The notes below the pieces were generated by a model. The model was given only the letters and a program-made list of their open reading frames with translations. It was not told the DNA's origin and did not search any database. DNA of 64,000 nt, taken from Bdellovibrionota bacterium. GTDB taxonomy: Bacteria; Bdellovibrionota_G; JALEGL01; DATDPG01. Below, in pieces: positions 1 to 64,000 of the stretch. A program made the translations under genes and the position numbers. Numbering within the stretch: position 1 is the first letter of the stretch; each line of letters opens with the position of its first letter. Location of the stretch: positions 59,570-123,569 of the forward strand of contig DATDPG010000019.1 in the NCBI GenBank assembly GCA_035292885.1. The letters run 5' to 3'.

Positions 1-503
1 TAGGGAAGGGAAGAGGCCATGATCGTCGTGTTGATCTGCAGCGGGATGCCGAACTCGTGCGCCCAGTGTGTCGCCTCGATGGTTCGGTCGAAAGCTCCCG
101 GGACCCCGCGGAACTCGTCATGCAGTTCGGCCCTCGGAAAATCGAGACTGAACGCTACCTGATCCAGGCCAGTTTTTTTAAGGTTTCGGATGAGTTCGCG
201 AGTAAGCGTGGGTGCCGCTGCCGGAATCGTTCCCATGCGCAGATCGCGCTTTTTCCCGTGGGCGATCAGCTCGAACAGGTCGGGACGCTTGACCGGATCG
301 CCGCCGCTCAACACCATGATCCGTGTTCCCATATCCGCCACTTGGTCCAGGAGATTTTTCCCTTCATCCGTGGTCAGTTCGTTTCGGGATCGGAGCGGCT
401 GCGCCATCGCCCGGCAATGTTTGCAGACGAGATCGCACGCCTGCGTGGTTTCCCAAATGGCGAGAAACGGAGCGACCGAAAAATCGAGCGGTGCGGGCAT
501 CAT
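1..503 (-). CDS. radical SAM protein, N-terminal part (runs off window start)
   Basis: Minus-strand translation from ATG at 503-501 reads MMPAPLDFSVAPFLAIWETTQACDLVCKHCRA..., containing the canonical CxxxCxxC radical SAM motif. The plus-strand ORF 57..527 is a shadow of this gene. An ATGA start/stop overlap links it to the upstream gene. Confidence 0.6.
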   Translation of the reverse strand, partial: MMPAPLDFSVAPFLAIWETTQACDLVCKHCRAMAQPLRSRNELTTDEGKNLLDQVADMGTRIMVLSGGDPVKRPDLFELIAHGKKRDLRMGTIPAAAPTLTRELIRNLKKTGLDQVAFSLDFPRAELHDEFRGVPGAFDRTIEATHWAHEFGIPLQINTTIMASSLP

Positions 504-1861
504 AAGCTGAACTTCACCTGCGTGTAGGCAAAGTAGGCCAGATCAAGGCCGATCACATGATCCATATAGGCTCCGGGGAAGAAGAGGCCGCCCAGAGCTT
601 CGAGATGAACATGATCGTTCACTTTCAGCGCCACGAGGAGATCGAGCTCTTCGCCCGCGTGAAGCCCGGTCTCGGTAGGGGGCGAGGCCTGACCGGCCAG
701 GGGCAATTCCGTCGCAATCGAGTAAAGCACGTCGTTCTGATCCACACGCCAAAACGTATGGAGATCCGATGTGAACGTCCATGCGGCGGTTGGTTTCCAA
801 GAGAGGCGAAAGACGCCGGATTGAACGTTTTGTCTTCCGAGAATATCCATGTACCCGAGCCATCGATGTGCGGTCGGGAAAAGTTGATGGAAGCGGGTGA
901 ACGTCGACGTCGACGAGTCGTCTCCGGAGGCGCGATTGTATTCCAAACCGACACGAAGCCCTTCGCGCACGGCGAACGTATAGCCGGTCTCAAGGTCCAA
1001 CATATACGCCCGCATGTCCTCGCCGCGGTGTTCGCCCACCTGGAACGCTCCTTCAAAGCGGCCGTCGACCAGGCCTACAACAAATTTTGTCCGCGCTCCC
1101 AGCGTGGCGAAGTTAAATGTGGTGGGGGAGCCTGCACGATCGTCACGGAGCCAGAGGGTGTAGAAATCCAGAGCCTTCATCGGCTCGGGAAGCCCGATGC
1201 CGGCGTACGCACCCGCGAAGTCCGAGCCGCCACCGATTCCCGAATCCGCAACATCGCTCTCTCCCAGTTTTGAATAAAATGCGTCGATCCAGTGAGCGTT
1301 CCGGTGAAAGCGAACCAGCGCCGCATCGAACGAGCGACCGACGTTCGAAAAGTCGACGTTTCCGATCACCACGGCATCGCCGTAGTTCATCTCTTGCCGG
1401 CCGACTTTAAGGAGGAGCTCGGGATTCATATCCCACTTCACGTAGGCTTGGTGAAGTGAGAGGTCCCGATCCTTTAAGGCGCCACTGGTCGACGTTCCGC
1501 CTGTGATCGTTCCGCCCCCGCCGATGCCGGCTTCCGTCTGTCCCCAAAAGCCTGAGAATTGCGGTTGGATGAATCCCTCAAGGGTGGCCATGGGGCGCAA
1601 CGTTACGTTCATTCGGATTCGCGATCCGATGAAACGTGATCCGTCATCGGTCGTGTTTGAAAAATCGGAATTCTCCCGGCCTTCATATCGAAAACGCGCT
1701 TCCCCGCCGAGTTCCCACTTGGGCGGTGCCGCGGGTTGCGGAGAAGGAGTGGGCGTCGGAGCCGCAACTTCCTCCAGTGGTTTCGTTTCTTGAGCGTGAA
1801 GACGTGCAGCGATGAACAGGAAAGCAACGAACACTGCGCTGTTGTTCATTCGACATCCCAA
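500..1861 (-). CDS. putative outer-membrane beta-barrel protein (porin-like), secreted
   Basis: N-terminal signal peptide (MNNSAVFVAFLFIAARLHA). Gly/Ser/Thr-rich segment and alternating amphipathic beta-strand pattern. C-terminal QVKFSL. Confidence 0.4.
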   Translation of the reverse strand: MGCRMNNSAVFVAFLFIAARLHAQETKPLEEVAAPTPTPSPQPAAPPKWELGGEARFRYEGRENSDFSNTTDDGSRFIGSRIRMNVTLRPMATLEGFIQPQFSGFWGQTEAGIGGGGTITGGTSTSGALKDRDLSLHQAYVKWDMNPELLLKVGRQEMNYGDAVVIGNVDFSNVGRSFDAALVRFHRNAHWIDAFYSKLGESDVADSGIGGGSDFAGAYAGIGLPEPMKALDFYTLWLRDDRAGSPTTFNFATLGARTKFVVGLVDGRFEGAFQVGEHRGEDMRAYMLDLETGYTFAVREGLRVGLEYNRASGDDSSTSTFTRFHQLFPTAHRWLGYMDILGRQNVQSGVFRLSWKPTAAWTFTSDLHTFWRVDQNDVLYSIATELPLAGQASPPTETGLHAGEELDLLVALKVNDHVHLEALGGLFFPGAYMDHVIGLDLAYFAYTQVKFSL

Positions 1862-2259
1862 GACAACGTGAGGAAATCGGCTTCCGTGACAATCCCGACC
1901 AAGCGTTTTTCGTGATTGATGACCGGCAGACAGCCGACTTTGGTGTCGAGCATCAAAGCGGCCACTTCACGCAGATCGGTCTCCGGTGTCGTGGTCAACA
2001 CTTTCTTCCGCATGATCTCTTTCACGATGACATGCGCAAAAATTTCCTCTTGCCGGTTCTTTGGAAGACGGGCCAAACTGGAAACGGCGGCTTTTAGAAG
2101 GTCCCGATGCGTGAGCATTCCGACGACGTGTCTGGACTGATCCACGACCGGAACATGGCGGATCCGCTGCCAGCGCATGAGGTCTTCGGCCAGATCGAGC
2201 TTGTCGTCCGGATGGACGAAGAAAACTTCGGAAGTCATGATGTCTTTGACTTTCTTCAT
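1846..2259 (-). CDS. CBS domain pair protein
   Basis: 137 aa with two CBS-type motifs (...VGMLTHRDLL..., ...LVGIVTEADFL...). Confidence 0.75.
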   Translation of the reverse strand: MKKVKDIMTSEVFFVHPDDKLDLAEDLMRWQRIRHVPVVDQSRHVVGMLTHRDLLKAAVSSLARLPKNRQEEIFAHVIVKEIMRKKVLTTTPETDLREVAALMLDTKVGCLPVINHEKRLVGIVTEADFLTLSWDVE

Positions 2260-2356
2260 ACGAGTTCCCCGGTATCATGATGTCTCGAGGGTCGGTGCGA
2301 AAGTATGACTTGGATCATGTTGAGAAGAGTGAATCGGACCGCGGAGACACAGGCGA

Positions 2357-3553
2357 ATGAAGCCCATACCCATTACTGAGACCCACGGGACACCGGCTTC
2401 AGAGCACGCCATTGATCCGTACCGCGTCTTTTTCCCATTGGGCGTGGTGGCCGGCCTGGTCGGAGTCGGAATCTGGCCCCTTTATGCGGTCGGGTGGATT
2501 TCGACGATTCCATCGTCCATCCACGTGGAGCTTCAGCTGCAGGGCTTCCTATTCGCGTTCGTGCTGGGTTTCTTGATGACCGCGCTTCCGAGATTTTCGC
2601 TCACGTGGCACGCGACGTGGCCGGAGCTCGCCTGGTTTTCCGGCCTGTTCTTGATCGGAAATGTGGCCACCGCGTTTGGATATTTTCCCATCGGCCGAGC
2701 GGCATATCTGATCAATATGATTTCGCTGGCGATCTACGCCATTCGCCGTTTTCGGAAACGGAAATCGGATCCGCCTCCTGAATTTGTATTTGTAGGCGCG
2801 GCTCTTTTGATCGGTTTGTTCGCCGCGACTCTTCGCGTGGCGGGACTGTTCGGCTTCATGGAGTCCGGCGCCGAAGTTTTCGGGCGCAGATTGATGTCCG
2901 AAGGCATGATGTTGATGCTCGTCCTGGGAATCGGAGGCAAGCTCGCTCCGATGTTTTTCGGTTTCGACGCCACCTCTCCGCTCATTTCGAAGATGGGGGA
3001 GGGCGTCCGTTTTACGCGGAAACATCTTGCCTATCTTGGGATCGCGCTGGTTCTTCTTTTTTCTTTTGTCGCGGAATACGCGGTCTCCGAAAAGATCGGC
3101 CTCTGGCTCCGGGCGATCGCGGCGACACTGATTTTCTTGGGAACCATGAAGCTCCATCGCCGGACAAAAACCAAAGGGGTCCTGGTGGGAGTGCTGAAAT
3201 TTTCGTCCTGGGCGGTCTGCTTGTCGCTCTGGGGTTCCGCCATTCATCCGCGATATCGCGTGGAGGTCTTGCACGTCATGTTTATCGGCGGATTTGGAAT
3301 GATGATTTTGGCGATCGCCACGCGCGTGATCCTGTCCCACGGAAATTATCCTCTGGATCTAGAGCGACGATCGAAGTCTTTGTTCTTCGCCGCGTTTCTT
3401 CTGTTCGGCGCGCTGATTTGTCGTGCGATCGCGCCGCTATTTGTGGACGCGTATTTCCCCCTCCTCGGATTGGCCGGAACCTTCTGGCTTTTCGGCCTCC
3501 TCCTTTGGGGCGCACTCTTTTCGACCCGCACGATCGTCGTTCGGAAAAAATAA
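2357..3553 (+). CDS. NnrS-family polytopic membrane protein
   Basis: 398 aa with about 12 predicted TM helices. N-terminal pattern RVFFPLGVV...IWPLY...HVELQLQGFLFAFVLGFLMTALPRF resembles the NnrS signature (H.HE..FGF...GFLLTA). Confidence 0.55.
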   Translation: MKPIPITETHGTPASEHAIDPYRVFFPLGVVAGLVGVGIWPLYAVGWISTIPSSIHVELQLQGFLFAFVLGFLMTALPRFSLTWHATWPELAWFSGLFLIGNVATAFGYFPIGRAAYLINMISLAIYAIRRFRKRKSDPPPEFVFVGAALLIGLFAATLRVAGLFGFMESGAEVFGRRLMSEGMMLMLVLGIGGKLAPMFFGFDATSPLISKMGEGVRFTRKHLAYLGIALVLLFSFVAEYAVSEKIGLWLRAIAATLIFLGTMKLHRRTKTKGVLVGVLKFSSWAVCLSLWGSAIHPRYRVEVLHVMFIGGFGMMILAIATRVILSHGNYPLDLERRSKSLFFAAFLLFGALICRAIAPLFVDAYFPLLGLAGTFWLFGLLLWGALFSTRTIVVRKK

Positions 3554-3556
3554 AAG

Positions 3557-3590
3557 GGAGGAAGAGGTTTCCCTCTCCCTCCCTTCGGAG
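3557..3590. terminator. bidirectional intrinsic terminator hairpin between convergent genes
   Basis: aagggaggaagagg-tttc-cctctccctccctt forms a 14-bp stem with one mismatch between the NnrS and hsp20 stops. Confidence 0.45.
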
Positions 3591-3605
3591 CATCAGTCAG
3601 TCAAG

Positions 3606-4115
3606 TTACTCAGCGGTTTTCAGATGGATGGTCTTCCGCTCAGTTTTGGCCGCGTCAGTCTTGGGGAGAAGAACCGACAAAACTCCTTTCTTAAATACGG
3701 CTTCCGCTTTATCGGCTTTCACCTCACAGGGAAGCGGAATCGAACGATAGAAAGATCCATAGGCTCTTTCAGCCCAGTAATAATCTTTCCGTTTCTCCTC
3801 GACCTCGGATTTCTTCTCGCCTTTGATGGTCAGCGTTTCGTTGGTGAGAGAAATCTCGATGTCCTTCTCGTCCACTCCCGGAAGTTCAGCCAACACCTGG
3901 ATATCCTTTTCGGTATCCTTGACGTCGATCTTCGGCGTGTAAGCCTCCACGCTCTCCGTCATGTAGCGGAATTGAGTTGGCATGAAGTCGCGATATAACT
4001 CGTCGAACATGCGGCTCATCAGGCGCGGCATAGCGAAGAACGGAGACTCTTCACCGAATCTCTTTCGAGGCGCTTGCGACTCTCGAAGAATCGGGATGAC
4101 ATTGGGTAGTGCCAT
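3606..4115 (-). CDS. Hsp20/alpha-crystallin small heat-shock protein
   Basis: 169 aa. Alpha-crystallin domain features (YTPKIDVKDTEKDIQVLAELPGVDEKDIEISL...GVLSVLLPK). Confidence 0.85.
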   Translation of the reverse strand: MALPNVIPILRESQAPRKRFGEESPFFAMPRLMSRMFDELYRDFMPTQFRYMTESVEAYTPKIDVKDTEKDIQVLAELPGVDEKDIEISLTNETLTIKGEKKSEVEEKRKDYYWAERAYGSFYRSIPLPCEVKADKAEAVFKKGVLSVLLPKTDAAKTERKTIHLKTAE

Positions 4116-4392
4116 TCAAGTCTCCTTTCTTTTCTTTGGTTGACGTTTGACAGCCCGTTACAACCCGCAAACTTTTTCTACGTCCGAAAAGAGAAAATTC
4201 ACTGACATGTGTCATGGTTTTTGATAAATATTAACATCAAATATGTGCCGTAATTTCAACGACGGCGGGCCGAATCGCAGGTAGCTGCACGAATCGCCAC
4301 GTCCTCCGTCCCTAGAACCGAAAAACCGTGAGACAAATCAGTTTTGTTTCTGGCGGGATGCGCAGAATGACTTCAATTACAAGGGAGGTCGT
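4116..4392. promoter_or_regulatory. AT-rich divergent promoter region (hsp20 / CBS gene)
   Basis: Local GC drop. Contains the imperfect inverted repeat ttgataaatattaacatcaa. No CIRCE element seen. An RBS (aagggagg) precedes the ATG at 4393. Confidence 0.3.
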
Positions 4393-4863
4393 ATGTCGAC
4401 GTATCGAGCTCGGGATATAATGAAGCGCGACGTCATGACCGTGCCGGAAGATATGACCGTTCGCGAACTCGCCACTTTTCTGATCGAAAACCAAATCAGC
4501 GGCGCCCCCGTGACCAATAAGAGGGGGAGGATCGTCGGCGTCGTATCGATGCGCGATATCGTTGGCGTGGACGTCGACCGGCCCGACTCGGTGTCCGGCT
4601 CGCGCAACCGCCCGGAATTTTACGACATGTCATGGGACAACATGAATTTGATCGACGAGGTTCCGCAGATGCACATTGAGCGGCAGGGCATGCTGGTCGG
4701 AGACGTCATGAATTCCGCGGTTTACAAGGTTCACCCCGACGCTCCGGTTCGAGACATCGCACAGACGATGCTCCAGGCGAAGATTCATCGGGTGATGGTC
4801 ATGAACGGCGGAGACCGTCTAGAGGGTATCGTCACGACGATGGATCTCCTACCTCTGATCTAG
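4393..4863 (+). CDS. CBS domain pair protein
   Basis: 156 aa with two CBS motifs (IVGVVSMRDIV, LEGIVTTMDLL). Confidence 0.75.
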   Translation: MSTYRARDIMKRDVMTVPEDMTVRELATFLIENQISGAPVTNKRGRIVGVVSMRDIVGVDVDRPDSVSGSRNRPEFYDMSWDNMNLIDEVPQMHIERQGMLVGDVMNSAVYKVHPDAPVRDIAQTMLQAKIHRVMVMNGGDRLEGIVTTMDLLPLI

Positions 4864-4953
4864 TTGATCACGCAAAAATAGCCTTGGGCTCCTGCCACCC
4901 AAGGCTATTTTTGTGTCAGCTTAGCCCGACTAGTTCCCCCTTGTATTACCGGA

Positions 4954-5430
4954 CTAGGCCGCTTCTTTTTCGGCGTTGTGGACCTGGAACTTATGCCACC
5001 GGACCGTGAGCACCGGGCACAGGGCGTTTCGCACCACCCTTTCGGCTACGCTGCCCATCACAAAGCGGTCGATTCCCGTTCGTCCGTGCGTTGACATCAC
5101 GATCCAGTCGGCTCCGGAGTCGTCCGCTTCGTCACAAATCATCTGCGGAACCGAACGATTCGTGGATACGACCACCGACGTCACCTTTACGGGCGCCTTT
5201 AACTCCTGAATGTACTTGTCCATTTCTTTCCGCGCCGTATCGTTTGTCTTTTGTTCCAGATTTCGTCCCGGCCAGAGCGAATCCTCGCCGTAGATCACCA
5301 AACCGCTCAAATCCCGGACGTGAACCAGGCGCAATTCGGCGTTAAAGGCTTTACATAACTCCATCGCTTGTTCGGCCGCTTCTTTTGAAGCATCGGAAAA
5401 ATCAATGGGTACCAAAATTTTCTGGATCAT
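4954..5430 (-). CDS. universal stress protein (UspA family)
   Basis: N-terminus KILVPIDFSDAS, ...DWIVMSTHGRTG...GSVAERVVRNALCPVLTV typical of USP. Confidence 0.8.
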   Translation of the reverse strand: MIQKILVPIDFSDASKEAAEQAMELCKAFNAELRLVHVRDLSGLVIYGEDSLWPGRNLEQKTNDTARKEMDKYIQELKAPVKVTSVVVSTNRSVPQMICDEADDSGADWIVMSTHGRTGIDRFVMGSVAERVVRNALCPVLTVRWHKFQVHNAEKEAA

Positions 5431-5875
5431 GGTCATGGGAGGCTCCTTTCTGTAGATTAAGTTTCTTTCCGAGCGCCGCCTGAACGAGGGCTACAAAATC
5501 GACCTCAGTGACGATTCCCACGAGCTTCCCGTTCTCAATTACCGGAAGGCAACCCACCTTCTCCTTAGCGATCAGTTCCGCGGCCATCTCGAGCGGCATA
5601 TCCGGACTTGCGGTTACGACATGGCTTCGCATCAGATCACGAACAGGAATGTGCGCGTTTAGATTCTTTTGATGATCGGGATGGGGATTCGCAAAACAAG
5701 AAATGGCCCCCCGCAATAGGTCCCGGTGAGTGACCAGGCCGACCAACCGACGATTGTCGTCGATGACGGGAATGTGGCGGATTCGATGCCATTTCATAAT
5801 CTCCTCCGCCATGTCGAGCGTTTGATTCTCGAGCAGTGTAAAGAGATTCGTGGTCATGATGTCGGAAACTTGCAT
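5402..5875 (-). CDS. CBS domain pair protein
   Basis: 157 aa with CBS motifs. Its 3' end overlaps the USP gene start. Confidence 0.75.
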   Translation of the reverse strand: MQVSDIMTTNLFTLLENQTLDMAEEIMKWHRIRHIPVIDDNRRLVGLVTHRDLLRGAISCFANPHPDHQKNLNAHIPVRDLMRSHVVTASPDMPLEMAAELIAKEKVGCLPVIENGKLVGIVTEVDFVALVQAALGKKLNLQKGASHDHDPENFGTH

Positions 5876-5983
5876 CGTATACCCAGAGATAGAATCCCGC
5901 TTCGGGCTCGGTATACTATGATCCCCATCATAGACGGATGACTGCAGCGCGTTAGAAAGAGAAATTCCTATAGGAGGTGTGAA

Positions 5984-6427
5984 ATGAGATGCAAAGATCT
6001 CATGAACGGCAACGTTCGTTTCTGCCGAGAATTAGACCCCATTCATCTCTGCGCAAAGCTGATGCGCGATCATAATATCGGTTTTGTCCCGGTTCTGGAT
6101 GTGAACGATCGGGCGGTTGGAGTGGTCACCGATCGGGACATTACGTGCCGCGTTGTGGCCGTACAAAAATCGTTCGCACTTCCGGTGCGCGAGATCATGA
6201 CGCGACATCTGTTATCGTGCGGCGCGGAAGACGAACTCGGGTACGCCGAGGCCAAGATGAGCCAGCAAAGAAAGTCGAGAATCCTCGTCATGAACGAGGA
6301 AGGCAAAGCGGTGGGCGTGATCAGTCTGTCCGATATCGCCCGTGCGGAGCCTCATCGGCGTTCCGGGCGCGTGCTGGAAGAAGTCACGCGCCGAGAGGGC
6401 AGTTCGCGCCCGGTCGTCGTGATCTGA
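5984..6427 (+). CDS. CBS domain pair protein
   Basis: 147 aa with CBS motifs (AVGVVTDRDI, AVGVISLSDIA). Confidence 0.75.
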   Translation: MRCKDLMNGNVRFCRELDPIHLCAKLMRDHNIGFVPVLDVNDRAVGVVTDRDITCRVVAVQKSFALPVREIMTRHLLSCGAEDELGYAEAKMSQQRKSRILVMNEEGKAVGVISLSDIARAEPHRRSGRVLEEVTRREGSSRPVVVI

Positions 6428-6489
6428 CAAGGCTATTGCGGCATCCCTTCGACATGGGCCCAAGCGCCCTTGCCGAGGGGATATCGATA

Positions 6490-8175
6490 TCAAGAAGGAC
6501 CCGAAAACTGGCTGACGAGCGTTTCTAGTTGCTCTGGTTTCATCTCGAGATGCAAGCTGACGCTATGTTTCCGCTGGTCGACGGGCTGGCAGACGACAAC
6601 TTTTCCTTTCAATAGAATCCGCTGAAACGTGTGAGGAAGGTGGATTCGAACGAAAACCGTTTCACCGGTCTCTACGAAACGTTCCGACTCTATGAACATT
6701 CCGCCATGTTTCATGTTCCTTTCGAATTCCACCCGAAGCGCGTCGGCGGTCATAAAAAAAACATCCAGGACAACAAGATCAGGTTCATTTCGTTCCTGTT
6801 GTTCGGACGGGTCGTGGTCTTGAAGGTGGTTTTGGATGTAATGATTCAGAGCGGCAATGCCGGATTGTGGAATCTCCGTGAACCGGAGCGCGGCGAATGT
6901 TTTTTTGTCTTTCGAGACCTCATAAAGAAGCCGGCCGACGCCACGAACCTGGGCGTATCCGGCGCCCAGGTGAACGACGACGGGATATTCCTGCCCACGC
7001 CGGGGGACCAACCCTTCCCACTTTACGAGCATTCCGCCGCAACTTAGCTCGCGAACTTCGAATTGAACCTTTGCCCGCTGGACCGTGTCGATGAGGTCCG
7101 TTTGGATCGCCGCCGTTTCCGTGGAAATGCGCGGATGCTTTCGGCGGTCGGCTTGGGCGAGCAAAGATTCCAGATTGGAAGAAGCGTTGGCGGCAGCCCT
7201 ATCGGCTTTGTCCGAAGTTCGAAACTCATTCAATTTAGCCGTCCATTCTGCATCCAGGACTCGTAAGCGATTTGTAAAACGCTCATGAAAATAACCGGTT
7301 ACTTCCGTAAGTTCCGTCAACGGCTGCTGGGAAAAGTGAACGTGAAATAAATGCCGCTCAAACTCGTCCACGGTTTTGAAACGCATCTCCAGTTCTTTGC
7401 CCAATGCACGATTGAAAAAGATCCGAAGAACGTTTTCATCATTTGAGCTTCGAACCAGATCTTTGCAGGGAAGGCGAGGGATCGAACCCTCCTCGATCGC
7501 GCGCGTTAGGTCAATTTTGCTGGTCCCTTCGAAGGGGCGTTGACCGAAGAAGAGATAGAACGCCAAGACGCCAAGCGAGTAGATGTCCGTTCCGGTGCTG
7601 GGTGCCGCACCTTTGAAAACCTCAGGGGGAAGAAAAGCGAGCTTTCCAAAGTGTCGGTGTGTGGCATCGGCAAAGCTTTCCTGCCCGGCGCTTCCAAAAT
7701 CGACGATGCGGATCGTGCCGTCCTGAGCGATCATCACGTTGTCCGACGATAAATCGCCATGGAACAGAACGGAATTCGAGTTCTCAAAGATGGACGTTCG
7801 GTGAAGATAACGGAGGGCCTGGCAACAATCTCGGATCAAATAAAGGGAAAGCGGCAGGGGCACTTTTTGTCCCGCCTGCTGATAATCGTCGATCAGTTGC
7901 TGAACGCTTCCGCCAAGCAAAAGCTCCATGACCAGGAAGTACGTGTCGTTTATCCGTCCTTGATCGAGAATGGGAAGGATGTTGGGATGGCGCAATTTCG
8001 AACCGATCCGAACTTCACGAATAAAGTCCGCCACGGCCTGAGGTTCATGAACTCGTTCGGCTTTCAGGCATTTAACCGCATACGGCTGTTGATCCTTTAC
8101 TCCAAGGTAAACATTGGAGAGCCCCCCTTCGCCGATCTTGTGGATTAGATGGTATCTGCCGAGACGAGGGGGCAT
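6490..8175 (-). CDS. Ser/Thr-kinase-like domain fused to two C-terminal PilZ-like domains
   Basis: N-terminal kinase fold (GEGGLSNVY, AVKCLK, VDFGSA) with an atypical catalytic loop HGDLSSDN. C-terminal RKHPRISTE...ELSCGGMLV and ERNMKHGGMFIE PilZ-type motifs. Confidence 0.65.
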   Translation of the reverse strand: MPPRLGRYHLIHKIGEGGLSNVYLGVKDQQPYAVKCLKAERVHEPQAVADFIREVRIGSKLRHPNILPILDQGRINDTYFLVMELLLGGSVQQLIDDYQQAGQKVPLPLSLYLIRDCCQALRYLHRTSIFENSNSVLFHGDLSSDNVMIAQDGTIRIVDFGSAGQESFADATHRHFGKLAFLPPEVFKGAAPSTGTDIYSLGVLAFYLFFGQRPFEGTSKIDLTRAIEEGSIPRLPCKDLVRSSNDENVLRIFFNRALGKELEMRFKTVDEFERHLFHVHFSQQPLTELTEVTGYFHERFTNRLRVLDAEWTAKLNEFRTSDKADRAAANASSNLESLLAQADRRKHPRISTETAAIQTDLIDTVQRAKVQFEVRELSCGGMLVKWEGLVPRRGQEYPVVVHLGAGYAQVRGVGRLLYEVSKDKKTFAALRFTEIPQSGIAALNHYIQNHLQDHDPSEQQERNEPDLVVLDVFFMTADALRVEFERNMKHGGMFIESERFVETGETVFVRIHLPHTFQRILLKGKVVVCQPVDQRKHSVSLHLEMKPEQLETLVSQFSGPS

Positions 8176-8220
8176 CTTCGATGCATTATACCCCCGCTTA
8201 AGACGGAGAGGATATCGTAC

Positions 8221-9888
8221 TTAAACGTAGTTCAGATACGTCGGCCGGTACTGTTTGGCCTGAACGAAGCTCGGAATATCGGACGGCTTCGGTTCTCGCG
8301 CAAGCTCCCGCCGATGAGCGATCTCCATAACGGCCCCTGCAATAGCCGCCGAGACTTCCCGGATTTTCGATAGAGGCGGATAAATCGATCCACGCTCCAG
8401 GTCCTCCTTCGATACGTGCTGCGCCAACGTCTTCGCCGAGGCGAAAAACATTTCATCCGTCACGAATCTTGCTCCGCTAAGAACGACGCCCAAGCCGACG
8501 CCGGGGAAAATGTACGCGTTGTTTCCCTGGCCGGGAGCGAAACGCTTGCCTTCGTACGTCACCGGATCGAACGGACTGCCGCTGGCGAAGATCGCCCTCC
8601 CTCGGGTGTGAACGTATGCTTCTTCGGCCGTACATTCCGCCTGGGAGGTCGGATTCGACAGAGCAAATACGACCGGCCGCTCGTTGAGCTTGGCCATTTC
8701 TTCCAATATCTCCTTGGTAAACTGCTTCGGATGACCCGATACGCCCACAAGCGCCGTCGGTCGCAATGAACGAACGGCCTGGAAAAGATCCGCCATCGGC
8801 GCGTGGGAATGTGCGTACGGACGTTTATGTTCCTGAAGATCTTTGCGAGAGCTTTCTACGAGTCCCTTGGAGTCGACGAACCAGCATCGTGATATCGCTT
8901 CCGGTTTGGCTAACCCGCCCTCCATAATCGCGCTGACGATCAAGTCGCCGATCCCGATGGCGGCTTCACCCGCTCCATGCATCAAAATTGTCTGGTCCGT
9001 CAGCTTTTTCTGCGTGATCTTCATGGCCGAATAAATTCCCGCCACGGTTACGGCGGCGGTTCCCTGAATGTCGTCGTTGAAGCAGCAAACCCGCTCCCGG
9101 TATTTGTTCAAAAGCCGGAAAGCGTTGTGATTGGCGAAGTCCTCGAATTGAAGAAGGGCCTTCGGGAAGATATCCTGGACCGCACTGACGAACTCTTCTA
9201 TGAGATCGTCGTATTCCTTCCCTTTCAATCTTGGCGCTTGCGTTCCCAAATAGAGCGGATCTTTCAAGAGTTCCTGATTGTTCGTGCCGACGTCCAGCGT
9301 GATCGGCAGCGATTGCCTGGGGTGGACGCCCGCGCACGCGGTGTAGAGGGCCAGTTTTCCCACCGGAATCCCCATGCCGTTGGCGCCCAGATCACCCAAA
9401 CCGAGGATTCGCTCGCCGTCCGTCACGACGATGACGCGAACATCCTTCTCCGGCCAATTTTTGAGAACTTGGCGGAAGCGGCTGCGTTCATGGCGGGTGA
9501 GGAACATGCCGCGCGACCGCCGGAAGATATGGCCGTACAGCTGGCAAGCCTTTCCCACGACGGGCGTGTAAATAACCGGCATCATCTCTTCGATGTGATC
9601 TTGAATGACGCGGTAGAAAAGGGTCTCGTTCCGGTCTTGGAGACCTCCCATATGAATGAATTTCTCGAGTTCATTCGGTTTTTTTCGGTAGTTTTCCAAG
9701 ACTCGAGCCACCTGTTCGTCTTGCGAACAGATCCGGGGAGGTAGAAGCCCCTCCAGGCCGAGTCTTCGCCGTTCATCGGCGGTGAATGCCGTGCCTTTGT
9801 TCAACCCCGGGTCGTGAAGCAGTTCGTCACCCGTATAGGCGACGCGAAGCGTGTGCTCATCCAGGGATCGATGTTTGCTCGATGACAT
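8221..9888 (-). CDS. NAD(P)-dependent malic enzyme
   Basis: 555 aa. Malic enzyme signatures (FNDDIQGTAAV, GAGEAAIGI, VFALSNPT). Confidence 0.9.
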   Translation of the reverse strand: MSSSKHRSLDEHTLRVAYTGDELLHDPGLNKGTAFTADERRRLGLEGLLPPRICSQDEQVARVLENYRKKPNELEKFIHMGGLQDRNETLFYRVIQDHIEEMMPVIYTPVVGKACQLYGHIFRRSRGMFLTRHERSRFRQVLKNWPEKDVRVIVVTDGERILGLGDLGANGMGIPVGKLALYTACAGVHPRQSLPITLDVGTNNQELLKDPLYLGTQAPRLKGKEYDDLIEEFVSAVQDIFPKALLQFEDFANHNAFRLLNKYRERVCCFNDDIQGTAAVTVAGIYSAMKITQKKLTDQTILMHGAGEAAIGIGDLIVSAIMEGGLAKPEAISRCWFVDSKGLVESSRKDLQEHKRPYAHSHAPMADLFQAVRSLRPTALVGVSGHPKQFTKEILEEMAKLNERPVVFALSNPTSQAECTAEEAYVHTRGRAIFASGSPFDPVTYEGKRFAPGQGNNAYIFPGVGLGVVLSGARFVTDEMFFASAKTLAQHVSKEDLERGSIYPPLSKIREVSAAIAGAVMEIAHRRELAREPKPSDIPSFVQAKQYRPTYLNYV

Positions 9889-9974
9889 GATTTTCTCCTT
9901 TTCCGGCGCGGCTTTAAGCGGCGCGATTCAGGGCATTTTCTACCGCGATTCGGCGCATGACAAGATGATTCGGA

Positions 9975-10421
9975 TCAGCGATTCGGAACGAGAAGAATCT
10001 CACCCGCGACATCGGAATCCAGCGCTAACGTCGTCTCGTCAATCTGTATAACGACGGACGGCCTGAGCTGTTTCAGTCGGAGTCGGGTCCCCGGAAGAAT
10101 GCCTAGGGAAGAGAGTTCATTGAGTCGCGTGGGATGACTCACTTGAAGCGCCGCGACTTCACCACATTGTCCGGGTTGCAGATCCAACAAGCGGGTCATG
10201 CCTCCTTCGCCGTTGATTCTTGGATGTTGGTGCGTTCCGAAAATGCGGCTCAGCCATCGCGCGGCGATCGATCGAGAGGGATCCGGAAATTCATAACCGC
10301 ACGTAGGACAGCGGATCAAGCCGCATTTTCCGGCAAACGGGCAGGCACACGTTTCCGCTTGCGGCGAGAACGCTTTGTTGCATAGAGGACAGCGAAGGGA
10401 AACTTCCGGTGTCAGAGCCAT
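9975..10421 (-). CDS. FeoA-domain protein with N-terminal Cys-rich zinc-ribbon-like segment
   Basis: C-terminal FeoA-like SH3 motif (MTRLLDLQPGQCGEVAALQ...GILPGTRLRLKQ). N-terminal CPLCNKAF...CACPFAGKCGLIRCPTCGYEF. Start chosen at MALTPEV to limit overlap with feoB; an upstream ATG at 10493 is possible. Confidence 0.55.
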   Translation of the reverse strand: MALTPEVSLRCPLCNKAFSPQAETCACPFAGKCGLIRCPTCGYEFPDPSRSIAARWLSRIFGTHQHPRINGEGGMTRLLDLQPGQCGEVAALQVSHPTRLNELSSLGILPGTRLRLKQLRPSVVIQIDETTLALDSDVAGEILLVPNR

Positions 10422-12463
10422 GCGGACCTCATGGCGAGATTGACCATTCCACCCACGAAAAACGCGAGAGGAAAAATCAGGGCCGTCATCCAAGCCGCTG
10501 TTTTGAGGCCATGTTCTTTAATCACCACAAAGAAGTTGGCGATACATGGAATGAAAAGCGTCATTGTCACCATCGCAACCACCACTTGAATCTCCGTTTC
10601 CGGCGCCACGCGCCCGGCCGCCAATCCCGGCCGGAATAGATCGTAAAGGCCGGCGGCGCCGTAATCCCGGCGGAGAAACCCGATCAAAAAAGCGTCCGTG
10701 GCTTTCGCCGGGAGATCGAGCCACCCGGTCACTAAGGGAGAAGCTGCTTGCTGCAGCCAACGAAGCGCGGAAAGGCGGTCCAGAAACCACAATATAAATG
10801 TGCCCAGAAAAAAGAGCGGGACGGCTTCGCGCAGATACCACTCGATTCGAGCGGCTGTTTTAATCAAGACGTTTGAGCCCAACGGTTTGCGCAAGGGGGG
10901 TATTTCGAGGATGAAATCGCTCCCGCGTCCCGGATAGAGTTTCCCGGCTAAAAAACCCACGACCATCATGACGGCGACGACGGTTCCCACCCACCAGAGC
11001 GTGGCCGCCAGGCTCAGCTGAGCGAGGAGCCCGAGGATGACGCCGAGCTGGGCCGAGCACGGAATGGCGAGCGCCAGGAGCAGCGTGACGATGATCCGTT
11101 CTTTTCGGCTGGTGAGCGTTCGTGTAGTGATCGTGGCCATGGTGTCGCATCCCAGGCCGAGAACCATCGGCATCACGGCTTGGCCGTTGAGGCCGAACAG
11201 ACGGAAAAATCGATGCAACAGAATTGCGAGCCTCGGCAGGTAGCCGCTGTCCTCCAAAATCGAAAACGCGATGAAGAAAAAACCGACGATCGGAAGGACG
11301 ATGGCGACAGAGTAGGAAAGCGCCATGGAAAAGAGGCCGTAGTCGCCGATCAAAAGGCCGGGACCCGTCCCGATCTCCACGCCTTTCGCGCCGATGAAAA
11401 AGGGTTCCCACGATGCCGGCAGAAGTACTCGGAGCGTCCAATCGAAAGCCGGCGTCAGAAATTTTGCGAAGACGGTGTTTTCAAGGAAATCCACCGCTTT
11501 TCCGGCTCCCAATACGCCGACGAATAGATAGATGCCATAAAGCACGGCGAGAGCCAGAGGGAAACCCCAAACCGAGTGTGTCGTTATTTCGCCCAATCGC
11601 GTGAGCCACGTCTGCGACTGTGTGATCTTTTGGCGACGGACGACGCTCAAGACGCGATCGACCCATTCAAACCGGCAACGTGCGACTTCCGCTAAAAGCC
11701 CGGGGCCGAGTTCTTCTCGCAATTGATTCGCGGTAGTCTCGGCCTCCCTCGCCCGGTCGTGGAGCCACGATTTCGCGCGGCCGGGCAACGAACCGTTTCC
11801 AATCAAAAGCAGCAGCGCTCGCCCCCGGCGCCCCGGCATTTCAGCCGGCATCAAGGACGCGATCCGGTGGAGCGCGGATTCAATCGCCGGCGGATACGAA
11901 AGACGGATTCGTCCGCGCTGGTAGCGAAGCTTGAGGTCCAATAGCTCTTCAAGTCCCTTATTCTGAGTAGCCACGGTACCCAGTACGTGAACGCCGAGTT
12001 CCTCGCGGAAAGCCTTGAAGTCGATTTCAAATCCGGCTGCGAGCGCCTCGTCCATCATGTTACATACAAGGACGGTGGGTGCCTCCAATTCAAGCAACTG
12101 AATCGTCAGGAAAAGAGCCCGCCGAAGGTTTTTAGCGTCGCAGACCTGAATGACTTCCAGGCCGGGGTGGTCCAATCGGTCGAGGAGCGCATCCCGAGCG
12201 ACGCGATCCGCGTCGGAAACGGCGAATAGACTGTTCGTTCCCGGCAGATCGAGGATTTTGGTATTCCGGCCTTTGAAAATACCCTGGAGAATTTCGACGG
12301 TCGTCCCCGGGTAATTCGACACATGGGCGTAATGGCCGGTCAGATGCCCGAATATCGCGCTCTTCCCTACGTTGGGATTTCCGACCAAGAGCGTCGAGGT
12401 CGTGGGCGTGGGCGCCGGTGCCTCCGCTATCGCGGCCCCGGCGCATTGCGAGTGGGCAATCAC
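10412..12463 (-). CDS. feoB: ferrous iron transporter FeoB
   Basis: 683 aa. N-terminal G-domain (LVGNPNVGKS, DLPGT) followed by a polytopic membrane domain. Confidence 0.9.
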   Translation of the reverse strand: MIAHSQCAGAAIAEAPAPTPTTSTLLVGNPNVGKSAIFGHLTGHYAHVSNYPGTTVEILQGIFKGRNTKILDLPGTNSLFAVSDADRVARDALLDRLDHPGLEVIQVCDAKNLRRALFLTIQLLELEAPTVLVCNMMDEALAAGFEIDFKAFREELGVHVLGTVATQNKGLEELLDLKLRYQRGRIRLSYPPAIESALHRIASLMPAEMPGRRGRALLLLIGNGSLPGRAKSWLHDRAREAETTANQLREELGPGLLAEVARCRFEWVDRVLSVVRRQKITQSQTWLTRLGEITTHSVWGFPLALAVLYGIYLFVGVLGAGKAVDFLENTVFAKFLTPAFDWTLRVLLPASWEPFFIGAKGVEIGTGPGLLIGDYGLFSMALSYSVAIVLPIVGFFFIAFSILEDSGYLPRLAILLHRFFRLFGLNGQAVMPMVLGLGCDTMATITTRTLTSRKERIIVTLLLALAIPCSAQLGVILGLLAQLSLAATLWWVGTVVAVMMVVGFLAGKLYPGRGSDFILEIPPLRKPLGSNVLIKTAARIEWYLREAVPLFFLGTFILWFLDRLSALRWLQQAASPLVTGWLDLPAKATDAFLIGFLRRDYGAAGLYDLFRPGLAAGRVAPETEIQVVVAMVTMTLFIPCIANFFVVIKEHGLKTAAWMTALIFPLAFFVGGMVNLAMRSAWL

Positions 12464-12624
12464 CTTTTGAATTCTGCTCGGGTTGGCTTAAGCAAAACAT
12501 GATATGGAACAGGGTCGGGCTTAGGGGTCGGGCGAATCTTTCGCGAAACGGCGGAGTCATGTAAAAGACTGCGCGCTAAGATCGTGAGGTTGTTGTCGTC
12601 AGAAATTCAATCAGGAGGATCAGA

Positions 12625-12975
12625 ATGAAATCGCTTGTTGTGGTTTTGGGTGTTCTTTTCGCGTCGAGTGCCATGGCGCAAGACAAACTCGCCTCGCAGA
12701 AGGCGTTGTTCGATAAGTATTGCAAGAAATGTCATGCCGAGGATGGGAGTGGGAAAAAGCCCACCGGTGAATGGCTGCCGGTCGTAAAGACGCTTAAATT
12801 GGAAAAGCCGGAAATGTTGAGCATCATCTCGGATGAAGCCAAGAAGAAGACGGACGACGACATCAAGAAAATGATCCTGGAAGGAAAAGACAAGATGAAG
12901 GCGACCAAAGCGACGCCGGAAGAGGCGATTGAACTGGTCGCATACGTTCGTCATTTGCAGGGCGGCACGAAGTAA
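12625..12975 (+). CDS. periplasmic monoheme class I cytochrome c
   Basis: Signal peptide, a single CKKCH motif, and an RBS (caggagg) upstream. Paralog of the gene at 45214..45588. Confidence 0.8.
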   Translation: MKSLVVVLGVLFASSAMAQDKLASQKALFDKYCKKCHAEDGSGKKPTGEWLPVVKTLKLEKPEMLSIISDEAKKKTDDDIKKMILEGKDKMKATKATPEEAIELVAYVRHLQGGTK

Positions 12976-13011
12976 CAAAGACCGTTTTTAGGCTGTTCAA
13001 AGCCGGTCAGT

Positions 13012-13374
13012 TTAGAGGCCGTTTGTGCCGTGGCAACCGGCGCAGGCGGCCTCGCCCTGTGTGCGGACGATTTCCTGTATCGCGTCCAGATCGATCCCGG
13101 CAAGCGAACTCTGATTACTCTGGTGGATGTTCTTCGGAAGGTGGCACCCGAAGCAATCTGAACGCTGCCACCCCGGCTGATGCTCTTCTTCCGTGAGAAT
13201 CAACGACTGCGGCGAGTTAATAATGTCTCCATAATTTTCGCCCGGACTGTCATGACCGCAGCCGCTCATGAGGACCGCGAGGAAGAAAAGGATGTACGTT
13301 GGGCGGGTCAAAAGGAGATTCCTTTCTTCGTATGGCAATCCCGGCAAAACTGAATCTGATGGCACGAACCGCAC
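13012..13374 (-). CDS. small diheme c-type cytochrome, probable lipoprotein
   Basis: Two CxxCH motifs (CFGCH, CAGCH) and a hydrophobic segment ending LMSGC (lipobox-like). Start uncertain; it overlaps the 3' end of the upstream heptaheme gene. Confidence 0.5.
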   Translation of the reverse strand: MRFVPSDSVLPGLPYEERNLLLTRPTYILFFLAVLMSGCGHDSPGENYGDIINSPQSLILTEEEHQPGWQRSDCFGCHLPKNIHQSNQSSLAGIDLDAIQEIVRTQGEAACAGCHGTNGL

Positions 13375-13937
13375 GAATGAGGATTCGCCCGCGCTTCGAC
13401 GGAATGGACGTAAAGGAACGTGCGCGGATGGACGGTCTGAAGGATCGAATCACGCTGCATGTGGCAATCGACACAGCTCGATCGATCGTGGCACGTGGCG
13501 CAGGAAAACTCGTCCAATCGGGCGAAGACGGCGTGCCGCTGCGTCCAATCGAGACGATGGTCCGCCGGGATTAGCGGCCGGACATCCTTGTGACAGAGAA
13601 AACATCTTTGGGTGGCCTGCGCGGCCATCTCCGGTTTGCGATGACAGTCATGGCACTTCCATACCGGGCCGGCTTCGCTCGTTATTACGAGCGGTTTTAG
13701 GGCGTCGCGCTGCGGATGACAGCTCAAGCAATGGAGATTCTTCTCCTGAATTACAGGCGCATGAACGGCGTGGTTAAACAAAATGGATGGATGAACGGTT
13801 TGCTTGGGTGTGACCTGGCGCCAGTCCCCGGTGCGGACGCATCCGCCGATGATCGTAACGGCGATCGGCGCGATCCAGAAAAAATGTTGGCGTAGTTTAG
13901 AAATAAACATAACGAGCCGAGACTCCCACGCGAACAT
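13308..13937 (-). CDS. heptaheme c-type cytochrome, probable periplasmic lipoprotein (OmaB-like)
   Basis: Seven CxxCH motifs in about 200 aa. Signal with IIGGC lipobox. Repeated SCxxCH..SSCxxCH pattern shared with the nonaheme gene at 49190..49849. Confidence 0.75.
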   Translation of the reverse strand: MFAWESRLVMFISKLRQHFFWIAPIAVTIIGGCVRTGDWRQVTPKQTVHPSILFNHAVHAPVIQEKNLHCLSCHPQRDALKPLVITSEAGPVWKCHDCHRKPEMAAQATQRCFLCHKDVRPLIPADHRLDWTQRHAVFARLDEFSCATCHDRSSCVDCHMQRDSILQTVHPRTFLYVHSVEARANPHSCGSCHQIQFCRDCHTKKGISF

Positions 13938-15126
13938 CCGCCGTTTGATCGATGTTCGAATTGATTTCGCCGTTTACGCCGAGCTCAAGTCCCCATCGCC
14001 ATGCGTACAAGCATCCCAGGCCGGTGTGAAGAGCGTAATCTTCCGACCCGGTCACCTTGTCATATCGAGCGACGGCGAAAGATCCTCTGGCCCGCCATCC
14101 GAGCGAGATCTGTTTTTCGAGCGAGCTCGTGAATCCTCCGGATCGTCCGCCGTAACTATCCTGAAAGAATGCTCGGACGGAGGCGATCCAGGGGCGAACC
14201 CCCTCGATCCATTGAAACCCGCCATCCACCATATGGCCGTCCTCGGATCGGGTGGTCAGAACTTCATAACGTTGAAAACTGTACCCCGCCTGAACCGAAA
14301 GTTTCGAAGAGACTCGGTACGCCGCTGCACCTCTCCCTTGCCATTCCTCCCCCTGGGAAAAGAGCGTAAAAATCCGGTCCTGCCATTCGAAATTATCGCG
14401 GGATTCGTTGTATCGGGCGAACTCTCCGGAGAGGAGCAAGGCATCCATGGGGAAGAGTTCAAGTCCTGCACGACCTGATCCGAAAAGGGTTTTGTCCGCC
14501 AGGTAATCGATCGAACCATATAATAGAGGCGTCCAAAAAAACGGGAGCGCTTGTTTGGCTCCGGCCACGATCCATTGCCGGTGGACTGTCTCCAGATCGT
14601 CTTCATACCGATACCCCATCGTCAGTGTGGTCGAGGAGAACGGTTGCAGCGTCAGGTCGGCGCCGATCAACGTGGATTCTTCGTCGAAATCGGAAATTTC
14701 AGGATGCCTTCGCAAGCCGCCGAAGAGACGTCCCGATATTCGTCTCCGGGTACCCAGAGAAACTTGCGCGCCGTCGAGAAGGATCAGCGACTCGAACGGG
14801 TTCGCCAGAAATCTCCCCGCCTGGGCGTTCATTCCCCATTCGGGCCGATTCCACGAAACACTCGCTTGGTAAAGATCGGCCTTGTTGTCCGGATTTATCA
14901 GATTGGACAAAATCTGGCCGTCCATTGAAAATTCCCCTTGCAGCGGGGAAATTGGGGCGCTCAGGCGAAGGCGATTCACCCACGGGAGTTCCCGGTCTCC
15001 GATCAGATTTTCCCGGATCTGATTATACGATCTGAGTTCGACGGTCGGACCGGCCCAAGAGAGTGTTGGAGCAAGAATGACCATCCATCCCAGCGTCCGA
15101 TACACCCCTCGAAAAAGAAATGGCAT
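13897..15126 (-). CDS. outer-membrane beta-barrel protein, candidate porin of a porin-cytochrome conduit
   Basis: 409 aa. Signal peptide. Alternating beta-strand pattern. C-terminal aromatic YVYF. Located immediately upstream of the heptaheme cytochrome gene. Confidence 0.55.
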   Translation of the reverse strand: MPFLFRGVYRTLGWMVILAPTLSWAGPTVELRSYNQIRENLIGDRELPWVNRLRLSAPISPLQGEFSMDGQILSNLINPDNKADLYQASVSWNRPEWGMNAQAGRFLANPFESLILLDGAQVSLGTRRRISGRLFGGLRRHPEISDFDEESTLIGADLTLQPFSSTTLTMGYRYEDDLETVHRQWIVAGAKQALPFFWTPLLYGSIDYLADKTLFGSGRAGLELFPMDALLLSGEFARYNESRDNFEWQDRIFTLFSQGEEWQGRGAAAYRVSSKLSVQAGYSFQRYEVLTTRSEDGHMVDGGFQWIEGVRPWIASVRAFFQDSYGGRSGGFTSSLEKQISLGWRARGSFAVARYDKVTGSEDYALHTGLGCLYAWRWGLELGVNGEINSNIDQTADVRVGVSARYVYF

Positions 15127-15215
15127 ATGGATATTTTAGTGTTCGTCTCCCGAAGAATAAGAACCATGATATGCATCATGCCGGGATAATTCCCGTCAAG
15201 GGCATGATCAAAGAA

Positions 15216-16301
15216 ATGCGCGCTCGGCATCCATTGGGGTTGTGGAGTCTTATTTTCACGTTGCTGAGTGTTTCCCCGGCGCTGGCGGAAAAGGAGAAAC
15301 CTAAGAGCGGCTGTATCGCCGAGGGATGCCATGCCGTTCTCATGAACGCGAAAGTCGTGCATTCGGCGATCGAGGATGGCGCATGCGACGGATGCCATAC
15401 ACCTTCGGAGGGGAGCAGTCCCGACCAGGCGGGTGCCAAACATAAATTCGAGAAGATCGACGTCGGCCAGGCCTGCGGAGATTGCCATGAGGCCGCGAAA
15501 GACAAATCGATTCACAAGCCGTACGGCGAAGCGAAGTGCACCGCTTGCCACAATCCGCACTCGTCCGACCAGCCGGCTTTGTTGCGGGAAGAGTCGCCGG
15601 CACTTTGCCAGCCATGCCACGAAAAGATCGCCGCAATTTCCTCGCGAGGTTCGAGCGATCATCTGGTGGCCGACGGAAAACTCGCCTGCCTGAGCTGTCA
15701 CGAAGGTCACCTGTCGAAAATACCGAAACTTCTCCGAAAATCGCCGAAAGAACTCTGCTTGGGATGTCACAACAAGGAAATCTCGACACCTCAGGGAACT
15801 CTGGTCGATATCGCCGGTAAGCTCACCGACAAAAAAGCGACCGTCCATGACCCCGTCGCCGATGGGTGCGTCTCTTGCCATAATCCGCATGGGAGCGAAC
15901 TCCCGCGGCTCCTCGTCCGTTCGTATCCGACGGCCTGGTACGGCAATCCATCGATTTCTGCGTACGGCCTCTGTTTTGAGTGCCATGAAGCGGCCGGTTT
16001 TGAAGCCAAGGAGACCGAGGAGGGGACGGCGTTTCGAAACGGCAAGAAAAATCTCCATGCGGTCCACATCTTGAACGATCCGCTGGGCCGCTCCTGTTCC
16101 GCCTGCCACGACGTGCATGCGGCGGCGGGAGAGCACCTCATTCCGTCGCAAGTTCCCTTTTTCGGTTTCTTGGTTCCCACGAATTTCAAGACGGCGGAGA
16201 ACGGCGGCAGCTGTTTCCCGGGTTGCCATGAAGCGAGAGCCTACGATCGCTTGGAGGCTGTGCCTCTATCTAAGCCGGACTCGGGACACCCGAAACCTTA
16301 A
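15216..16301 (+). CDS. secreted multiheme c-type cytochrome (9 CxxCH plus CX3CH and CX4CH variants)
   Basis: Signal peptide MRARHPLGLWSLIFTLLSVSPALA. Nine canonical CxxCH motifs plus CFPGCH and CIAEGCH. Divergent from the porin gene. Confidence 0.75.
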   Translation: MRARHPLGLWSLIFTLLSVSPALAEKEKPKSGCIAEGCHAVLMNAKVVHSAIEDGACDGCHTPSEGSSPDQAGAKHKFEKIDVGQACGDCHEAAKDKSIHKPYGEAKCTACHNPHSSDQPALLREESPALCQPCHEKIAAISSRGSSDHLVADGKLACLSCHEGHLSKIPKLLRKSPKELCLGCHNKEISTPQGTLVDIAGKLTDKKATVHDPVADGCVSCHNPHGSELPRLLVRSYPTAWYGNPSISAYGLCFECHEAAGFEAKETEEGTAFRNGKKNLHAVHILNDPLGRSCSACHDVHAAAGEHLIPSQVPFFGFLVPTNFKTAENGGSCFPGCHEARAYDRLEAVPLSKPDSGHPKP

Positions 16302-16406
16302 GAACCAAACGGCATCCGGTCAAAATAGTTTCCGTACGAGAACTGATACAAATCATGGTTCACAAGGAGGCGTTCTGTTCTCCTAATTCTAGTAACCGGA
16401 ATTCAT

Positions 16407-16910
16407 TTGGAACCGAACGGAAGATGGCTTTTGTATGCGTGTTGTTGCGTAGGGTCGGCACTGATCGTCTCCGGATGTCAGAGCGGGAGCGGTCAGCCGA
16501 TTCAATACAATCATAAAGTTCACGTGGAAGAGGCGGGAATGGATTGCGTGTCGTGCCACGTCAACGTCCAGAGCGGCGCCCGCGCCACGATTCCGAACAT
16601 CGACGTATGCCAGGATTGCCATTCCGAGGAGCCTTCGGCGGATAAAACGGAACTGAAGAAGTTATTCTCTTATACTTCGTCGAATAAAAAGATTCCTTGG
16701 CGGAAGGTTTACCGTGTGGACGCGCATATCTTTTTTTCGCATCGAAGGCACGCGGTTCTCGGGAACATTTTGTGTGAAACATGTCACGGAAAGGTTGGGG
16801 AGAAAATGACTCCGGTGACCGGACGGGCCGTGGCCATCACGATGAAAGGTTGCATGGATTGCCATGAGAAGAGGGGGGTAGCTAATGACTGCCTTCTTTG
16901 TCACCGGTGA
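16407..16910 (+). CDS. pentaheme c-type cytochrome lipoprotein (ActA/QrcA/NrfB-like)
   Basis: Five CxxCH motifs. Lipobox IVSGC. TTG start inferred. First gene of the CISM-type module. Confidence 0.7.
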   Translation: MEPNGRWLLYACCCVGSALIVSGCQSGSGQPIQYNHKVHVEEAGMDCVSCHVNVQSGARATIPNIDVCQDCHSEEPSADKTELKKLFSYTSSNKKIPWRKVYRVDAHIFFSHRRHAVLGNILCETCHGKVGEKMTPVTGRAVAITMKGCMDCHEKRGVANDCLLCHR

Positions 16911-16939
16911 GGCGGAGCGGACAGGAGACCTGAAACGAC

Positions 16940-19444
16940 ATGGCGAATATTGACCGAAGAAAATTCCTGAAGATCCTCGGCGCGAGCGCGACTGGAACGG
17001 CGCTGGGGGGTACGGCAACGGGCGCCATGGCCTGGCTTTGGAAGGTCCCGGACCACCTAATTGAAGAAGCGTTGCGTGGACCCGGGTTCGAGACGTTCAA
17101 GAATTCCGTCTGTCAATTGTGCCCGGCGGGTTGCGGCATACGGGTCCGACTGATCGATAACATCCCCGTCCGGATCGACGGGAATCCGACACACCCGATC
17201 AATCGTGGAGGCATCTGCCCGCAGGGCGCGGCCGGCCTCGATTTTCTGTTCCATCCCGATCGGATTCAGACGCCGCTCATCCGTGTGGGGCCGAGGGGGA
17301 AGGGGGAATTCAAAGCGATCGGTTGGGACGAGGCGCTGGGCAAATTGGCTGAACGTTTGGGAACCCTACGACAGAAAAGAACCCCCGAGCAGCTGGCCTG
17401 CTTCGTTTACGAAAAACGCGGGTTGATGCACGAAACGATCGGTCGATTCATGGACGGATTCGGATCGCGAAATTTGATCGCAACGGACGACGGGGAGCAC
17501 GATTATCTGCCCTATCAGCTCCTCTTCGGCTGGAAGAACCTGCCGGCGTACGACATCGAGAATGCGCGCTACCTGCTGAGTTTCGGCGCGAACATTCTGG
17601 ACGACGGCGTTTCTCCGCTGCACGCGATTCACGGATACCGGAAAATGAGGGAAGGCGCCGCCGGGGAACGGGGAAAGTTTGTTTTCGTGGATTCCCGGCA
17701 TTCCGTGACCGCCGCCAGCGCGGATGTTTATCTGCCGATCCTGCCCGGAACCCACGGAGCGTTTGCGCTTGCCGTGGCGTATGTGTTGATCAAAGAACGG
17801 CATCTCGATACGGCGTTTCTCCGCGACCACGTCGACGGCTTTGAGTCCTGGACCGACGACCGGGGGAATCGTCACGCGGGCTTCAAGGACTATGTCCTCG
17901 CGGACTTCTATCCCGAACGCGCCGCGAAGATCACCGGAGTTCCCGCGGAGAGAATCATCGACGTGGCCCGGAACTTCGGAAGAACGCGCCTGTCGTTGGC
18001 AGTCGTGGGAAATTTGGGCACCGATACGACCAACGGCCTCTGGAACGCGCTCGCGGTTCTCTCGCTGAACGTTCTCGTCGGGAATATCGAAACCAAGGGG
18101 GGCCTTCTTGTTCCGCGGGCGGCACCGTTTTCAAAACTCCCGGTCGTTCGTCCGGATGAAATCGCGAAGCGAGGGCTGAACAAACCTCTCCTCTTCGAAG
18201 CCGAGAATCGCCAGGCTCCCTTGGTTTCCGACTCCATGGGCCTCGCGTGCGAACGGATGGCCAAAGGCGAACCGTATTCCATCGATACGCTCTTGGTCTA
18301 TGGCACCAACCCTGCGTTTGACCACCCGTACGCGAAGAGTGTTCGCAAAGCGCTCGAGAAGATTCCGTTCATCGTCTCGTTTTCGGGAATTCGGGACGAG
18401 ACTGCGGAATATGCCGATCTGATCCTCCCCGATCATGCGTTTCTCGAAAAATGGTTCGATAGTGCCGACACGCCCGGCATCAAGTTCGCTCACGCGTCGG
18501 TCGGTTCCCCGGTAGTGAATCCCCTTTATCAAACCCGGCACACGGGAGATGTCCTGACGGAAGTTGCGGCGAAGCTGGGAGGGAGTGTGGCCCAGGCATT
18601 TCCACAATCGGATTTCCTTTCGGCCTTGCAGCAAAAGTTCAAGGGGATTTTCGCTTCCGGCGAGGGAACCGTCGTATCGGGCTCGTTCGAGGAATCGTGG
18701 GCGCAGTTCCTTAAAGAGCGGGGCTGGCAGAACCTCGTCTACGAGTCCTTCGAAGGTTTCTGGAAGGTATTGGCGGAGCGCGGCGGGTGGTGGGATCCGA
18801 CGCAGGATGTGATGTCTATCAAAGAAGCGATTCAGACGCGCACGGGGAAAATTATGCTCCGGCTCGACGAGCTTCAATCCAAAGCAAGTGAAGCGGCACG
18901 ATCCGTGGGTAAGGAAAATACCTCCCCTGAAGCCGCAAGCCGGATACTGGCTGCCTGGGGAATTCGAGAAACCGCTGACGCCGCCTTTCTTCCACACTAC
19001 GAGGAGCCCACGTTCACGGGCGAAGTAAAAGAGTTCCCGTACGTGTTGGTCACGTTCGGCTTGCTTTCAAATCGCAGAGGTTTCGGCTCATTTTCGCCGT
19101 TGCTCCAGGAAATGTTTGGTTATCCCGAGCGGATTTACTGGGATTCTTGGGTGGAATTGAATCCCCATACGGCGCACGAGCATCATCTTGTTTCGGAAGA
19201 CTGGGTGAAAATCTCGTCGCCGGCGGGGTCGCTTCGCGCGCGGGTTGTTTTCAATGAAGCGTTGGAGCCCCATACGGTGGCCGTACCGTTCGGCATGGGT
19301 CATACGTCCGGCGGGCGTTACGCCAAGGGCGTGGGTGTGAATCCCTATGAGATTCTGACGGAAGTGAGCGACGTCTTGCGGGGAAAGCCGGCGAAAGTCG
19401 CGACGCGCGTGAAAATTGAGAAATCCGAAAGGAAGGTCCGCTAA
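16940..19444 (+). CDS. TAT-exported molybdopterin-oxidoreductase-family large subunit (PsrA/ActB1/QrcB-like)
   Basis: Twin-arginine signal DRRKFLKILGASATG. N-terminal CQLCPAGCGI...GGICPQG [4Fe-4S] motif. 834 aa of MopB fold. RBS acaggag. Confidence 0.85.
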   Translation: MANIDRRKFLKILGASATGTALGGTATGAMAWLWKVPDHLIEEALRGPGFETFKNSVCQLCPAGCGIRVRLIDNIPVRIDGNPTHPINRGGICPQGAAGLDFLFHPDRIQTPLIRVGPRGKGEFKAIGWDEALGKLAERLGTLRQKRTPEQLACFVYEKRGLMHETIGRFMDGFGSRNLIATDDGEHDYLPYQLLFGWKNLPAYDIENARYLLSFGANILDDGVSPLHAIHGYRKMREGAAGERGKFVFVDSRHSVTAASADVYLPILPGTHGAFALAVAYVLIKERHLDTAFLRDHVDGFESWTDDRGNRHAGFKDYVLADFYPERAAKITGVPAERIIDVARNFGRTRLSLAVVGNLGTDTTNGLWNALAVLSLNVLVGNIETKGGLLVPRAAPFSKLPVVRPDEIAKRGLNKPLLFEAENRQAPLVSDSMGLACERMAKGEPYSIDTLLVYGTNPAFDHPYAKSVRKALEKIPFIVSFSGIRDETAEYADLILPDHAFLEKWFDSADTPGIKFAHASVGSPVVNPLYQTRHTGDVLTEVAAKLGGSVAQAFPQSDFLSALQQKFKGIFASGEGTVVSGSFEESWAQFLKERGWQNLVYESFEGFWKVLAERGGWWDPTQDVMSIKEAIQTRTGKIMLRLDELQSKASEAARSVGKENTSPEAASRILAAWGIRETADAAFLPHYEEPTFTGEVKEFPYVLVTFGLLSNRRGFGSFSPLLQEMFGYPERIYWDSWVELNPHTAHEHHLVSEDWVKISSPAGSLRARVVFNEALEPHTVAVPFGMGHTSGGRYAKGVGVNPYEILTEVSDVLRGKPAKVATRVKIEKSERKVR

Positions 19445-20131
19445 ATGCCGCGATGGGGAATGGTGATCGATCTCGATAAGTGCACCGGCTGCGGCGCTTG
19501 CGTGGCCGGGTGCAAAGTGGAGAACAATGTCGCCGTCGGCTCGGCTGAACTCGGGCGGGAAAACCGAGCCATGTTCTGGATGGAGATGGTGAAGTTCGTG
19601 GAAGGGGAACACTATCCCGATGTGCGGATTCGGTACGTGCCGCGGCCTTGCTTTCAATGCGACAACCCACCGTGCACCCGTGTTTGTCCCGTCCGCGCGA
19701 CGTATCTCTCCGATGAGGGGATTGTGGCCCAAATCTACGCCCGCTGCATCGGATGTCGCTATTGCCAAGCGGCCTGCCCGTACACCGTCAAGTCTTTCAA
19801 CTGGTACGAGCCGAAGTGGAGCCAAGAACGGTCCAGTTGCTTGAATCCCGATGTGTCTCAGCGGCCGAAAGGGGTCGTGGAGAAGTGCACGTTTTGTCAC
19901 CACCGCCTGCAGGTGGCGCGGGAGAAAGCACGGGCCGAAAACCGATCTCTCCGCGAGGAGGATTACAAAGTGGCTTGCCAGGACGCCTGTCCGGCCGGAG
20001 CGATATTGTTCGGAGACTTGGAAGACAAGTCGACGCAGGTGTTCAAGCTCAGCAAGAGTCCGCGTGCCCAACGTCTCATGGAAGATCTCGGAACCGAGCC
20101 GAAGGTCTTCTACCTTTCGAGGGGAGGATGA
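19445..20131 (+). CDS. 4x[4Fe-4S] ferredoxin-type electron-transfer subunit (PsrB/NrfC/ActB2-like)
   Basis: Four Cys clusters (CTGCGACVAGC, CFQCDNPPC, CIGCRYCQAAC, CTFCHHR). The start abuts the MopB stop. Confidence 0.85.
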   Translation: MPRWGMVIDLDKCTGCGACVAGCKVENNVAVGSAELGRENRAMFWMEMVKFVEGEHYPDVRIRYVPRPCFQCDNPPCTRVCPVRATYLSDEGIVAQIYARCIGCRYCQAACPYTVKSFNWYEPKWSQERSSCLNPDVSQRPKGVVEKCTFCHHRLQVAREKARAENRSLREEDYKVACQDACPAGAILFGDLEDKSTQVFKLSKSPRAQRLMEDLGTEPKVFYLSRGG

Positions 20132-20132
20132 C

Positions 20133-21485
20133 ATGAAAGCCCGGCCGGAAGATCTGGGAGCGGAGGAACATCTCCTCAAACCGCTTCATCGGGTTTCCCC
20201 GAAGCTTCTCGTTCTTTGCGGCCTGCTTTTCCTGGCGGTTCTCAACATGCTCTTCGCCTTCGCGGGACAGGTTTGGTTCGGTCTCGGTGTCACCGGAATG
20301 AATCAGCCGGTGACGTGGGGTTTCTATATCGTCAACTTCGTCTTCTTCATCGGGATCAGCCACGCGGGGACGCTCATTTCCGCGATCCTGCGCTTGTCAC
20401 AGGCTGAATGGAGGCGGCCCATCACGCGAATGGCGGAAGTCATTACGGCCCTCGTTCTTGCGATCGGCGGTATCCAGCCGATCATCGATCTGGGAAGGCC
20501 GGACCGGGTCTTCAATATCTTTACGTCGGGCAGACTCCAGTCGCCGCTTTTGTGGGATGTGACGTCGATATCGGCCTATTTTATGGCCAGCACGGTCTTT
20601 CTCTATTTGCCCCTCATTCCGGATATCGCGCTTCTTCGGGACCGGGGAGGAAAGCTTCGCTGGGCCTACGACCTGATGTCCTGGGGATATCGCGGGACGG
20701 AACGCCAGAAGCACGTGCTGGAACGAGCCATGACGATCATGATGATCATTGTCATCCCGATCGCCGTATCCGTTCATACGGTGATCTCCTACATCTTCGC
20801 CATGACGATTCAGCCGGGGTGGCACAGCACGATCTTCGGCCCTTATTTCGTGTGCGGGGCGATCTTTTCCGGAATCGCGGCGCTCTTGATCGTCATGATC
20901 GCCTTTCGGAAGGCCTATCACCTGGAGGACTACTTAAAACCCATTCACTTCTCCTACCTGGGACAACTTCTTTTGATCATGTCGCTCCTCTGGTTTTACT
21001 TCACGTTTTCGGAATACCTTACGGCCTTCTTCGGGAACGAACCGCAGGAACTTCGTGTCGTGAATTATAAATTTACGGGGGCATACTGGCCGCTCTTCTG
21101 GGGGATGATCGTCGCGAACTTCGTCATTCCGGTGGCTCTTTTGAGTTCACCCAAAATCCGAACCATCCCGAACATCTTGGTGGCGTCGATCTGCGTGGTG
21201 ATCGGAATGTGGCTGGAGCGATTAAACATCGTGGTTCCGTCGCTCGCGAATCCGAGGCTCCCATACGCGACGGGCTTCTATATTCCCTCGTACACCGAAT
21301 GGTCCCTTTTCTTAGGGATGGCGGCGCTTTTCGTCTTGATGTTCATCGGCTTCTCCAAGTTTTTCCCGCTCATCTCGGTTTGGGAAATTCAGGAAGGGAG
21401 GACGCACGGCGTGAAAGAGGTGACCGAAAGGGTCGAGAGCTACCTTCCTCCGATGGCGCTCGAAGGAAAGGGGCGGGATTCATGA
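20133..21485 (+). CDS. NrfD/PsrC-family polytopic membrane quinol-interacting subunit (ActC-like)
   Basis: 450 aa with about 10 TM helices. NrfD-like. RBS gaggggagg. Start placed 2 nt after the FeS-subunit stop; ORF 19851..21485 is an upstream extension of this gene. Confidence 0.85.
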   Translation: MKARPEDLGAEEHLLKPLHRVSPKLLVLCGLLFLAVLNMLFAFAGQVWFGLGVTGMNQPVTWGFYIVNFVFFIGISHAGTLISAILRLSQAEWRRPITRMAEVITALVLAIGGIQPIIDLGRPDRVFNIFTSGRLQSPLLWDVTSISAYFMASTVFLYLPLIPDIALLRDRGGKLRWAYDLMSWGYRGTERQKHVLERAMTIMMIIVIPIAVSVHTVISYIFAMTIQPGWHSTIFGPYFVCGAIFSGIAALLIVMIAFRKAYHLEDYLKPIHFSYLGQLLLIMSLLWFYFTFSEYLTAFFGNEPQELRVVNYKFTGAYWPLFWGMIVANFVIPVALLSSPKIRTIPNILVASICVVIGMWLERLNIVVPSLANPRLPYATGFYIPSYTEWSLFLGMAALFVLMFIGFSKFFPLISVWEIQEGRTHGVKEVTERVESYLPPMALEGKGRDS

Positions 21486-21715
21486 CGAAAAAGAAAATTC
21501 TTTTTTTCAGCCAGCTCGTCTCTCTGGCGGGGATCTGGGTCTTCGTCTTGGGAATCAGCGTCTGGATTCTCCATCTCATCCGGATGGCCAACAAGCTTCA
21601 TGACGCTCCGACGGCGTCCGTATCGATCAGCCTGGTGGCCATTCCCGTCTTTCTCACAGGCGCGAGCGTGCTGACATATGTCTTCGTCGGCATACAGAGA
21701 GGTGGAAAGGAATAA
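21482..21715 (+). CDS. small two-TM membrane protein, translationally coupled (ActD-like position)
   Basis: ATGA overlap with the NrfD stop. 77 aa with two hydrophobic helices. Confidence 0.45.
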   Translation: MTKKKILFFSQLVSLAGIWVFVLGISVWILHLIRMANKLHDAPTASVSISLVAIPVFLTGASVLTYVFVGIQRGGKE

Positions 21716-21719
21716 TGCG

Positions 21720-22931
21720 ATGAACGGGCGGATTCCGATGGCCGTGTTCACCGTCGTTTTGGGCGCATCCTTCATGCTCGGCGGCTTCGCTCGGAGTGAG
21801 GAGGAGAATTGGCTTCCATCGGAGCCGCTCAAGGGGCGAGTTGTCTTCGAGCAAAAGCACTGCCCGCAGTGCCATTCGATCGGAGGCGCGAAAGGCGGGG
21901 TCGGTCCCGATTTAGCCGAAGCGGGAACGTATTTTCACGGGAGCTTTCTCCAGCTCTCATCCATTTTATGGAACCACATTCCGGACATGCTGGTGGAATA
22001 CAAAACGCGAAATCTTTCTTGGCCGAGTTTCTCCGAGGACGAGGTCGGCTATCTGATTTCCTATCTGTACTATCTGCGATACTTGGGAAGCCCGGGCGAT
22101 GTCGCCAACGGCCAGCGCCTCCTCCAGACGAAAGGGTGCGTCGCCTGTCATGCCGTCGGGAAACAAAAAAAGGCGGGGGACGCGCCTCCGCTGGATCAGC
22201 TCAAGAAATATGTTTCGCCGCTCTACCTGGTGCAGGCGGTTTGGAATCACGGGCCCCGGATGCAGCGGATGATCGAACAAAAGGGAATCAAGCGGCCGAC
22301 ATTCGACGGTCAGGAAATCAGCGACATGAGCGCGTACATCCGCAACGTAAGCCGCTGGAACACCGAGGAGAAAGTGTATCTCTCCCCGGGCGATCCGAAG
22401 AACGGAGAACGGGTGTTTGAAAGCAAGGGGTGCGTCAAGTGTCACTCCGAACAAAGGGGGAGGAAGCGGGCGCCGTCGCTGGAGAAGTCGAGCCTGAATG
22501 AGAGCGCGGCGGGCATCGCGGCGCTGATGTGGAACCATGCGGATGTCATGATGAGTTCGATGAAAGAGGAGAAAATCAGCTGGCCGACGTTCGAAGGGCG
22601 CGAGATGCCCGATCTGGTCGCATACCTGTTCTTTCTGGATTTTCTGGAACCGCCGGGAAACGCCGCAAAGGGCAAGGAGCTATTCGGCCAGAAACAATGT
22701 TCCTACTGTCATTCGATCCACGGAGCCGGGGGTACCATCGGACCCGATCTCGCGGTCGTCGGTTCTCTTTCCTCCACCCGGTCGATCCTCCGGATGATGG
22801 TGAATCACGCGGAAAACATGTCGGAAGCCGTCCTGGGCGCCGGGAAAGCCTGGCCGGTTCTGGGCGGTGACGAGATGAATAACATCTTCGCGTACTTAAA
22901 AAGCGTCGAACGGAAAGAAAAAAAGAAATAG
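21720..22931 (+). CDS. tetraheme cytochrome c built of four class-I cytochrome c domains
   Basis: Signal peptide. Four CxxCH motifs, each followed by GPDL and a distal MWNH motif (candidate Met ligand). RBS ggaaagg. Paralog of the gene at 37130..38365. Confidence 0.75.
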   Translation: MNGRIPMAVFTVVLGASFMLGGFARSEEENWLPSEPLKGRVVFEQKHCPQCHSIGGAKGGVGPDLAEAGTYFHGSFLQLSSILWNHIPDMLVEYKTRNLSWPSFSEDEVGYLISYLYYLRYLGSPGDVANGQRLLQTKGCVACHAVGKQKKAGDAPPLDQLKKYVSPLYLVQAVWNHGPRMQRMIEQKGIKRPTFDGQEISDMSAYIRNVSRWNTEEKVYLSPGDPKNGERVFESKGCVKCHSEQRGRKRAPSLEKSSLNESAAGIAALMWNHADVMMSSMKEEKISWPTFEGREMPDLVAYLFFLDFLEPPGNAAKGKELFGQKQCSYCHSIHGAGGTIGPDLAVVGSLSSTRSILRMMVNHAENMSEAVLGAGKAWPVLGGDEMNNIFAYLKSVERKEKKK

Positions 22932-22945
22932 CCCCTATTAAATGG

Positions 22946-23512
22946 CTACCTTCGCAATTTAGACAGAAGGGAGGCCAGTGTTCGAGCTTCCCCGGCGCCA
23001 TACCGGCGGGTCAATTTCTTCAGGAGCGGGAGATCCAGCTTTTCACGCGAGACCTCCAATACCCCTCGCACGTCATCCATATCTTTAGGTCCCCCGGCGA
23101 AGATTTTCATCGCAATAAAATCCTCCGCCCCAATGATCCGTATGTGGCCTCCCATAAAGGCGGCCTCCAGAGCTCTGGACAGAGCTCCCGCTTCCATCCC
23201 TCGAATTCCCAACAACAAATCCACTCGGTTTTCGTAGGCATCCGCAAGCATGAGTACCGCCGTCACCGGGTCATCGACATCTCCTTTACTCAATTCCACA
23301 AGAAAACCCGCCCGATGCATCTCCTTTTCAAGTTCAGGCAAGTCGCCTGATGGCAGCGAAATGACTACATCCGCGTCTTGGCTGGCGCGAACCAGACCAT
23401 GGAAAGCGGCAGCAATCGCACCCACCACGGCATACGGAATCTTCAAATGATTCAAGATGTCGACCGCGTCCAAGAGGAGCAGCGTGGATTGTCCAGGTCC
23501 CGTTGTCTTCAT
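22946..23512 (-). CDS. pol-beta-superfamily nucleotidyltransferase-fold protein (uncharacterised)
   Basis: AVVGAIAAAFHGLVRASQDADVVI fits the G[SG]...DxD NTase motif. 188 aa. Confidence 0.4.
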   Translation of the reverse strand: MKTTGPGQSTLLLLDAVDILNHLKIPYAVVGAIAAAFHGLVRASQDADVVISLPSGDLPELEKEMHRAGFLVELSKGDVDDPVTAVLMLADAYENRVDLLLGIRGMEAGALSRALEAAFMGGHIRIIGAEDFIAMKIFAGGPKDMDDVRGVLEVSREKLDLPLLKKLTRRYGAGEARTLASLLSKLRR

Positions 23513-23691
23513 GGAAATCGATCTCGCTCTGCCTTTCGGTTAGAGCGAAAGGACTTCCCGATCCTGTGGATCTCCATCACAAGACGGGAATGTTCCGCAT
23601 AGGCGATCAGGCGCTGCTCCGGCGACATACGCCGGGCACTTTCGATAAGCTTTCGCCGCATCCGTTCGCCGAGTCTGGATCTCTTTTTCAC
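23509..23691 (-). CDS. small basic hypothetical protein upstream of the NTase gene
   Basis: 60-aa ORF abutting the NTase start. No recognisable motif. Confidence 0.2.
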   Translation of the reverse strand: MKKRSRLGERMRRKLIESARRMSPEQRLIAYAEHSRLVMEIHRIGKSFRSNRKAERDRFP

Positions 23692-23835
23692 ACGATGAGC
23701 ATATATCCAATTCGGAAAGGGCGGATAACTTTTCAGCGTAATTCTAGTCCTGGAACTACCTGAGTTCTGAAATCACGAGATCGGCGTCGTATACGGCGCC
23801 GGAGGAGATGGCGGAGGGACTTCCGCCGGGGTATG

Positions 23836-25218
23836 TCAGTCGCCGACCTCGCACTCCTGGAGGCTCCATGCGGGAAGCGAAGAATTACTTTCCTTGCCGA
23901 TCGACCGAAGCCTATAAAGGACGTCGCTCACCTGGACGACCTCGTATCCCCTGTAGTCCCAGCCCATCCGGCAGCGGGAATCTCCCGGGCATGTCATCCA
24001 TTCGGCGCAGCCGCCTTCGGGATCTCTCCTGTAGCATTCCGGGTGAGGACGCATCAACGGACATTGGTAGTCTCCGCTCAAACCGACCTTGGTCTCGAGG
24101 CATCCGTCCCAATTGGGATCGCCACCAAAAGCCTGAGTATCGTACGTTGGGGAAGAGGAGTAGTTGTTCGTATACGTCCCCGGGTTGAATGTGACTTTCG
24201 CGGTGTAACCCAACGCGTGGGTGGTTTGGCATTCAACGACGTCCGGTTTGCAGTTCTTGTCCATGCCATTGCCAAAAACATCCGGAGCCGTGGAATAGAC
24301 CGTCGGATCGTCGTCCTTGCAGTCGGTTCCCCCCGAAGTCATGTTCGCCTCTCCGTCTCCATCGTTATCCGCGTTGGTCGGATCGGTCAGCGGCTGCGTT
24401 GTCACCTCCTCGTAATCGGTCCGGCCGTCGCGATCCGTGTCTTTCGCCAAAGGGTCGGTCCTATAGGTGTGGACTTCCACGCCGTCATGAAGTCCGTCCC
24501 CATCCGTGTCGACGGACGCCGGGTCGGTTCCATAGGTCGACTCTTCGGGATCGCTCAGACCGTCGCCGTCCGAATCCGGGGGGCCGTACAAAAATCCACC
24601 TTCGAGGACGGACGAGCAACCGTCGGGATTTGCAGCCACAACATCCACCTTGCACGTGCCGGCACAGACGTGGTCTAGGCTTGGGACCGCTACGCCGATC
24701 GTCGAGTGGCTTACGGTCCCCTCGTACCTTGCTCGTTCGCCGCCGATGGAAACGATGGCCGAACCAGCTAAATCGACCACAAAATTTTCCCCCGATACAT
24801 CGACGTGCGTGTCCATCCTTCCGGAATTTGGAGTTAATGCCGTAATTTTCGGACGGGTCGTGCAGAGGGTCGCTCGCGTGTATGTGAAAGCATCAAAAAA
24901 ATCAGCCTTCCGCCCCTGAGCGTCGACCAAGGACACATCGACGGCTCCGACACTGTCACCGGCCGGCACCTGGACTTCAATCGCCGAGTCTTCGGCATGC
25001 AGGATCGCCGCCTCTCTTGAGGCGAAAAGAACCTTGCGAACCTCCCCGAAGCCCTTCCCGAGGATGGTGACCACCGATCCGCCTTCCCCCGAACCGGGCT
25101 CAATTCCAAGAAACGTCACGCTTTGCTGGAAGGACGTTGTTTCGCCATCGGGAGATGAACAGAAACAAAGCAAGAGACAGAGGGGGGCTACCCCAGCGAT
25201 CAGGTTCGGCTTCCGCAT
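23836..25218 (-). CDS. cell-surface lipoprotein with IPT/TIG-like domains, TSP3-type Ca-binding repeats and a Cys-rich metal-binding-like motif
   Basis: Signal plus Cys lipobox. Repeated DxDxDGxxDxxE motifs (DSDGDGLSDPEE, DTDGDGLHDGVE, DTDRDGRTDYEE, DNDGDGEANMTS). GTDCKDDDPTVY...NGMDKNC. Confidence 0.6.
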   Translation of the reverse strand: MRKPNLIAGVAPLCLLLCFCSSPDGETTSFQQSVTFLGIEPGSGEGGSVVTILGKGFGEVRKVLFASREAAILHAEDSAIEVQVPAGDSVGAVDVSLVDAQGRKADFFDAFTYTRATLCTTRPKITALTPNSGRMDTHVDVSGENFVVDLAGSAIVSIGGERARYEGTVSHSTIGVAVPSLDHVCAGTCKVDVVAANPDGCSSVLEGGFLYGPPDSDGDGLSDPEESTYGTDPASVDTDGDGLHDGVEVHTYRTDPLAKDTDRDGRTDYEEVTTQPLTDPTNADNDGDGEANMTSGGTDCKDDDPTVYSTAPDVFGNGMDKNCKPDVVECQTTHALGYTAKVTFNPGTYTNNYSSSPTYDTQAFGGDPNWDGCLETKVGLSGDYQCPLMRPHPECYRRDPEGGCAEWMTCPGDSRCRMGWDYRGYEVVQVSDVLYRLRSIGKESNSSLPAWSLQECEVGD

Positions 25219-25497
25219 GTCAGTCTTTGCTTAAAGGGAACCCCCTTTGTTTCAGCTGCTACGATCCACCGACGACAGGTTTGTTGTATCCCCATACCTT
25301 CTCCGGGGGCCAATGCAGCAACCGGTGTGCCAGGTATATATTATGTTGGAAGTTTAAGAAGTTACGTAAAATCGTTCGTCAAAAGGCCGCAAAGTTTGAA
25401 TGAAGTTCTGCGCTGCTTGGGCAGAATGTCGGCGACGAACGTTGCGTTATCCAAGGCACGTAGCAATCGGCTTCACACACTCTTATAGTTCACGACG

Positions 25498-26397
25498 GTG
25501 TTGATCGTTTCGATACTGACTGGGGTAGCGATATCGGCTGCCGCCCCCGCTTCCACCAAGGTCGCGTTTTTGGCCGATCATGGGTACAGCGAAACAACCG
25601 ATGCCGTTTTCCGGATGGTTCGAAACGAAGGCGCTTCCCTGCTCGTGATTCAAGGCGATCTCGACTACAAGAGCGACGCCCAACAATGGGAGGAAATGAT
25701 CAACAGGACGTTGGGAGAGAATTTTCCGGTCCTCGTGGCTCCCGGCGACGAGGAATTTAAGCGCTGGAAAGACTACCAAACTGTCTTCCGCCGCCGCCTC
25801 GAACGAGCCAAAGAAGTTTCATGCGAGGGTGACCCTGGAATCCGTTCCACGTGCACGTTCCGCAATCTTCGGGTTCTGTTGCTCGGGGTGGGGTTGACCG
25901 GCGACGACTATTCTTCCTACATCCGCAATCCGGCTATCCATGGGAAGGAACCGTGGAAAATCTGCTCCTGGCATCTTAACCAGCGCCTCCTTCAGATCGA
26001 GAAGAAACCGGACGAAGCCGGATGGGACGCCTATGAAGCCTGCCGTGAGATCGGCGCGATCGTGGCAAACGGCCACGCGCACGTCTATGCCCGGACACAT
26101 CTATTGTCGAAAATGAATCCGCCGACCATCCTCTCGAAGGAACCGGTTCTTACGATCGCGCCCGGTCAGACGTTTCTCTTCATCAGCGGCATCGGCGGAA
26201 AATCAATCCGAAAGCAAAAGGACACCCTGGCCGCCAACCCCTGGTGGGCTACTGTTTATACCCGAAAACAACATGCCGATTTCGGTGCGCTCTTTTGTTC
26301 GTTCGGCGCCCAAGAGAAAAAGCCCAAAGGAGACTGCTACTTCAAAGACATTCAAGGCCGAGTCGTAGACCGTTTCGAGCTTCTCAGTCTTTTGTAG
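25498..26397 (+). CDS. calcineurin-like metallophosphoesterase
   Basis: GDLDY, GDEE and ANGHAHVY motifs. GTG start inferred. Confidence 0.5.
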   Translation: MLIVSILTGVAISAAAPASTKVAFLADHGYSETTDAVFRMVRNEGASLLVIQGDLDYKSDAQQWEEMINRTLGENFPVLVAPGDEEFKRWKDYQTVFRRRLERAKEVSCEGDPGIRSTCTFRNLRVLLLGVGLTGDDYSSYIRNPAIHGKEPWKICSWHLNQRLLQIEKKPDEAGWDAYEACREIGAIVANGHAHVYARTHLLSKMNPPTILSKEPVLTIAPGQTFLFISGIGGKSIRKQKDTLAANPWWATVYTRKQHADFGALFCSFGAQEKKPKGDCYFKDIQGRVVDRFELLSLL

Positions 26398-26427
26398 CGT
26401 AGCTCCGGGTCGGATACGATCCCAGGC

Positions 26428-28017
26428 GTGAAGCGTTCGGCCCAGGTCGTTCAACCGGTACCGCCTTCTGGGGAGGTGGGGCGGGAGTATCCGGGCTTAT
26501 ACGAAGAACTCGACCAGCTGCGACGAAAGCGGTTGACGCTGGTGGCTACCGTCGGCGCGTTGATGTGCCTCACGATTCAAGTGATCAACTTCTGGACCCA
26601 AGCCGGCCCGCGGATCTATCCGCGGATGGAACCGGAGATCCTCGATCGGGCCACACTGCTCTTTCACGCCGCTTCGTTTCTTTCAGCCGCTTTCCTGTTT
26701 CGAATTCGTTCGCTTCAGACACAGACGGTTCTCGCTCTCGATCTCCTCTTGTTTGGGTTGAACATTCTCGCTCGATCCCTTGCGACGATCTGCATCGTTG
26801 AAACGGGCGATCATTTTCCGGGAATCGAGGGTATTTCCCTTGCGGTGATTTTGCATGGGGTATTCGTTCCGACCGGTATCACGATACCGATTGTGCTCGG
26901 CGCCTTGGCCACGATCTCCTTCCCGTTGGCCCAAATCGCGGGTTTACACTGGTTCGACTCGATCGCCGCACATTGGCAACAAGTAAGTGGGGCGGAGCCG
27001 TTTGCGTTCTTGCTTACTTTGAACACGCTTACGATCGCCTTTTTCGCCTTTCTCGGCGTTCTGGCCAACCGCGTTTTTTACGGCCTCGCCCGGGACGCCT
27101 ACCGCGCCAAACAGCTTGGGAATTATCTCATTGAAGGGGAACTCGGTTCGGGCGGGATGGGAAAAATTTTGATCGGACGGCATCGTCTGATGCGCCGGCC
27201 GACGGCGATCAAAGTTTTGCGGGCCGAGTTTTTGGGCGGGCCGGAAGCCTTGGCTCGTTTCGAGCGCGAAGTCGAACTGGCGTCAAAGCTTACGCATCCC
27301 AACACAATCGCCATATATGATTTCGGACGTTCGGCCGACGGAACCTTTTACTACGCCATGGAAATGCTCAAGGGGTTAAACCTCCAGGAACTCGTGGATC
27401 AATACGGTCCTCTTCCCTCGCCGCGGGCCGTGCATATCGTAAAGCAAATTTGCGGATCGCTGGCGGAAGCGCATTCGATGGGTGTCGTCCATCGCGACAT
27501 TAAACCGAGCAATATTTTTCTCACGCAGCGCGGAGGTCTGGACGACTTCGTCAAAGTCATCGATTTCGGTTTGGCCAAACAGGTCGCCACGCCCGACGTG
27601 CCGGGTGAGGGCCTTACGGAGGCCGGGCGTCTGTTCGGCACGCCGCATTTTATGGCGCCGGAGACGGCATACGGAGCCGATCGAGCGAGTCCTCAGTCCG
27701 ATATCTACAGCCTGGGCGCGGTCGCTTATTGGCTTGTAACCGGAAAGCGGCTCTTCGACGGCACTCCGGCGGAAATATTGGCCGCGCATGTGAAGACGGT
27801 ACCGAAGCCGCCTTCAAAAGTTTCAGAGGTTCAGATTCCGGCCTCACTCGAACAGACGATACTTACCTGCCTAAAGAAAAAACCGGAGGAGCGACACAAA
27901 TCGGCGATGGAAATCTTCACCGCGCTGGACGGCATCGAAGGGACATCACGTTGGTCAAACGCACAAGCGAGAGAGTGGTGGGAGATCCACCATCCGGGTC
28001 TGTTCACGCATCTTTGA
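26428..28017 (+). CDS. Ser/Thr protein kinase with N-terminal polytopic membrane domain
   Basis: About 230 aa of N-terminal TM helices, then a canonical Hanks kinase (GSGGMGKI, AIKVL, HRDIKPSN, DFGLAK, GTPHFMAPE). GTG start. Confidence 0.8.
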   Translation: MKRSAQVVQPVPPSGEVGREYPGLYEELDQLRRKRLTLVATVGALMCLTIQVINFWTQAGPRIYPRMEPEILDRATLLFHAASFLSAAFLFRIRSLQTQTVLALDLLLFGLNILARSLATICIVETGDHFPGIEGISLAVILHGVFVPTGITIPIVLGALATISFPLAQIAGLHWFDSIAAHWQQVSGAEPFAFLLTLNTLTIAFFAFLGVLANRVFYGLARDAYRAKQLGNYLIEGELGSGGMGKILIGRHRLMRRPTAIKVLRAEFLGGPEALARFEREVELASKLTHPNTIAIYDFGRSADGTFYYAMEMLKGLNLQELVDQYGPLPSPRAVHIVKQICGSLAEAHSMGVVHRDIKPSNIFLTQRGGLDDFVKVIDFGLAKQVATPDVPGEGLTEAGRLFGTPHFMAPETAYGADRASPQSDIYSLGAVAYWLVTGKRLFDGTPAEILAAHVKTVPKPPSKVSEVQIPASLEQTILTCLKKKPEERHKSAMEIFTALDGIEGTSRWSNAQAREWWEIHHPGLFTHL

Positions 28018-30256
28018 GTAATTCTTTGAGAGCAGATCGTTCTTCGTCCGAGGCAAAGAGCGTGGCTCCGGTCTTTAGAAGGTCGGAAACGACATGGTCG
28101 ATCGGTCGAACGGTTTTTCGCTTTTGTTCATCGCTCAGATCGCCGATAAACGGCCACAGTCCCTTTTTCAGATCGGCGGGAAGGACCTGCTCCAGATATT
28201 CGAGGGCGAAGCTCCTGAGCTTTTCGTTCTCGAGAAGAATTCCATAATAGGCCGCCCGAACCGCCTCGGGCTCCAGCACCAGCGCCAACATACGGAAGGT
28301 ATGCTCGATCCCGAGCTCCCCTCGGCGTCCCACCCGTTCGGACACGAGATCATCCTCTTCCGGCTCGGTTTCATCCAAAAGCCGGTGCAGTTCCCAGACC
28401 GGCTTTCCACGGCTGACTTCCCCTTTCAAGGCTTCCCACACACCCGTCTTCCAATTTGTCTCCGACACCGGAAGGCCATGCTTTCGGCGGTTGGCTAAAG
28501 CGATCGCCGAACGATATCGAACTTCGAACCGTGAGTCTCCCAGAGCCACGACAAGCGCCTCATCCGCTTTGGCGATCGGAACTTTCGCCAGGACACGGGG
28601 GATTCTCCTGCGGATGACGAAATCGTTGTTTTCGTCCCGGAGAATCCCCGCCAACACGTGGAATCCGCCAGCCCCGACTCGAACCAAAGCGTGCGTGACA
28701 AGATCCTGAAGATCTTTTTGTGCCAGGAGACGGACGAGAGTCTCCGCATGGCTTTCATTCCAGTCCGTTTTCTCCATCAGCGCTTTTCGAACCTCGGTGG
28801 GATTTTTGGATTGAATCCGTTCCAATGTCGTGCTCTTCGTTGGCGTGACCGGCGCTTGAGAGACTTTGGCTGCACCCGAGGGTGGAAGGAGACCTCGGGC
28901 CTCCAAGTCGGCGGCTATACCCAGCCGGCTGAAGGTCGCCGTCAAAAGCCCTCTCCCCTCAAATCGGGCATCCGCCAGCATTCGTTCCGGTTCCGCCTTA
29001 TCCCGCAGCTGTTGAACGAGCGTCTCAAAATACTTCCTTCCGATTTGCCGGCTCAGCCCCAAGAAACCGAGGGCTGAGACTCCCACAAGAATCGAAAGGT
29101 ATTTGGAGGGAAGGCCTCCCAAGGTGATGCATAGAAAAATGAGTCCCGATCCGGCCCCTTCGGCAGCCGCGTCGACCAAAGAATCAATGAAGGTCTTCGT
29201 TTTTCGCCGGACCTGCGTGGGAAGAGGGATGTACACAACTTCGACGGCCGACCGAAAAATGGATTTCCGGATCGAATTGTCCGCGCCGCGCGCCAACGTG
29301 GCCGCTATTAATCCGGGCAAGAGAAAAAGCCCGGTGGAGCCGGCCAGCAAAACCATCGGCAGAACTGCGAACGTGGTCCCGACACCCGTCCTCGCCAAAA
29401 GCGGCGCTGTAACAACGACCTGAAGAAGAAGAGAAATAAGGCCGGTCCAACCGTAGAAGCTCCCGAAAAACCCGGCCAGCTGTTCCCTCGACTGCAAGGA
29501 AGCTCGAACTTGTTCCTTGAATTGATAGTCGAGGAGCGTGCTCGCTAACGTTGCCGCGAAAACGATTGAAGCCAACGTCCGCAGATGCTCGTTCCGCCAT
29601 ACGAGATGCAAGCTCTCACGCGTACTGGTCCGTTCGCCCTCCTTTTCCTTAGGGTCCATGTCCTTTCGCGCCGGAAGCAGGACTTGCAGAAGCAAAAAGA
29701 GGCCGACAAGCCCAATTAACGCCGGGATCATTTGAACGAGGCCGATCTGTTTGATCAGCGGCTTGATGGACGTACCCAGAGTGAGGGCGCCGATGGTCCC
29801 TCCGGCGCTGATTAACGCAAACAAACGCTTGGCGCGGCGAATCGGAAAAAATTCCGCCGTGACCACCCAGAAGCCGGAGGTCAAGACGAATGCGCCCAGC
29901 GCCGTCCAGAGGTAAAAGACAACCACGGCGGAAGCATTTTGCGTCGCAACCGGCCAAAGTGCGAGAAGGCCCATCGCGAATAGAAACACCGCGTAACGAA
30001 GGACACGTTGAGCTCCGTACCGGGCCATAAGTTTGGAAAACGTCCCAATCGTTGGCAACGCCAGAACCACGACGGCGGTCGTGATATACGGGAGCGTCTT
30101 GACGTCGAATGTGCCAAGGTAGAGGGCCTCACGAAGGGAGCGCCCGAGAATCATCATTCCGACGACGAAAAACGCGCCGAGAAAACAGAGAGCAACCGTA
30201 GGGAACTCGCCCGGCCTTATGTCAAGCCAACTTGTGAGCCGCTGGGCGGGTTTCAT
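28004..30256 (-). CDS. TLC/MFS-like 12-TM transporter fused to C-terminal HEAT-repeat domain
   Basis: N-terminal 430 aa polytopic domain (GRSLREALYLGTFDVKTLPYITTAVVV resembles ATP:ADP antiporter-family openings). C-terminal 300 aa of repeated alpha-helical HEAT-like units (ALVRVGAGG...LAKVP...ALVVALGDSRFEVRYRSAIALAN). Confidence 0.55.
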   Translation of the reverse strand: MKPAQRLTSWLDIRPGEFPTVALCFLGAFFVVGMMILGRSLREALYLGTFDVKTLPYITTAVVVLALPTIGTFSKLMARYGAQRVLRYAVFLFAMGLLALWPVATQNASAVVVFYLWTALGAFVLTSGFWVVTAEFFPIRRAKRLFALISAGGTIGALTLGTSIKPLIKQIGLVQMIPALIGLVGLFLLLQVLLPARKDMDPKEKEGERTSTRESLHLVWRNEHLRTLASIVFAATLASTLLDYQFKEQVRASLQSREQLAGFFGSFYGWTGLISLLLQVVVTAPLLARTGVGTTFAVLPMVLLAGSTGLFLLPGLIAATLARGADNSIRKSIFRSAVEVVYIPLPTQVRRKTKTFIDSLVDAAAEGAGSGLIFLCITLGGLPSKYLSILVGVSALGFLGLSRQIGRKYFETLVQQLRDKAEPERMLADARFEGRGLLTATFSRLGIAADLEARGLLPPSGAAKVSQAPVTPTKSTTLERIQSKNPTEVRKALMEKTDWNESHAETLVRLLAQKDLQDLVTHALVRVGAGGFHVLAGILRDENNDFVIRRRIPRVLAKVPIAKADEALVVALGDSRFEVRYRSAIALANRRKHGLPVSETNWKTGVWEALKGEVSRGKPVWELHRLLDETEPEEDDLVSERVGRRGELGIEHTFRMLALVLEPEAVRAAYYGILLENEKLRSFALEYLEQVLPADLKKGLWPFIGDLSDEQKRKTVRPIDHVVSDLLKTGATLFASDEERSALKELLKDA

Positions 30257-30269
30257 TCAGAGGTGTTTA

Positions 30270-31850
30270 CTACGCCGCCTCGGCGAAGTCGACCGGCTGG
30301 CGATGAAGCGACCACCACTCCCTCGCCTGATTCTGCGTCCAGAGTCTGTTGGGTTCACAGGTTTCAAGCGCACCGAGGAACTCGTCCATATTTTGAAAGC
30401 GATCTTCGGGCTTCTTGGCCAGACACCGAAGAACGAACCGGTCCAACGCTTCGGGAATGGCGATCTCGGAGAGTTCGGAAGGTGGTTTAGGGTCGGTCTT
30501 GGCGTGATCGACGAGAAGCTCGACGTTGGACGACGCGGCAAAAAGCGGCTGTCCCGTGAGCAACCAGAAGGTCACCGCTCCCAGATTATAGATATCGGCA
30601 CGATGATCCACTTTCGATGAGCCGTACACCATCTCCGGCGCGATGTACCGAGGGGTCCCGAAAATCACTCCGGTCTTCGTCAAGTGGGAGGCTCCGTCAA
30701 TTTTCATCTCTTTGGCCAGACCGAAATCCAGAACCTTTACGAAATCGTAAATGCCACCCCGTTCCGTCAGAAAAATATTCGCCGGCTTGATATCGCGGTG
30801 AATGATGTCCTTGTTGTGAGCTTCACCGAGCGAGCCGGCGACCTGACGGAGAATATGAATGGTACGAGCGGCCGGCAGGGGACCGTATTTCTCGACGATC
30901 TCCTGAAGGTTTAGGCCGTCCAGGAACTCCATCACGTAAAAAAATTTGTTGTCGTCCGTCCGTCCGAAATCATAAATTGAAATCGTATTGGGATGACTGA
31001 GTGTCGAGGCCAGTTGAACCTCCCGTTCGAAACGTTGGATCGCCGCTCCGGAATCGTCGTCGCCCGGCACAAGCATCTTTAATGCGGTCGGCCGGTGCAT
31101 CATGGCGTGATGGGCGATATAGACCTTTCCCATGCCGCCGCTCCCGATCTCTTTTTCCAGGATGTAATTGCCGACTTGCTTCGCTTGATGGAGGTCCTTT
31201 CGCATGTTGTAAAGCGTCTTTGTGACCAGAGCCGAGACAAGACCATATATCGCGATTTGAATCGCTTGCGCCGGTGTGGCTCCGACCATCGCGTCGTATC
31301 CTCCACGCGTCTCCCAAAAGGTTTGGACGGAAGGGAACCAGAGATAGGACAAGAATCGCATGACGACGAAACCGAGTGTTGCCCAAACGCCCATGCTGAT
31401 CTGGCAACTCAAGAGACAGGGAACAAATGCCGCGTGTACGAAAAGTATCAATGAAATCGGAAAAAGTGGAGCCTCGGCCGGAAATGCGATGGCCCCAACC
31501 CACGTAGCCAGCAAAAGGTTGAAATGGAATACAACGTTATCGATCGTGCGGAGGGTCCCCGCTCGCCAATCCTTCAAGGAACGTAGAAAAAGCAGTGCTC
31601 CGGCAAAAGAAGCGGCATGAATCCATTTGGAAATCAGAACCCAATTCGGCGCGATCACACTTTCCCATTGAACCGGGCCCCACAAGTATTTTGTAATAAC
31701 CCAGCCGATCACACTGAGCGTCAGGCCCAAATAGGAGACGAGAATCAGGCGCTGATGAAGAAGCCCGCACCTCTCCTTCTGAAACGAGTCGCTCGTCTGG
31801 GCGGGCGACGGTTCCTTTTTCTTACAGCAAAGGGGCATCGTGATCGGCAT
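30270..31850 (-). CDS. Ser/Thr protein kinase with N-terminal polytopic membrane domain (paralog of 26428..28017)
   Basis: Same architecture and extensive identity with the other kinase (GSGGMGKVY, HRDIKPANIFL, DFGLAKE, GTPRYIAPE, and an AQAREWW C-terminus shared by both). Confidence 0.8.
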   Translation of the reverse strand: MPITMPLCCKKKEPSPAQTSDSFQKERCGLLHQRLILVSYLGLTLSVIGWVITKYLWGPVQWESVIAPNWVLISKWIHAASFAGALLFLRSLKDWRAGTLRTIDNVVFHFNLLLATWVGAIAFPAEAPLFPISLILFVHAAFVPCLLSCQISMGVWATLGFVVMRFLSYLWFPSVQTFWETRGGYDAMVGATPAQAIQIAIYGLVSALVTKTLYNMRKDLHQAKQVGNYILEKEIGSGGMGKVYIAHHAMMHRPTALKMLVPGDDDSGAAIQRFEREVQLASTLSHPNTISIYDFGRTDDNKFFYVMEFLDGLNLQEIVEKYGPLPAARTIHILRQVAGSLGEAHNKDIIHRDIKPANIFLTERGGIYDFVKVLDFGLAKEMKIDGASHLTKTGVIFGTPRYIAPEMVYGSSKVDHRADIYNLGAVTFWLLTGQPLFAASSNVELLVDHAKTDPKPPSELSEIAIPEALDRFVLRCLAKKPEDRFQNMDEFLGALETCEPNRLWTQNQAREWWSLHRQPVDFAEAA

Positions 31851-31927
31851 ACGCTCGCATCTCCCGGTGGGGCCTATCTAGCGATGATAATGATCATTGT
31901 CCAGGAGGTCCCCGTATCTCCTTTATA

Positions 31928-33238
31928 TTGATTCAGTCCGGAGGAAGGTCTAAAAATTACAAATTGATTCCAAGGGCTTACACGGTTCTTTTGGGGATCC
32001 TCTGCACGATGACGCCTGCGGTCGCGGAAACCGTACCCGCGCCGATCTCCGGAACAGAACCGGAAACCCCGGTCGTCATCCAGGAAAAGGAACCTCGCTG
32101 GCCCAAAATCCTCGCTTTTCCCTTGGATCTTCCACCGACGGTTGTTCGCGGCGTCGGTCTCCCTTTCTCCATGTTCGCGAATTGGGCCGAGGAGACGAAC
32201 CTGCCCCTTCGGGCGCTGGAGTTTTTTTCCAACGATGACCGAACGGCGTATTGGTACCCGACCTTTCGAATCGGCGGTAAGGGAGGCGCATTTTTCGGCG
32301 CCGGAGGAAAGCACCGAGACCTTTTCGGGAGGGGATACAGCGGTTCGGCGCTCGCGAATGTTTCGTTAGGCCTCGATCTCGATGCCAAACTTTCCTTCAC
32401 GCATCCTCATCTCGGAAACAGCGATGTCGCCGGAGGTTTGGCCGCAACGTATTACCGGCGGCAACTGGAGGAATACTACGGCATCGGCAACGATTCCCGG
32501 GCGGAAGATTCCCGGAAATTCGAAGGGCGTCTTTTATATTTGTCCGCGCCGCTTGGCGGACAATGGGGTCGTCATTTCAATTGGGACGCGGCGGCGAAGT
32601 ACGCGGTTCTTGAGCAAGATGAGGCTTTCCCTGGAGATTTAAGCGGCAATTTTCCGTCCAACGAACTCTTCGGATTGGGCGAGTCGATCTCGGGGGGAGA
32701 CTTCGGCTTTGGTCTTCGTTGGGACGACCGGGATTTTAAAGGAGCGCCCGGGAAAGGGACGGTGATCAAGGGTTCGTTCAACGGCTTTGTTGGAGAGAAC
32801 GATTTTCGTTTTATTCGGACCAAAGCGGCGTTCAGCCGTTTTCTGACGCTCCGAAAACGAGGGCGAACGCTCGGTTTCGGCGGACGGTTTGAGTGGGCGG
32901 CTACGCCCGGGGGCGGCGAAATTCCGTTCACTTTCGTTCCATACTTGGGCGGAAGCGGAAATTTTCGCGCCTACGACGATTTTCGGTTCCGAGACAACGC
33001 GCTGTTTATGCTGATTAGCGAGTACCGTTATCCGCTCTGGCGGTACGCCGACATGGCGCTCTTTTTTGAAAGCGGCCGTGTCGCGGGCAGCCCGAGAGAT
33101 CTAAGTTTCCACGATCTGCACTACTCGTACGGCGCTGAAATTCGTTTTCGGACGCTCGACATCGCCTTTTTTCAAATTCTCATCGCTCACGGGGAGGACG
33201 GGTTCCGCGCGACGATGTCTCTGAACCAAAGTCTATGA
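31928..33238 (+). CDS. Omp85/BamA-superfamily-like outer-membrane beta-barrel protein
   Basis: Signal peptide. C-terminal LGGSGNFRAYDDFRFRDNALFMLISEYRYPL...GAEIRFRT resembles Bac_surface_Ag barrel strands. Confidence 0.45.
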   Translation: MIQSGGRSKNYKLIPRAYTVLLGILCTMTPAVAETVPAPISGTEPETPVVIQEKEPRWPKILAFPLDLPPTVVRGVGLPFSMFANWAEETNLPLRALEFFSNDDRTAYWYPTFRIGGKGGAFFGAGGKHRDLFGRGYSGSALANVSLGLDLDAKLSFTHPHLGNSDVAGGLAATYYRRQLEEYYGIGNDSRAEDSRKFEGRLLYLSAPLGGQWGRHFNWDAAAKYAVLEQDEAFPGDLSGNFPSNELFGLGESISGGDFGFGLRWDDRDFKGAPGKGTVIKGSFNGFVGENDFRFIRTKAAFSRFLTLRKRGRTLGFGGRFEWAATPGGGEIPFTFVPYLGGSGNFRAYDDFRFRDNALFMLISEYRYPLWRYADMALFFESGRVAGSPRDLSFHDLHYSYGAEIRFRTLDIAFFQILIAHGEDGFRATMSLNQSL

Positions 33239-34989
33239 ACGCACCCTTTTTTCGCACGGTCCTGATCGTTTTATCCGTCACGGGTTGCACGCATCATTCG
33301 CCTGCGCCGATTCTCACGCAGCACCAAATCGCCGACGATCGGAAGCCGATCGCCCCGGTCAAGGAGCGAACCGACTTGAAATATGGCGAAGTCGCCGATC
33401 GAAACACGTTCGAGCGACTTGCACGGGTCGCGGACGTTCGAACCTACCTAACGGGCGTAGGAAATAGCCTGGGCGGTGACTGGGGCCCCGAAGCCCTCAA
33501 CGCGAACTCGTTCGACGAAGTCGCCGACTCCAGCTGGTTTACGAATCGGAATGCACGCCAGGAGGTCGCTCTCGATATTCTTCGAGACGGCCCGCCGCCG
33601 GCGATTCACCTGTCGACCGTAGGGCCACTCGCCATTATCAGCGGCAAGGGATCGGGGGATATTCCGGGATTCATCGTGGCGGACCCAAACAACCAGCGGT
33701 TCCTTCTGAAGTTCGATTCGAGCGAATATTGCGGCCTATCGACGTCGACCGACGTCATCTCCAGCCGTTTCTTGTATGCCGCCGGTTACAATACTCGGGA
33801 AACACGGATCGAGCATATCGATCCGGCTCGATTCGTTCTCGATCCGAAAGCAAAAACCAAAGACCGCTTCGGGAAGAAGGTTCCGATGGATCAGGAGGCG
33901 TTTGCTCGCCTGATCGCCCGGCTTCCCGGCTGCCGGAAAGACGGAAAAGTTCGAACGATGGCCAGTCGCTTTTTGGAAGGGAAACCTGCCGGCCCGTTCT
34001 CCTATCAGGGTCGACGCGCCGACGACCCCAATGACAGGCTTCCCCATCAACACCGGCGGGAGTTGCGCGGTCTCGTGGTTCTGGCGTCATGGATCAACAA
34101 CACCGACTTTCAGGATTACAACACGCTCGACATGTTCAAGGAGGCGGGCGATGGGAATGGGCATCTCGTCCATTACTTGCTCGACTTCGGCGGATCCTTC
34201 GGCCACGGGACGCTCCACCCGAAACAAAATTACCAGGGCCATATTCATTTTATTGATTTCGAGGAAGCAGGATTAAATCTTCTGACGTTCGGACTTCGCG
34301 ATCCCGTCTGGGCGCAAGATTTCCCAATTCGGTATCGGTCGATCGGAAACTTTCGGGCCGACAACTTCGACCCATCGGAGTGGCGGCCGAGCAATCCCCA
34401 TCCGGCCCAGCAACAAATGACCGAACGAGACGGATTCTGGGGGGCGAAGCTGGTGGCCTCTTTTTCCGATGAACAGATCCGCACCGCCGTCCGGGCCGCC
34501 GAGCTTCCCGAAGATGGGGCCGAAGAGGAGATGGTTCGAATTCTAAAAAGTCGGAGGGACACGATCGCGAAGTACTGGTTTTCAAAGGTCGGAGCTCTCG
34601 ATCGTTTTGTCATCGAAGGGGACGTCCCCACCGTCCGATTTGTAGACTGGAACCAGGCGGGGCTCTGGCGGCCGACGCAGGCTGTGTCGTATCGCTGGCA
34701 TCTTCGAGGGAGGAAAATCTATCGTAGCGGTACGACACTCAAACCTCGGATCGAATTATTCGCAACGAAGGAGGCATTCGAAACTTGGCAGAAACAGATC
34801 CGTAAGAGCGCCGATCGTTACCTGCGACTGAACATCACGCCGATGATCGAAGATCCCGTCAGCCTGCCGTACGAGAAAGTTGCAACAACCGCTCGCGCGG
34901 CGGGCCACTCGACCGAGGCGAGCATTTTCCTCCATGATGACGGTCGATTCTATTGGGTTGGAACCGATCGAAAGCGATCGTCGAACTAA
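33235..34989 (+). CDS. large lipoprotein of unknown function, translationally coupled to the Omp85-like gene
   Basis: ATGA overlap. Signal ending VTGC. 584 aa. Contains WINNTDFQDYN and LLDFGGSFG segments. Confidence 0.45.
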   Translation: MNAPFFRTVLIVLSVTGCTHHSPAPILTQHQIADDRKPIAPVKERTDLKYGEVADRNTFERLARVADVRTYLTGVGNSLGGDWGPEALNANSFDEVADSSWFTNRNARQEVALDILRDGPPPAIHLSTVGPLAIISGKGSGDIPGFIVADPNNQRFLLKFDSSEYCGLSTSTDVISSRFLYAAGYNTRETRIEHIDPARFVLDPKAKTKDRFGKKVPMDQEAFARLIARLPGCRKDGKVRTMASRFLEGKPAGPFSYQGRRADDPNDRLPHQHRRELRGLVVLASWINNTDFQDYNTLDMFKEAGDGNGHLVHYLLDFGGSFGHGTLHPKQNYQGHIHFIDFEEAGLNLLTFGLRDPVWAQDFPIRYRSIGNFRADNFDPSEWRPSNPHPAQQQMTERDGFWGAKLVASFSDEQIRTAVRAAELPEDGAEEEMVRILKSRRDTIAKYWFSKVGALDRFVIEGDVPTVRFVDWNQAGLWRPTQAVSYRWHLRGRKIYRSGTTLKPRIELFATKEAFETWQKQIRKSADRYLRLNITPMIEDPVSLPYEKVATTARAAGHSTEASIFLHDDGRFYWVGTDRKRSSN

Positions 34990-35075
34990 GTCAGGCGCCA
35001 CGTAAGCTGCTGGAATTACTTACGATTTAAATACCTTAAAAGTCAGCCGCATAAATCGTAAAATAGAAATACTCC

Positions 35076-35861
35076 TTGTTCCGCCATTCCAATACGGGTC
35101 GTATTCTGCTGTTTTTGACAGTCCTGATCTCCATCACTTCGGCGCAGGCGGCGGAAGATTTTTCACCGGGATCCTTTGAACTGCCGCCCCATCCTCGTTT
35201 TACGGCATTCAGACAGAGCCTATTGGCCGAACAAGCAGCCCTCATCGCCGGAACAACCTTCGCCGCATCGTTTCTGGCGTATCGCCTGGTGGATACACCG
35301 CTCGGGGTCGACGGAAGCGCCGGCGCTTTAGGACCCGCCAGTCAATGGATCTCGGATATCGGCAACTATCTTCCGTTTGCGCTGCCGGTCGGGTTTTTTG
35401 CCGCGGGCCAGTTTTTCGAAAAGGGAAGTCTGGAGAGGTCCGAGGCATTTAAGACGGCCCAGGAGTTGGCCGAAGCGATCGCCCTAACCTACGGAACGAC
35501 GATAGGACTCAAGTACGCCGTGGGCCGAACGAGACCGAACGGTCAGGATGATGCATCGTTCCCCTCCGGTCACGCGTCGATGGCCTTTGCTGCGGCCGGC
35601 GTCCTCGCGCAACGATTTCCTTGGTACGTTGGCGTCCCCTCCGTGGCGTTCGCCAGCGCAGTTGGGTTCACCCGGTTGGACCTGGGCAAACACTACCTCT
35701 CCGATGTCGCTGTCGGAGCAGGATTGGGTCTCTTCTTCGCCACCACGGTTCACCTCTACCATTCCAATTTGTCTTTTATGGCCCATAAGCCATCGCAGCA
35801 GACGGTTGTCCCGATGGTGGCAAAAAACATTTTAGGTCTCAGCTTCACGGGGACCTTTTAG
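35076..35861 (+). CDS. PAP2-superfamily phosphatase, secreted/membrane
   Basis: KYAVGRTRP, PSGH and HYLSDV motifs (the KxxxxxxRP / PSGH / SRxxxxxHxxxD tripartite PAP2 signature). Confidence 0.75.
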   Translation: MFRHSNTGRILLFLTVLISITSAQAAEDFSPGSFELPPHPRFTAFRQSLLAEQAALIAGTTFAASFLAYRLVDTPLGVDGSAGALGPASQWISDIGNYLPFALPVGFFAAGQFFEKGSLERSEAFKTAQELAEAIALTYGTTIGLKYAVGRTRPNGQDDASFPSGHASMAFAAAGVLAQRFPWYVGVPSVAFASAVGFTRLDLGKHYLSDVAVGAGLGLFFATTVHLYHSNLSFMAHKPSQQTVVPMVAKNILGLSFTGTF

Positions 35862-35955
35862 TCTTCGATTTGGAAATCGGCCGACGTCGCTGCTGACTCA
35901 GGTGATCAAGTAAACCCGCTTGATTTTAGCGGTTTATGTGGTATAACGCCTTGCG

Positions 35956-37113
35956 TTGGTATCCACAAAAAAAATCATCTTTTTCTTATTCGCTTTGATA
36001 ACCTTTGCACCCCCCTCCCAGGCGGAGGGGCCGGTCCTGGGTATCGGCGATGTCTTAAATCTTCTTACCGAGCTGCGTAGGTTCCATCAGAATTGCATTC
36101 CGGACGATGGCAGAGAGGTTTCCGAGGATACCCACGCGTTTTTAAATGAATGGAACAACCTCTCCACTCTGCCGTTCAACGCAATCGACTACCCGGCTCT
36201 GGCCGCAAAGATGGGGCCGAGTCTCTTACGAATGGGGAAGCTTCTCCACAGATACACCTATGGCGGGTCCTATGACGAACTGAATCCCGGTCATTCACGG
36301 GAGTTCGGCAACGGTACAAGGAGTCGCAATTTCAGGGGACGCCGCAATCATGAACTCAGAGATCCGGAGAATTGCGGCCCGCCGGTCGTCGACAGAATTC
36401 TCGCTGAGAAACAATGGGACAGAGTCCCCGGTTTCGACCCCAGCGTTTGGCGGCAACGTAATTCATTGGTAACGCAAGCCAGATCGCTCCTTCAACCGAG
36501 TCTAATCGTAACGGCGACGACAGCAGCGGCTGTCGCTGCGCTCTCTAGTCTCGCTTTACGTCAACCATCCGCTCTCCTCTCTCAAGCGAGTTCACCAATA
36601 ATTATGCCCAGGCTAACGGACCAGATCGTTCCAGACGCCGAGATACGACGTGACCCACCAGAAGTGTTCCTCGCTCTTTGCAGCGCTATCACATCGAATG
36701 GCCGGTGCGAACCGGAGCTCGATATAAACTGGCAAAAGCTTTACGTGTTGTATGCCTCGCGGGCGATCAACGACTTTTCCGAAGTGGTGACGAAGGAAAT
36801 CGAATTCCGGGAGAAAATCCTACAAGGTTACCGACCGACTCTCGCCCAACTGCTGGAGATGTACGCGCGCCGAGATGTTCTGGGTCAGATCAAGATCTGC
36901 GACGGAAACATCGAGAGCTGTTTGCCTCCTGAAAAGGGTTTTCATTATCAAAAGGCCGCACAGATTCTTCAATGTCTTGATAACGATGCGGAAGGCTGTC
37001 GTGAACTTCCGGAAGGCTTCGGGAAGCTCAGCCGGGGCTACGTTGATAAAGCGATCAAACGACAGTTCGGAATAAGACCTTTTCCATCTCGCCTTCCTCC
37101 GAAGTGGAGCTAA
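35956..37113 (+). CDS. hypothetical secreted protein
   Basis: TTG start in an AT-rich patch. Signal peptide. No recognisable domain. Confidence 0.4.
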   Translation: MVSTKKIIFFLFALITFAPPSQAEGPVLGIGDVLNLLTELRRFHQNCIPDDGREVSEDTHAFLNEWNNLSTLPFNAIDYPALAAKMGPSLLRMGKLLHRYTYGGSYDELNPGHSREFGNGTRSRNFRGRRNHELRDPENCGPPVVDRILAEKQWDRVPGFDPSVWRQRNSLVTQARSLLQPSLIVTATTAAAVAALSSLALRQPSALLSQASSPIIMPRLTDQIVPDAEIRRDPPEVFLALCSAITSNGRCEPELDINWQKLYVLYASRAINDFSEVVTKEIEFREKILQGYRPTLAQLLEMYARRDVLGQIKICDGNIESCLPPEKGFHYQKAAQILQCLDNDAEGCRELPEGFGKLSRGYVDKAIKRQFGIRPFPSRLPPKWS

Positions 37114-37129
37114 ACAACAGAATATGCGT

Positions 37130-38365
37130 CTACGGTAAGTGCTTCGCATTCGGACTCGCCGGAGCCAGGCTCGTCAGAAACGCATAGAGATCCGCCATCT
37201 CCCGGCCCGTCAGTTTGGGCCACTTCAAGTGTTGCTCGGTATGCTTCTCTTGCATCTCGGTGGAGTGGTTCCACATCGCCGCGACCATGCCCATGGGGGA
37301 GTTCAATTTGCTGATGGCGGCGAAATCTTTCGCCGCGTTTCGTCCCTTGCCGTTTAAGGAGTGGCACGTCAGGCATTCTCGGTCCCTAACGAGATTCTCC
37401 CCTGTGGCGGGGCTCCCCGGTGCGTCCTCCAGTTTCATGCTGTAGAGATACGCGATGACGTGCGCCATCTCCCCCTCCTTGAAATCCGGGAACGTGAGTT
37501 TCTTTTCTTTCATCATCTCCCACATGGCGGGGCCGTGATTCCACATCTTGGCCGCGATCTCGGTCACGGGATAGTTGAAATCGACCTCAGCGAAATCGGG
37601 CGCCGTGGTTGGTGGTTTGGCACGGAACGAATGGCAATGCATGCACCCTTTTTCGGTCAAGAGTTCCTTCCCCTTTGAGGGATCGCCGAGGTCATAGTCG
37701 CTGGCCGGGAAGACGGTCGGGGCCATATACGAACGGATTCCGGCGGCCAGGGCGTCCATCTCGTCCTCTTCGATGACGGGCCGATCGATCTTGTACTTCT
37801 CAAAAAGCGCCAGCATTTTCGGGCCATGGTTCCACATCGCTTCCGCCAGTCGGATGGGGGAGATGTATTCCTTTTTCGCGCTGATGTCGGGAGCGATTCG
37901 GGCGCCTTCCCCTCCAAATTGATGACAAGAGAAGCATCCCTTTTCCTTCAGCACCTTTCTTCCCATCGATTCCCTCACCGGTTCCGCCATGTACCGGATG
38001 AAAGAGAGATAGCGAACCAGCTCGGACATCTCCTTCGGCGTGAACTTCGGAAAGGCATACCCTTTGGTCTCGATCTTCTTCGCCATTCTCGGAAGGTGAT
38101 TCCACATGACGGAAGAAAGCTCGAGGTATGTACCGTAAAACTTGCGGTTGCCCAGGTCGGGACCGCCGCGGCCCCCCCTCCCGTACACGGAATGGCACTG
38201 CGCGCATCCCTTCTGATGGAAGACTTCCCGACCCGGCCACGGTGAGGCCGAAGTGGCTGCTTCCTGCGCCCGAAGGGCGAAAATGGAGCCGGATGACATC
38301 AGGAGATACGCGAGAATGAATTGCAGGAGGCGGATGCAGTTTCTCCGGGTAGTGGACATAGTCAC
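37130..38365 (-). CDS. tetraheme cytochrome c of four class-I domains (paralog of 21720..22931)
   Basis: Signal peptide. Four CxxCH motifs, each with a GPD and a downstream MWNH motif. Confidence 0.75.
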   Translation of the reverse strand: MTMSTTRRNCIRLLQFILAYLLMSSGSIFALRAQEAATSASPWPGREVFHQKGCAQCHSVYGRGGRGGPDLGNRKFYGTYLELSSVMWNHLPRMAKKIETKGYAFPKFTPKEMSELVRYLSFIRYMAEPVRESMGRKVLKEKGCFSCHQFGGEGARIAPDISAKKEYISPIRLAEAMWNHGPKMLALFEKYKIDRPVIEEDEMDALAAGIRSYMAPTVFPASDYDLGDPSKGKELLTEKGCMHCHSFRAKPPTTAPDFAEVDFNYPVTEIAAKMWNHGPAMWEMMKEKKLTFPDFKEGEMAHVIAYLYSMKLEDAPGSPATGENLVRDRECLTCHSLNGKGRNAAKDFAAISKLNSPMGMVAAMWNHSTEMQEKHTEQHLKWPKLTGREMADLYAFLTSLAPASPNAKHLP

Positions 38366-38516
38366 CTCGTCGTTTCTTGTGAGATTAAAGCCCTGCTCCG
38401 TTTATCTCATGCATGACAAGAGGGTGAACGGCTGTATATGATTTAGATCAGCTGCCGGCGGACAACCGTCTGGAGAGCAATCGACGTTGCGCTCGTGGGG
38501 TCGGCCACGAGACAAG

Positions 38517-38768
38517 CTACTTTGCGGTGCCTTTCTTCCGAAAGATTCGAATAGGAGTTCCCAGCTTGTATAGCTCGCCCACTTTGCAGATGTCTTCGCA
38601 TTGGACGGAGATGCTCGCGCCCACGACTTTTTCGACGTCCGGGATTTCCTCCCATTCCTCCTCCAGGCCGCTGATTTCGGTCGCGACGCGGTCGAGTGTT
38701 GCGTCCGGAACGAGCTTTCCGAAGTGTTTCGTCAAAACCGTTCGGATTTTATCGGCGTCCCGGGGCAT
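38517..38768 (-). CDS. small hypothetical protein
   Basis: 83-aa ORF between the cytochrome and vapC genes. No motif. Confidence 0.2.
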   Translation of the reverse strand: MPRDADKIRTVLTKHFGKLVPDATLDRVATEISGLEEEWEEIPDVEKVVGASISVQCEDICKVGELYKLGTPIRIFRKKGTAK

Positions 38769-38828
38769 AGAATCTCTCCTTCGCTTTCCATTCTCACCGT
38801 TGTTTGCGTATTTTAAATATGACCAGGA

Positions 38829-39257
38829 TCATTCTTTGAAGGGATTGAGGATTCGCAAGTCCTCTACGTGAAAACCATGCTGCAGGTCTTCGGTATAGAG
38901 CGCGTCACAATTCGAGGCCAGTGCCTGAGCCACAATGGCCGCATCCCAGAAAGACCAGCGATAACGATGCCGAAGGCGACACGCGTGGACGAAGATTTCC
39001 TGAGTTGTCACGACCGGGTCCCATGAAAAGTAACTACGACAGACATCGACGGCATCCTCGAAGGAAAGAGGTTTCGGGATCTTGGTCGCGACCGTGACGA
39101 GAAATTCCTGCAACACCTGCAGGCTCGTCGCAGCCGATTGGTTTTCCCAATGGGCCTTTACGAGATCCGAAGATCGATTTGATTTACCGGAATCACTTCG
39201 ATCATACGCATAGACGAGAATATTCGTGTCAAAGAAAGCGCGCCTATTTTCGGACAT
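38829..39257 (-). CDS. vapC: PIN-domain toxin (VapC)
   Basis: FFDTNILVY N-terminus and conserved acidic residues of the PIN fold. 142 aa. Confidence 0.7.
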   Translation of the reverse strand: MSENRRAFFDTNILVYAYDRSDSGKSNRSSDLVKAHWENQSAATSLQVLQEFLVTVATKIPKPLSFEDAVDVCRSYFSWDPVVTTQEIFVHACRLRHRYRWSFWDAAIVAQALASNCDALYTEDLQHGFHVEDLRILNPFKE

Positions 39258-39489
39258 GCAGGGCGTCCCTCGACCAGGTCACCTTTCCCACTTCATACAG
39301 GCCCTTCGCCATTCTTCGCATTTCCTTGCGAAACGCACGTTGATGAAGCGATTTCCGCGAAATGAGTTCGTGGGCGTATTTGGCAAGAAGCCTGGAGACA
39401 GACTGGTTGGCTTCGGCCGCGGCGATTCGGAGCTTTCGCAACAACGGGCGGGGGAGGGTCAACGTGATGTTTTCGAGATCTCTCTTCAT
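39244..39489 (-). CDS. vapB: ribbon-helix-helix antitoxin (VapB/CopG-like)
   Basis: MKRDLENITLTLPRPLLRKLRIAAAEANQSVSRLL RHH pattern. Overlaps the vapC start. Confidence 0.55.
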   Translation of the reverse strand: MKRDLENITLTLPRPLLRKLRIAAAEANQSVSRLLAKYAHELISRKSLHQRAFRKEMRRMAKGLYEVGKVTWSRDALHVRK

Positions 39490-39551
39490 TACACTATTAT
39501 CGTGTAACACGATTATCGTGTCAATGCCTCGACCGGGTGGTGCCAAGACAG

Positions 39552-40793
39552 TTACTTGCGCGGCGGAGGAAGCGAACGGATTTTGAGAGCCAGAGCGATG
39601 ACCAACAACGTGAGGAATATTGTGCTGATTCCGAGGCCGACTCGGCGGGTTTTGTTTTCGCGGAGAGCGGCTTTCCCCAAAGCGATGGCTTGATCCACAG
39701 CTTTTCGTCCCTCCGTGATCTTCGCCTCCACCCCCGGCATGGAAAAGGAGTGAATCTCGGTTCGTGCCTGAATCAACGCCTGCCGGGCATTTTGCATGCT
39801 GTCCTCGGCTTCGGTGACGTCCATTCCCTTGTCCCTCGCTTCTTCGATAATCTTCGAAGCTTCGGCCGAATAATTCTTCAAAGAGCCGATCATCTTGGAG
39901 AACGCCATGGCCACGGCGGCGCCTTTATCCCCCTCTTTGTGGCACTTGGCGCAGATCGCGCCTTGCTGCGTCCCGATCCGGTCATCTGAGATGTGAACGA
40001 TCAGATGATTGCCGTGGCAGGAAATGCATTCGCCGTAGGGATCCTTCTGCAGGGCTTTCGCCATGGGACTCTTGAGAAACAGCTCGGCGTTGTGGACGTG
40101 GCAGGAGCCGCAAATATGGGCGATGGATTTCAGTCCCGGCGGTGTGGCGCCGTGGTTGCCGTGACAATCGTTGCAGGCGGGAGCGCCCCGGACATCTCCT
40201 TTTTCAAGCAGAGCTTTCCCATGCACACTTTTCGCGTACTCGGCATAGACGGTCGTCGAGATCTTGTACGGCTTCATATATTCGGGGTCGGCGTGGCAAT
40301 GGGCGCACATCGTCGGCAGGTTCACCGCGTAAACCGGAGACTTCGCGTCGTTGACTTTCCGGATGTTGTGCACGCTGTGGCAGCTGACGCATTCGGCGAC
40401 TTTGGTGTCCCCCTGTTTCAGTTTCTTGCCGTGCTGGCTGGTCAGGTAGAGCTCATACTGATCGACCCGAAGCATCGGGTTGTATTTCTTCATGAAGACC
40501 GGGTTGCTGTGGCATTTCGCGCAAAGTTTCGGAATGTCCGCCCTCTTCGGCGCCCCTTTGAAGCCTTTCTTCGGGTCCATTGAGATATCTTGGTCGTCCG
40601 AGGTCGGATCTCCGCCGTGGCATTCGTTGCACCCGATTCCCGCCGTGGCGTGCACGTCATCCTTCCAGCGGGTGGAGGGCTCATCTTCCATCGACTGATG
40701 GCAGATAAGGCATTGGCCGCCGGGCAGCGCAGCAGCTTCTTCGGCGTATGCCGACGAAAGTACGTTCAGCAGAATGAATAAAATCCAACTCAT
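39552..40793 (-). CDS. membrane-anchored nonaheme c-type cytochrome (cytochrome c subunit of bc-type complex)
   Basis: Signal MSWILFILLNVLSSAYA. Nine CxxCH motifs. C-terminal TM helix (GLGISTIFLTLLVIALAL). The start overlaps the cytochrome b stop. Confidence 0.75.
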   Translation of the reverse strand: MSWILFILLNVLSSAYAEEAAALPGGQCLICHQSMEDEPSTRWKDDVHATAGIGCNECHGGDPTSDDQDISMDPKKGFKGAPKRADIPKLCAKCHSNPVFMKKYNPMLRVDQYELYLTSQHGKKLKQGDTKVAECVSCHSVHNIRKVNDAKSPVYAVNLPTMCAHCHADPEYMKPYKISTTVYAEYAKSVHGKALLEKGDVRGAPACNDCHGNHGATPPGLKSIAHICGSCHVHNAELFLKSPMAKALQKDPYGECISCHGNHLIVHISDDRIGTQQGAICAKCHKEGDKGAAVAMAFSKMIGSLKNYSAEASKIIEEARDKGMDVTEAEDSMQNARQALIQARTEIHSFSMPGVEAKITEGRKAVDQAIALGKAALRENKTRRVGLGISTIFLTLLVIALALKIRSLPPPRK

Positions 40794-41881
40794 GCGAGTA
40801 CGTGTCCGGCGATGGTCATTCCTATAAAAAAAAGCAATAGCGCCATCCCGATGCCGCGGAGAATCTTTGTGGTCGATTTCTTTTTTCCGCAGTCGATCCA
40901 TGGAATAAGCAGCCAAAACACGCCGATCCCGCCGAAGATCATGTGTCCGACCAGCTCCCCGTCAATCGGCCCCACCTTGGCGGGCAAGAACTTGAGCGTC
41001 TGGAACATGAAAAGGAAATACCACTCCGGTTTGATTCCGGCCGGGGCGGAGGCGAAAGGATCGGCTTTCCTTCCCAGTTCCCAGGGGAAGAAGACCGCCA
41101 GGATCGCCAAAATATCGAGAATGATAAACCAAAGTAAAACGTCCCGGAGAAAGAAGTGCGGGAAAAACGGGATACTCTTCCGGTTTTCCGGGTGGCGTTT
41201 CCAATCTTCGGGCTCGTGCATTCCCTGGATCTGCACGAACAGCAAATGAATACCCAGAACGGAAGTGAAGATCGCCGGGAGGAGGGCGACATGCAAAGCG
41301 AAGAAGCGGGTCAGCGTAGAGCCGGTGACTTCTTCTCCGCCGCGGAGAACATGCATGAGGGTTTTCCCGATGTACGGCACGACGCCGATCATGTCGGTGC
41401 CGACCTTGGTGGCGAAGAAGGAAAGTTCGTTCCACGGCAGCAGGTAACCCGAAAACCCGAACGTCATGACGATTCCCAGAAGGGCGAGCCCCGTGACCCA
41501 GCTGAGTTCGCGGGGTTTCCTGTAAGCTCCCATGAAAAAGACGCTGAACATGTGGATGATGACGGCCAGGACCATCAAATTGGCCGACCAGCTGTGGATC
41601 GACCGGATCAGCCAGCCGAAAGGCACTTTCGATGTGATAAATTGAACGCTCTCGAAGGCCGCGTCGGCGCTCGCCTTGTAATAGAACATCAGGAGAATGC
41701 CGGTGGAGAGTTGGACGATGAAGAGAAAGAGGGAAACTCCGCCGAAGTAATACCAGATCGCGGTCTTTCCCATCGGCACTTCTTTGTGCCGCCCCCACTC
41801 AATCAGCTGTGCGATGGGATATCGGTCGGACAGCCATTCGATCGCGAGAGCGGCCCTACGCTTTAAGTGAGATGTAAACAT
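40790..41881 (-). CDS. cytochrome b (fused b6/subunit IV type)
   Basis: Conserved His-containing helices (WSANLMVLAVIIHMF, FFALHVALLPA). PEWYFL motif. Confidence 0.8.
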   Translation of the reverse strand: MFTSHLKRRAALAIEWLSDRYPIAQLIEWGRHKEVPMGKTAIWYYFGGVSLFLFIVQLSTGILLMFYYKASADAAFESVQFITSKVPFGWLIRSIHSWSANLMVLAVIIHMFSVFFMGAYRKPRELSWVTGLALLGIVMTFGFSGYLLPWNELSFFATKVGTDMIGVVPYIGKTLMHVLRGGEEVTGSTLTRFFALHVALLPAIFTSVLGIHLLFVQIQGMHEPEDWKRHPENRKSIPFFPHFFLRDVLLWFIILDILAILAVFFPWELGRKADPFASAPAGIKPEWYFLFMFQTLKFLPAKVGPIDGELVGHMIFGGIGVFWLLIPWIDCGKKKSTTKILRGIGMALLLFFIGMTIAGHVLA

Positions 41882-42308
41882 CTTCTCCCTGAACGTGGAC
41901 TTCGTACGTGTCGAGCGGGTGAGGCGGCGGGCCGGCCACATTGTTTCCGTTCAAATCGTATTGACCGTTGTGACAAGCGCACCAAATGCGCTCCATGTCG
42001 GGCCGGTACTGGACGATGCAGTCGAGGTGCGTGCATTTTCCCGTGAACGCGGCGAAACTGCCGTCCTTCTTGCGGACCAGCAGCGCCGGTTTGTTTCCGA
42101 ACTTGCAGATTTTCCCGCTGTTCGGGGGAATCTCGGAGACCGCAGCGACTTTCGCCGAAGAGACTTTGGCTTCGGTCTCCGCGACAGGAGTGAGGTAGCG
42201 AACGATCGGATAAAAGACGGACCCCACCCAGGCGAAACCGCTGGCCCCTAAAAGGGTGTTCAAGAATCCGCGTCGGGAGGTTTCGGTCGAGCTTCGAATC
42301 GGTTTCAT
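41856..42308 (-). CDS. Rieske [2Fe-2S] protein, TAT-exported
   Basis: SRRGFLNTLLGA twin-arginine signal. CTHLDC and CACHNGQY Rieske boxes. Confidence 0.85.
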   Translation of the reverse strand: MKPIRSSTETSRRGFLNTLLGASGFAWVGSVFYPIVRYLTPVAETEAKVSSAKVAAVSEIPPNSGKICKFGNKPALLVRKKDGSFAAFTGKCTHLDCIVQYRPDMERIWCACHNGQYDLNGNNVAGPPPHPLDTYEVHVQGEDVYISLKA

Positions 42309-42596
42309 TGAATTACAGTAACGAGATTTCGCCCCAAGAAAATGGAGGAGATTTTAGAGTGTTCCCTTGCTTCAATCCAGTTTTGAGGTCGACGAAGCGG
42401 AGTTTCGCAGGATCGGAAAGGTCGACCATGATCCAAATCAGCTTGAAATTACGACGAACGGTTGATTTTTAACCACCGGTCTCGGAGCGCGGGGTTATTT
42501 CTCCAGACCTCAAAGATCATCCTTCGGTATCCTTCGAGCCAAAGAATAATCTGTTCAGGCGTGAGTTTGGGTGTTCGTCCCCAGTCATGAGTTGTT

Positions 42597-43094
42597 TTAG
42601 GCACTTTCTTGCCCTGTAAGTTTTCTCAATTCCGCTGCGTCGAAAAGGTCCTTGTCTCTGCCGGCTCTGTCCTTCATTTCAATCAGGTCCATTTTGCCGA
42701 TCACTCTAATTTTAATTCCAAAGGCATCGACCAACAATTGCCTGCCCGCAAGTTCCTGAAATGGCTTGGGTTCTTGTGAAAAGACATCGATGACTTCAAA
42801 TGGATTTCCCGGGTGAATGAAAGAGAAAACCATCATTCCCTTTTCCTCTATCCATTCTTTGCGTTTATGCGCATCGGCGAAATCTTTTGCATCAACCGGC
42901 AGGCGGGGCTTGAAACCAAGATGCGAGACCATTTCTACAAATGCCAGGACATTTTTGCGCTCAAGGTGCACGATGAGATCAAGATCCACGGTCGCTCGTT
43001 GGACCTGATGAAAATTCACGGCGAATCCGCCTGCGACGAGATACTCGATTTTTCTTCGGTCAAGCTCAATGAAAAGTTCTTTGTACGGAACCAT
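42597..43094 (-). CDS. nucleotidyltransferase-fold protein (uncharacterised), inserted inside respiratory gene cluster
   Basis: YLVAGGFAVNFHQVQRATVDLDLIV NTase-type motif. 165 aa. Confidence 0.4.
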   Translation of the reverse strand: MVPYKELFIELDRRKIEYLVAGGFAVNFHQVQRATVDLDLIVHLERKNVLAFVEMVSHLGFKPRLPVDAKDFADAHKRKEWIEEKGMMVFSFIHPGNPFEVIDVFSQEPKPFQELAGRQLLVDAFGIKIRVIGKMDLIEMKDRAGRDKDLFDAAELRKLTGQESA

Positions 43095-43236
43095 CGTTCG
43101 ATACTGTAACGAATCTGGGTAGAAATTCCCATTCGTCGCCTTGGGAGGATGGCGAAGGCCTCATCGGCGTGTAAAACCGATCGGACGGCGTCCCGCGGAA
43201 TCAAAGACTTTCCAAGATTCTCTCTCTAAGTATGGG

Positions 43237-45168
43237 TTAAGGGTTGGGGCGATCGAGTTCGCGCGGATGATCCCGTTCCATTTCATGGCGGGTCACTTTG
43301 CCCGTGAGCCACGTTACGTTCATCGGATATTCATCCGGATGGAATATCACGAAGAAGAGGTGCCACACGAGAATGGCCAGCGTCGCCAGCCACGCCTCAA
43401 AATAGTGAATCAACTCCGCCAGCGGGATGCCCCAAACGGGAAGGAATCTTGAAAACAGTTCTGGAAACCAGAGCGCAAAGCCCGTGACCGACATCACGAT
43501 CGTTCCCCAAATGAGCGCCCAATATTCCGCCTTGTGAATGTACGTGTACCGGCCGAGCTTCGGTGCCGTGGCTGCGCGCGCCCGGACGAGTTTAACGTAA
43601 TAAAAGATGTTGGCCGATAAATCCCGGACATCCGTGAGACGCGGAAGAAGCTCCCGAATCTCCTTTCGGCCCTGACGTGTGAAGATCGAATGGAAAATGT
43701 GAAGGACTCCCGCGCTTAACATGATCACCGCGCTGGTACGATGGATGACGCCGCGAGCGTGTTCACCCAAATGAACCCAATCCAAAATCACCGTCCAGCC
43801 GGCGCGAGAAAAATGAAGCGCGAAGCCGGTGATGACAAGCGTCGTAAAGCTCACCAGGAGCAGGCCGTGAGCCACGAGCTGAATCGTTGTGAATCGGGTG
43901 TAGACGACTTCTTCCCGGTGTGAGCGGATCTTTTTCACGACGGCCGCTGCATAAATGAGCAAGTTATGAAGAAGCATCAGGCCGATCGTGCTGACAATCA
44001 TCCAGAGATAGAGAATGCGAACCCAGTAGAGAATGGGGCTGGCTGTCGGAGAGGTGTCCAAGTGCACGGGAACGCGGCTGAACGCCTGCGTTGCATCGGG
44101 GTGGCACTTGCCGCAGGTCTTGGCCAGGTTGTCCGGATGAATCGAGGAGCGGGTATCGGAAGAGGGGAGAATCCGGTGCGTTTCATGGCAGCTGGAACAG
44201 TTTGCGACGGTGACCGAGCCGCGCCGGACGGCCATGCCATGATAACTCTGCATGTACGTTGAAAGCCGTTGAATTGAAAATCCGTATCGCTGGGCCAGAG
44301 TAAGATCGGAATGACAGTGGCCGCACGTCTTCGTTGTCAGCTGTGCAGGCGACACAGGCGATTCAGGCGATTTCGTGTCGACGATGGCGTGTTCGCCGTG
44401 GCAGTCCGTGCAGGCGGGGGCGTCCGTAATCCCGCGAGCGACGGCCTGTCCGTGCACGGAGACCTTATAATCTTCTAAGATATCGCTGTGGCATCTTCCA
44501 CATGTTGCGGGAATTTGTTTCTTCGAAACCGCGGACATCATTTCACGTCCCGGCTGGATCGTGTGATAGCCGTGACAGTCGGTACAGACGGCGGCTTTCA
44601 GATTACCAGCCGCAATGGCACGACCGTGGACGCTGTTTTTATACGCGCCGACAGGGTCGGACACGGGGATGTCGTATTTCTTGGCGAGTTTGATGTCGGC
44701 GTGACACTTGGCGCACAAAGCGGGGACGTTGGCTTTGCTGTGTCTCGCGGTTTCGCTGGTGAACGGCTGAATCAAATGCGCGTCGCCGTGGCAATCGACA
44801 CAAGAAGGCGCATCTGAAATCCCATTGTTCTTTGCAGTGCCGTGCGTGCTGCCGCGGTACTCCTTTTCGGCATCTTCATGACAGCTTCCGCAATTTACTT
44901 TTTGTGGAGCTTCCTCATGCTCGCCGAAGGGCCCGCCGGCGTGGCAGTCGGTGCAGGCTAGTTCGCCGTGGACGGAAGCCTTGAAAACTTTGGGATCCAC
45001 GACGTCATGGCAATCAACACACTTTTTCGGATCGATTCGGTTCGCGGCAAAAACCGACGAAATCGCAAACATTGCGCAGCCGACGAATGCCAAGCCCGAT
45101 TTTGTAAAGGGAACCCCGGTCGGTTTCAAAAATTGGACACTCATCCGATGAAAACGCCCGCCAAGCAT
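43237..45168 (-). CDS. 11-heme c-type cytochrome fused to a C-terminal b-type di-heme membrane domain (CbcL-like quinol oxidoreductase)
   Basis: Eleven CxxCH motifs in the N-terminal 380 aa. C-terminal 260 aa with about 5 TM helices and conserved His (HydC/FdnI-like). A possible alternative start at 45144 (MSVQFLK) gives a signal peptide. Confidence 0.75.
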   Translation of the reverse strand: MLGGRFHRMSVQFLKPTGVPFTKSGLAFVGCAMFAISSVFAANRIDPKKCVDCHDVVDPKVFKASVHGELACTDCHAGGPFGEHEEAPQKVNCGSCHEDAEKEYRGSTHGTAKNNGISDAPSCVDCHGDAHLIQPFTSETARHSKANVPALCAKCHADIKLAKKYDIPVSDPVGAYKNSVHGRAIAAGNLKAAVCTDCHGYHTIQPGREMMSAVSKKQIPATCGRCHSDILEDYKVSVHGQAVARGITDAPACTDCHGEHAIVDTKSPESPVSPAQLTTKTCGHCHSDLTLAQRYGFSIQRLSTYMQSYHGMAVRRGSVTVANCSSCHETHRILPSSDTRSSIHPDNLAKTCGKCHPDATQAFSRVPVHLDTSPTASPILYWVRILYLWMIVSTIGLMLLHNLLIYAAAVVKKIRSHREEVVYTRFTTIQLVAHGLLLVSFTTLVITGFALHFSRAGWTVILDWVHLGEHARGVIHRTSAVIMLSAGVLHIFHSIFTRQGRKEIRELLPRLTDVRDLSANIFYYVKLVRARAATAPKLGRYTYIHKAEYWALIWGTIVMSVTGFALWFPELFSRFLPVWGIPLAELIHYFEAWLATLAILVWHLFFVIFHPDEYPMNVTWLTGKVTRHEMERDHPRELDRPNP

Positions 45169-45213
45169 ATCTCAGCTTGGCGGGCGCCGAAACATGAACT
45201 CATTCTGAGCCTG

Positions 45214-45588
45214 TTATTTCGCCTTTGACTGCAGGTCTCGCGTGTATTCCGTCAACGCCGTAATGTCGGCGTCCGACAGTCCTTCCAACTTCTTCATCTT
45301 CCCTTTGCCCTCTTTCATCGACTTCTTAATGTCGTCGTCGGTGATTTTCTTGGCTTCGGGGGAAAGGATGCTGAGCCCTTCCGGCTTTTCGAGCTTCAGG
45401 GTTTTAGCTACCGGCATCCAGGAGCCGTCCGCCTTCTTTCCGCCGCCGTCTTCCGCGTGGCATTTCTTGCAATGCTTGTCGTACAGCGCCTTTTTCGCGG
45501 CGTCATCCGCCGCGAATGCGGACGCGGCAAACATCAAAGCGGGCACAACCAGGATTCCGATCAGTCCAATCAACGTCTTCTTCAACAT
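45214..45588 (-). CDS. periplasmic monoheme class I cytochrome c (paralog of 12625..12975)
   Basis: RBS ggagg 7 nt upstream of the ATG at 45588. Signal peptide. CKKCH. Near-identical core (LYDKHCKKCHAEDG.GKK...KTLKLEKPE) with the first copy. Confidence 0.8.
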   Translation of the reverse strand: MLKKTLIGLIGILVVPALMFAASAFAADDAAKKALYDKHCKKCHAEDGGGKKADGSWMPVAKTLKLEKPEGLSILSPEAKKITDDDIKKSMKEGKGKMKKLEGLSDADITALTEYTRDLQSKAK

Positions 45589-45644
45589 AGGCTTCCTCCA
45601 GTGTTTCTTTTTAGATGATGCCAAATTTACGAACATGATTCGGA

Positions 45645-45686
45645 TCAATGAAATGAAAAGAGGGCCGGCCCGTATGGGCCGGCCCC
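45645..45686 (-). terminator. intrinsic terminator after the outer-membrane cytochrome gene
   Basis: gggccggccc-gtat-gggccggccc GC hairpin followed on the minus strand by a T-rich run. Confidence 0.5.
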
Positions 45687-45719
45687 GTCAATCGCTCTGG
45701 ACGGTTCAAACTCTCGCGC

Positions 45720-48700
45720 TTAACGCAACGTCGCGTTCGGAACCGCCACGCCGGTGATTACCTTATACGTCCCTTGGAGGACGCCGACCTCGTATCCGGC
45801 GTTATGGACGCCCATGCTGCCGTCTCGAACCACCAGATTGTGGTTCCAGATCGCCCGGCGGATCTTGTCGGATCGGGCCCACTTGAAGGCCCCGCCGGCG
45901 GGATAGACGCTAACGCCGGGGTTGCAGTCCGCGGCGTTCGTGCAGGCCGTAGTAAGGTCGTTGTCGCACTTGCCGGCAATGTACGCCCCGCACGTGCTGA
46001 GGCACTTGTCGTGCGTCGGCGTCGGATCCAAAGGATCGACCGTACCACACGAGATGGTCGTATCTTCTTTGCACCGGTTCTTGCTCGAACCCGAGGTATT
46101 GCACGGACGCGCATCCGCGCCTGCACCGTTGAAGTTCGAGTAACCCAGAGCGTCCGGAACGATGCAGTCGTTGTCCGTGGAACACTCGATCTCATCCGTA
46201 CTCCCGGCGGTGGACCTCGGTTTTGCGATGGTGCACTTGTTGGTCGCAGTGACACAGGGGCCGAAGTACATCGTCCCCGTCGTCGCAATTTTGCAGTCCT
46301 CGTCCTTGGAGCAACTATAGGCCGAACGTTGATCACACTTTCCGGCTGTGATCGTCCCGCACGGTCCGTAGTTCGTCGCTGATACGGTCGTCACATTCAC
46401 CTTCTTCAGGTTGCATCCGGCATCCGAAGTGCAGAATTGAGCGTCGGCCACAATCGTAGTACTTGCTGCCGAGCAAGTCTTGACCGCGTCGCAACTCGTG
46501 TCACCAGCCGCCGTGCAACTGATGTAGGGCGCCAGCGTACACTTCTTGTTTGCGTTGCAGTCACCCGCGTCCAGTGTAGTGACACTGCACGTTCCCAGGT
46601 TCACGTCGTCGTACGCTTTGATGGCGTCCGACAAGAGGAGCGCAAGCCCCGTGACTTCGTCCTGGATCCCCTCGATCGTCCCATCGCCGTCGTAATCGCC
46701 GCGAGCCTCACGGTTAATCTCCGTGAGATCCGTGTGACATGGCGTGCACGCGCTGATGTTCGCGAGCTCACCCGCTTCACCGGCTACGGTCTCCTCTTCC
46801 TCGGCACCGACTAGATGGCCGACGCCGTGACCGCTCATAATGTTGAAAGAGTGACCGCCCAAGTGGCGGAACCCATCCTCCGTCGCATCCGGCCCCTCGG
46901 CCATGTGGCACGTGAGGCACTTCCGGTTCTCCGTCGGCAATGTCGGGTCACCCGAAACATCCGCCAGAATAAATCCCGGCTCGGAATGGAACGAATTCCC
47001 CGTTGTGAAGACATCGTCGATTCCGTTTTTGTCGAGGTCGAGAAGAGCCCCCTTTCCTTCGAGAACGGGAGCCTGCGGATTGTAGTGGACCTGTCGCGTG
47101 TAATAGTCCGCGTTTTGCTCCAACGTCTCGCAGAGCGTATCTGAAACGCCGTCGCGATTCGTGTCGCACGAAAACTCTCCGAAACTGTAGAGGCCGTCGT
47201 GGCACTTGTAACAAACGGCCGCCTTCCCGGCATCCACTGTCGATTCGTCGATGATCATCTCGAGCTCTCCGTGCATTCGAAGCTGGTCCTCGTTTGTCGC
47301 GTCGTGCGGGTCATGACACCCAGCGCACCCGATACCGACGAAAGCCTCCTGTTCCGTGATCGGCGTGAGGGCTTCCTCGCCCCCCTCCACATAATTGATG
47401 AAGCCCTTGGAGGTATGGCAGCGTGTACAGGCTGCGTTCGTGAGCCATGAAACCTGATAGCTGGCGGAGCCGTGCGAGACGCCGGTCATGTTGTGCGAGG
47501 AGTTGATCCATTCGGCCTCTTGCGTATGACACTGGCCGCAGATACCGGTCTGAGAAGCGGAGACACCGATCTTCGTGGCGTCGCCGTTGTGTCCCGAACC
47601 CGGGCCATGGCAATTCTCACACTGAACACCGCTTAGAGCGGCCACGGAAGGCGCATCCGCCAAGAAATCGGCGTATGTGCCCGGCTGGGTGGAAACGTCA
47701 AAGCCGGTCGAGGCCACGGCCTCGTCAAATCCGCCGTTTGCGGCGGACGTATTGTAACCGACCGTTTCAAAGCCCCACAGATAGGGCTCGGGTGCCAGCG
47801 ATGACATGGCCAGATACGAATTTTCGTAGAGCTTTGAGTGATTTGTTCCCTGCCACTCGCCGACTTTGTCCGGCATCGCCGAACCGTCATGGCATCCGGC
47901 GCACTCGGGCCTCGCCGCGTCGCCGGTGATACTTCCGATGCCTACATACGTCCCGGCATACATCCGGAACGAACCCACGATCGTGCAATGATCCACGCCG
48001 CCGTCCGAGGTGTATTTACAATTGGGCGCGACACGGCCGCACGCCCGTACACCATCCGCATCGGGTCCCACAGCCGATTCATCGACCGTCGCCGTGTAGG
48101 CCACCGTGTAATACCCCTCGACATCCGGCGTGAACTTGGGGAGCTGAAGCGCTGAGGCTACGGTTCCGGAATCGGCAAAAACGGCTGCAGATCCATCCGG
48201 GGGTGTCAGCGTCCAAGACCAGTCATCGTTGATGGGCTTGGCGCGCCTCGTGGTCGGCGTGCTCGTCGAAGGCAACGAACCGTTACACGCTGTCGAAGTG
48301 GATGTGTACTCCAATATGACCGAACTGTTCGGTCCCTGCAGGTAGAGGGGAACATTCAGCGGAACGGTCCAAAGACCGCTCGACCGCTGAATCTCGGCAC
48401 CGGCGTCCTGAACATAGACCACCTGTGTCGTGCTGTCGCTGTTCCCGGCACCGTCGTCCACCGTCAACCTGAAATAGAGTTTCGTATCTTCGATCGAAAC
48501 AGGGAGCGGTTGCCACTTGTACTCATCACTTTGTCCGCCGTGCGCGGCGTTCTCCTCAGCTTCCCTCAAACCGACGGTCAGAAAATCCTTAAGCGCGGGA
48601 GCGGTGAACGGAAGAGTTGAGGACGTGCTCCCGGCCGTCGCGGTCGCGAAGGGGCCGGAGACCTGCTGCCAGCTGTAGTTCACGACACTTCCGCGGCTGT

Positions 48701-49163
48701 TTTCGCCGGAGAGAATTCCACCCGCGTCTTCCAAATCGATGGCCAGTTCATCCGTTCCGAATCGTGTGCGTGTGGTGATGGTGGAACCGGAACCGTTCGT
48801 GATGACCGCAAGAATCGTCTTGGCCGTGACGCTGACCGTGTCGGTGCTTTCGGCATCGTGGAGAGAGAGTTTCAACACGTACGTGCCGGCCGCGTCCGCG
48901 ACAAAGCTGGTCGCGATTTCGGAACCGCCCGTCAGAGCGGCGGAAGAACCGTCGGGTTTCGATTCAAGCGTCCATATAATATTGCCGACGACCGTGCTTC
49001 CGGAACCGTCCAAATTCACGGTGTCGCCGATCAGGACCTTCTGGTCCTCGCCTGCGTTAGCGGCGGCGGTCCCTTCCGGATCGTCGTCGCATGCCGAAAC
49101 ACTGATCGCCACGGCGGCAGCCGCGAGAAGATTGATCATCCAAAGTCCCTTCGTGCTTTTCAT
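45720..49163 (-). CDS. 1147-aa cell-surface multiheme (8 CxxCH) lipoprotein cytochrome with PKD/Ig-like N-terminal domains and Cys-rich C-terminal region (OmcB-like position)
   Basis: RBS gagggagag. Signal with lipobox ISVSAC. Eight CxxCH motifs between roughly residues 420 and 830. C-terminal region with dozens of Cys. Last gene of the porin-cytochrome operon. Confidence 0.7.
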   Translation of the reverse strand: MKSTKGLWMINLLAAAAVAISVSACDDDPEGTAAANAGEDQKVLIGDTVNLDGSGSTVVGNIIWTLESKPDGSSAALTGGSEIATSFVADAAGTYVLKLSLHDAESTDTVSVTAKTILAVITNGSGSTITTRTRFGTDELAIDLEDAGGILSGENSRGSVVNYSWQQVSGPFATATAGSTSSTLPFTAPALKDFLTVGLREAEENAAHGGQSDEYKWQPLPVSIEDTKLYFRLTVDDGAGNSDSTTQVVYVQDAGAEIQRSSGLWTVPLNVPLYLQGPNSSVILEYTSTSTACNGSLPSTSTPTTRRAKPINDDWSWTLTPPDGSAAVFADSGTVASALQLPKFTPDVEGYYTVAYTATVDESAVGPDADGVRACGRVAPNCKYTSDGGVDHCTIVGSFRMYAGTYVGIGSITGDAARPECAGCHDGSAMPDKVGEWQGTNHSKLYENSYLAMSSLAPEPYLWGFETVGYNTSAANGGFDEAVASTGFDVSTQPGTYADFLADAPSVAALSGVQCENCHGPGSGHNGDATKIGVSASQTGICGQCHTQEAEWINSSHNMTGVSHGSASYQVSWLTNAACTRCHTSKGFINYVEGGEEALTPITEQEAFVGIGCAGCHDPHDATNEDQLRMHGELEMIIDESTVDAGKAAVCYKCHDGLYSFGEFSCDTNRDGVSDTLCETLEQNADYYTRQVHYNPQAPVLEGKGALLDLDKNGIDDVFTTGNSFHSEPGFILADVSGDPTLPTENRKCLTCHMAEGPDATEDGFRHLGGHSFNIMSGHGVGHLVGAEEEETVAGEAGELANISACTPCHTDLTEINREARGDYDGDGTIEGIQDEVTGLALLLSDAIKAYDDVNLGTCSVTTLDAGDCNANKKCTLAPYISCTAAGDTSCDAVKTCSAASTTIVADAQFCTSDAGCNLKKVNVTTVSATNYGPCGTITAGKCDQRSAYSCSKDEDCKIATTGTMYFGPCVTATNKCTIAKPRSTAGSTDEIECSTDNDCIVPDALGYSNFNGAGADARPCNTSGSSKNRCKEDTTISCGTVDPLDPTPTHDKCLSTCGAYIAGKCDNDLTTACTNAADCNPGVSVYPAGGAFKWARSDKIRRAIWNHNLVVRDGSMGVHNAGYEVGVLQGTYKVITGVAVPNATLR

Positions 49164-49189
49164 GTTTTCTCTCCCTCTCATGAAAGTTC

Positions 49190-49849
49190 TTACTGCGTAT
49201 GACATATGATGCAAGCCTGTCCATTGTCCGGATGCCGAAGCGGCGTATGGCAGCCCCGGCAATCCGCGTTAGGTAGATGGTTGACGTTGCTCGGTCGCCT
49301 CGGCGTGGCCATGTGAGCCGAGCTCGTTTGGTGGCACACCACGCACCTCTGTGCCCCATACGATTCCAGCGGGTAATGACAGTTCAGGCAGTGCCGATTT
49401 TGGGACGCCCCGAACCCGGCCATGTGATCGATCGGCTTCGTTTCCATATGGCACCGCTGGCAGAAGTCGGTCCGGTGGCACGTCATGCACTGCGATCGGT
49501 CGAAGCCCACCTGGAGCGCATGGCCGCGGAGGCGGAAGAATTGGTTGTGATTCGCCGGCGGCGTGATCTGGTGGCATTCCGAGCAGCTGGACTGCGTGTG
49601 GCAGAGGTTGCAGCTGTTCTTCGTGTCGAACCTAAACCGCTGCACCAGCGCGCCGTGCTCATGCTTGAACGTCAAATCGTGCCAGGCCGGTTTCGTGTCT
49701 TTGGTCATCCCGCCTTCGTGACATTCCGAACAGTCGCTGTCTCGCGCAACATCCGGGTGCTCCCACGTTGTGCCTTCGTCGCACCCTTTGTTGCCGAGAA
49801 AAAATGGGACCGCGAGCATTATTGTTAAAACAGACAACGATCGTCTGAT
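49190..49849 (-). CDS. nonaheme periplasmic c-type cytochrome (OmaB-like; paralog of the heptaheme 13308..13937)
   Basis: Nine CxxCH motifs. Shares the SCxxCH..SSCxxCH and FCxRCH patterns with the heptaheme gene. The 5' end is uncertain because the ORF extension runs into the 119-bp palindrome. Confidence 0.7.
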   Translation of the reverse strand: MRRSLSVLTIMLAVPFFLGNKGCDEGTTWEHPDVARDSDCSECHEGGMTKDTKPAWHDLTFKHEHGALVQRFRFDTKNSCNLCHTQSSCSECHQITPPANHNQFFRLRGHALQVGFDRSQCMTCHRTDFCQRCHMETKPIDHMAGFGASQNRHCLNCHYPLESYGAQRCVVCHQTSSAHMATPRRPSNVNHLPNADCRGCHTPLRHPDNGQACIICHTQ

Positions 49850-49851
49850 GG

Positions 49852-49970
49852 GGTGCCAAGAAAATACGTTCGGGCTCCGGTCCCGACGGTACCCCCCAAG
49901 TCCATGCTCGAGACTGCGCGTGGACTTGGGTGTCCCCGTCGGGCCACCCGAACGTATTTTCTTGGCACCC
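49852..49970. repeat. 119-bp near-perfect palindrome between porin and nonaheme cytochrome genes
   Basis: Arms gggtgccaagaaaatacgttcggg (49852-49875) and cccgaacgtattttcttggcaccc (49947-49970) are exact reverse complements. Nested inner arms cccgacgg/ccgtcggg and aagtcca/tggactt. Starts 1 nt after the porin stop. Confidence 0.7.
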
Positions 49971-49971
49971 T

Positions 49972-51312
49972 TCAAAAGTTCCAAGCGACCCTCACATCCA
50001 ACGTATGGAAATTGTCCAGGTCACTGGTTTCAAATTCGTACCCGAGCCGCCCCTCAAAGTCTTTGAGAAACTTCACGGTTCCCCGCGCATAGTACGTTTG
50101 GACGTTGTCCGATTCGTTCCCGGCTAAAAGGTTATATCGATAGAGGTAGAAAGCTGTTCCGGCCGTCAGCCGCAGCTTCCGCTTCAACAGGTCTTGGGCG
50201 ATGGAGAAAGATGTCCCGTACGTATCGTTCTGAAGTTCGTTGTCCTGTCCCAAATAGTAATCGCCGGTTAACGAAAGGCTCATGCCGTCGAGCGGCCATT
50301 CGATCGTTGACCCCGTCAAAAAGAACCGCTGAAAACCGTGATTGAACGCACTGGCGACCTGCTCTTCAATCAAAATACGGAATGCATACCCCGCATCCAG
50401 GGCAAAATGCTCGCCGATCCCCTTCATCCCGGTGAAGGCCATTTCGTAATACGGTTTGTATTCCCCGGCGAACGAATACGGATCCAGATCGATCACGCGG
50501 ACACCGTACGACTCGAGGAGACTGAAGAAGTGAAACTGGAGAGAAAGGTTCTGTTCGATGAATCGGTACCGGGTGTCGAGGGCCAAGTCCCGGACTTGAT
50601 CCAAGAACGATGTAAACCTCGAGGAAATCATGAGCCCCGGCTGGGCGTCCCACCAAACGCTCAGGCCGAAGAGATCATCTTCGATGTCACCGACGTTCGC
50701 CCGGAAGCCGGTGAAGTCATCCTTCAAATGAACGTAATCGAAACGGGCCCGAACCACCTTGACCGGATCGATCTCAAACGCTCCGCCGGCGACAAAATCG
50801 CCGCTGTCGGAACCGGTTTCCGTTTCGTAGAAATGGACCGGAACGCCGCCGTACGACATCAGCTTGAACCCTTTGGCTTCCCGCCACTGAAGGGAGAGGC
50901 CGTCGAAGTACAGCGACTCGAATTCCTGCCGGAACTGCCGTCCCGCGCGAAGCCGATCGAATACGCCGAGGTTGTTGGCGTCGAGGTAGGCGTGGTAGAT
51001 CCGCCCCGCGGCGCCGGTGTTGAAGGAGTCGTACACGCCATTGAACGTGGAATCCGAACTGTCGCCGTCCAGGTCGAAAATCCCGCCGGCCTGCAGGGAA
51101 ACCGCCACGCGGTCGTTCAAAGGCTCGCCCATGTTGAGCGAAAGAAGCGTTTCAAGATCCTGATCGCTGGTATCGGCGGTGGCGCGCAGTTTGTAACGGG
51201 TGCTGATGGAACCGAAAATATTGGAGTCTTCCGCGATCGCCGCATCGCAATAGACATACGCCCCAAAAAGGAGAAGCGTACATCCCAACCGACGGCGGCG
51301 AGAGGCGAGCAT
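49972..51312 (-). CDS. outer-membrane beta-barrel protein, candidate porin of the second porin-cytochrome conduit
   Basis: Signal MLASRRRRLGCTLLLFGAYVYCDAAIA. 446 aa. Amphipathic beta pattern. C-terminal VRVAWNF. Confidence 0.55.
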   Translation of the reverse strand: MLASRRRRLGCTLLLFGAYVYCDAAIAEDSNIFGSISTRYKLRATADTSDQDLETLLSLNMGEPLNDRVAVSLQAGGIFDLDGDSSDSTFNGVYDSFNTGAAGRIYHAYLDANNLGVFDRLRAGRQFRQEFESLYFDGLSLQWREAKGFKLMSYGGVPVHFYETETGSDSGDFVAGGAFEIDPVKVVRARFDYVHLKDDFTGFRANVGDIEDDLFGLSVWWDAQPGLMISSRFTSFLDQVRDLALDTRYRFIEQNLSLQFHFFSLLESYGVRVIDLDPYSFAGEYKPYYEMAFTGMKGIGEHFALDAGYAFRILIEEQVASAFNHGFQRFFLTGSTIEWPLDGMSLSLTGDYYLGQDNELQNDTYGTSFSIAQDLLKRKLRLTAGTAFYLYRYNLLAGNESDNVQTYYARGTVKFLKDFEGRLGYEFETSDLDNFHTLDVRVAWNF

Positions 51313-51973
51313 GATAAATCAACCTACAATGTGAATCGTCCCCATACGGATTCCATGACGTAAATCAAGTTGCTGAATATTTCTCAACTTCTTGATGATT
51401 CCAAGAATAATCTCACAATCAACGCGGGCAGCCGCAAAGGATCCAGAATTTCCTCTCTTGGCGGTTTCGACGAAATCCCGCGTGATGGCGGCAGGGAGCG
51501 GGTGGATTTTCGATACAGGCGGGCGAACCGCCGAGCGGGCAATCTTCGCGCAAAGCTGTGGAAAAAGGGTCTTCCGGCCGCATCAGCTGAAGAACGCCGT
51601 TGAAGGCGAAACCGTGCGTCGCCAAAACAACGACCTTTCCTTCTTTTTCGGCCATGCGGGTTCCCGGTTTCTCGAAAACTCATTATCACCGATCATCACG
51701 CCGAAGAATAGGACTGAAATCAGGATTGGAACGCTTGGACCGCCGACCAAAGGGCGAACCCGAAAAAAAGCGCCGCGGCCACCCATCGGACCCACTTCAT
51801 TTTGATCTTTTCGGCCATTCGGTCGCCCAAATAGACGGCCAGACCGCCAGCTCCGACGACCGGGCGGAATTCGTGCGTAGGAACGTCAACTCGTCCGATT
51901 TTCTCAAATCCGTACTCATTTGAGAGGCGTCGAAGGCTCTCATTGTGCTACTCTCCACTCGACGACGAATCCC

Positions 51974-52660
51974 ATGGGCCAGAACGAACGACGAATCCAC
52001 ACACGGCTTCAGCTGAGCGAGGAGGTCCGGGCCTCCACTCCCAAAGGCTTTCTGACAGGCTACCTCCGAGATGTCTCCAAAGGGGGCGCGGGAGTCGTCT
52101 TCGAAGAGAGCGTCGGGGATGTCGGGGAAACGATCGAGATTTTTCTCCCCTTCCCCGGCGGCGTGGAGATCGCCGTGATGGCGGAGATTGTCCGAATCCA
52201 AGAAACCCAGGGCGGTCTCTTGCACGGCCTCTGCTTCAGCCTCGTTGAACCTTCGATGCAGGAAAAACTTCTGACGCTCGTCGAGACCCTCCTCGCCGGA
52301 TCGGGGGGAAAGCGACGGGAGCACCCGCGCGTCTCCAAGAGAATTCCGATCCGCTACGGGAACCAGGCGGAGTTTCAAGCCGGCCTCCAAACGATCTCCA
52401 TGGGTGGGTTGTCGATGATGATCGACACTCCCGTGGTTCTCTTCCAAGAGGTCGAAGTCTCCATTCCGGACGTCAGCGGTCGCGAACTTCTCATCCTCCC
52501 CGCCCGGGTGATCTACCAGCACAACCTCGAGAAAAGTGGAAAGAAGCAGTATGAGGTCGGTCTTCAGTTCCGTGAACTGACGGGTCCGCAGAAGGCCTGC
52601 CTCGCCGAACTCCTCCGCTACGTGATGGATACACCGGCCGACGCCACAGGTTCCAAGTGA
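51974..52660 (+). CDS. tandem PilZ-domain protein (putative c-di-GMP receptor)
   Basis: RRIHTRLQL...DVSKGGAGV and RREHPRVSKRIP...TISMGGLSM motifs. Confidence 0.6.
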   Translation: MGQNERRIHTRLQLSEEVRASTPKGFLTGYLRDVSKGGAGVVFEESVGDVGETIEIFLPFPGGVEIAVMAEIVRIQETQGGLLHGLCFSLVEPSMQEKLLTLVETLLAGSGGKRREHPRVSKRIPIRYGNQAEFQAGLQTISMGGLSMMIDTPVVLFQEVEVSIPDVSGRELLILPARVIYQHNLEKSGKKQYEVGLQFRELTGPQKACLAELLRYVMDTPADATGSK

Positions 52661-52960
52661 CTCCGTAAGCCATTTTGCGACGGCGTCCGCCTGGCCTCAC
52701 CGGGCCAAGCTTCGAACTCGGGAATTTCTAACGACCCTATACATGATGAAGATCATGTACAGACTCTCCCGACGAGAGTGTTATTGCGCGCAGGTTTAGT
52801 AGCTTCGGAGGCGTACGTCGGCTTGGGAGAAGCTGATCCACAAGATTGACTTTGAGACCCAAGAGGCATACGCCTTCGCGCGATCCGTGTGGAACGCCGA
52901 TGGCGGCCCGCACGATATTTTTCAATAAAACTCAATATTTGATTTTGGAGGAACGTACAA

Positions 52961-54211
52961 ATGCCAGAGCTCAATCCGTTTAAAATTGCTCAGCAACAGT
53001 TCGATGAGGCGGCCGAAAAGCTCGGCCTCGACAGCGCTACGCGAGAACTTCTCCGGTGGCCGATGACCGAAACGATCGTCAGCATCCCCGTCCGGATGGA
53101 CGACGGAACGACGAAAGTGTTTCGGGGGTATCGCGTTCAATACAACGGGTCCCGTGGGCCGACAAAAGGCGGCCTTCGGTGGCATCCGGAAGAGACGATC
53201 GACACCGTGCGAGCCCTGGCGGCATGGATGACCTGGAAGACCGCGTGCGTCGATATTCCTCTCGGCGGCGCAAAAGGCGGCGTTACCTGCAATCCGAAGG
53301 CGATGTCGACGAATGAAAAAGAGCGTCTGGCGCGCGGCTATATCCGCGCCGTCTCTCGTCAGCTGGGCGTCATGAAGGATGTTCCGGCGCCCGACGTCTA
53401 CACGACGCCGCAAATCATGGGTTGGATGATGGATGAGTTCGAGACGATCGTCGGCGAGCATCATCCGGGCGTCATCACCGGGAAACCGTTGCCGTTAGGC
53501 GGCTCCGAAGGTCGCGGCGATGCAACGGCTCGCGGCGGAATTTATTGCGTCCGCGAAGCGGCCAAGAAAATCGGCCTCGATCCAGCCAAGGCGACTTACG
53601 CCATCCAGGGATTCGGCAACGCCGGCCAATTTGCGGCGACGTTGCATAAGGAAGTCCTCGGCGGCGGCCGGCTGCTCGCGGCCAGCGACTCCCGCGGCGG
53701 CGTCACGAGCCCGGACGGCATGAATCCGGAGGCTCTGGTGAAGTTCAAGAATGAAACCGGCAGTGTCGTCGGATTCCCGAATACGAAGCCGATTTCGAAC
53801 GAGGAACTTCTGGTCATGAAATGCGATGTCCTCTATCCGTCGGCGCTGGAGAATGTCATCACGAGTCAAAACGCCGCGAACATCAAGGCGAAGATCGTTT
53901 GCGAGCTGGCGAACGGCCCGACGACGCCGGAAGCGGACACGATTCTGTTCAAGAATAATGTGTTCGTTCTCCCGGACTTCATGGCCAATGCCGGAGGCGT
54001 GACGGTCTCTTATTTTGAGCAGGTCCAGAATACGTACAACTATTACTGGCCGATCCAAGACGTCCATCAGCAGTTGGATCGAAAGATGACCGACGCGTTC
54101 AACGCGGTGTACGAGACCTCGCAGAAGAAAAAAGTCCACATGAGGCTGGCTGCATATATGGTGGCCGTGGCGCGCGTGGCGGAGGCCTGCAAGCTGCGCG
54201 GCTGGGTCTAA
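52961..54211 (+). CDS. gdhA: glutamate dehydrogenase (Glu/Leu/Phe/Val dehydrogenase family)
   Basis: KGGLRWHP, DIPLGGAKGG and GFGNAG signatures. RBS ggagg. Confidence 0.9.
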   Translation: MPELNPFKIAQQQFDEAAEKLGLDSATRELLRWPMTETIVSIPVRMDDGTTKVFRGYRVQYNGSRGPTKGGLRWHPEETIDTVRALAAWMTWKTACVDIPLGGAKGGVTCNPKAMSTNEKERLARGYIRAVSRQLGVMKDVPAPDVYTTPQIMGWMMDEFETIVGEHHPGVITGKPLPLGGSEGRGDATARGGIYCVREAAKKIGLDPAKATYAIQGFGNAGQFAATLHKEVLGGGRLLAASDSRGGVTSPDGMNPEALVKFKNETGSVVGFPNTKPISNEELLVMKCDVLYPSALENVITSQNAANIKAKIVCELANGPTTPEADTILFKNNVFVLPDFMANAGGVTVSYFEQVQNTYNYYWPIQDVHQQLDRKMTDAFNAVYETSQKKKVHMRLAAYMVAVARVAEACKLRGWV

Positions 54212-54214
54212 TTA

Positions 54215-54381
54215 AGCGTCCCGAGCCCGACATATCTTGATAGTCGGCCGCCGCTGCATCCCGGTTGGCTGCGTTGCTCCCCCTCGACGTACAGCTTTGC
54301 AAGTACGCCGTCGTCGTCGCGCCTTGCCAACCGGGCGCATCGGCGTCCTTTGTTATCAATCTATCTCGGGCTCGGGACGCT
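54215..54381. mobile_element. 167-bp MITE-like palindromic element, copy A
   Basis: Terminal inverted repeats agcgtcccgagcccga / tcgggctcgggacgct. Internally an imperfect long hairpin. About 94% identical to the reverse complement of the element at 63140..63306. Begins 3 nt after the gdhA stop. Confidence 0.6.
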
Positions 54382-54442
54382 AGCGTTCCATAAGGGAACA
54401 CGGCGTTCTTTGCGGCGCCGGGTGGAATGTTATCATGCCGAT

Positions 54443-56827
54443 ATGCCCACCCGGCGCCGTCGTTTATCTCCTTCGAAATCGGCTCGTAAACGGCCTCCTC
54501 AGACTGAATCGAGTCGAGTCATTCAGCGCTATCTGCGCCGGTATCCGGGGCTCCGCGCCCGAATCATTCAGAATTTTCTCGTCCGCCTTCATTCCCAAGG
54601 GATCGTTTCGGTGGACGAAGTCTACCGGATTGCACTCGGGAAATCGGCGCTTCGGCAGCAGATCAAACACCGAGTCGCCATGAACATCGATACGGCCGTT
54701 CAATGGACGCGGACGGAACGGAACGCCGTATGGAAAACCGTTTTGTCGTACGCCGAGCGGCACTTTTCTCCGGAAGAAATTCACGATCTGGTCGGCGTGA
54801 CGGTCAAACGGGAAGAAGCGCAGAATCTTCAAGACATCGCCGGTCTTCCGGGAATTTCCTTCGAAATTCTTAAACGCAGGGTCGCGGATTTCTGCAAGCT
54901 TCCGCGGACCATCATTTCCCTGCCGCCTTCCGATCTGGTGGCGACCCGCGTCGCCCTCATGCGGCAGTTTGTCAGCGATCACATTGATTTTCTTACGGTC
55001 GCACGAAACTACGTCCAGGTGCGGGACCTGGACGTCGTCGCCCAGCGAATCATCGGTCCGAGGGAAGGAATGGGGCGGATCGGCGGGAAAGCGGCCGGCC
55101 TGCTTCTGGCCGACAAGATTTTACGCCAGCATTACCAGAACGCGGGAAGAGAGCCTCTGATGCCGCTCAAGACACCCGACTCATATTATTTGCGGTCCGA
55201 TTTGAACGACGAGTTCGTCCGCCGGAACGGCCTCATGGAATACGCGAGCCAGAAATACAAATCGCAGGAGGCGATCGAAGCCGATTACCCCCTGCTCCGG
55301 GAGCTTTTTCACGCCGGTTCATTCCCTCCCGAAGTCGTCTCCCGCATTCGAAAATTGCTGGAGAAACTCGGACCCACGCCGTTGATCGTCCGTTCCTCCA
55401 GTTTGTTGGAAGACAGCCTCGGCGCCGCGTTTTCCGGGAAATACCGGAGCATCTTTCTGGCGAATCAGGGCTCCCTTTCCAATCGACTGATTCGCTTTTT
55501 GAGCGCCGTAAAGGAGGTTTACGCGGGCGTGCTCTCGGCCGATCCACTGGTCTACCGGCGGGAGCGGGATCTAATCGACTACGACGAATTCATGGCGATT
55601 CTGATTCAACCGGTCGTGGGAAGGACGTATCGGCACTATTATTTTCCACTTTTCGCCGGCGTGGCGTTTTCGCGAAACGATTACTACCGGTGGGACCGCC
55701 GAATTCGCCGCGAGGACGGCTTGGTCCGCCTCGTCGCGGGGCTCGGCACACGCGCCGTGGACCGTGTCAGCGCGGAGTATCCGAGAATGATCGCCCTCAC
55801 GGTCCCGTCGCTCCGTCCCCAAGGGGACGTGGACGAGATCTGTCGCCAGTCTCAGCGCCGCGTGGATGTCGTGAATCTTAGAACGAACAGATTTGAAACA
55901 CTCAATTTTACCGACGCGATCGAGGCGGAACCCCCGCCGAATTTCGATCTGGTGGCTTCCATTGTAGAAGAGGAAGCCTTGCGACCGATCGTCGGAAATT
56001 TCGTGGATACCTCCCGACAATCGATCTGCCTGACGTTTGACAAATTGATTGAATCGACGCCGTTCGCGCCTCACATGCGTGAGGTGTTAAGCGTCTTGGA
56101 AAAGGGCTACGGATGCCCGGTGGACATCGAGTTCGCCAGCGATGGAAAAGATTTTTATCTGCTTCAATGCCGGCCGTTGGCGCAGAAAATCGAAGCTAGC
56201 CGTGTGCGCGTTCCGACGGACGTCGAGCCGAAGCGGGTTCTGTTCAACGCCCAGCGTGACGTGATGAACGGCATCGTGCGAAATATTGAATACATTGTTT
56301 ATGTTCCGGCCGAAGCGTACGACGACGTCTCTGATCTGACGACGAAACAGATGATCGGCCGCGTGGTGGGGCAGCTGAACCAGAAACTGCACGGCTCCAG
56401 ATTCATCTTGCTCGGTCCGGGACGCTGGGGATCCAACGACATCAATCTGGGCGTGCGCGTGAATTACGCCGACATTCGAAACAGCCGCGCTCTCATCGAG
56501 GTGGCTCATGAGAAGGACGGTTACGTTCCCGAAGTTTCGTTCGGCACACACTTCTTTCAAGATCTTGTGGAATCCGGAATCAGTTACCTGCCGCTCTATC
56601 CGGATGAGCCGGGCGGAATCTTCAATGCGGATTTTCTTCTGAATTCACCGAACCGCTTGCCGAAACTGTTGCCCAACCACAAGAGTTTTGCCCCGATAGT
56701 GCGGGCCATTCATGTCCCTGAAGTGGCGGAAGGCGAGTACGCCCATTTGCTGATGGACGGCGAGAATGAATTGGCGCTCTGTTATCTGGGCCCGATGCAG
56801 AGGGAAGAGGCGTCGACGCAGGCGTAG
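54443..56827 (+). CDS. PEP/pyruvate-binding (PPDK_N / PpsA N-terminal ATP-grasp-like) domain protein with N-terminal unknown domain
   Basis: GGKAAGLLLAD...LIVRSSSLLEDSLGAAFSGKYRSIFL matches the nucleotide-binding domain of PEP synthase/PPDK. No phospho-His swivel domain seen. Start set at the first ATG downstream of the MITE. Confidence 0.6.
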   Translation: MPTRRRRLSPSKSARKRPPQTESSRVIQRYLRRYPGLRARIIQNFLVRLHSQGIVSVDEVYRIALGKSALRQQIKHRVAMNIDTAVQWTRTERNAVWKTVLSYAERHFSPEEIHDLVGVTVKREEAQNLQDIAGLPGISFEILKRRVADFCKLPRTIISLPPSDLVATRVALMRQFVSDHIDFLTVARNYVQVRDLDVVAQRIIGPREGMGRIGGKAAGLLLADKILRQHYQNAGREPLMPLKTPDSYYLRSDLNDEFVRRNGLMEYASQKYKSQEAIEADYPLLRELFHAGSFPPEVVSRIRKLLEKLGPTPLIVRSSSLLEDSLGAAFSGKYRSIFLANQGSLSNRLIRFLSAVKEVYAGVLSADPLVYRRERDLIDYDEFMAILIQPVVGRTYRHYYFPLFAGVAFSRNDYYRWDRRIRREDGLVRLVAGLGTRAVDRVSAEYPRMIALTVPSLRPQGDVDEICRQSQRRVDVVNLRTNRFETLNFTDAIEAEPPPNFDLVASIVEEEALRPIVGNFVDTSRQSICLTFDKLIESTPFAPHMREVLSVLEKGYGCPVDIEFASDGKDFYLLQCRPLAQKIEASRVRVPTDVEPKRVLFNAQRDVMNGIVRNIEYIVYVPAEAYDDVSDLTTKQMIGRVVGQLNQKLHGSRFILLGPGRWGSNDINLGVRVNYADIRNSRALIEVAHEKDGYVPEVSFGTHFFQDLVESGISYLPLYPDEPGGIFNADFLLNSPNRLPKLLPNHKSFAPIVRAIHVPEVAEGEYAHLLMDGENELALCYLGPMQREEASTQA

Positions 56828-56836
56828 CGGCAAGCG
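56732..56836. repeat. direct repeat copy 1 (3' end of the PEP-binding-domain gene)
   Basis: About 105 bp (ggcgagtacgcccatttgctgatggacggcgagaatgaattggcgctctg...) repeated at 57486..57590 with about 7 mismatches. Confidence 0.7.
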
Positions 56837-56861
56837 TGGAGTTCGCGATCGGGAAACCCGG

Positions 56862-57143
56862 TCAGCTGATTTTTTCTTTCTCCGCCATCCGCCCGCTTAC
56901 AAACTTGTAAAGTACGCTTGAAATCAGCGTCTGATAAGGTATCCCTTCTTCCGCCGCCTTCACCCGAAGCCGCTCCAGCACCTGAGACGGAATTCTTATA
57001 TTCACCCTCTTGTCTTTGGCGAGCGTAGCGCGGGCGTATTTTTGGTATTTAGATTTTTCCCTTCTCAGTGAACGAACGGAACGCCATTCGTCTCGATCAT
57101 AAGAATCAAGAATCTCCTTCTCCTCTATATTTGGATGCTTCAT
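56862..57143 (-). CDS. brnA: BrnA-like RHH antitoxin
   Basis: ...RVNIRIPSQVLERLRVKAAEEGIPYQTLISSVLYKFV typical of BrnA/CopG antitoxins. Confidence 0.65.
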   Translation of the reverse strand: MKHPNIEEKEILDSYDRDEWRSVRSLRREKSKYQKYARATLAKDKRVNIRIPSQVLERLRVKAAEEGIPYQTLISSVLYKFVSGRMAEKEKIS

Positions 57144-57421
57144 TTGCGTCCCTTTCGTATATATATTCGGGTAGCCTTACGACTCGGAATGATGGTTTTA
57201 AACACGATTTCTGCGCCCTTTTCTTCAAAGGGGACCAAACATGCGTAACCGTTGATATCGAGGACGAAAATTCGCTGAAAAGGGTACTTCGCCTTATTGG
57301 GATGTTCCAAGATATCGAGAACACCTCCTCTTTCAATGACCAAAACCGCTTCCTCGAAGGAAATTTCTCGTTGGCTCTTAAGGCTCGCATTCTTCCCCGG
57401 ATCCCACGTAAAAACCTTCAC
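57140..57421 (-). CDS. brnT: BrnT-like (DUF497) ribonuclease toxin
   Basis: MKVFTWDPGKNASLKSQREISFEEA matches the BrnT N-terminal signature. GTG start. 4-nt overlap with brnA. Confidence 0.65.
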   Translation of the reverse strand: MKVFTWDPGKNASLKSQREISFEEAVLVIERGGVLDILEHPNKAKYPFQRIFVLDINGYACLVPFEEKGAEIVFKTIIPSRKATRIYIRKGRK

Positions 57422-57485
57422 TGTTGCTAATTGTAAGACAATGTGTGCCTAACGTCAACAACACTCTGGGCTAGTCGTCGCAGCC

Positions 57486-57590
57486 GGCGAGTACGCCCAT
57501 TTGCTGATGGACGGCGAGAATGAATTGGCGCTCTGATATCTGGGCCCTGTGCAGAGGGAAGAGACGTCGACGCAGGCCTAGCTGCAGGCT
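57486..57590. repeat. direct repeat copy 2 (degenerate duplicate of gene 3' end, downstream of brnTA)
   Basis: See copy 1. Reading frame broken by a stop (gcgctctgatat). Confidence 0.7.
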
Positions 57591-57651
57591 TGGACTGATT
57601 CAGATCATAGTAATTGTGCGTGCCGGCAATCATGATCCAGAATAGGAAATT

Positions 57652-58734
57652 ATGACCCAAATCCGAGCCTGGAAGTTCCAAAAAGCGGGGGAGCCGTTTT
57701 CGTTTGCGGAATCCGCCATGCCCAAACCGGCGCCGGGAGAAGTGTTGGTGCGAGTCGCGGGTTGCGGGGTTTGCCACACGGATCTCGGATACGTCTACGA
57801 CTCCGTTCGGACCGTCAAACCCCTTCCGCTGACGCTCGGTCACGAAATCAGCGGATTCGTGGAGGAGGTCGGCGCCGGGGCAAAAGAATGGATGGGAAAA
57901 GCGGTGATTATTCCGGCCATCCTTCCCTGCGGCGAATGTGATCTTTGCAAGAAGGGGAGACGATCGATCTGTCGGCGGCAGAAAATGCCTGGGAACCATA
58001 TCGACGGTGGTTTCGCAAGTCACATTGTTGTTCCCTCCCGTTTTCTGTGCGCCGTGCACGTTCGAAACGAAAATGAACATTTCGGCGATTCCGGCGTCAC
58101 GCTGAAGGAGCTCTCCGTCGTGGCGGATGCCGTTACCACGCCGTACATGGCGATTAAAAGGAGCGGCTTGGCAAAGGGCGATTTGGCGATCTTCGTCGGT
58201 GTCGGCGGAATTGGGGGTTTTGGTGTTCAGCTCGCCGCCGCTTTGGGCGCAACGGTTGTGGCCGTCGACATCTCGGACAAACGTCTTCAATTCATGAAGG
58301 AACATGGCGCCGAGGCCATTTTCAATTCGAAAGAGATCAACGGAAAGGAACTCCGAAGGGCGATCGGCGCGTTCGCGGCCGAACGAAAACTTCCGTCGTA
58401 CGAATGGAAGATTTTTGAAACCTCGGGGAGCGCCGCCGGGCAAGAACTAGCGTTTGGGCTCTTGACCTTCGGCGCTCATTTGGCCGTCGTCGGTTATACG
58501 ATGGAACAACCCGCCCTGCGCTTAAGCAATTTGATGGCGTATGACGCCCAAGCTTCGGGAAATTGGGGATGTGATCCGGTCTATTACCGGGAGGTGCTGG
58601 ATCTGGTAAAGAGCGGAAAGATCAAGCTTGCGCCGTTCGTGGAGCTGCACCCATTGAACCAGATCAACGAGATTTTCAACTGGGCGCACCACAAGAAACT
58701 GGAACGGCGCGCCGTTCTGATACCGGAAAAATAA
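57652..58734 (+). CDS. had: Zn-dependent MDR alcohol dehydrogenase, candidate 6-hydroxycyclohex-1-ene-1-carbonyl-CoA dehydrogenase
   Basis: GCGVCHTDLGY zinc-ADH motif. GVGGIGGFGVQ Rossmann fold. 360 aa. Gene order matches the Thauera had-oah-dch-bcrCBAD cluster. Confidence 0.55.
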   Translation: MTQIRAWKFQKAGEPFSFAESAMPKPAPGEVLVRVAGCGVCHTDLGYVYDSVRTVKPLPLTLGHEISGFVEEVGAGAKEWMGKAVIIPAILPCGECDLCKKGRRSICRRQKMPGNHIDGGFASHIVVPSRFLCAVHVRNENEHFGDSGVTLKELSVVADAVTTPYMAIKRSGLAKGDLAIFVGVGGIGGFGVQLAAALGATVVAVDISDKRLQFMKEHGAEAIFNSKEINGKELRRAIGAFAAERKLPSYEWKIFETSGSAAGQELAFGLLTFGAHLAVVGYTMEQPALRLSNLMAYDAQASGNWGCDPVYYREVLDLVKSGKIKLAPFVELHPLNQINEIFNWAHHKKLERRAVLIPEK

Positions 58735-58744
58735 AGGAGGACCG

Positions 58745-59845
58745 ATGTCGCCGTTTAAAGATCATGATTTGGTTCCGAATCCGAAGTTCACGCAGATCCT
58801 TTACGAATTAAAGCCGTGTCGGAACCCGAAAGGGTCGTCCGTTGCCGACCTTTTCAACGCGTGGATCACGCTGAACAATCCGGAGCAGTTCAATTCGTAC
58901 ACGACGCAGATGGTGAAAGAGACCATTTTGGCGTTTCGGACCGCGTCGAATCAGCGCAATGTGGTCGCGGTCGTCTTGACGGGCGCGGGCGAAAAAGCCT
59001 TCTGTACGGGGGGGAACACGAAGGAATACGCGGAGTACTACGCGGGCCAGCCGGACGAATATCGCCAATACATGAGGCTGTTCAACGACATGGTGACGAC
59101 GATTCTCCAGTGCGACAAGCCGGTGATCTGCCGGGTCAACGGCATGCGGATCGCCGGAGGCCAGGAAGTCGGCATGGCGTGTGACTTCTCGATCGCGAGC
59201 GACCGCGCAGTTTTCGGACAGGCCGGACCGAAGCACGGCTCCGTTCCGGACGGCGGCTCGACGGATTTCTTGCCTCTTTTCGTCGGCGTGGAGCGGGCGA
59301 TGGAAAGTTGCACGCTCTGCGAGACCTGGAGCGCCTATCAGGCGTATCGGCTCGGATTGATCACCGACGTCGTTCCGGTGCTGAAACGGAATGGAACGTT
59401 TATTTCGAACCCGGCGGTCATTACGGGCCGCTGGATCGATGAGGCCGGAAAGATCGTCTACGGCCAATTCAAGACGGGAGAGGACCGATCGAGCGCCGAA
59501 AAGATCGTTCGCGAATGCAAGGTGGATCTGTCGGCGCTCGATCGTGCGGTCGAAAGTATGTGCACGTCCCTTCTAATGACGATGCCGGGGTGCCTCTCCA
59601 AGACGCTCAGCTCCGTTCGAAAGCATAAGCTGGAACATTGGGACCGGAACCGAGAGACCAACCGCGACTGGCTCGGCCTGAACATGATGACCGAAGCGAA
59701 GGTCGGGTTCCGGGCGTTCAACGAAGGAACGAAGGAAAACCGCGAGGCCGATTTTATCGAGCTGCGCCGGAGACTTGCCCGCGGCGAGCGATGGAGCGAC
59801 ACGTTGGTCGAGGCGGTCCTCCCGTCGAAGAAGGAGAAGATTTAG
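58745..59845 (+). CDS. oah: crotonase-fold enzyme, candidate 6-oxocyclohex-1-ene-1-carbonyl-CoA hydrolase
   Basis: 366-aa enoyl-CoA hydratase/MenB-like (VLTGAGEKAFCTGGN, GGQEVGMACD), the size expected for Oah. Confidence 0.45.
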   Translation: MSPFKDHDLVPNPKFTQILYELKPCRNPKGSSVADLFNAWITLNNPEQFNSYTTQMVKETILAFRTASNQRNVVAVVLTGAGEKAFCTGGNTKEYAEYYAGQPDEYRQYMRLFNDMVTTILQCDKPVICRVNGMRIAGGQEVGMACDFSIASDRAVFGQAGPKHGSVPDGGSTDFLPLFVGVERAMESCTLCETWSAYQAYRLGLITDVVPVLKRNGTFISNPAVITGRWIDEAGKIVYGQFKTGEDRSSAEKIVRECKVDLSALDRAVESMCTSLLMTMPGCLSKTLSSVRKHKLEHWDRNRETNRDWLGLNMMTEAKVGFRAFNEGTKENREADFIELRRRLARGERWSDTLVEAVLPSKKEKI

Positions 59846-60616
59846 ATGGTCCCCTTCAAGAAGATCAAAGTCGACAAACTCTACGACGGCCAGGTTTGGT
59901 GGATTACGTTGAATGTTCCCAAGGGTAACGTTCTGGACCGGGAGATGATGTTGGAGATCGAAGACTCCGCGAGATCGGCCCGCATTCCGTCGGTGAAGGC
60001 GCTTGTTTTCGAGGGGGCGGGGGATCATTTCTCGTTCGGCGCCAGCGTGGCCGAACACACCAAAGAAGCGGCGCCGAGCATGCTGGCGGCGTTCCATCAA
60101 CTCTTCCGAACGTTGATCGATTCATCGAAACCTCTGGTTGCCGTCGTACGGGGTCAATGTCTCGGAGGAGGAATGGAATTGGCGACGTTTTGCCACTGGG
60201 TGTTCGCTTCCGAAAACGCCATGTTCGGCCAGCCCGAGATTCAGCTCGGCGTTTTTCCGCCGGTCGCATCGATCGTGCTTCCAGCCAAGGTCGGCCAGGC
60301 GGCCGCGGACGATCTCATCCTGACGGGTCGGTCGATTCCGGCGCGCGAAGCCAAGGAAATCGGCCTCATCACTTCCGTTTCCGGCGATCCAAAGGCGGAA
60401 GCGACGAACCTGCTCGACAAACAGATTCTCCCCAAGAGCGGTGCGGCGCTGGAATTCACCGTAAAAGCGAGCCGGTATGAATTTCATGAAGCCTTCCGCC
60501 GTGGAATCGAGCGGCTGGAGAAGACGTATGTTCGTGAATTGATGGAAACCGCCGACGCCAACGAGGGAATCGCATCCTTCCTGGAGAAACGGAAACCGGC
60601 CTGGAAAAATCGATGA
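59846..60616 (+). CDS. dch: enoyl-CoA hydratase, candidate cyclohexa-1,5-diene-1-carbonyl-CoA hydratase
   Basis: 256-aa crotonase (FEGAGDHFSFGA, GGGMELA). Confidence 0.5.
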   Translation: MVPFKKIKVDKLYDGQVWWITLNVPKGNVLDREMMLEIEDSARSARIPSVKALVFEGAGDHFSFGASVAEHTKEAAPSMLAAFHQLFRTLIDSSKPLVAVVRGQCLGGGMELATFCHWVFASENAMFGQPEIQLGVFPPVASIVLPAKVGQAAADDLILTGRSIPAREAKEIGLITSVSGDPKAEATNLLDKQILPKSGAALEFTVKASRYEFHEAFRRGIERLEKTYVRELMETADANEGIASFLEKRKPAWKNR

Positions 60617-60623
60617 GGAATTC

Positions 60624-60695
60624 GGGGGACACACGACTGGACCCAAACTCCAATTGCTTCTCAAGAAGCCAATTCGGGTCCATACATGTGTCCCC
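60624..60695. repeat. 72-bp imperfect nested palindrome between dch and bcrC
   Basis: gggggacacac...gtgtcccc outer stem with an inner ccaattg...caattcgg stem. Confidence 0.4.
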
Positions 60696-60706
60696 TTAAT
60701 TAAGAG

Positions 60707-61870
60707 ATGACCGTCGAGCAGATCATCGGGCGCTGTCAGGTGCTCTACGACGATCTGGAATTCAAATACGTCCGAGAATGGAAATCGAAAAAAGCCGGGC
60801 GCAAAGCGGTGGGTTACATGCCGATCTATATCCCCCGGGAGCTGGTGCGGGCGGCCGGTATTCTTCCCGTCGGCCTGATGGGCGGGGGGGACCAGCTGGA
60901 AATCATCCGCGGAGATTCGTACTTTCAGTCATACATCTGCCACATTCCGCGAAGCACGATCGAACTGGGTCTCCTCAAGAGATTCGATGACCTCGATGGT
61001 TTGATCTTTCCGAGCACGTGCGACGTCATCCGAAACCTGTCGGGGATGTGGAAGCTTCTGTTTCCCGACCGGTACGTGAAATATTTTGATGTTCCGCAGA
61101 ATTTCGACCGAAATACGGCGGGAACGTATTACCGCCACGAGCTTCAGACGCTGCAAACGGATTTCGAACGGTTGTCCGGACAAGAGATTTCGGCGGAAGG
61201 ACTTCGAAAGGCGATCCGGCTCTATAACGAGAACCGGCGCTTGATTCGGGAGCTGTACGATCTTCGCTGCGAGCGGCCCTGGCTCGTTCCAACGACCGAG
61301 AGCTACCTGCTCCTTCGAGCGGGAAATCTCCTGGACGTCGAAGAGCACAATCGAATGCTGGCGGACTACCTCCGAGCCGTCATTCGCGTCGACCGCCGTC
61401 CTCTGGACAACAGCCGGGTCGTGATCCGGGGCGTTTTCTGCGAGCAGCCGCCGCTCAACCTGATCAAGACCTTGGAACGTTCGGGCTGTTACATCGTGGA
61501 AGACGATTTCGTCCTGGTCTCCCGCTGGATTCGAGGAGACATCCCCACCGAGGGGGACCCGCTCGAGAATCTGGTTCGCGCCTTTTTGGAGGACAGCGTG
61601 GAAACCGCCGTTCGGTACGACAGCGCGGACGAAAAAGGAACCCGATTGATCGAAATCGTCCGAAAGCGAAAAGCGGACGGCGTGATTTTTTGTGCGCCCA
61701 GTTTCTGCGATCCGGCACTTCTGGACCAGCCGATGTTGACGGCGGCTCTGGAAAAAGAGGAGATTCCTTATACGCACTTCAAGTTCGCCGAGAACACCGG
61801 GCAGTTTCAGGTCATCCGGGAGCAGGCCGGAACCTTTTCGGACTCCGTGAAACTTTGGGGGACCCTATGA
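60707..61870 (+). CDS. bcrC: benzoyl-CoA reductase / 2-hydroxyacyl-CoA dehydratase family subunit (BcrC/BadD-like)
   Basis: 387-aa HGD-D family. Positioned before the BcrB-like and activase-type genes. Confidence 0.6.
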   Translation: MTVEQIIGRCQVLYDDLEFKYVREWKSKKAGRKAVGYMPIYIPRELVRAAGILPVGLMGGGDQLEIIRGDSYFQSYICHIPRSTIELGLLKRFDDLDGLIFPSTCDVIRNLSGMWKLLFPDRYVKYFDVPQNFDRNTAGTYYRHELQTLQTDFERLSGQEISAEGLRKAIRLYNENRRLIRELYDLRCERPWLVPTTESYLLLRAGNLLDVEEHNRMLADYLRAVIRVDRRPLDNSRVVIRGVFCEQPPLNLIKTLERSGCYIVEDDFVLVSRWIRGDIPTEGDPLENLVRAFLEDSVETAVRYDSADEKGTRLIEIVRKRKADGVIFCAPSFCDPALLDQPMLTAALEKEEIPYTHFKFAENTGQFQVIREQAGTFSDSVKLWGTL

Positions 61871-63141
61871 GCGGAAAAATTCAAAAAGAACAGAGCATGG
61901 TCGTTCAAAAAGAAATGATCGCCGACTATTACAGCCGTCTTTCCCGGGCGCACGACGAAGGGAAGAAGGTCGTCTACACGTTTGTCCCCGGAAATTTGAT
62001 TGAATTGATCGACGCGCTCGGATTTTTGCCCGGTCTACCCGAGATCAACGCTCTTCAATCGGGGATGCGCGGCAAGTCGGCGGGGTACATCGCCGAGGCG
62101 GAAAAGGCGGGACATTCGGAAGATGTCTGCACGTACGTCAAGTGCGACATCGGGATGAAAAAATCGGGAAACATCGGTCCGACCGGCGAGAAAATTCCCG
62201 AACCGGATCTGTTGCTCCTGTCGTACACCGGCTGCTTCACCTTCATGAAATGGTTCGAGCTTCTCCGGAAGGAATACAACTGCCCGGTGGCGATGCTCCA
62301 CGTTCCCTACCAAGCGGACGGCGTCATCACCGACAACATGCGCAACTACGTCGTCGACCAGTTAAAAAACAACATTATCCCGACCATGGAAAAGGTGGTC
62401 GGTCGAAAGCTCGATCTGGACGAATTGTCGGCCCGCATGGCTCGCTCGGCGAAGGCGGAAGACGATTTGGTAAGCGTGTTCCAGTCGGCCAAGAAACGGC
62501 CGTCGCCGATCGACGCGTATTTCGGGGGCGTCTATTATATCGGGCCGATCTTCACGGCGTTCCGGGGCAGCGAAGCGTGCCAGACCTATTACCGCGTTCT
62601 CCGCGGTGAAGTGGAAGAGCGGATCGAGGAGCACAAAGGGCCGGTGACGCCCGAAGGGGACATTTCGCAGGAAAAATACCGTCTCGTCGTAGAGGGGCCT
62701 CCCAATTGGACCAACTTCCGGGAGTTCTGGAAGATGTTTTACGATGAGGGGGCGGTCGTTGTCGCCTCGACCTATACGAAAGTCGGGGGCGTCTACGACC
62801 GAGGCTTCCGGCACGATCCGAATCGTCCGCTCGAATCGCTCGCCGAGTACTGTCTCGGCTGTTACACGAACTTGAATCTCCCGTCGCGGATTTCGATGCT
62901 GGAAAAATATGTGAAGGAGTACGACGCGGACGGCTTTCTCATCAATTCGGTCAAGAGCTGCAATTCCTTCTCGGCCGGACAGCTTTTGATTTTGAGGGAA
63001 CTCGAAGCCCGCACGGGAAAGGCGGGAGCGTTCATCGAGACGGACCTCGTCGACCCCCGGTACTTCTCGGCGTCGAACGTGAAGACTCGACTTGAGTCGT
63101 ACTTTCGAATGATCGACATGAAAAGGGCAAGGGCAGCCTAG
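61867..63141 (+). CDS. bcrB: benzoyl-CoA reductase / 2-hydroxyacyl-CoA dehydratase family subunit (BcrB/BadE-like)
   Basis: 424 aa. ATGA overlap with the preceding gene. Confidence 0.6.
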   Translation: MSGKIQKEQSMVVQKEMIADYYSRLSRAHDEGKKVVYTFVPGNLIELIDALGFLPGLPEINALQSGMRGKSAGYIAEAEKAGHSEDVCTYVKCDIGMKKSGNIGPTGEKIPEPDLLLLSYTGCFTFMKWFELLRKEYNCPVAMLHVPYQADGVITDNMRNYVVDQLKNNIIPTMEKVVGRKLDLDELSARMARSAKAEDDLVSVFQSAKKRPSPIDAYFGGVYYIGPIFTAFRGSEACQTYYRVLRGEVEERIEEHKGPVTPEGDISQEKYRLVVEGPPNWTNFREFWKMFYDEGAVVVASTYTKVGGVYDRGFRHDPNRPLESLAEYCLGCYTNLNLPSRISMLEKYVKEYDADGFLINSVKSCNSFSAGQLLILRELEARTGKAGAFIETDLVDPRYFSASNVKTRLESYFRMIDMKRARAA

Positions 63142-63306
63142 TGTCCCGAGCCCGAAATAGATTGATAACAAAGGTCGCCGATGCGCCCGGATGGCAAGGC
63201 GCGACGACGAAGGCGTACTTGCAAAGCTGTACGTCGAGGAGGAGCAACGCAGCCAGCCGGGATGCAGCGGAGGCCGTCTATCAAGATATGTCGGGCTCGG
63301 GGCACT
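63140..63306. mobile_element. 167-bp MITE-like palindromic element, copy B (inverted relative to copy A), inserted between bcrB and bcrA
   Basis: TIRs gtgtcccgagcccga / tcgggctcggggcac. Internal sequence about 94% identical to the reverse complement of 54215..54381. Confidence 0.6.
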
Positions 63307-63308
63307 AA

Positions 63309-64000
63309 GGTGGAGTGCTTTATCGGAATTGACTTGGGATCGACCACCACAAAAGCGGTCATCATCGATCGAAACCGGAATATTTTGGGCAGTGGAATTA
63401 CGAACAGCCGGAGTAATTATGACGTCGCCTGCAAGATCGCCCGCGAGGAGGCGTTCACAAACGCCCGCTTCTCTCTGATTCGCGGTAAGGCAAAGCAGCG
63501 GGGCTTGCTGAATTCGGAGGGAGAGAAGGCCCTGGTCCGACTCGGAAACGAATTTTTCGTCCAAGACTTTTTGATCCAGTTGTGGAACCTTCGCGATTTA
63601 GCCACGGAACGGCTTCGGAACGAGCGCTATGCAACTTCCCGATTGACACTGCAAAAAATTCTCAGAGAAATATTTGAAGATATTGAAGAAAAGGCGATGA
63701 AAGACGTCGGGGGAGGGGGGAGACGAAAATCGGACTTTTTCCGAGATCTGGCCGGAGCCTATTATCAAGAATCGGCGGAACGTTACGCCCGGGAGGGAAA
63801 AATCCCCTTCGAGCTGCTGATGAGCGTGTTCGACGGCGTGATTTTTCTTGTCGAGAATTCGATGGAGGAAAAAGGATTCGCTGAAATCATGAAAGGTCTC
63901 TTCGACCGGGTCGGCTTCGGCATCTTCCCGAAGGAACGGGAAACCGATTGGCGGGAGTTGATCGAGGCAACGGCCTCCACGCCTTTCAATGAAGCGGGAA
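63309..64000 (+). CDS. bcrA: BadF/BadG/BcrA/BcrD-type ATPase (benzoyl-CoA reductase alpha-like / activase), partial
   Basis: GTG start. VECFIGIDLGSTTTKAVIID acetate/sugar-kinase-fold ATPase signature of the BcrA/HgdC family. Runs off the window end. Confidence 0.6.

Follow-up and report, generated by a model that had tools for sequence, protein, structure and literature searches.

A probable MITE-like hairpin element, dispersed across many bacterial phyla, separates bcrB from bcrA in a Bdellovibrionota genome

Results and Discussion

We have analyzed two inverted copies, A and B, of a palindromic element in a 64,000-nucleotide stretch of DNA (the window) from a Bdellovibrionota metagenome-assembled genome (MAG). 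The two copies are best read as independent insertions of a small, non-autonomous, hairpin-forming MITE-like element that belongs to a very widespread family, and we give this reading a probability of about 0.72. Most likely, the element transposes into a TA dinucleotide and duplicates it, with a preference for CTAG-like contexts. Catalysis would be provided in trans by a transposase; the same signature is left by IS630/Tc1-mariner and by some IS5-group elements. We could not find a published description of the family in the literature or databases searched.

Structure of copies A and B

The 165-nt body of copy A occupies positions 54216-54380, with the strand that carries the conserved core on the plus strand. 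That of copy B (63141-63305) carries it on the minus strand and fills the spacer between bcrB and bcrA. The apical core lies at 54269-54324 (plus strand) in copy A, where it consists of CTGCGTTGCTCC, a variable stem-loop and TCGTCGCGCCT, and at 63197-63252 (minus strand) in copy B. A repeat search of the window returned one inverted pair, at 54215-54383 and 63138-63306; the arms, of 169 nt, are 93% complementary and enclose 8754 nt. When A is aligned with the reverse complement of B, 157 of 168 positions are identical, there are 11 substitutions and no internal indels, and the longest identical run is 28 nt. Identity in direct orientation is only 64%, so the copies are truly inverted. The exact 13-mer GTCCCGAGCCCGA marks each end of A and a single end of B and is otherwise absent from the window; the second end of B has one mismatch to it.

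These results corroborate a first-pass annotation of the window, which had described two inverted palindromic repeats able to form hairpins. Its 15-bp terminal repeats were approximately right: the terminal pairing is perfect over 16 nt in copy A (AGCGTCCCGAGCCCGA) and extends over 17 nt in copy B, but with one mismatch. Folded as RNA, both copies form long imperfect hairpins, of -93.9 kcal/mol (z -6.8) for A and -100.8 kcal/mol (z -7.9) for B, and in neither case did any of 200 shuffles fold as well. The placement of the copies relative to the genes was also correct in that annotation. Copy A begins 5 nt past the TAA stop codon (54209-54211) of the glutamate dehydrogenase gene gdh (52961-54211, plus strand), and copy B lies between the bcrB stop and the bcrA start. 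Copy A is flanked by AA on the left (54214-54215; a TA is found at 54213-54214) and by TA on the right (54381-54382), and copy B by TA on both sides (63139-63140 and 63306-63307). A single weak terminator-like site, at chance level, is found inside copy A.

The bcrB-bcrA junction

The bcrB gene (61867-63141, plus strand) encodes a benzoyl-CoA reductase subunit B of 424 aa, an exact match to the Bdellovibrionota MAG protein NCBI HLG18498.1. It is followed by bcrA (63310-64000, plus strand), which encodes a BcrAD_BadFG ATPase and continues past the end of the window. The operon encodes an oxygen-sensitive, stoichiometric enzyme. The TAG stop codon of bcrB (63139-63141, plus strand) is composed of the left flanking TA and the first G of the element and overlaps the left end of copy B; at the other end, the right flanking TA, the dinucleotide AG and the GTG start of bcrA (at 63310) make up positions 63306-63312 of the plus strand. 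If copy B and one TA are removed from the window, the junction reads GCC TAA G GTG, with a 1-nt spacer between bcrB and bcrA. In close relatives this junction has a spacer of 1 nt or an overlap, for example TAATG in locus L006 and TAA-C-GTG in L132. The empty-site comparators have only 77-80% BcrB identity, and no empty allele of the A or B site was seen within the species itself. The had-oah-dch-bcrCBA(D) gene order is the same in relatives without the element. Because removing copy B and one TA restores a junction of the relatives' type, we interpret copy B as a MITE-like insertion with a duplicated TA. The suggestion that it splits the bcr operon is thus upheld by the junctions of the relatives.

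Copy B would have entered the TAA stop codon of bcrB. As the left TA and the first G of the element supply a new TAG stop, BcrB would be unchanged, and bcrA would retain its GTG start, 4 nt past the foot of the hairpin. In the folded mRNA the hairpin would then place the bcrB stop and the bcrA start side by side. Neither a terminator-like site (a G+C-rich stem followed by a T run) nor a promoter-like site was found on the plus (operon) strand of copy B; with no such terminator, the bcr operon can presumably still be read through. As for the RNA-processing or attenuation role proposed in the first-pass annotation, the hairpin may be an RNase III-type processing site. Judged from the sequence, copy B appears to have left no visible damage to the operon, and its putative effect on expression may be nearly neutral. 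The regenerated stop and the lack of a terminator-like site suggest how a tightly coupled bcrB/bcrA junction might tolerate a 167-bp insert.

Further copies and extent of the family

A third copy is found at positions 10034-10193 of L133, a separate contig of 19.5 kb that belongs to the same ENA assembly and has the same G+C content (56.1%). It is flanked by TA on both sides and shares 84-85% identity with A and B. The gene beside it clusters at 90% identity with NCBI HLG20926.1; this protein is from a Bdellovibrionota MAG, and its accession and that of BcrB belong to one series. The source MAG thus has at least three dispersed copies, and their 84-93% identity to one another gives no sign of recent movement.

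Relatives of these copies are abundant in other genomes. At least 95 clusters of "hypothetical proteins" without Pfam domains are translations of the element; the protein search matched with the frame +1 translation of copy A only, and the translated, fully open minus-strand frame of that copy (54213-54386) had no protein match. The core pattern matched at least 120 genome stretches, and a profile search recovered 166 further full or partial relatives in 1.01 Mb of fetched loci, which come from MAGs and a few isolates of about 17 phylum-level groups. Carriers include Acidobacteriota, Gemmatimonadota, Myxococcota, Bdellovibrionota, Planctomycetota, candidate phyla and Betaproteobacteria, and related elements are present in the cultured Denitromonas iodatirespirans IR-12 and Pelomonas sp. 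Root405. Several copies can occur within a single 8-kb locus (e.g. L086, L065 and L111). The first-pass annotation had proposed that a lack of additional copies and of structural variants would mark the pair as a local duplication. Given the third copy on another contig of the MAG and the very large family elsewhere, A and B are not a local duplication, and the description of a MITE-like palindromic element is apt: it is short, non-coding, dispersed and flanked by TA, and it has terminal inverted repeats.

Other searches returned little. The terminal-repeat pattern CCCGAGCCCGANATANNTTGATA had no match in 185,579 species genomes and only a chance match in JGI metagenomes, inside a gene of an A+T-rich organism. 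Rfam searches of the window and of sets of 18, 4 and 4 family loci gave no match to the element at the gathering threshold, permissive searches of copy A and four loci gave only noise, and the sole exception was a group II intron in L009. Neither copy A nor an acidobacterial copy matched PLSDB plasmids, while the betaproteobacterial variant had one weak match there, to a Polaromonas replicon. The core pattern was absent from the viral sequences of IMG/VR. In full-text literature the core string matched unrelated primers only, and a keyword search for such an element returned only general IS630 and MITE papers.

Conserved features of the element

Members of the family are 160-176 nt long, and their ends read Y-TA/G...C/TA-R, where the slashes mark the boundaries of the element. 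The outer arms are near-perfect inverted repeats starting with G(T/C)G. The arm sequences vary between subfamilies and yet remain complementary: paired cells make up 93.1%, whereas shuffles give 71.4% and slid partners 32-46%, and double-change cells number 343, against 102 in shuffles, with none of 500 shuffles reaching the observed values. The 17 outer pairs are paired in 91.5% of cases across the family, and the apical stem covaries too. The most conserved part of the element is the asymmetric apical core, CTGCGTTGCTCC...TCGTCGCGCCTTGCC, which is non-palindromic and contains invariant G.T/U wobbles. An apical core that is more conserved than the terminal repeats argues against a typical MITE; together with the spread over phyla it points to a widely distributed mobilising or binding protein.

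Among 26 clean-ended copies with TA on both flanks, 16 have CTAG and 5 have TTAG as the left tetramer, and 21 have CTAG on the right. Abutting elements have one TA in common (L074 and L014). The AA/TA flanks of copy A and the TAA/TAA flanks of the copy in L030 leave the length of the duplication unsettled and, because CTAG is a palindrome, duplication of TA and a CTAG that is part of the element look the same in most copies. CTAG occurs 21 times in the window, which has 56% G+C, against 243 expected. This roughly tenfold depletion, and a presumed scarcity of targets in other G+C-rich hosts, would explain why insertions often hit stop codons: the terminal TAG closes an open frame of 200 codons or more at 15 of 52 ends, compared with 5 and 6 of 52 when the frame is shifted.

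Open reading frames through the element differ among copies, and the apex lengths vary by non-multiples of 3. A small conserved ORF considered in the betaproteobacterial variant was rejected, since its reading frame differs between copies. What had looked like a "promoter-type" 5' flank in Gemmatimonadota is an extra segment of 68 nt in the 5' arm; insertion of an IS110-family element into the 3' arm was a separate event.

All ORFs of at least 150 aa from about 120 loci were clustered, and no recurrent neighbour gene emerged, the largest protein cluster covering 4 of these loci; with no gene recurring beside the copies, the element appears to be non-autonomous. No transposase family recurs near copies among the same loci, and no autonomous insertion sequence with matching ends was seen in 1 Mb of loci, where solo end matches were broken or diverged copies. 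Copies occur in tandem, abut one another or are interrupted by insertion sequences, and IS110-family and group II intron insertions are nested inside them. Short-read contigs end inside copies in two cases (L002 and L004).

A broader interpretation can be offered tentatively, at less than even odds: the copies may represent an undescribed, phylum-crossing superfamily of hairpins of about 165 nt, in which a conserved trans-acting protein would recognise the near-invariant core CTGCGTTGCTCC / TCGTCGCGCCTTGCC, with its fixed wobble pairs and internal loops, while the arms, free to covary, would need only to pair. Such elements would home to stop codons, be tolerated even in central operons such as rpsB-tsf and bcrCBAD, and offer IS110-family elements and group II introns a landing pad.

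Alternative explanations

Several of these features would also suit a REP/REPIN-like element, in which a host HUH enzyme (RAYT or IS200-like), rather than a DDE transposase working on terminal repeats, recognises a single-stranded DNA hairpin by its asymmetric core and cuts it at the terminal CTAG. The hairpin spans the whole element and not the ends alone, its apical stem covaries, and the best-conserved part is a non-palindromic core with wobbles. The ends carry a conserved tetranucleotide, much as GTAG is conserved at REPs; IS110-family elements and group II introns nest in the copies as they do in REPs; and transposases are absent from the vicinity. However, the element is not a palindrome of 20-40 nt with GTAG: its 165 nt far exceed the length of a REP and its ends are CTAG. 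Moreover, a TA at both ends that abutting copies have in common fits a duplication, and removal of one TA restores the bcrB site exactly. We therefore regard such a mechanism as unlikely. A selected structured RNA, either cis-regulatory or a small RNA, with copies serving in transcription units as processing, stabilising or attenuation signals, is somewhat less probable again. The conservation of the core across phyla, the strong covariation of pairing and the many copies directly after stop codons would agree with it, as would the complement of the core strand, whose RNA fold is the more stable one in 48 of 52 copies, by a mean of about 10 kcal/mol. Against it, the two orientations are equally frequent behind genes (7 versus 8), which argues against an orientation-specific RNA function, and G.U in the outer stem (23) is no more frequent than A.C (32), the pattern that a double-stranded DNA palindrome would give. 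Rfam gave no match at gathering or permissive thresholds, copy locations are not conserved between genomes, copies are found in tandem, abutting or interrupted by insertion sequences, and copy B has no terminator-like site. SRP RNA and 6S RNA were considered as candidates and rejected, as there was no Rfam match and the element is multi-copy and in both orientations.

The first-pass annotation had also proposed that the 8.8-kb segment between A and B, from a PEP-utilising gene through bcrB, could invert or be excised. Two inverted copies with 93% identity, 8754 nt apart, are the basis for reading the pair as a local duplication that bounds such a cassette, which we consider very improbable. 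The third copy in the MAG and the hundreds of relatives in other genomes speak against it, and the 11 differences between A and B leave no identical run longer than 28 nt. Inversion finds no support in the public contigs fetched, as those from three other assemblies show only the arrangement of the window, and relatives without the element have the same had-oah-dch-bcrCBA(D) order. Excision fails on mechanism, since recombination between inverted repeats inverts the segment between them and cannot excise it. An inversion between A and B would separate bcrCB from bcrA.

Implications for annotation

The hypothetical-protein clusters described above stand in public collections although they are translations of the element, and recognising it would improve gene calling in soil and sediment MAGs. 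Recognition may also help to explain some assembly breaks, as contigs end inside copies.

Comparison with known systems

REP/REPIN sequences with RAYT, and ERIC sequences, are hairpin-forming intergenic repeats like the element; they are often located inside transcription units and are landing sites for IS110-family elements. However, REPs are 20-40 nt long with GTAG, ERIC is restricted to enterobacteria and vibrios, and neither has the TA/G...C/TA ends or the core. The Chunjie MITE from Geobacter uraniireducens (2008), at 178-235 bp, likewise has many copies, one of them inside an operon; it is a single-species family, and the likeness is one of description.

Correia elements (CREE/NEMIS) of Neisseria are likewise short and non-coding, have terminal inverted repeats, lie between genes or within operons and give hairpin transcripts. 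They are flanked by TA, and their sequence looks unrelated to that of the element. Correia elements are found only in Neisseria, and their terminal repeats define them, whereas the present element crosses phyla and has a conserved core with terminal repeats that vary between subfamilies. MITEs inside operons have a precedent; RNase III cleaves transcripts that contain Correia elements, and an IHF site is present in some copies (PMC10969869).

Insertion at TA with duplication of the TA would be common to the element, the IS630/Tc1-mariner insertion sequences and their MITEs (RUP, Nezha and Stowaway), although no IS630-family transposase or full-length partner with the element's ends was found in the fetched loci. 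Some IS5-group elements leave flanks similar to those of IS630. IS630-family elements insert at TA, which is duplicated, and ISY100 occasionally yields AA, or a TA on one side with an A opposite (PMC2170065), flanks that resemble the AA/TA of copy A. The preference of IS630 for TA within CTAG, as given in the title of Tenzen and Ohtsubo (1991; cited in PMC2170065), is matched by the element, with CTAG at 16 of 26 left ends and 21 of 26 right ends.

Two inverted copies in the window

The sole long inverted repeat of the 64-kb window pairs 54215-54383 with 63138-63306 (169 nt, 93% complementary, 8754 nt between the arms). Read base by base, the body of each copy is 165 nt long, at 54216-54380 for copy A and at 63141-63305 for copy B. 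Copy A and the reverse complement of copy B are identical at 157 of 168 aligned positions, with 11 substitutions and no internal indels. In direct orientation the two are just 64% identical, and each shares about 65% identity with its own reverse complement; they are therefore imperfect palindromes with clear polarity, lying in mutually opposite orientations. The inverted pair reported by the first-pass annotation is thus real, and the long imperfect hairpin proposed for it is borne out by RNA folding: copy A forms one such hairpin at -93.9 kcal/mol (z -6.8) and copy B another at -100.8 kcal/mol (z -7.9), and none of 200 dinucleotide shuffles was as stable in either case.

Copy A begins 5 nt beyond the TAA stop of the glutamate dehydrogenase gene (52961-54211). 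The left end of copy B falls inside the bcrB stop, TAG (63139-63141), and the GTG start of bcrA (63310) lies 4 nt past its right end. These gene assignments are backed by Pfam. An identical BcrB protein is named by NCBI 'benzoyl-CoA reductase subunit B [Bdellovibrionota bacterium]', and the BcrA N-terminus reads MECFIGIDLGSTTTK in the window and MDCVVGIDLGSTTTK in the closest relative.

Downstream of copy A, at 54412-54459, a 14-nt G+C-rich inverted repeat (GCGGCGCCGGGTGG / CCCACCCGGCGCCG, 20-nt loop) is followed by TCGTTTATCT. This is a possible gdh terminator, not flagged by the terminator scanner because its loop exceeds 8 nt. Two independent short-read contigs from the same population end within the copies, L002 (at 20317) inside copy B and L004 (at 4337) inside copy A, so the element may hinder metagenome assembly.

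Other repeats are present in the window. A 118-nt direct repeat (56723-56840 and 57477-57594, 90% identical, 754 nt apart) consists of the last ~100 nt of a PPDK_N-family gene, including its TAG stop, copied beyond a brnT/brnA toxin-antitoxin pair (57140-57421 and 56862-57143, both on the minus strand); the arrangement resembles a small cassette that was inserted at the 3' end of the PPDK_N-family gene. A 211-nt inverted repeat (12690-12900 and 45292-45502, 71% complementary), whose second arm lies within a 171-aa ORF (45242-45757), is probably diverged paralogous coding sequence.

A dispersed family

A pattern built from the terminal repeats gave no relevant match in the DNA collections searched. 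The family was reached by translating the element and searching protein collections. One reading frame matched about 14 proteins over single stretches at 53-77% identity, all with the motif RPxLHPGWLRCSS...SSRLAxRAHRRP, and a profile made from them retrieved 95 'hypothetical proteins' without a Pfam domain, which are gene calls running through copies of the element. One of these led to a third copy from the source MAG, copy C (160 nt, L133:10034-10193, ENA contig k141_4360353), flanked as gcgt-TA|GTGTCCCGAGTCC...GGGACAC|TA-gttt and 84-85% identical to copies A and B. Its contig comes from the same assembly as a window-identical contig and has the same G+C content (56.1%). The gene adjoining copy C falls in the same 90%-identity cluster as HLG20926.1 (NCBI, Bdellovibrionota MAG); BcrB (HLG18498.1) has an accession from the same series.

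When one genome per species was scanned, at least 120 stretches contained the core pattern CTGCGTTGCTC-N15-45-TCGTCGCGCCT. With a profile of 52 copies, 166 matches, full or partial, were obtained in the 1.01 Mb of loci fetched; the window has exactly two. The description as a MITE-like repeat is thereby upheld, and the repeat is a large family, not a local duplication. We conclude, with a probability of about 0.9, that A and B belong to a dispersed, non-autonomous family of hairpin repeats and that B was inserted at the junction of bcrB and bcrA.

The host range rests on the core-pattern matches listed and their taxonomy. Hosts among these are Acidobacteriota (many Vicinamibacterales, also Bryobacterales), Gemmatimonadota (Longimicrobiales, Gemmatimonadaceae), Myxococcota and other 'delta' MAGs, Planctomycetota, Binatia, Eisenbacteria, Methylomirabilota, Nitrospirae, Elusimicrobia, Verrucomicrobiae, Omnitrophota, Bacteroidota, one actinobacterium, candidate-phyla bacteria, and Beta- and Gammaproteobacteria, including the isolates Denitromonas iodatirespirans IR-12 and Pelomonas sp. 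Root405. The 165-nt hairpin form is absent from some hosts that carry the core. In Betaproteobacteria (L024, L041, L043, L051, L089, L097, L108, L113, L120, L126 and L130, IR-12 and Root405 included) the same apical core sits in an element of ~330 nt with other terminal repeats (ATCCTAAAAACCTCAGTTGACCGC) and an extra left part of ~110 nt; no conserved reading frame runs through this element in the loci compared. Further matches in candidate phyla and Omnitrophota have flanks unlike the hairpin form.

Ends, arms and core

Full hairpins account for about 76 of the 131 pattern matches listed and are mostly 160-176 nt long. In the 26 copies whose boundaries are clean, the tetramer at the left end is CTAG 16 times and TTAG 5 times, and CTAG stands at the right end 21 times, which gives the end consensus Y-TA|G...C|TA-R. 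The outer ~25 nt of the arms vary by subfamily (for example TAGCAGCCCGTGGTGAAAGT, TAGTGTCCCGTCCCAGGAG and the window's TAGTGTCCCGAGCCCGA); the best match to the window's ends among the matches listed is in a Binatia MAG (L104). Within each copy, the two arms nonetheless remain complementary. In the 52-sequence alignment standard pairs fill 93.1% of cells, against 71.4% when shuffled and 32-46% with slid partners, and double-sided changes occur in 343 cells (102 in shuffles). For covariation the alignment scores 0.570 versus 0.168, and none of 500 shuffles reached the observed values. The small apical stem also covaries (columns 147/163: UA 18, CG 17, GC 15). Between the covarying stems lies the non-palindromic core, GG-CTGCGTTGCTCCTC ... 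TCGTCGCGCCTTGCC; its invariance in the DNA alignment is partly a product of the search pattern, and it is the most conserved part in the unbiased protein searches as well.

By our own count the outer stem of the alignment holds 23 G.U and 32 A.C cells, so that G.U is no commoner; this balance is as expected of a double-stranded DNA palindrome, unlike an RNA selected on one strand. At 15 of 52 ends the terminal TAG closes an open frame that is 200 codons or longer (5 and 6 of 52 in the two shifted frames), and orientation behind such genes is balanced, 7 versus 8. The complement of the core strand is the more stable as RNA in 48 of 52 copies (alignment A4; mean 10 kcal/mol, Wilcoxon p 2e-9), an asymmetry for which the balanced orientation behind genes offers no explanation.

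Insertion into the benzoyl-CoA reductase operon

The element does split the bcr operon. In the closest relative (L006, 80% BcrB identity) bcrB and bcrA overlap as TAATG, and in another (L132, 77%) the junction is ACC TAA C GTG GAC TGT, with a spacer of 1 nt. The window has GCC-TA|G..element..C|TA-AG-GTG GAG TGC in its place, and removal of the 165-nt body and one TA restores GCC TAA G GTG GAG TGC, the architecture of L132. This reconstructed junction is the strongest single indication that the element entered the TA of the bcrB stop and duplicated it. The new stop, TAG, consists of the left TA and the first G of the element; BcrB is unchanged because these rebuild a stop. A third relative (JGI 3300037506, 78% BcrB identity) has an unrelated, palindrome-rich spacer of 248 nt between bcrB and bcrA (L131:2461-2708); the junction has therefore been invaded independently, more than once.

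TA-duplicating transposition is the mechanism that we favour by a small margin over even odds. IS630-family elements target TA and duplicate it on insertion (PMC2170065), and IS630 itself favours TA within CTAG, going by the title of Tenzen & Ohtsubo 1991 (cited in PMC2170065). Occasional ISY100 insertions carry AA, or have TA at one flank and A at the opposite one (PMC2170065). By analogy, an irregularity of this type could explain the AA/TA flanks of copy A. Assignment of the mobilising enzyme as IS630-like is tentative. Similar flanks are left by some IS5-group elements and by Correia elements. No partner element for the family was found in the fetched loci (~1 Mb). The 8-kb neighbourhoods have no recurrent protein family (the largest cluster comprises 4 of ~120 loci), as fits a non-autonomous element.

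The way copies are arranged also speaks for mobility. Some copies abut with one common TA (L074, L014) or form tandem arrays with a period of 171 nt (L025, L052). Others are themselves interrupted. A group II intron (L009:8152-10066; JGI 3300076802, Ga0645783_00080; Rfam RF02005 and RF00029, reverse transcriptase ORF 8497-9993) lies ~14 nt into the left arm of a copy with the ends TA|GCAGCCCGTGGTG...CACCACGGGCTGC|TA. On the reverse strand of a Longimicrobiales locus (L111, OX639991.1), an IS110-family element at ~3784-5182 (transposase ORF ~3885-4892) sits in the right arm of a copy as CCACG|IS|GACTGCTAG. That copy lies between rpsB and tsf and another between rpsI and rpsB, and the stops of rpsI and rpsB are the terminal TAG of the elements. 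The IS junction sequences recur in the Gemmatimonadota loci L109, L127, L052 and L090, which suggests that some insertion sequence targets this hairpin. The window is about tenfold depleted in CTAG: base composition predicts 243 sites and 21 are present, several of them as ends of copies A and B.

It had also been proposed that the 8.8-kb segment between the copies could invert or be excised. Inverted repeats that recombine would flip the segment between them, never excise it, and inversion would part bcrCB from bcrA. We found nothing in favour of either event. Perfect identity between A and B extends over at most 28 nt at a stretch. The contigs fetched (two ENA assemblies, one Logan assembly) match the window exactly, either across copy A or as far as their breaks inside A and B, and none has an alternative arrangement. 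Relatives without the element retain the order had-oah-dch-bcrC-bcrB-bcrA-bcrD.

On the operon strand a sequence scan of copy B revealed no promoter-like or terminator-like site, and thus nothing was seen that would stop read-through. The ancestral translational coupling, with stop and start 1 nt apart, appears interrupted in the linear sequence. In the modelled fold of the mRNA, the foot of the hairpin would set UAG and GUG just a few nt apart. Upstream of the GUG there is a single Shine-Dalgarno-like run, GGGG at 8-11 nt, and it lies within the predicted stem. RNase III cleaves Correia-containing transcripts (PMC10969869), and the near-continuous terminal helix of copy B may by analogy be the kind of substrate this enzyme cuts.

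Comparison with known elements

Rfam 15 has no match to the element at any threshold tried, the plasmid collection none to copy A or an acidobacterial copy, and the viral collection none to the core pattern. No description of the family was found in the full-text literature, an absence that does not prove that it was never described. In size, terminal repeats and dispersal the element agrees with the generic definition of a MITE. In behaviour it resembles the TA-flanked bacterial MITEs Correia and the IS630-derived RUP and Nezha, and also MITEs located within operons, such as Chunjie (PMC10969869). With REP/REPIN and ERIC it has in common a whole-length hairpin, sites inside transcription units and a role as a landing pad for IS110-family elements. 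From all of these, as described, the present family is set apart by an apical core more strongly conserved than the ends, by ends that diverge by subfamily yet covary, and by its spread across roughly 17 phylum-level groups.

Follow-up and report, generated by a model that had tools for sequence, protein, structure and literature searches.

A brnT-brnA-type toxin-antitoxin operon flanked by a functional and a dead copy of a PEP/pyruvate-binding gene 3' end: a probable recombination scar in a Bdellovibrionota bacterium

In the window (the whole 64-kb stretch of Bdellovibrionota DNA analyzed here, 64,000 nt in length), a gene encoding a PEP/pyruvate-binding protein with a PPDK_N domain is followed by a small toxin-antitoxin (TA) operon on the opposite strand, behind which the last codons of the PPDK_N gene occur a second time. 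The features of the locus, in window coordinates, are:

54443..56827, plus strand: PEP/pyruvate-binding (PPDK_N domain) gene, 794 aa; PF01326, E=2.4e-49; product identical to HLG18492.1
56723..56842 (core 56732-56840), plus strand: left repeat copy; functional last 34 PPDK_N codons, TAG and ~15 nt of 3' flank
56847..56863, plus strand: predicted terminator-like hairpin with T-rich tail; 7-pair stem including 5 GC pairs, consensus match only
56862..57143, minus strand: brnA-type ribbon-helix-helix (CopG family) antitoxin gene, 93 aa; NCBI HLG18493.1, CopG family antitoxin
57140..57421, minus strand: brnT-type (DUF497) toxin gene, 93 aa, GTG start
57430..57458, minus strand: predicted sigma-70-like promoter of the TA operon; TTGACG, 17-nt spacer, TACAAT, 10/12 consensus matches
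57477..57596 (core 57486-57594), plus strand: right repeat copy; displaced dead 34-codon stub of the PPDK_N 3' end
57652..58734, plus strand: had (6-hydroxycyclohex-1-ene-1-carbonyl-CoA dehydrogenase); TIGR03201, 498 bits, cut-off 339

The PPDK_N start at 54443 is the NCBI call, other gene callers placing it at 54611. On the far side, had is the first gene of a had-oah-dch-bcrC-bcrB (benzoyl-CoA) cluster; it starts 56 nt past the right copy and is not part of the insert.

The two gene-end copies have the same orientation and directly abut the insert. Their core (56732-56840 versus 57486-57594) comprises 109 nt with 8 mismatches (92.7% identity, gap-free), so that the repeat described in the sequence-only reading is borne out, while its figures of about 105 bp and about 7 mismatches have to be replaced by these values. 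With the fuzzy edges included, the repeats span 56723-56842 and 57477-57596 (118-120 nt, 13 mismatches in 120, ~90% identity). The first 50 nt of the core, GGCGAGTACGCCCATTTGCTGATGGACGGCGAGAATGAATTGGCGCTCTG, are identical between the copies and represent the longest exact repeat of the 64-kb window, compared with 14-16 nt in shuffled copies of it; the only other long direct repeat in the window is one weak 43-nt pair, and neither a repeat search nor tblastn revealed a third copy of the gene end there. Both copies terminate at TAG in the same frame, and the similarity extends ~15 nt beyond the PPDK_N stop codon. The left copy completes the PPDK_N open reading frame, ending in GEYAHLLMDGENELALCYLGPMQREEASTQA followed by the stop. 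The right copy carries a nonsense codon at a conserved Cys (TGT>TGA, 57534-57536), which is in frame and not the frame-breaking stop initially perceived. In this stub, which is devoid of indels, the PPDK_N C-terminus is still readable (tblastn: residues 761-794, 88% identity over 34 aa, E=2e-12), and its 'AAG' agrees with the PPDK_N orthologue of 70% identity (L170). The variants of the right copy read GTC GCA GCC ..., CCT GTG, ACG and GCC.

The insert between the repeats measures 634 bp, has a low GC content (42-49% versus 55-60% in the flanks) and holds nothing but the minus-strand brnT-brnA-type operon with its own sigma-70-like promoter, both genes being intact; operon plus one gene-end copy make up a unit of 754 bp. 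The insert is trimmed closely around the operon, its edges lying at most 20 nt from the brnA stop codon on one side and, on the other, ~18 nt from the -35 hexamer and 55 nt from the brnT start, upstream of both. The predicted hairpin follows directly on the left copy, within the inserted DNA, and overlaps the brnA stop codon. The toxin gene comes first, its stop overlapping the brnA start by 4 nt (ATGA), and this toxin-antitoxin order is identical at related BrnTA loci (L172-L179). A short palindrome, ATTGT-CTT-ACAAT, can be read from the sequence over the -10 hexamer. The toxin matches PF04365 over profile positions 1-75 of 77 with E=2.5e-6, at 28.1 bits under the cut-off of 34.5; it has no NCBIfam match, and its best PDB match is 7vd7 ('toxin') with an E-value of only 0.25. 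Among its 677 homologues, the best of which are 58-67% identical, PF04365 is found in the majority, and 'BrnT family toxin' is the name given to some. The antitoxin passes the cut-off for PF12441 CopG_antitoxin (37.1 bits, cut-off 28), but stays under that for PF14384 BrnA (24.2 bits, cut-off 26.1) and far under that of the NCBIfam BrnA model (E=5e-6, 26.5 bits, cut-off 60). Domain content, the ribbon-helix-helix antitoxin and the gene order thus point to a BrnT/BrnA-type toxin-antitoxin operon.

Six metagenome contigs, from six samples and two assembly pipelines, agree with the segment 56500-57800 at 100% identity, and the same structure is present in the NCBI MAG contig of 133 kb that carries HLG18492.1-HLG18494.1. 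Since it is identical in these seven independent assemblies, the repeat/insert structure is not an assembly artefact. None of the seven shows an empty site or a presence/absence polymorphism. One JGI contig (L003) diverges from the window at 55708.

The comparison with relatives places the insert exactly at a break in synteny. A gdh gene precedes the PPDK_N gene, and this pair is kept in 116 of 160 distant loci, an arrangement that is ancestral. Downstream of PPDK_N, neither brnTA nor had, oah, dch or bcr occurs in any of the 160, and no BrnT or BrnA is encoded anywhere near PPDK_N in them. In the two nearest PPDK_N orthologues, 70% and 63% identical in a full-length protein search, other genes follow, with neither the TA pair nor had among them. 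As the downstream genes differ in every relative examined, the PPDK_N gene end is a synteny breakpoint. In GC content, the benzoyl-CoA cluster matches the remainder of the window, the TA operon being the sole exception. The foreign GC content, the completeness of the operon including its promoter and the synteny break at the insert uphold the original idea of an insertion or recombination footprint that captured a TA module.

Searches for a donor, an empty site or a sister allele gave no hit, the closest PPDK_N orthologue in the databases being only 70% identical. A search of genome and metagenome contigs with the C-terminal half of PPDK_N returned relatives of at most 54% identity among the matches listed, the 90%-identity protein cluster of the PPDK_N product contains identical sequences only, and no allele of the right-copy type was retrieved with the last 100 aa of PPDK_N. 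A duplicated gene end was seen at 0 of 155 distant homologous PPDK_N loci, a count that is weak with respect to recent events, there being no close relative in the databases. At related BrnTA loci, bracketing repeats were absent (0/4), and no near-identical cassette was found elsewhere, the nearest BrnT being at most 67% identical. No match to BrnT or to the peptide pattern of the gene end was found in viral contigs, and plasmids yielded no DNA match, BrnT being represented there only by distant proteins (at most 46.5% identity). As to mobility functions, no integrase, excisionase or transposase is encoded in the insert or among the ~45 window ORFs of at least 150 aa, and the Phage_integrase, Resolvase and DDE families have no member among these ORFs; the window contains no tRNA and no Rfam family, and the insert ends lack terminal inverted repeats. 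The sequence-only reading had gone further in proposing a cassette integration mechanism that uses the gene end as attachment site. This is not supported: there is no recombinase in the 64 kb, no second repeat site in the window and no duplication at the 155 loci, the four related BrnTA loci are devoid of bracketing repeats, and a near-identical cassette is absent elsewhere.

Three classes of known elements were considered and discarded. A transposon or insertion sequence does not fit a locus with neither terminal inverted repeats nor transposase and with a duplication of 109-120 nt that is diverged. An integron cassette would call for attC-like hairpins and an IntI, whereas the repeats are direct coding sequence and IntI is absent. 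Likewise dismissed was a composite transposon with the two 169-nt palindromic elements as its boundaries, of which the left one lies within the conserved gdh-PPDK_N pair.

How the differences between the two copies are distributed bears on their origin. Clustering of the mismatches around the perfect 50-nt block is suggestive, given how few they are (P=0.008 for all 13 mismatches over 120 nt; P=0.05 when the 109-nt core is taken alone). The non-coding tail (4/15) is more diverged than the coding part (9/105), which is likewise suggestive on few mismatches (Fisher p=0.058). Among the differing codons, 4 of 8 are synonymous and one is the stop. Such a spread seems unlike the neutral decay of an initially identical duplication. 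Given this clustering, and with silent changes making up half of the coding differences, the copies would represent two alleles rather than a fresh target duplication; the pattern hints that these were already diverged when recombination joined them. The perfect block could, on the other hand, also result if gene conversion had acted between the copies or if the left copy were under coding constraint. The left repeat edge (56723-56731 versus 57477-57485) matches patchily at 5/9 positions and is weak as a microhomology joint. Polarizing the differences with the outgroups L170 and L171 was abandoned, as silent sites are saturated at 63-70% protein identity and the lineage-specific tail has no counterpart in them.

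What we see is probably a one-off recombination scar of a known kind and not evidence of an active cassette system. With moderate confidence, we regard it as a fossil left by incoming DNA that carried its own copy of the PPDK_N gene end. According to this scenario, a foreign brnT-brnA operon (634 bp comprising promoter, toxin, antitoxin and a short tail) would have entered at the 3' end of the PPDK_N gene, bringing along the final ~110 bp of that gene in a slightly diverged version. Recombination in or beside the shared segment would have left the left copy (56723-56842) to complete the gene, while the other copy, displaced behind the insert (57477-57596), became useless and then gained a stop codon. 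Since the incoming DNA would have brought its own gene end and the other copy was displaced, the repeats would be the incoming and the resident allele of one gene end, not a freshly made target-site duplication. Counted against this reading is its need for a donor with brnTA beside a PPDK_N gene end, a constellation seen in 0 of the 160 distant loci.

As to the route, we favor homology-anchored recombination in the PPDK_N gene. It may have proceeded through one homologous and one illegitimate join (homology-facilitated illegitimate recombination, or 'C-terminal displacement') or through a single crossover of a circular intermediate; the main alternative would be site-specific integration by an integrase acting in trans or since lost, on the model of icd/e14. 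Displaced 3' stubs behind new toxin/immunity modules have been ascribed to homology-facilitated illegitimate recombination (PMC5361080), and 'C-terminal displacement' has been proposed for Rhs and for T6SS effector-immunity arrays (PMC5361080, citing Jackson et al. 2009). The PPDK_N locus shares with these arrays a new toxin-plus-protector module behind a conserved gene, an orphan 3' fragment downstream and no need for a dedicated recombinase; the orphan 34-codon stub with its nonsense codon indeed sits directly behind the TA promoter. It differs in that a single displacement is seen, and in that the displaced region of the arrays is the toxin domain of the conserved gene, whereas PPDK_N is unrelated to the TA pair.

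A possible, though clearly less probable, explanation is a site-specific integrative element of the icd/e14 type, non-autonomous or decayed to a 'CIME', inserted by a tyrosine or serine integrase from the element itself or from elsewhere in the genome. Its attP would have carried a substitute PPDK_N 3' end, the repeats would be attL and attR, and the TA pair would be the surviving addictive cargo. The architecture and numbers agree with those of icd/icdC around the cryptic prophage e14 of E. coli K-12 (165-nt repeats, 12 mismatches, 92.7%, gap-free): in icd/icdC, also with phage 21, the last codons and stop of a coding gene are duplicated, the copy beside the gene body (there the element-borne one) completes the ORF and the far-side copy is a dead stub. 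Direct repeats that duplicate a target gene 3' end and leave the gene intact, as found here, are what such an element would produce, and the 50-nt perfect block could hold the crossover core. However, e14 is a 15.2-kb element with intE and xisE, whereas the insert here has 634 bp and only the TA operon, in a 64-kb window free of recombinases; the codon changes in icd/icdC are silent in 9 of 11 cases and evenly spread, whereas the 8 found here, of which 4 are silent and one is a stop, are clustered.

CIMEs can be excised or mobilized by the integrase of a related element. They are decayed ICEs or IMEs that have lost the integration genes, have kept attL and attR and reside at target-gene 3' ends (PMC5704250). 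Such elements typically carry addiction modules, as in the present case. The differences lie in the repeats, 109-120 nt here versus generally 8-60 bp for ICE/IME-type att repeats (PMC5704250), and in the lack of any sign of ICE/IME origin, of a tandem neighbour element and of excision or presence/absence polymorphism. Speaking further against an integrative element, neither the insert nor the ~45 ORFs (at least 150 aa) of the 64-kb window encode an integrase or excisionase, the tightly trimmed insert offers little room for arm sites, and its decay would require two tidy deletions. Moreover, recurrent targeting of the gene end is not seen (0/155 homologous loci), the gene-end sequence occurs in no viral contig, and an empty site or polymorphism is lacking in the seven assemblies.

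We consider it unlikely that the repeats are a true target-site duplication, generated by fill-in of a staggered break of ~110-120 nt, capture of a TA fragment by end joining and later divergence of the copies. The gap-free repeats in the same orientation, abutting the insert, are what this would leave behind, and requiring no recombinase it fits the absence of one. Yet the mismatches are clustered (P=0.008 to 0.05) and not uniform, and decay of a dead copy predicts something other than half of the coding differences being synonymous and the non-coding tail being the most diverged part. Known target duplications of transposable elements measure 2-14 bp, against 109-120 nt here, and the insert ends show no terminal inverted repeats. 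Finally, a divergence of 10% would imply great age, while the stub is free of indels and the TA genes are intact.

It is similarly improbable that the right stub arrived with the benzoyl-CoA genes, i.e. that a donor had-oah-dch-bcr segment preceded by the last ~118 nt of its own PPDK_N gene was placed downstream of a resident brnTA. The stub is contiguous with the upstream region of had, and because had, oah, dch and bcr are absent after PPDK_N in 160/160 distant loci and in both closest orthologues, the cluster too is non-ancestral at this position. Its GC content, however, equals that of the window, the TA operon alone being deviant; no donor with a PPDK_N-had junction was found, and two separate acquisitions at one point would be needed. 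A role of the TA pair in stabilizing the benzoyl-CoA genes, as suggested by the sequence-only reading, is unsupported.

Still more doubtful is the notion that the 754-bp unit is a minimal, recombinase-less mobile cassette, in which the ~110-nt host gene end provides the homology handle or is an att site recognized by an integrase supplied in trans. If true, a selfish TA pair could move into related chromosomes and leave the target gene functional, and the mobility of chromosomal TA loci, noted long ago but unexplained, would have a concrete mechanism. That gene ends of two strains were joined into a chimera during assembly or binning is hardly credible: the repeats do show strain-like divergence (~92%) and the departure of contig L003 indicates that chimeras or rearrangements occur nearby, but 56500-57800 is 100% identical in the six contigs (six samples, two pipelines) and the 133-kb NCBI MAG contig.

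Returning to the favored recombination scar, the TA pair is predicted to have persisted thereafter as an addictive, self-regulated module. In BrnT/BrnA systems, the toxin is a growth-arresting ribonuclease, and the antitoxin both neutralizes it and represses the operon. The distribution of chromosomal type II TA operons is notoriously patchy, and, to our knowledge, they usually bear no visible trace of their arrival. Here such a trace has been kept, and as the operon lies between a live and a dead copy of the host gene end, the entry route would have rebuilt the target gene, not destroyed it. Representing a single fixed event with no comparators, the locus is mainly a clean, textbook-style example. 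The module itself has in common with known BrnT/BrnA type II systems the toxin-first bicistronic operon, proteins of ~90 aa, a DUF497-type toxin, a ribbon-helix-helix antitoxin and a palindrome over the promoter, and differs from them in that both proteins are divergent, scoring below the curated cut-offs of their own BrnT/BrnA models. Gene callers overlooked or truncated brnT, which calls for caution on the part of annotators.

A single long direct repeat covers the 3' end of the PPDK_N gene, which encodes a PEP/pyruvate-binding protein: repeat detection across the window placed it at 56723-56840 versus 57477-57594 (118 nt, 90% identity), and by BLAST the core (56732-56840 versus 57486-57594) extends over 109 nt and aligns without gaps, 8 of its positions differing. 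Its left edge is fuzzy, with 5 of 9 bases matching in the alignment and by base-by-base count; a perfect 50-nt block comes next, the 8 mismatches fall in the rest of the core, and similarity stops about 15 nt beyond the stop codon. The longest exact repeat measures 50 nt versus 14-16 nt in shuffled copies of the window, and the gene-end repeat is far beyond chance. Region reading and repeat detection thus bore out the sequence-only reading, according to which the gene end recurs behind a toxin-antitoxin pair. The 794-aa gene genuinely ends in the left copy (738 aa from the alternative start; Pfam PF01326, E=2.4e-49). The translated right copy corresponds to residues 761-794 (88% identity, E=2e-12) and carries an in-frame TGT>TGA change at a Cys conserved among orthologues, so that what had been described as a frame-breaking stop is actually a nonsense codon, with no frameshift. 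A third copy of the gene end was not found in the window, and apart from the gene-end pair just one direct repeat reaches 40 nt, a weak one (43 nt, 37266-37308 versus 37827-37869, 74% identity) within the gene of a 411-aa multi-domain cytochrome c (minus strand, 37130-38365), where it probably reflects an internal domain duplication.

The insert between the copies comprises 634 bp (56843-57476) with two overlapping 93-aa ORFs on the minus strand and the following features:

57458-57430, minus strand: predicted promoter TTGACG-17-TACAAT, upstream of the brnT-type ORF
over the -10 hexamer of this promoter: small palindrome, read from the sequence
57421-57140, minus strand: brnT-type ORF, GTG start; BrnT/DUF497, near-full profile match (E=2.5e-6)
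57143-56862, minus strand: brnA-type ORF, above the CopG_antitoxin model threshold
56847-56863, plus strand: terminator-like hairpin, 3' of the left copy

The brnT-type ORF scores below the Pfam curated cut-off; of its 677 database homologues, most bear PF04365 and some go by the name BrnT family toxin; the best reach only 58-67% identity. The brnA-type ORF matches BrnA models, but under their thresholds. With its two ORFs, promoter, hairpin and low GC (42-49% versus 55-60% in both flanks), the insert presents itself as a complete, compact and compositionally foreign putative toxin-antitoxin operon, and nothing more. Gene callers missed or shortened brnT: the 93-aa GTG-start ORF covers the full BrnT profile, ENA and JGI records start it at internal ATGs, giving 67 or 56 aa, and the gene is apparently absent from the NCBI annotation, as HLG18493.1 (antitoxin) is directly followed by HLG18494.1 (Had).

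The PPDK_N gene is preceded by a glutamate dehydrogenase gene (gdh), the pair occupying 52961-56827. Among the matches listed, gdh adjoins the PPDK_N gene in 116 of 160 distant loci (drawn from genomes as well as metagenomes, none above 54% identity), and BrnT, BrnA, Had, Oah, Dch and BcrC are missing from the neighbourhood of all 160. Of the two nearest orthologues found in the protein database, one (70% identity) precedes FHA-domain genes and the other (63%) a phosphoribulokinase-family gene. Given this gdh adjacency and the differing downstream genes, the gdh-PPDK_N pair is ancestral and the PPDK_N 3' end is a synteny breakpoint. The pair recurs across many phyla (among them Planctomycetota, Acidobacteriota, Aminicenantes and Calditrichia, with some archaeal MAGs as well), and its conservation suggests that a functional link exists for this uncharacterised protein family. 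Downstream of the right copy lie:

had: TIGR03201, 498 bits
oah: TIGR03200, 560 bits
dch-like hydratase gene: NCBIfam, 236.6 bits, below the cut-off of 292.5
bcrC: TIGR02263
bcrB: TIGR02260

These genes (57652-63141) constitute a class I (ATP-dependent, Bcr-type) benzoyl-CoA cluster in a Bdellovibrionota-labelled MAG and are adjoined by many multihaem cytochrome genes; the ATPase subunit genes bcrA and bcrD were not seen up to the window end. That brnTA might stabilize this cluster, as had been suggested, by acting as an addiction module beside acquired genes is possible in principle and unsupported.

The brnTA locus is a genuine and neat insertion scar, somewhat unusual and of a known kind. 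All viable models have in common that the incoming DNA would have brought its own copy of the PPDK_N gene end, one copy today completing the gene and the other left as a stub displaced from it; this shared statement is the one that we somewhat favour. The preferred route would be homology-anchored recombination without a dedicated recombinase, proceeding either by one homologous and one illegitimate join or via a circle and a single crossover; we prefer it because the window has no integrase, little more than the operon itself is left of the insert, and the 155 homologous loci do not show this site being targeted again. For an insertion that lacks a recombinase, two published concepts are on record, CIME (PMC5704250) and homology-facilitated illegitimate recombination (PMC5361080). 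A Pfam scan of about 45 window ORFs of at least 150 aa (multihaem cytochromes, Ser/Thr kinases, molybdopterin oxidoreductase, FeoB, malic enzyme and similar) returned no integrase, resolvase or transposase; the window holds no tRNA gene or Rfam family, and the insert ends bear no inverted repeats. A second copy of the gene end was found near none of the 155 PPDK_N loci with an identifiable end among the matches listed. The closest BrnT relatives, at four loci on long contigs, have the identical toxin-first order in unrelated neighbourhoods, none of the four being bracketed by repeats. Viral contigs yielded neither the gene-end peptide pattern nor a BrnT relative, plasmids only distant BrnT proteins, and public databases no near-identical cassette elsewhere. 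As far as public data show, the insertion is a lineage-specific one-off. The proposed use of the gene end as an attachment site, though conceivable, is left with neither a recombinase in the window, nor recurrence at the 155 loci, nor polymorphism among the assemblies.

Integrase-mediated insertion by an element that has since decayed or was aided in trans appears rather unlikely, yet is still a serious rival because the icd/e14 precedent fits so well. In the E. coli K-12 annotation, prophage e14 begins within icd and stops shortly ahead of the pseudogene icdC; the icd end that e14 brings is repeated directly in icdC over 165 nt at 92.7% identity (12 mismatches), and 9 of the 11 codon changes are synonymous. 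Architecture and identity level are practically the same as for the brnTA repeats. However, e14 measures 15.2 kb and carries intE and xisE, unlike the 634-bp insert with its operon only.

We give little credence to a wide staggered break with end-joining capture of the insert and later divergence of the copies, as the mismatch pattern speaks against it. Thirteen mismatches in 120 nt with a 50-nt perfect run gave P=0.008 in simulations (P=0.05 for the 109-nt core); eight codons differ (4 synonymous, 3 conservative missense, 1 stop), and the 15 nt after the stop diverged at 4/15 positions versus 9/105 in the coding part (Fisher p=0.058). A fresh target duplication that decayed later predicts even, frame-blind differences, and those between the copies are not so spread. 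With these small numbers, we lean towards two alleles that would have diverged when each still served as a working gene end and would then have been joined by recombination; the identical 50-nt block could mark the crossover or a later gene-conversion tract. Similarly improbable is that the right stub arrived together with the benzoyl-CoA genes, whose GC is the same as that of the rest of the window.

An assembly artefact is very unlikely, since 56500-57800 recurs at 100% identity in six metagenome contigs, each from a different sample (four ENA MEGAHIT and two JGI assemblies), and the same proteins, HLG18492.1 to HLG18494.1, lie on a 133-kb contig of a third-party MAG at NCBI that bears the label Bdellovibrionota bacterium; no empty site or polymorphism was seen across the six contigs and this MAG. 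A JGI metagenome contig (L003; 3300025324, Ga0209640_10040269) matches 55708-58177 at 100% identity, a stretch with the 3' half of PPDK_N, the two repeat copies, brnTA and the 5' end of had. The agreement breaks off sharply at 55708, where a sigma-54-dependent response-regulator gene absent from the window takes over; this is due either to chimeric assembly or to a genuine rearrangement within PPDK_N in a different sample.

A 169-nt element without Rfam match occurs in two inverted copies of 93% identity, one between gdh and the PPDK_N gene (54215-54383) and one directly 3' of bcrB (63138-63306), which together bracket PPDK_N, brnTA and had-oah-dch-bcrCB. Itself a long imperfect palindrome (fold z-score -8.9) with terminal inverted repeats (...GTCCCGAGCCCGA / TCGGGCTCGGGAC), it looks MITE-like on these grounds. 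The metagenome contig k141_952286 terminates within the right copy, in line with a multi-copy repeat.

Follow-up and report, generated by a model that had tools for sequence, protein, structure and literature searches.

A Thauera-type benzoyl-CoA degradation gene cluster, probably encoding a class I reductase, with a palindromic element between bcrB and bcrA in an uncultured bacterium labelled Bdellovibrionota

According to the textbook rule, class I benzoyl-CoA reductases are found in facultative anaerobes and class II enzymes in strict anaerobes. Among the characterised class I systems, the reference for the present work is the had-oah-dch-bcrCBAD-fdx locus of Thauera aromatica K172, a denitrifying betaproteobacterium with a four-subunit enzyme, whose locus was reportedly described by Breese et al. 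in 1998 as carrying fdx. The badDEFG genes of Rhodopseudomonas palustris encode the same BCR-type four-subunit enzyme in the same subunit order, and in this organism the pathway continues via BadK, BadH and BadI. Solved structures exist for the 3-methylbenzoyl-CoA reductase MbdONQP (PDB 9g87) and for the BZD-type class I reductase BzdNOPQ of Aromatoleum (PDB 8s02), for which a [4Fe-4S]-OH2 chemistry has been proposed (PMC11971306). The 2-hydroxyacyl-CoA dehydratases HadBC and HgdAB and their activators share with these enzymes the fold family and the principle of ATP-driven electron injection (PMC7317905). Published class I reductases also come from anaerobes outside the Proteobacteria and from an iron-reducing archaeon, Ferroglobus placidus (PMC6472368, PMC10936416), complete benzoyl-CoA pathways are known from Krumholzibacteriota metagenome-assembled genomes (MAGs) (PMC10936416), and the occurrence of class I reductases in many non-proteobacterial MAGs is already part of published metagenome surveys.

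The window considered here, i.e., the whole stretch of 64,000 nucleotides that was analysed, derives from an NCBI MAG labelled Bdellovibrionota, an uncultured lineage. Six reading frames were found on the plus strand within positions 57652-64000, and this segment very probably covers two-thirds of a Thauera-type cluster for benzoyl-CoA degradation, counted from its 5′ end (had-oah-dch-bcrC-bcrB-bcrA). The gene set predicted for O2-independent breakdown of the aromatic ring, composed of an ATP-driven benzoyl-CoA reductase and three follow-up enzymes, is real but ordinary. Its features are:

57652-58734, plus strand: had, 360 aa, Pfam ADH_N and ADH_zinc_N, TIGR03201
58745-59845, plus strand: oah, 6-oxocyclohex-1-ene-1-carbonyl-CoA hydrolase, a ring-opening crotonase, 366 aa, TIGR03200
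59846-60616, plus strand: dch, probable cyclohexa-1,5-diene-1-carbonyl-CoA hydratase (crotonase), 256 aa, TIGR03189
60707-61870, plus strand: bcrC, gamma subunit of class I benzoyl-CoA reductase, 387 aa, TIGR02263
61867-63141, plus strand: bcrB, catalytic beta subunit of class I benzoyl-CoA reductase, 424 aa, TIGR02260
63141-63305, unstranded: palindromic MITE-like element of 165 nt, inserted between bcrB and bcrA
63310-64000, plus strand: 5′ part of bcrA, alpha ATPase subunit of the electron-activating module, GTG start, 230 codons, open to the window end

The order is the same as in T. aromatica K172 for the six genes seen, and the Thauera-like arrangement and protein sizes given by the first-pass annotation, namely the five lengths listed above followed by a BcrA-type ATPase, were all recovered on the plus strand. 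The NCBIfam matches of all six genes are far beyond chance, with E-values of 1e-149 for Had, 2e-168 for Oah, 3e-70 for Dch, 9e-172 for BcrC, 7e-217 for BcrB and 2e-46 for the BcrA fragment. Had, Oah, BcrC and BcrB lie above the cut-offs of their NCBIfam equivalogs, which are the models of the T. aromatica system, whereas Dch, and BcrA in related loci, remain under the curated cut-offs; the best-matching models of Dch and of the BcrA fragment are those of the Dch and BcrA families. Across the reductase genes, Pfam recognised HGD-D twice and BcrAD_BadFG, and proteins identical to the cluster products have been named by PGAP as BcrB, BcrC and Oah. With a G+C content of 0.55-0.57, the cluster does not differ from the window as a whole. 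Two further differences from T. aromatica were observed: no ferredoxin gene is linked to the present cluster, and a repeat element parts bcrB from bcrA.

The had and oah genes are adjacent to the reductase genes and co-oriented with them. Had reached 498 bits on the TIGR03201 equivalog (cut-off 339) and shares 41-57% identity with its syntenic counterparts in related loci, while Oah, which is identical to HLG18495.1, named 6-oxocyclohex-1-ene-1-carbonyl-CoA hydrolase by NCBI, reached 560 bits on TIGR03200 (cut-off 464). Unlike what would be expected for the R. palustris route, the BadI model gave just 133 bits on Oah against a cut-off of 468; since this model fails and the Oah and Had models pass, the lower pathway is assigned to the Thauera type. 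For Dch, the top family was TIGR03189 with 237 bits, which is under the cut-off of 292.5 and 85 bits ahead of the next model, and the same model also stayed under its cut-off in the three syntenic relatives tested (192-249 bits). The position of dch between oah and bcrC is kept in most related loci, and the assignment, backed by position and synteny, is considered probable.

Among the GTDB species genomes scanned, 590 relatives of BcrB were confirmed. The best 80 of these 590, with 68-74% identity, belong to Acidobacteriota, Planctomycetota, Myxococcota, Krumholzibacteriia and other phyla, and the order had-oah-dch-bcrC-bcrB-bcrA is kept in nearly all of their loci. These MAG clusters (from Krumholzibacteriota, Acidobacteriota, Planctomycetota, Myxococcota and others) are the closest relatives of the present one, sharing its order and spacing, and none of them carries the upstream genes or the repeat element found here. 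Wherever their contigs reach far enough, bcrD lies 3′ of bcrA, as in the four-subunit layout of T. aromatica, and is often followed by a short-chain dehydrogenase gene; in one relative (L020), BcrD passes TIGR02261 with 336 bits against a cut-off of 313. The present window ends inside bcrA. The sole Oligoflexia MAG in the set, with 71% identity, is no nearer than members of other phyla, and no close relative of the host genome was found in JGI metagenome scans. The first-pass annotation had regarded a class I reductase in this setting as noteworthy, a judgement weakened by the wide spread of the same cluster in MAGs of many phyla and by the non-proteobacterial cases already published.

BcrB reached 720 bits on TIGR02260 (cut-off 487) and BcrC 571 bits on TIGR02263 (cut-off 421), and with had, oah and dch directly upstream, the class I Bcr identity proposed at first reading was borne out. 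HLG18498.1, identical to BcrB, carries this name at NCBI. The ATG of bcrB overlaps the bcrC stop codon as ATGA; a mechanical list of open reading frames gives bcrB as a longer frame of 483 aa with a TTG start. Five BcrB residues do not vary across 81 sequences, namely Glu59, Cys88, Tyr90, Cys123 and Cys365; they are also present in MbdO and HadB, and align with Glu65, Cys95, Tyr97, Cys128 and Cys380 of BzdO (PMC11971306). Cys88, Cys123 and Cys365 are predicted to be the ligands of the active-site [4Fe-4S] cluster, and Tyr90 to bind the thioester. The ligand cysteines and the glutamate of the Aromatoleum catalytic subunit have their counterparts here, and the reductase, a member of the same family, would use the same proposed chemistry; BzdO His131 is replaced by Phe. 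In BcrC, Cys78, Cys105 and Cys334 are invariant in 77 sequences and align with BzdN Cys73, Cys100 and Cys327, i.e., three of the six ligand cysteines of the BzdN [8Fe-9S] double cubane, and Cys245 and Cys261 are likewise invariant. The best solved-structure match was MbdONQP (MbdO with 178 bits to BcrB, and MbdN with 223 bits to BcrC, followed by HadC with 191 and BzdN with 123), which also has the three-cysteine motifs and the glutamate, as well as the gamma-subunit Cys245 and Cys261.

A BZD-type reductase was tried as a candidate and rejected, as the BzdN model (TIGR03190) gave 121 bits against a cut-off of 454 and the BzdO model (TIGR03191) 72 bits against 449, and as BcrC has a cysteine at just three of the six double-cubane positions.

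The HGD-D pair and the ATPase could in principle constitute a 2-hydroxyacyl-CoA dehydratase with its activator (Hgd, Had, Fld or Lcd type) acting in amino-acid fermentation, as the first-pass annotation had offered for an alternative. The Pfam domains, HGD-D and BcrAD_BadFG, would be the same, and HadC ranks second among the solved structures matched by BcrC; however, the HadB model (NF052455) gave 145 bits against a cut-off of 750 and the HadC model (NF052456) 210 bits against 700, while both Bcr models were exceeded, and BcrB is only 24% identical to HadB. Moreover, the 230 N-terminal residues of the ATPase match positions 1-197 of the BcrA model and had no PDB match, although activator structures have been solved (PMC7317905), and dch, had and oah lie directly upstream with synteny kept, genomic partners unlike those of the HadBC/HgdAB dehydratases. 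This identity was thus rejected as exceedingly improbable. It also seems quite improbable that this class I reductase, within the same family, serves in the cell for an aryl-CoA other than benzoyl-CoA, such as methyl-, hydroxy- or halobenzoyl-CoA or a partly reduced polycyclic acyl-CoA. Such a specificity would fit a MAG clade somewhat distant from the curated seeds, in which Dch is under its cut-off and the BcrA of one relative (L020) reaches 548 bits against 578, as well as the clade-specific invariant cysteines, 329 and 332 in BcrB and 245 and 261 in BcrC, and methylbenzoyl-CoA reductases do belong to this family. On the other hand, BcrB and BcrC score 150-230 bits over the cut-offs of the benzoyl-CoA reductase equivalogs, a far better fit than that to MbdO, with which BcrB shares just 30% identity, and Had and Oah, encoded alongside, satisfy the equivalog models of the unsubstituted pathway.

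For the preferred reading, an ATP-dependent benzoyl-CoA reductase, a mechanism can be predicted by homology. BcrA and the presumed BcrD, encoded just past the window, would take single electrons from reduced ferredoxin, the likely donor, with one ATP hydrolysed per electron, and would hand a very-low-potential electron to BcrC and BcrB. The water-ligated [4Fe-4S] cluster held by three cysteines of BcrB, together with the conserved glutamate, would give benzoyl-CoA, the probable substrate, a hydrogen atom and then an electron and a proton, yielding cyclohexa-1,5-diene-1-carbonyl-CoA. This product would be hydrated by Dch, the resulting 6-hydroxy compound would be oxidised with NAD+ by Had, and Oah would catalyse water addition and ring opening to 3-hydroxypimelyl-CoA, which would enter beta-oxidation.

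Between bcrB and bcrA, a gap of 168 nt holds the 165-nt palindromic repeat element, missed at first reading. Its insertion point is the TA of the bcrB stop codon, TA flanks both ends, and its arms of 34 nt are 82% complementary; as RNA it folds into a hairpin of -99.7 kcal/mol (z = -10.5) that covers the stretch immediately before the bcrA start codon. A second copy, inverted and 94.5% identical, was found at 54216-54380, whereas the element was absent from the 80 related loci and had no Rfam match, and an ENA contig with identical genes from gdh to bcrB terminates inside it. The bcrB stop codon has been the landing site of a mobile palindromic element, which parted two genes whose translation is coupled in relatives. 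Downstream of it, the BcrA fragment presents the Pfam domain BcrAD_BadFG, a match of 159 bits to TIGR02259 over model positions 1-197 of 432, the GIDLGSTTTK motif and an N-terminus, MECFIGIDLGSTTTKAV, like that of its relatives; compared with bcrA at the syntenic position, it is 31-48% identical in nearly all related loci, with one short match of 58 residues at 62%. The cysteines expected for the bridging [4Fe-4S] cluster and the remainder of the gene fall past position 64000.

These features raise the possibility of a remnant cluster that is decaying or silenced: the element would have broken the coupling of bcrB to bcrA, with bcrA or bcrD disrupted beyond the window, leaving no active reductase. 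A collection of 5.8 billion proteins holds no protein identical or close to the host BcrA (best match 47% identity), though four proteins of the same contig (HLG18491, 18495, 18497 and 18498) are present in it and the same search retrieved the malic enzyme of the host at 100% identity. Since BcrA is missing while its neighbours are present, bcrA may have been called a pseudogene by PGAP. The strong hairpin ahead of bcrA points in the same direction, as do the ATGA overlaps or gaps of a few nucleotides seen at this junction in relatives. Nevertheless, absence from a protein collection is indirect evidence, none of the invariant residues tested has been lost from the five complete genes, all of them intact, the bcrA frame stays open over its 230 visible codons and aligns colinearly with the family model, and the insertion regenerated the stop codon, leaving both reading frames unaltered. 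Decay is, altogether, a rather unlikely explanation, and the cluster may still be expressed.

Regarding the genomic surroundings, nine multi-haem reading frames, each with 4-11 CXXCH motifs (66 in total), a Rieske/cytochrome b pair and a molybdopterin oxidoreductase were found in the window, in agreement with the cytochrome-rich setting described at first reading. The haem motifs suggest possible extracellular electron transfer, and the cluster might be tied to the neighbouring cytochromes. The host bears the NCBI label Bdellovibrionota and is not one of the metal-reducing deltaproteobacterial anaerobes, usual users of the class II Bam system, that the first-pass annotation took for comparison. 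No component of the class II reductase BamB-I (tungsten AOR-family BamB and partners) was found among the Pfam-annotated genes of the window, whose sole molybdopterin enzyme is of the bis-PGD type (PF00384) and adjoins the cytochromes. The first-pass annotation had taken two signs to speak against its own reading, subunits grouping with dehydratases and the lack of a nearby benzoate-CoA ligase or ferredoxin gene; the HadB and HadC scores revealed no such affinity, but the 57 kb upstream contained no bcrD, ferredoxin, 2-oxoglutarate:ferredoxin oxidoreductase or aromatic-acid CoA ligase gene, benzoate-CoA ligase included. A small 2[4Fe-4S] ferredoxin frame was likewise absent from the window and from the 10 kb around the cluster in all 80 related loci. 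Linkage is not strictly defining, and the ferredoxin gene may lie elsewhere in the genome.

The significance of this locus was overrated in the first-pass annotation, as its genes were already named in public databases and the cluster is common in uncultured genomes. Its practical value is small and consists of a correct annotation and of a clean case of insertion of a small mobile element into the stop codon at the junction of two coupled genes. Bdellovibrionota is a phylum known for obligate predators. As a tentative and so far doubtful picture, a deep-branching member would live freely as an anaerobic respirer, degrading aromatic acids via the class I reductase and passing electrons to the large neighbouring set of multi-haem cytochromes and possibly to minerals, with the operon alive and the element tuning the ratio of catalytic to ATPase subunits. 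With this cluster, a further lineage would join the uncultured bacteria known for ATP-dependent anaerobic aromatic degradation, a growing list that bears on the class I/II rule, and the occurrence of the cluster in a cytochrome-rich, respiring host would be in line with the energetic logic of that rule rather than a breach of it.

Six co-oriented reading frames were found on the plus strand within positions 57652-64000, and their presence and sizes were as described in the first-pass annotation, which had proposed a class I benzoyl-CoA degradation cluster of the Thauera type and had named a 2-hydroxyacyl-CoA dehydratase system as the alternative. NCBIfam equivalog models, with their cut-offs, provided the means of telling these alternatives apart.

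Reading frames of the cluster (all on the plus strand), with Pfam domains and best equivalog models
57652-58734, plus: had, 360 aa, ADH_N/ADH_zinc_N; TIGR03201, 498 bits (cut-off 339)
58745-59845, plus: oah, 366 aa, ECH_1; TIGR03200, 560 bits (cut-off 464); rival BadI, 133 bits (cut-off 468)
59846-60616, plus: dch, 256 aa, ECH_1; TIGR03189, 237 bits (cut-off 292.5); next family, 151 bits
60707-61870, plus: bcrC, 387 aa, HGD-D; TIGR02263, 571 bits (cut-off 421); rivals HadC, 210 bits, and BzdN, 121 bits
61867-63141, plus: bcrB, 424 aa, HGD-D, its ATG overlapping the bcrC stop as ATGA; TIGR02260, 720 bits (cut-off 487); rivals HadB, 145 bits, and BzdO, 72 bits
63310-64000, plus: 5′ part of bcrA, GTG start, 230 codons, open at the window end, BcrAD_BadFG; TIGR02259, 159 bits over model positions 1-197 of 432 (whole-protein cut-off 578)

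The subunits were identified from the equivalog scores, comparisons with solved structures in the PDB, and the distribution of sequence identities. BcrB, BcrC, Had and Oah exceeded their equivalog cut-offs, which supports the class I Bcr assignment. Among solved structures, the closest were MbdO for BcrB (178 bits) and MbdN for BcrC (223 bits), both from the 3-methylbenzoyl-CoA reductase MbdONQP, followed by the dehydratase subunits HadB and HadC (101 and 191 bits) and then by BzdO and BzdN of the BZD-type class I reductase (69 and 123 bits). In a MAFFT alignment, BcrB was 30% identical to MbdO, 24% to HadB, and 68-74% to its 80 genomic relatives. The dehydratase alternative was rejected because of the equivalog scores (720 and 571 bits on the Bcr models vs 145 for HadB and 210 for HadC), the PDB matches and the BcrB identities. 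The relatives in a plasmid collection, annotated as dehydratase-family proteins, were only 24-25% identical. A Bzd-type enzyme was discarded on its low equivalog scores (BzdO 72, BzdN 121 bits) and a methylbenzoyl-CoA reductase of the MBR type on the 30% identity to MbdO; a class II reductase was rejected for the window, whose Pfam-annotated genes include no BamB-type enzyme and only one molybdopterin enzyme, of the bis-PGD type (PF00384). The interpretation as a Thauera-type class I benzoyl-CoA cluster is supported.

The residues expected of a catalytic subunit were also observed. In the crystal structure of BzdNO, Cys95, Cys128 and Cys380 hold the active-site [4Fe-4S]-OH2 cluster, while Glu65 acts as the proton donor and Tyr97 binds the thioester (PMC11971306). 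These residues align with Cys88, Cys123, Cys365, Glu59 and Tyr90 of BcrB, which are invariant in 81 sequences and are found in MbdO and HadB too, whereas BzdO His131 is replaced by Phe126 in BcrB, as it is by Phe in MbdO. It was further observed that BcrB Cys332 is invariant and Cys329 almost so, neither being present in MbdO or HadB. In BcrC, the cysteines match only three of the six double-cubane ligands of BzdN (Cys78, 105 and 334, corresponding to BzdN Cys73, 100 and 327), a pattern that resembles HadC. Cys245 and Cys261 are also invariant, common to MbdN and absent from HadC. The Thauera-type enzyme was described earlier with [4Fe-4S] clusters only (table in PMC7317905), and the BcrC cysteine pattern would fit this older account.

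A scan with BcrB, using one genome per GTDB species, confirmed at least 590 relatives, and every one of the best 80 was a MAG. These belonged to Planctomycetota, Acidobacteriota, Krumholzibacteriia, Eisenbacteria, Myxococcota, Gemmatimonadota, Deferribacteres, Oligoflexia and other groups. When the window proteins were mapped onto these 80 loci, the order had-oah-dch-bcrC-bcrB-bcrA was found in nearly all of them, and mapping of the downstream genes of a low-G+C relative placed bcrD 3′ of bcrA wherever the contig goes on, often followed by a short-chain dehydrogenase. None of the 80 loci shared the upstream genes of the window, and the lone Oligoflexia MAG was no nearer than members of other phyla; these findings suggest that the cluster is a module that has been widely exchanged. 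Dch of three tested relatives scored 192-249 bits on TIGR03189, under the cut-off like the protein studied here, and BcrA of one relative (L020) reached 548 bits vs the cut-off of 578; this MAG clade is slightly removed from the curated seeds. No small 2[4Fe-4S] ferredoxin frame was found within 10 kb in the 80 related loci (L002-L081). An acyl-CoA synthetase-like gene followed bcrD in five of the 80, matching generic fatty-acid/acyl-CoA ligase models only, none of them benzoate-specific.

The junction between bcrB and bcrA departs from this common arrangement. The two genes are spaced by 168 nt, whereas relatives display an ATGA overlap or a gap of a few nucleotides at the same junction. The gap is occupied by a palindromic element of 165 nt (63141-63305), absent from all 80 related loci, with terminal inverted repeats GTGTCCCGAGCCCGA (listed for both copies of the element as GYGTCCCGAGCCCGA) and a predicted hairpin of -99.7 kcal/mol (z = -10.5). 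Rfam gave no match across 57000-64000. A second copy, inverted and 94.5% identical, was found at 54216-54380, right after the gdh stop, between gdh and a gene for a PPDK_N-domain protein. For this protein, the mechanically called 825-aa ORF (54350-56827) reads through the second copy, and the ENA gene call starts 3′ of it, at 54611 (738 aa). A TA dinucleotide was present at three of the four element ends, on both sides of the bcr copy and on one side of the second. The present TAG stop of bcrB consists of the left TA and the first G of the element; removal of the element and one TA leaves GCC-TAA-G-GTG, in which a single nucleotide separates a bcrB stop from the start of bcrA. The simplest reading of these sequences would be that a TA-targeting MITE inserted in the former bcrB stop codon, keeping both reading frames yet breaking the tight translational coupling of bcrB and bcrA. 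Because only one flank of the second copy carries TA, a target-site duplication is supported yet falls short of proof.

The state of bcrA was considered separately. A homology search of a collection of 5.8 billion proteins with the 230-residue fragment returned nothing over 47% identity, although proteins of neighbouring genes from the same NCBI contig (HLG18491, 18495, 18497 and 18498) do occur in the collection and the identical method recovered this genome's malic enzyme at 100%. One explanation would be pseudogene status for bcrA in the PGAP annotation; another would be a simple omission of the protein from the collection. Over its 230 visible codons, bcrA has an uninterrupted frame that follows the family model colinearly, and it seems rather unlikely that the operon is not functional.

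For seven of eight queried window proteins, exact look-ups gave an NCBI entry from "MAG TPA: Bdellovibrionota bacterium", on a 133,267-bp contig where PGAP had named HLG18498.1 "benzoyl-CoA reductase subunit B", HLG18497.1 "subunit C" and HLG18495.1 "6-oxocyclohex-1-ene-1-carbonyl-CoA hydratase". ENA assembly ERZ27254861 contains this DNA too; look-ups of BcrB and BcrC returned ENA contigs only, the longest of which breaks inside the 165-nt element. The best non-self matches of the malic enzyme were 70% identical or less and of mixed phyla, which indicates that the host lineage is poorly sampled and is uninformative on the Bdellovibrionota label. A scan of JGI metagenomes gave only relatives of 39-41% identity.

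The 57 kb upstream of the cluster contained nine multi-haem frames with 66 CXXCH motifs in total, a Rieske/cytochrome b pair, a molybdopterin oxidoreductase with its Fe-S subunit, FeoAB and three Ser/Thr kinases. The cytochrome-rich neighbourhood of the first-pass annotation was thereby borne out, while the extracellular electron transfer assigned to it is inference only. No AMP-forming ligase, small ferredoxin or 2-oxoacid:ferredoxin oxidoreductase was found in these 57 kb. A promoter/terminator scan gave counts at the shuffle level. A respiratory island extends over 39552-51312 on the minus strand, in which a 446-aa protein had no Pfam match; a second cytochrome set, at 13308-20131, comprises proteins with 7, 9 and 5 haems, one of which matched MtrC/MtrF domains weakly.

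Features of the respiratory island and of the second cytochrome set
39552-40916, minus: 9-haem cytochrome
40790-41941, minus: cytochrome b
41859-42353, minus: Rieske protein
43237-45168, minus: 11-haem cytochrome fused to a b-type membrane domain
45720-49262, minus: 8-haem protein, 1180 aa, PKD-like domains
49190-49984, minus: second 9-haem protein of the island
16940-19444: molybdopterin oxidoreductase, adjoining the second cytochrome set
19445-20131: four-cluster Fe-S subunit of the molybdopterin oxidoreductase

A 750-aa transporter (28004-30256, minus strand) matched MFS_1 as well as TLC (the ATP/ADP translocase family) and is flanked by Ser/Thr kinase genes at 26428-28017 and 30270-31850, a combination that is odd for a lineage labelled Bdellovibrionota. 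Just 5′ of had, a BrnT/BrnA-like toxin-antitoxin pair on the minus strand (56862-57343; a BrnA/CopG-type antitoxin of 93 aa and an overlapping partner of 67 aa) forms the left boundary of the aromatic cluster, and no transcriptional regulator is adjacent.

The first-pass annotation had held that a class I reductase beside extracellular-electron-transfer machinery would be noteworthy, a view that loses ground against published genomes. Together with dch, had and oah, genes for class I reductases are already on record from MAGs of Dehalococcoidia, Anaerolineae, Deltaproteobacteria, Aminicenantes, TA06 and archaea, in a study that discusses why ATP-dependent reductases surprise in strict anaerobes and points to Ferroglobus placidus, an iron reducer, as an exception already known (PMC6472368), and complete pathways have been described in Krumholzibacteriota MAGs (PMC10936416). 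The association also fits the accepted energetic rule, because the cost of two ATP per ring reduced is bearable for a cytochrome-rich host that respires (PMC11971306). A literature search on Bdellovibrionota and benzoyl-CoA gave nothing on this topic among the matches listed. The cluster belongs to a known kind that has been catalogued widely before, and GenBank annotates it so. As to its host, a non-predatory, aromatic-degrading and cytochrome-respiring lineage of Bdellovibrionota may be entertained as a tentative and somewhat doubtful possibility.
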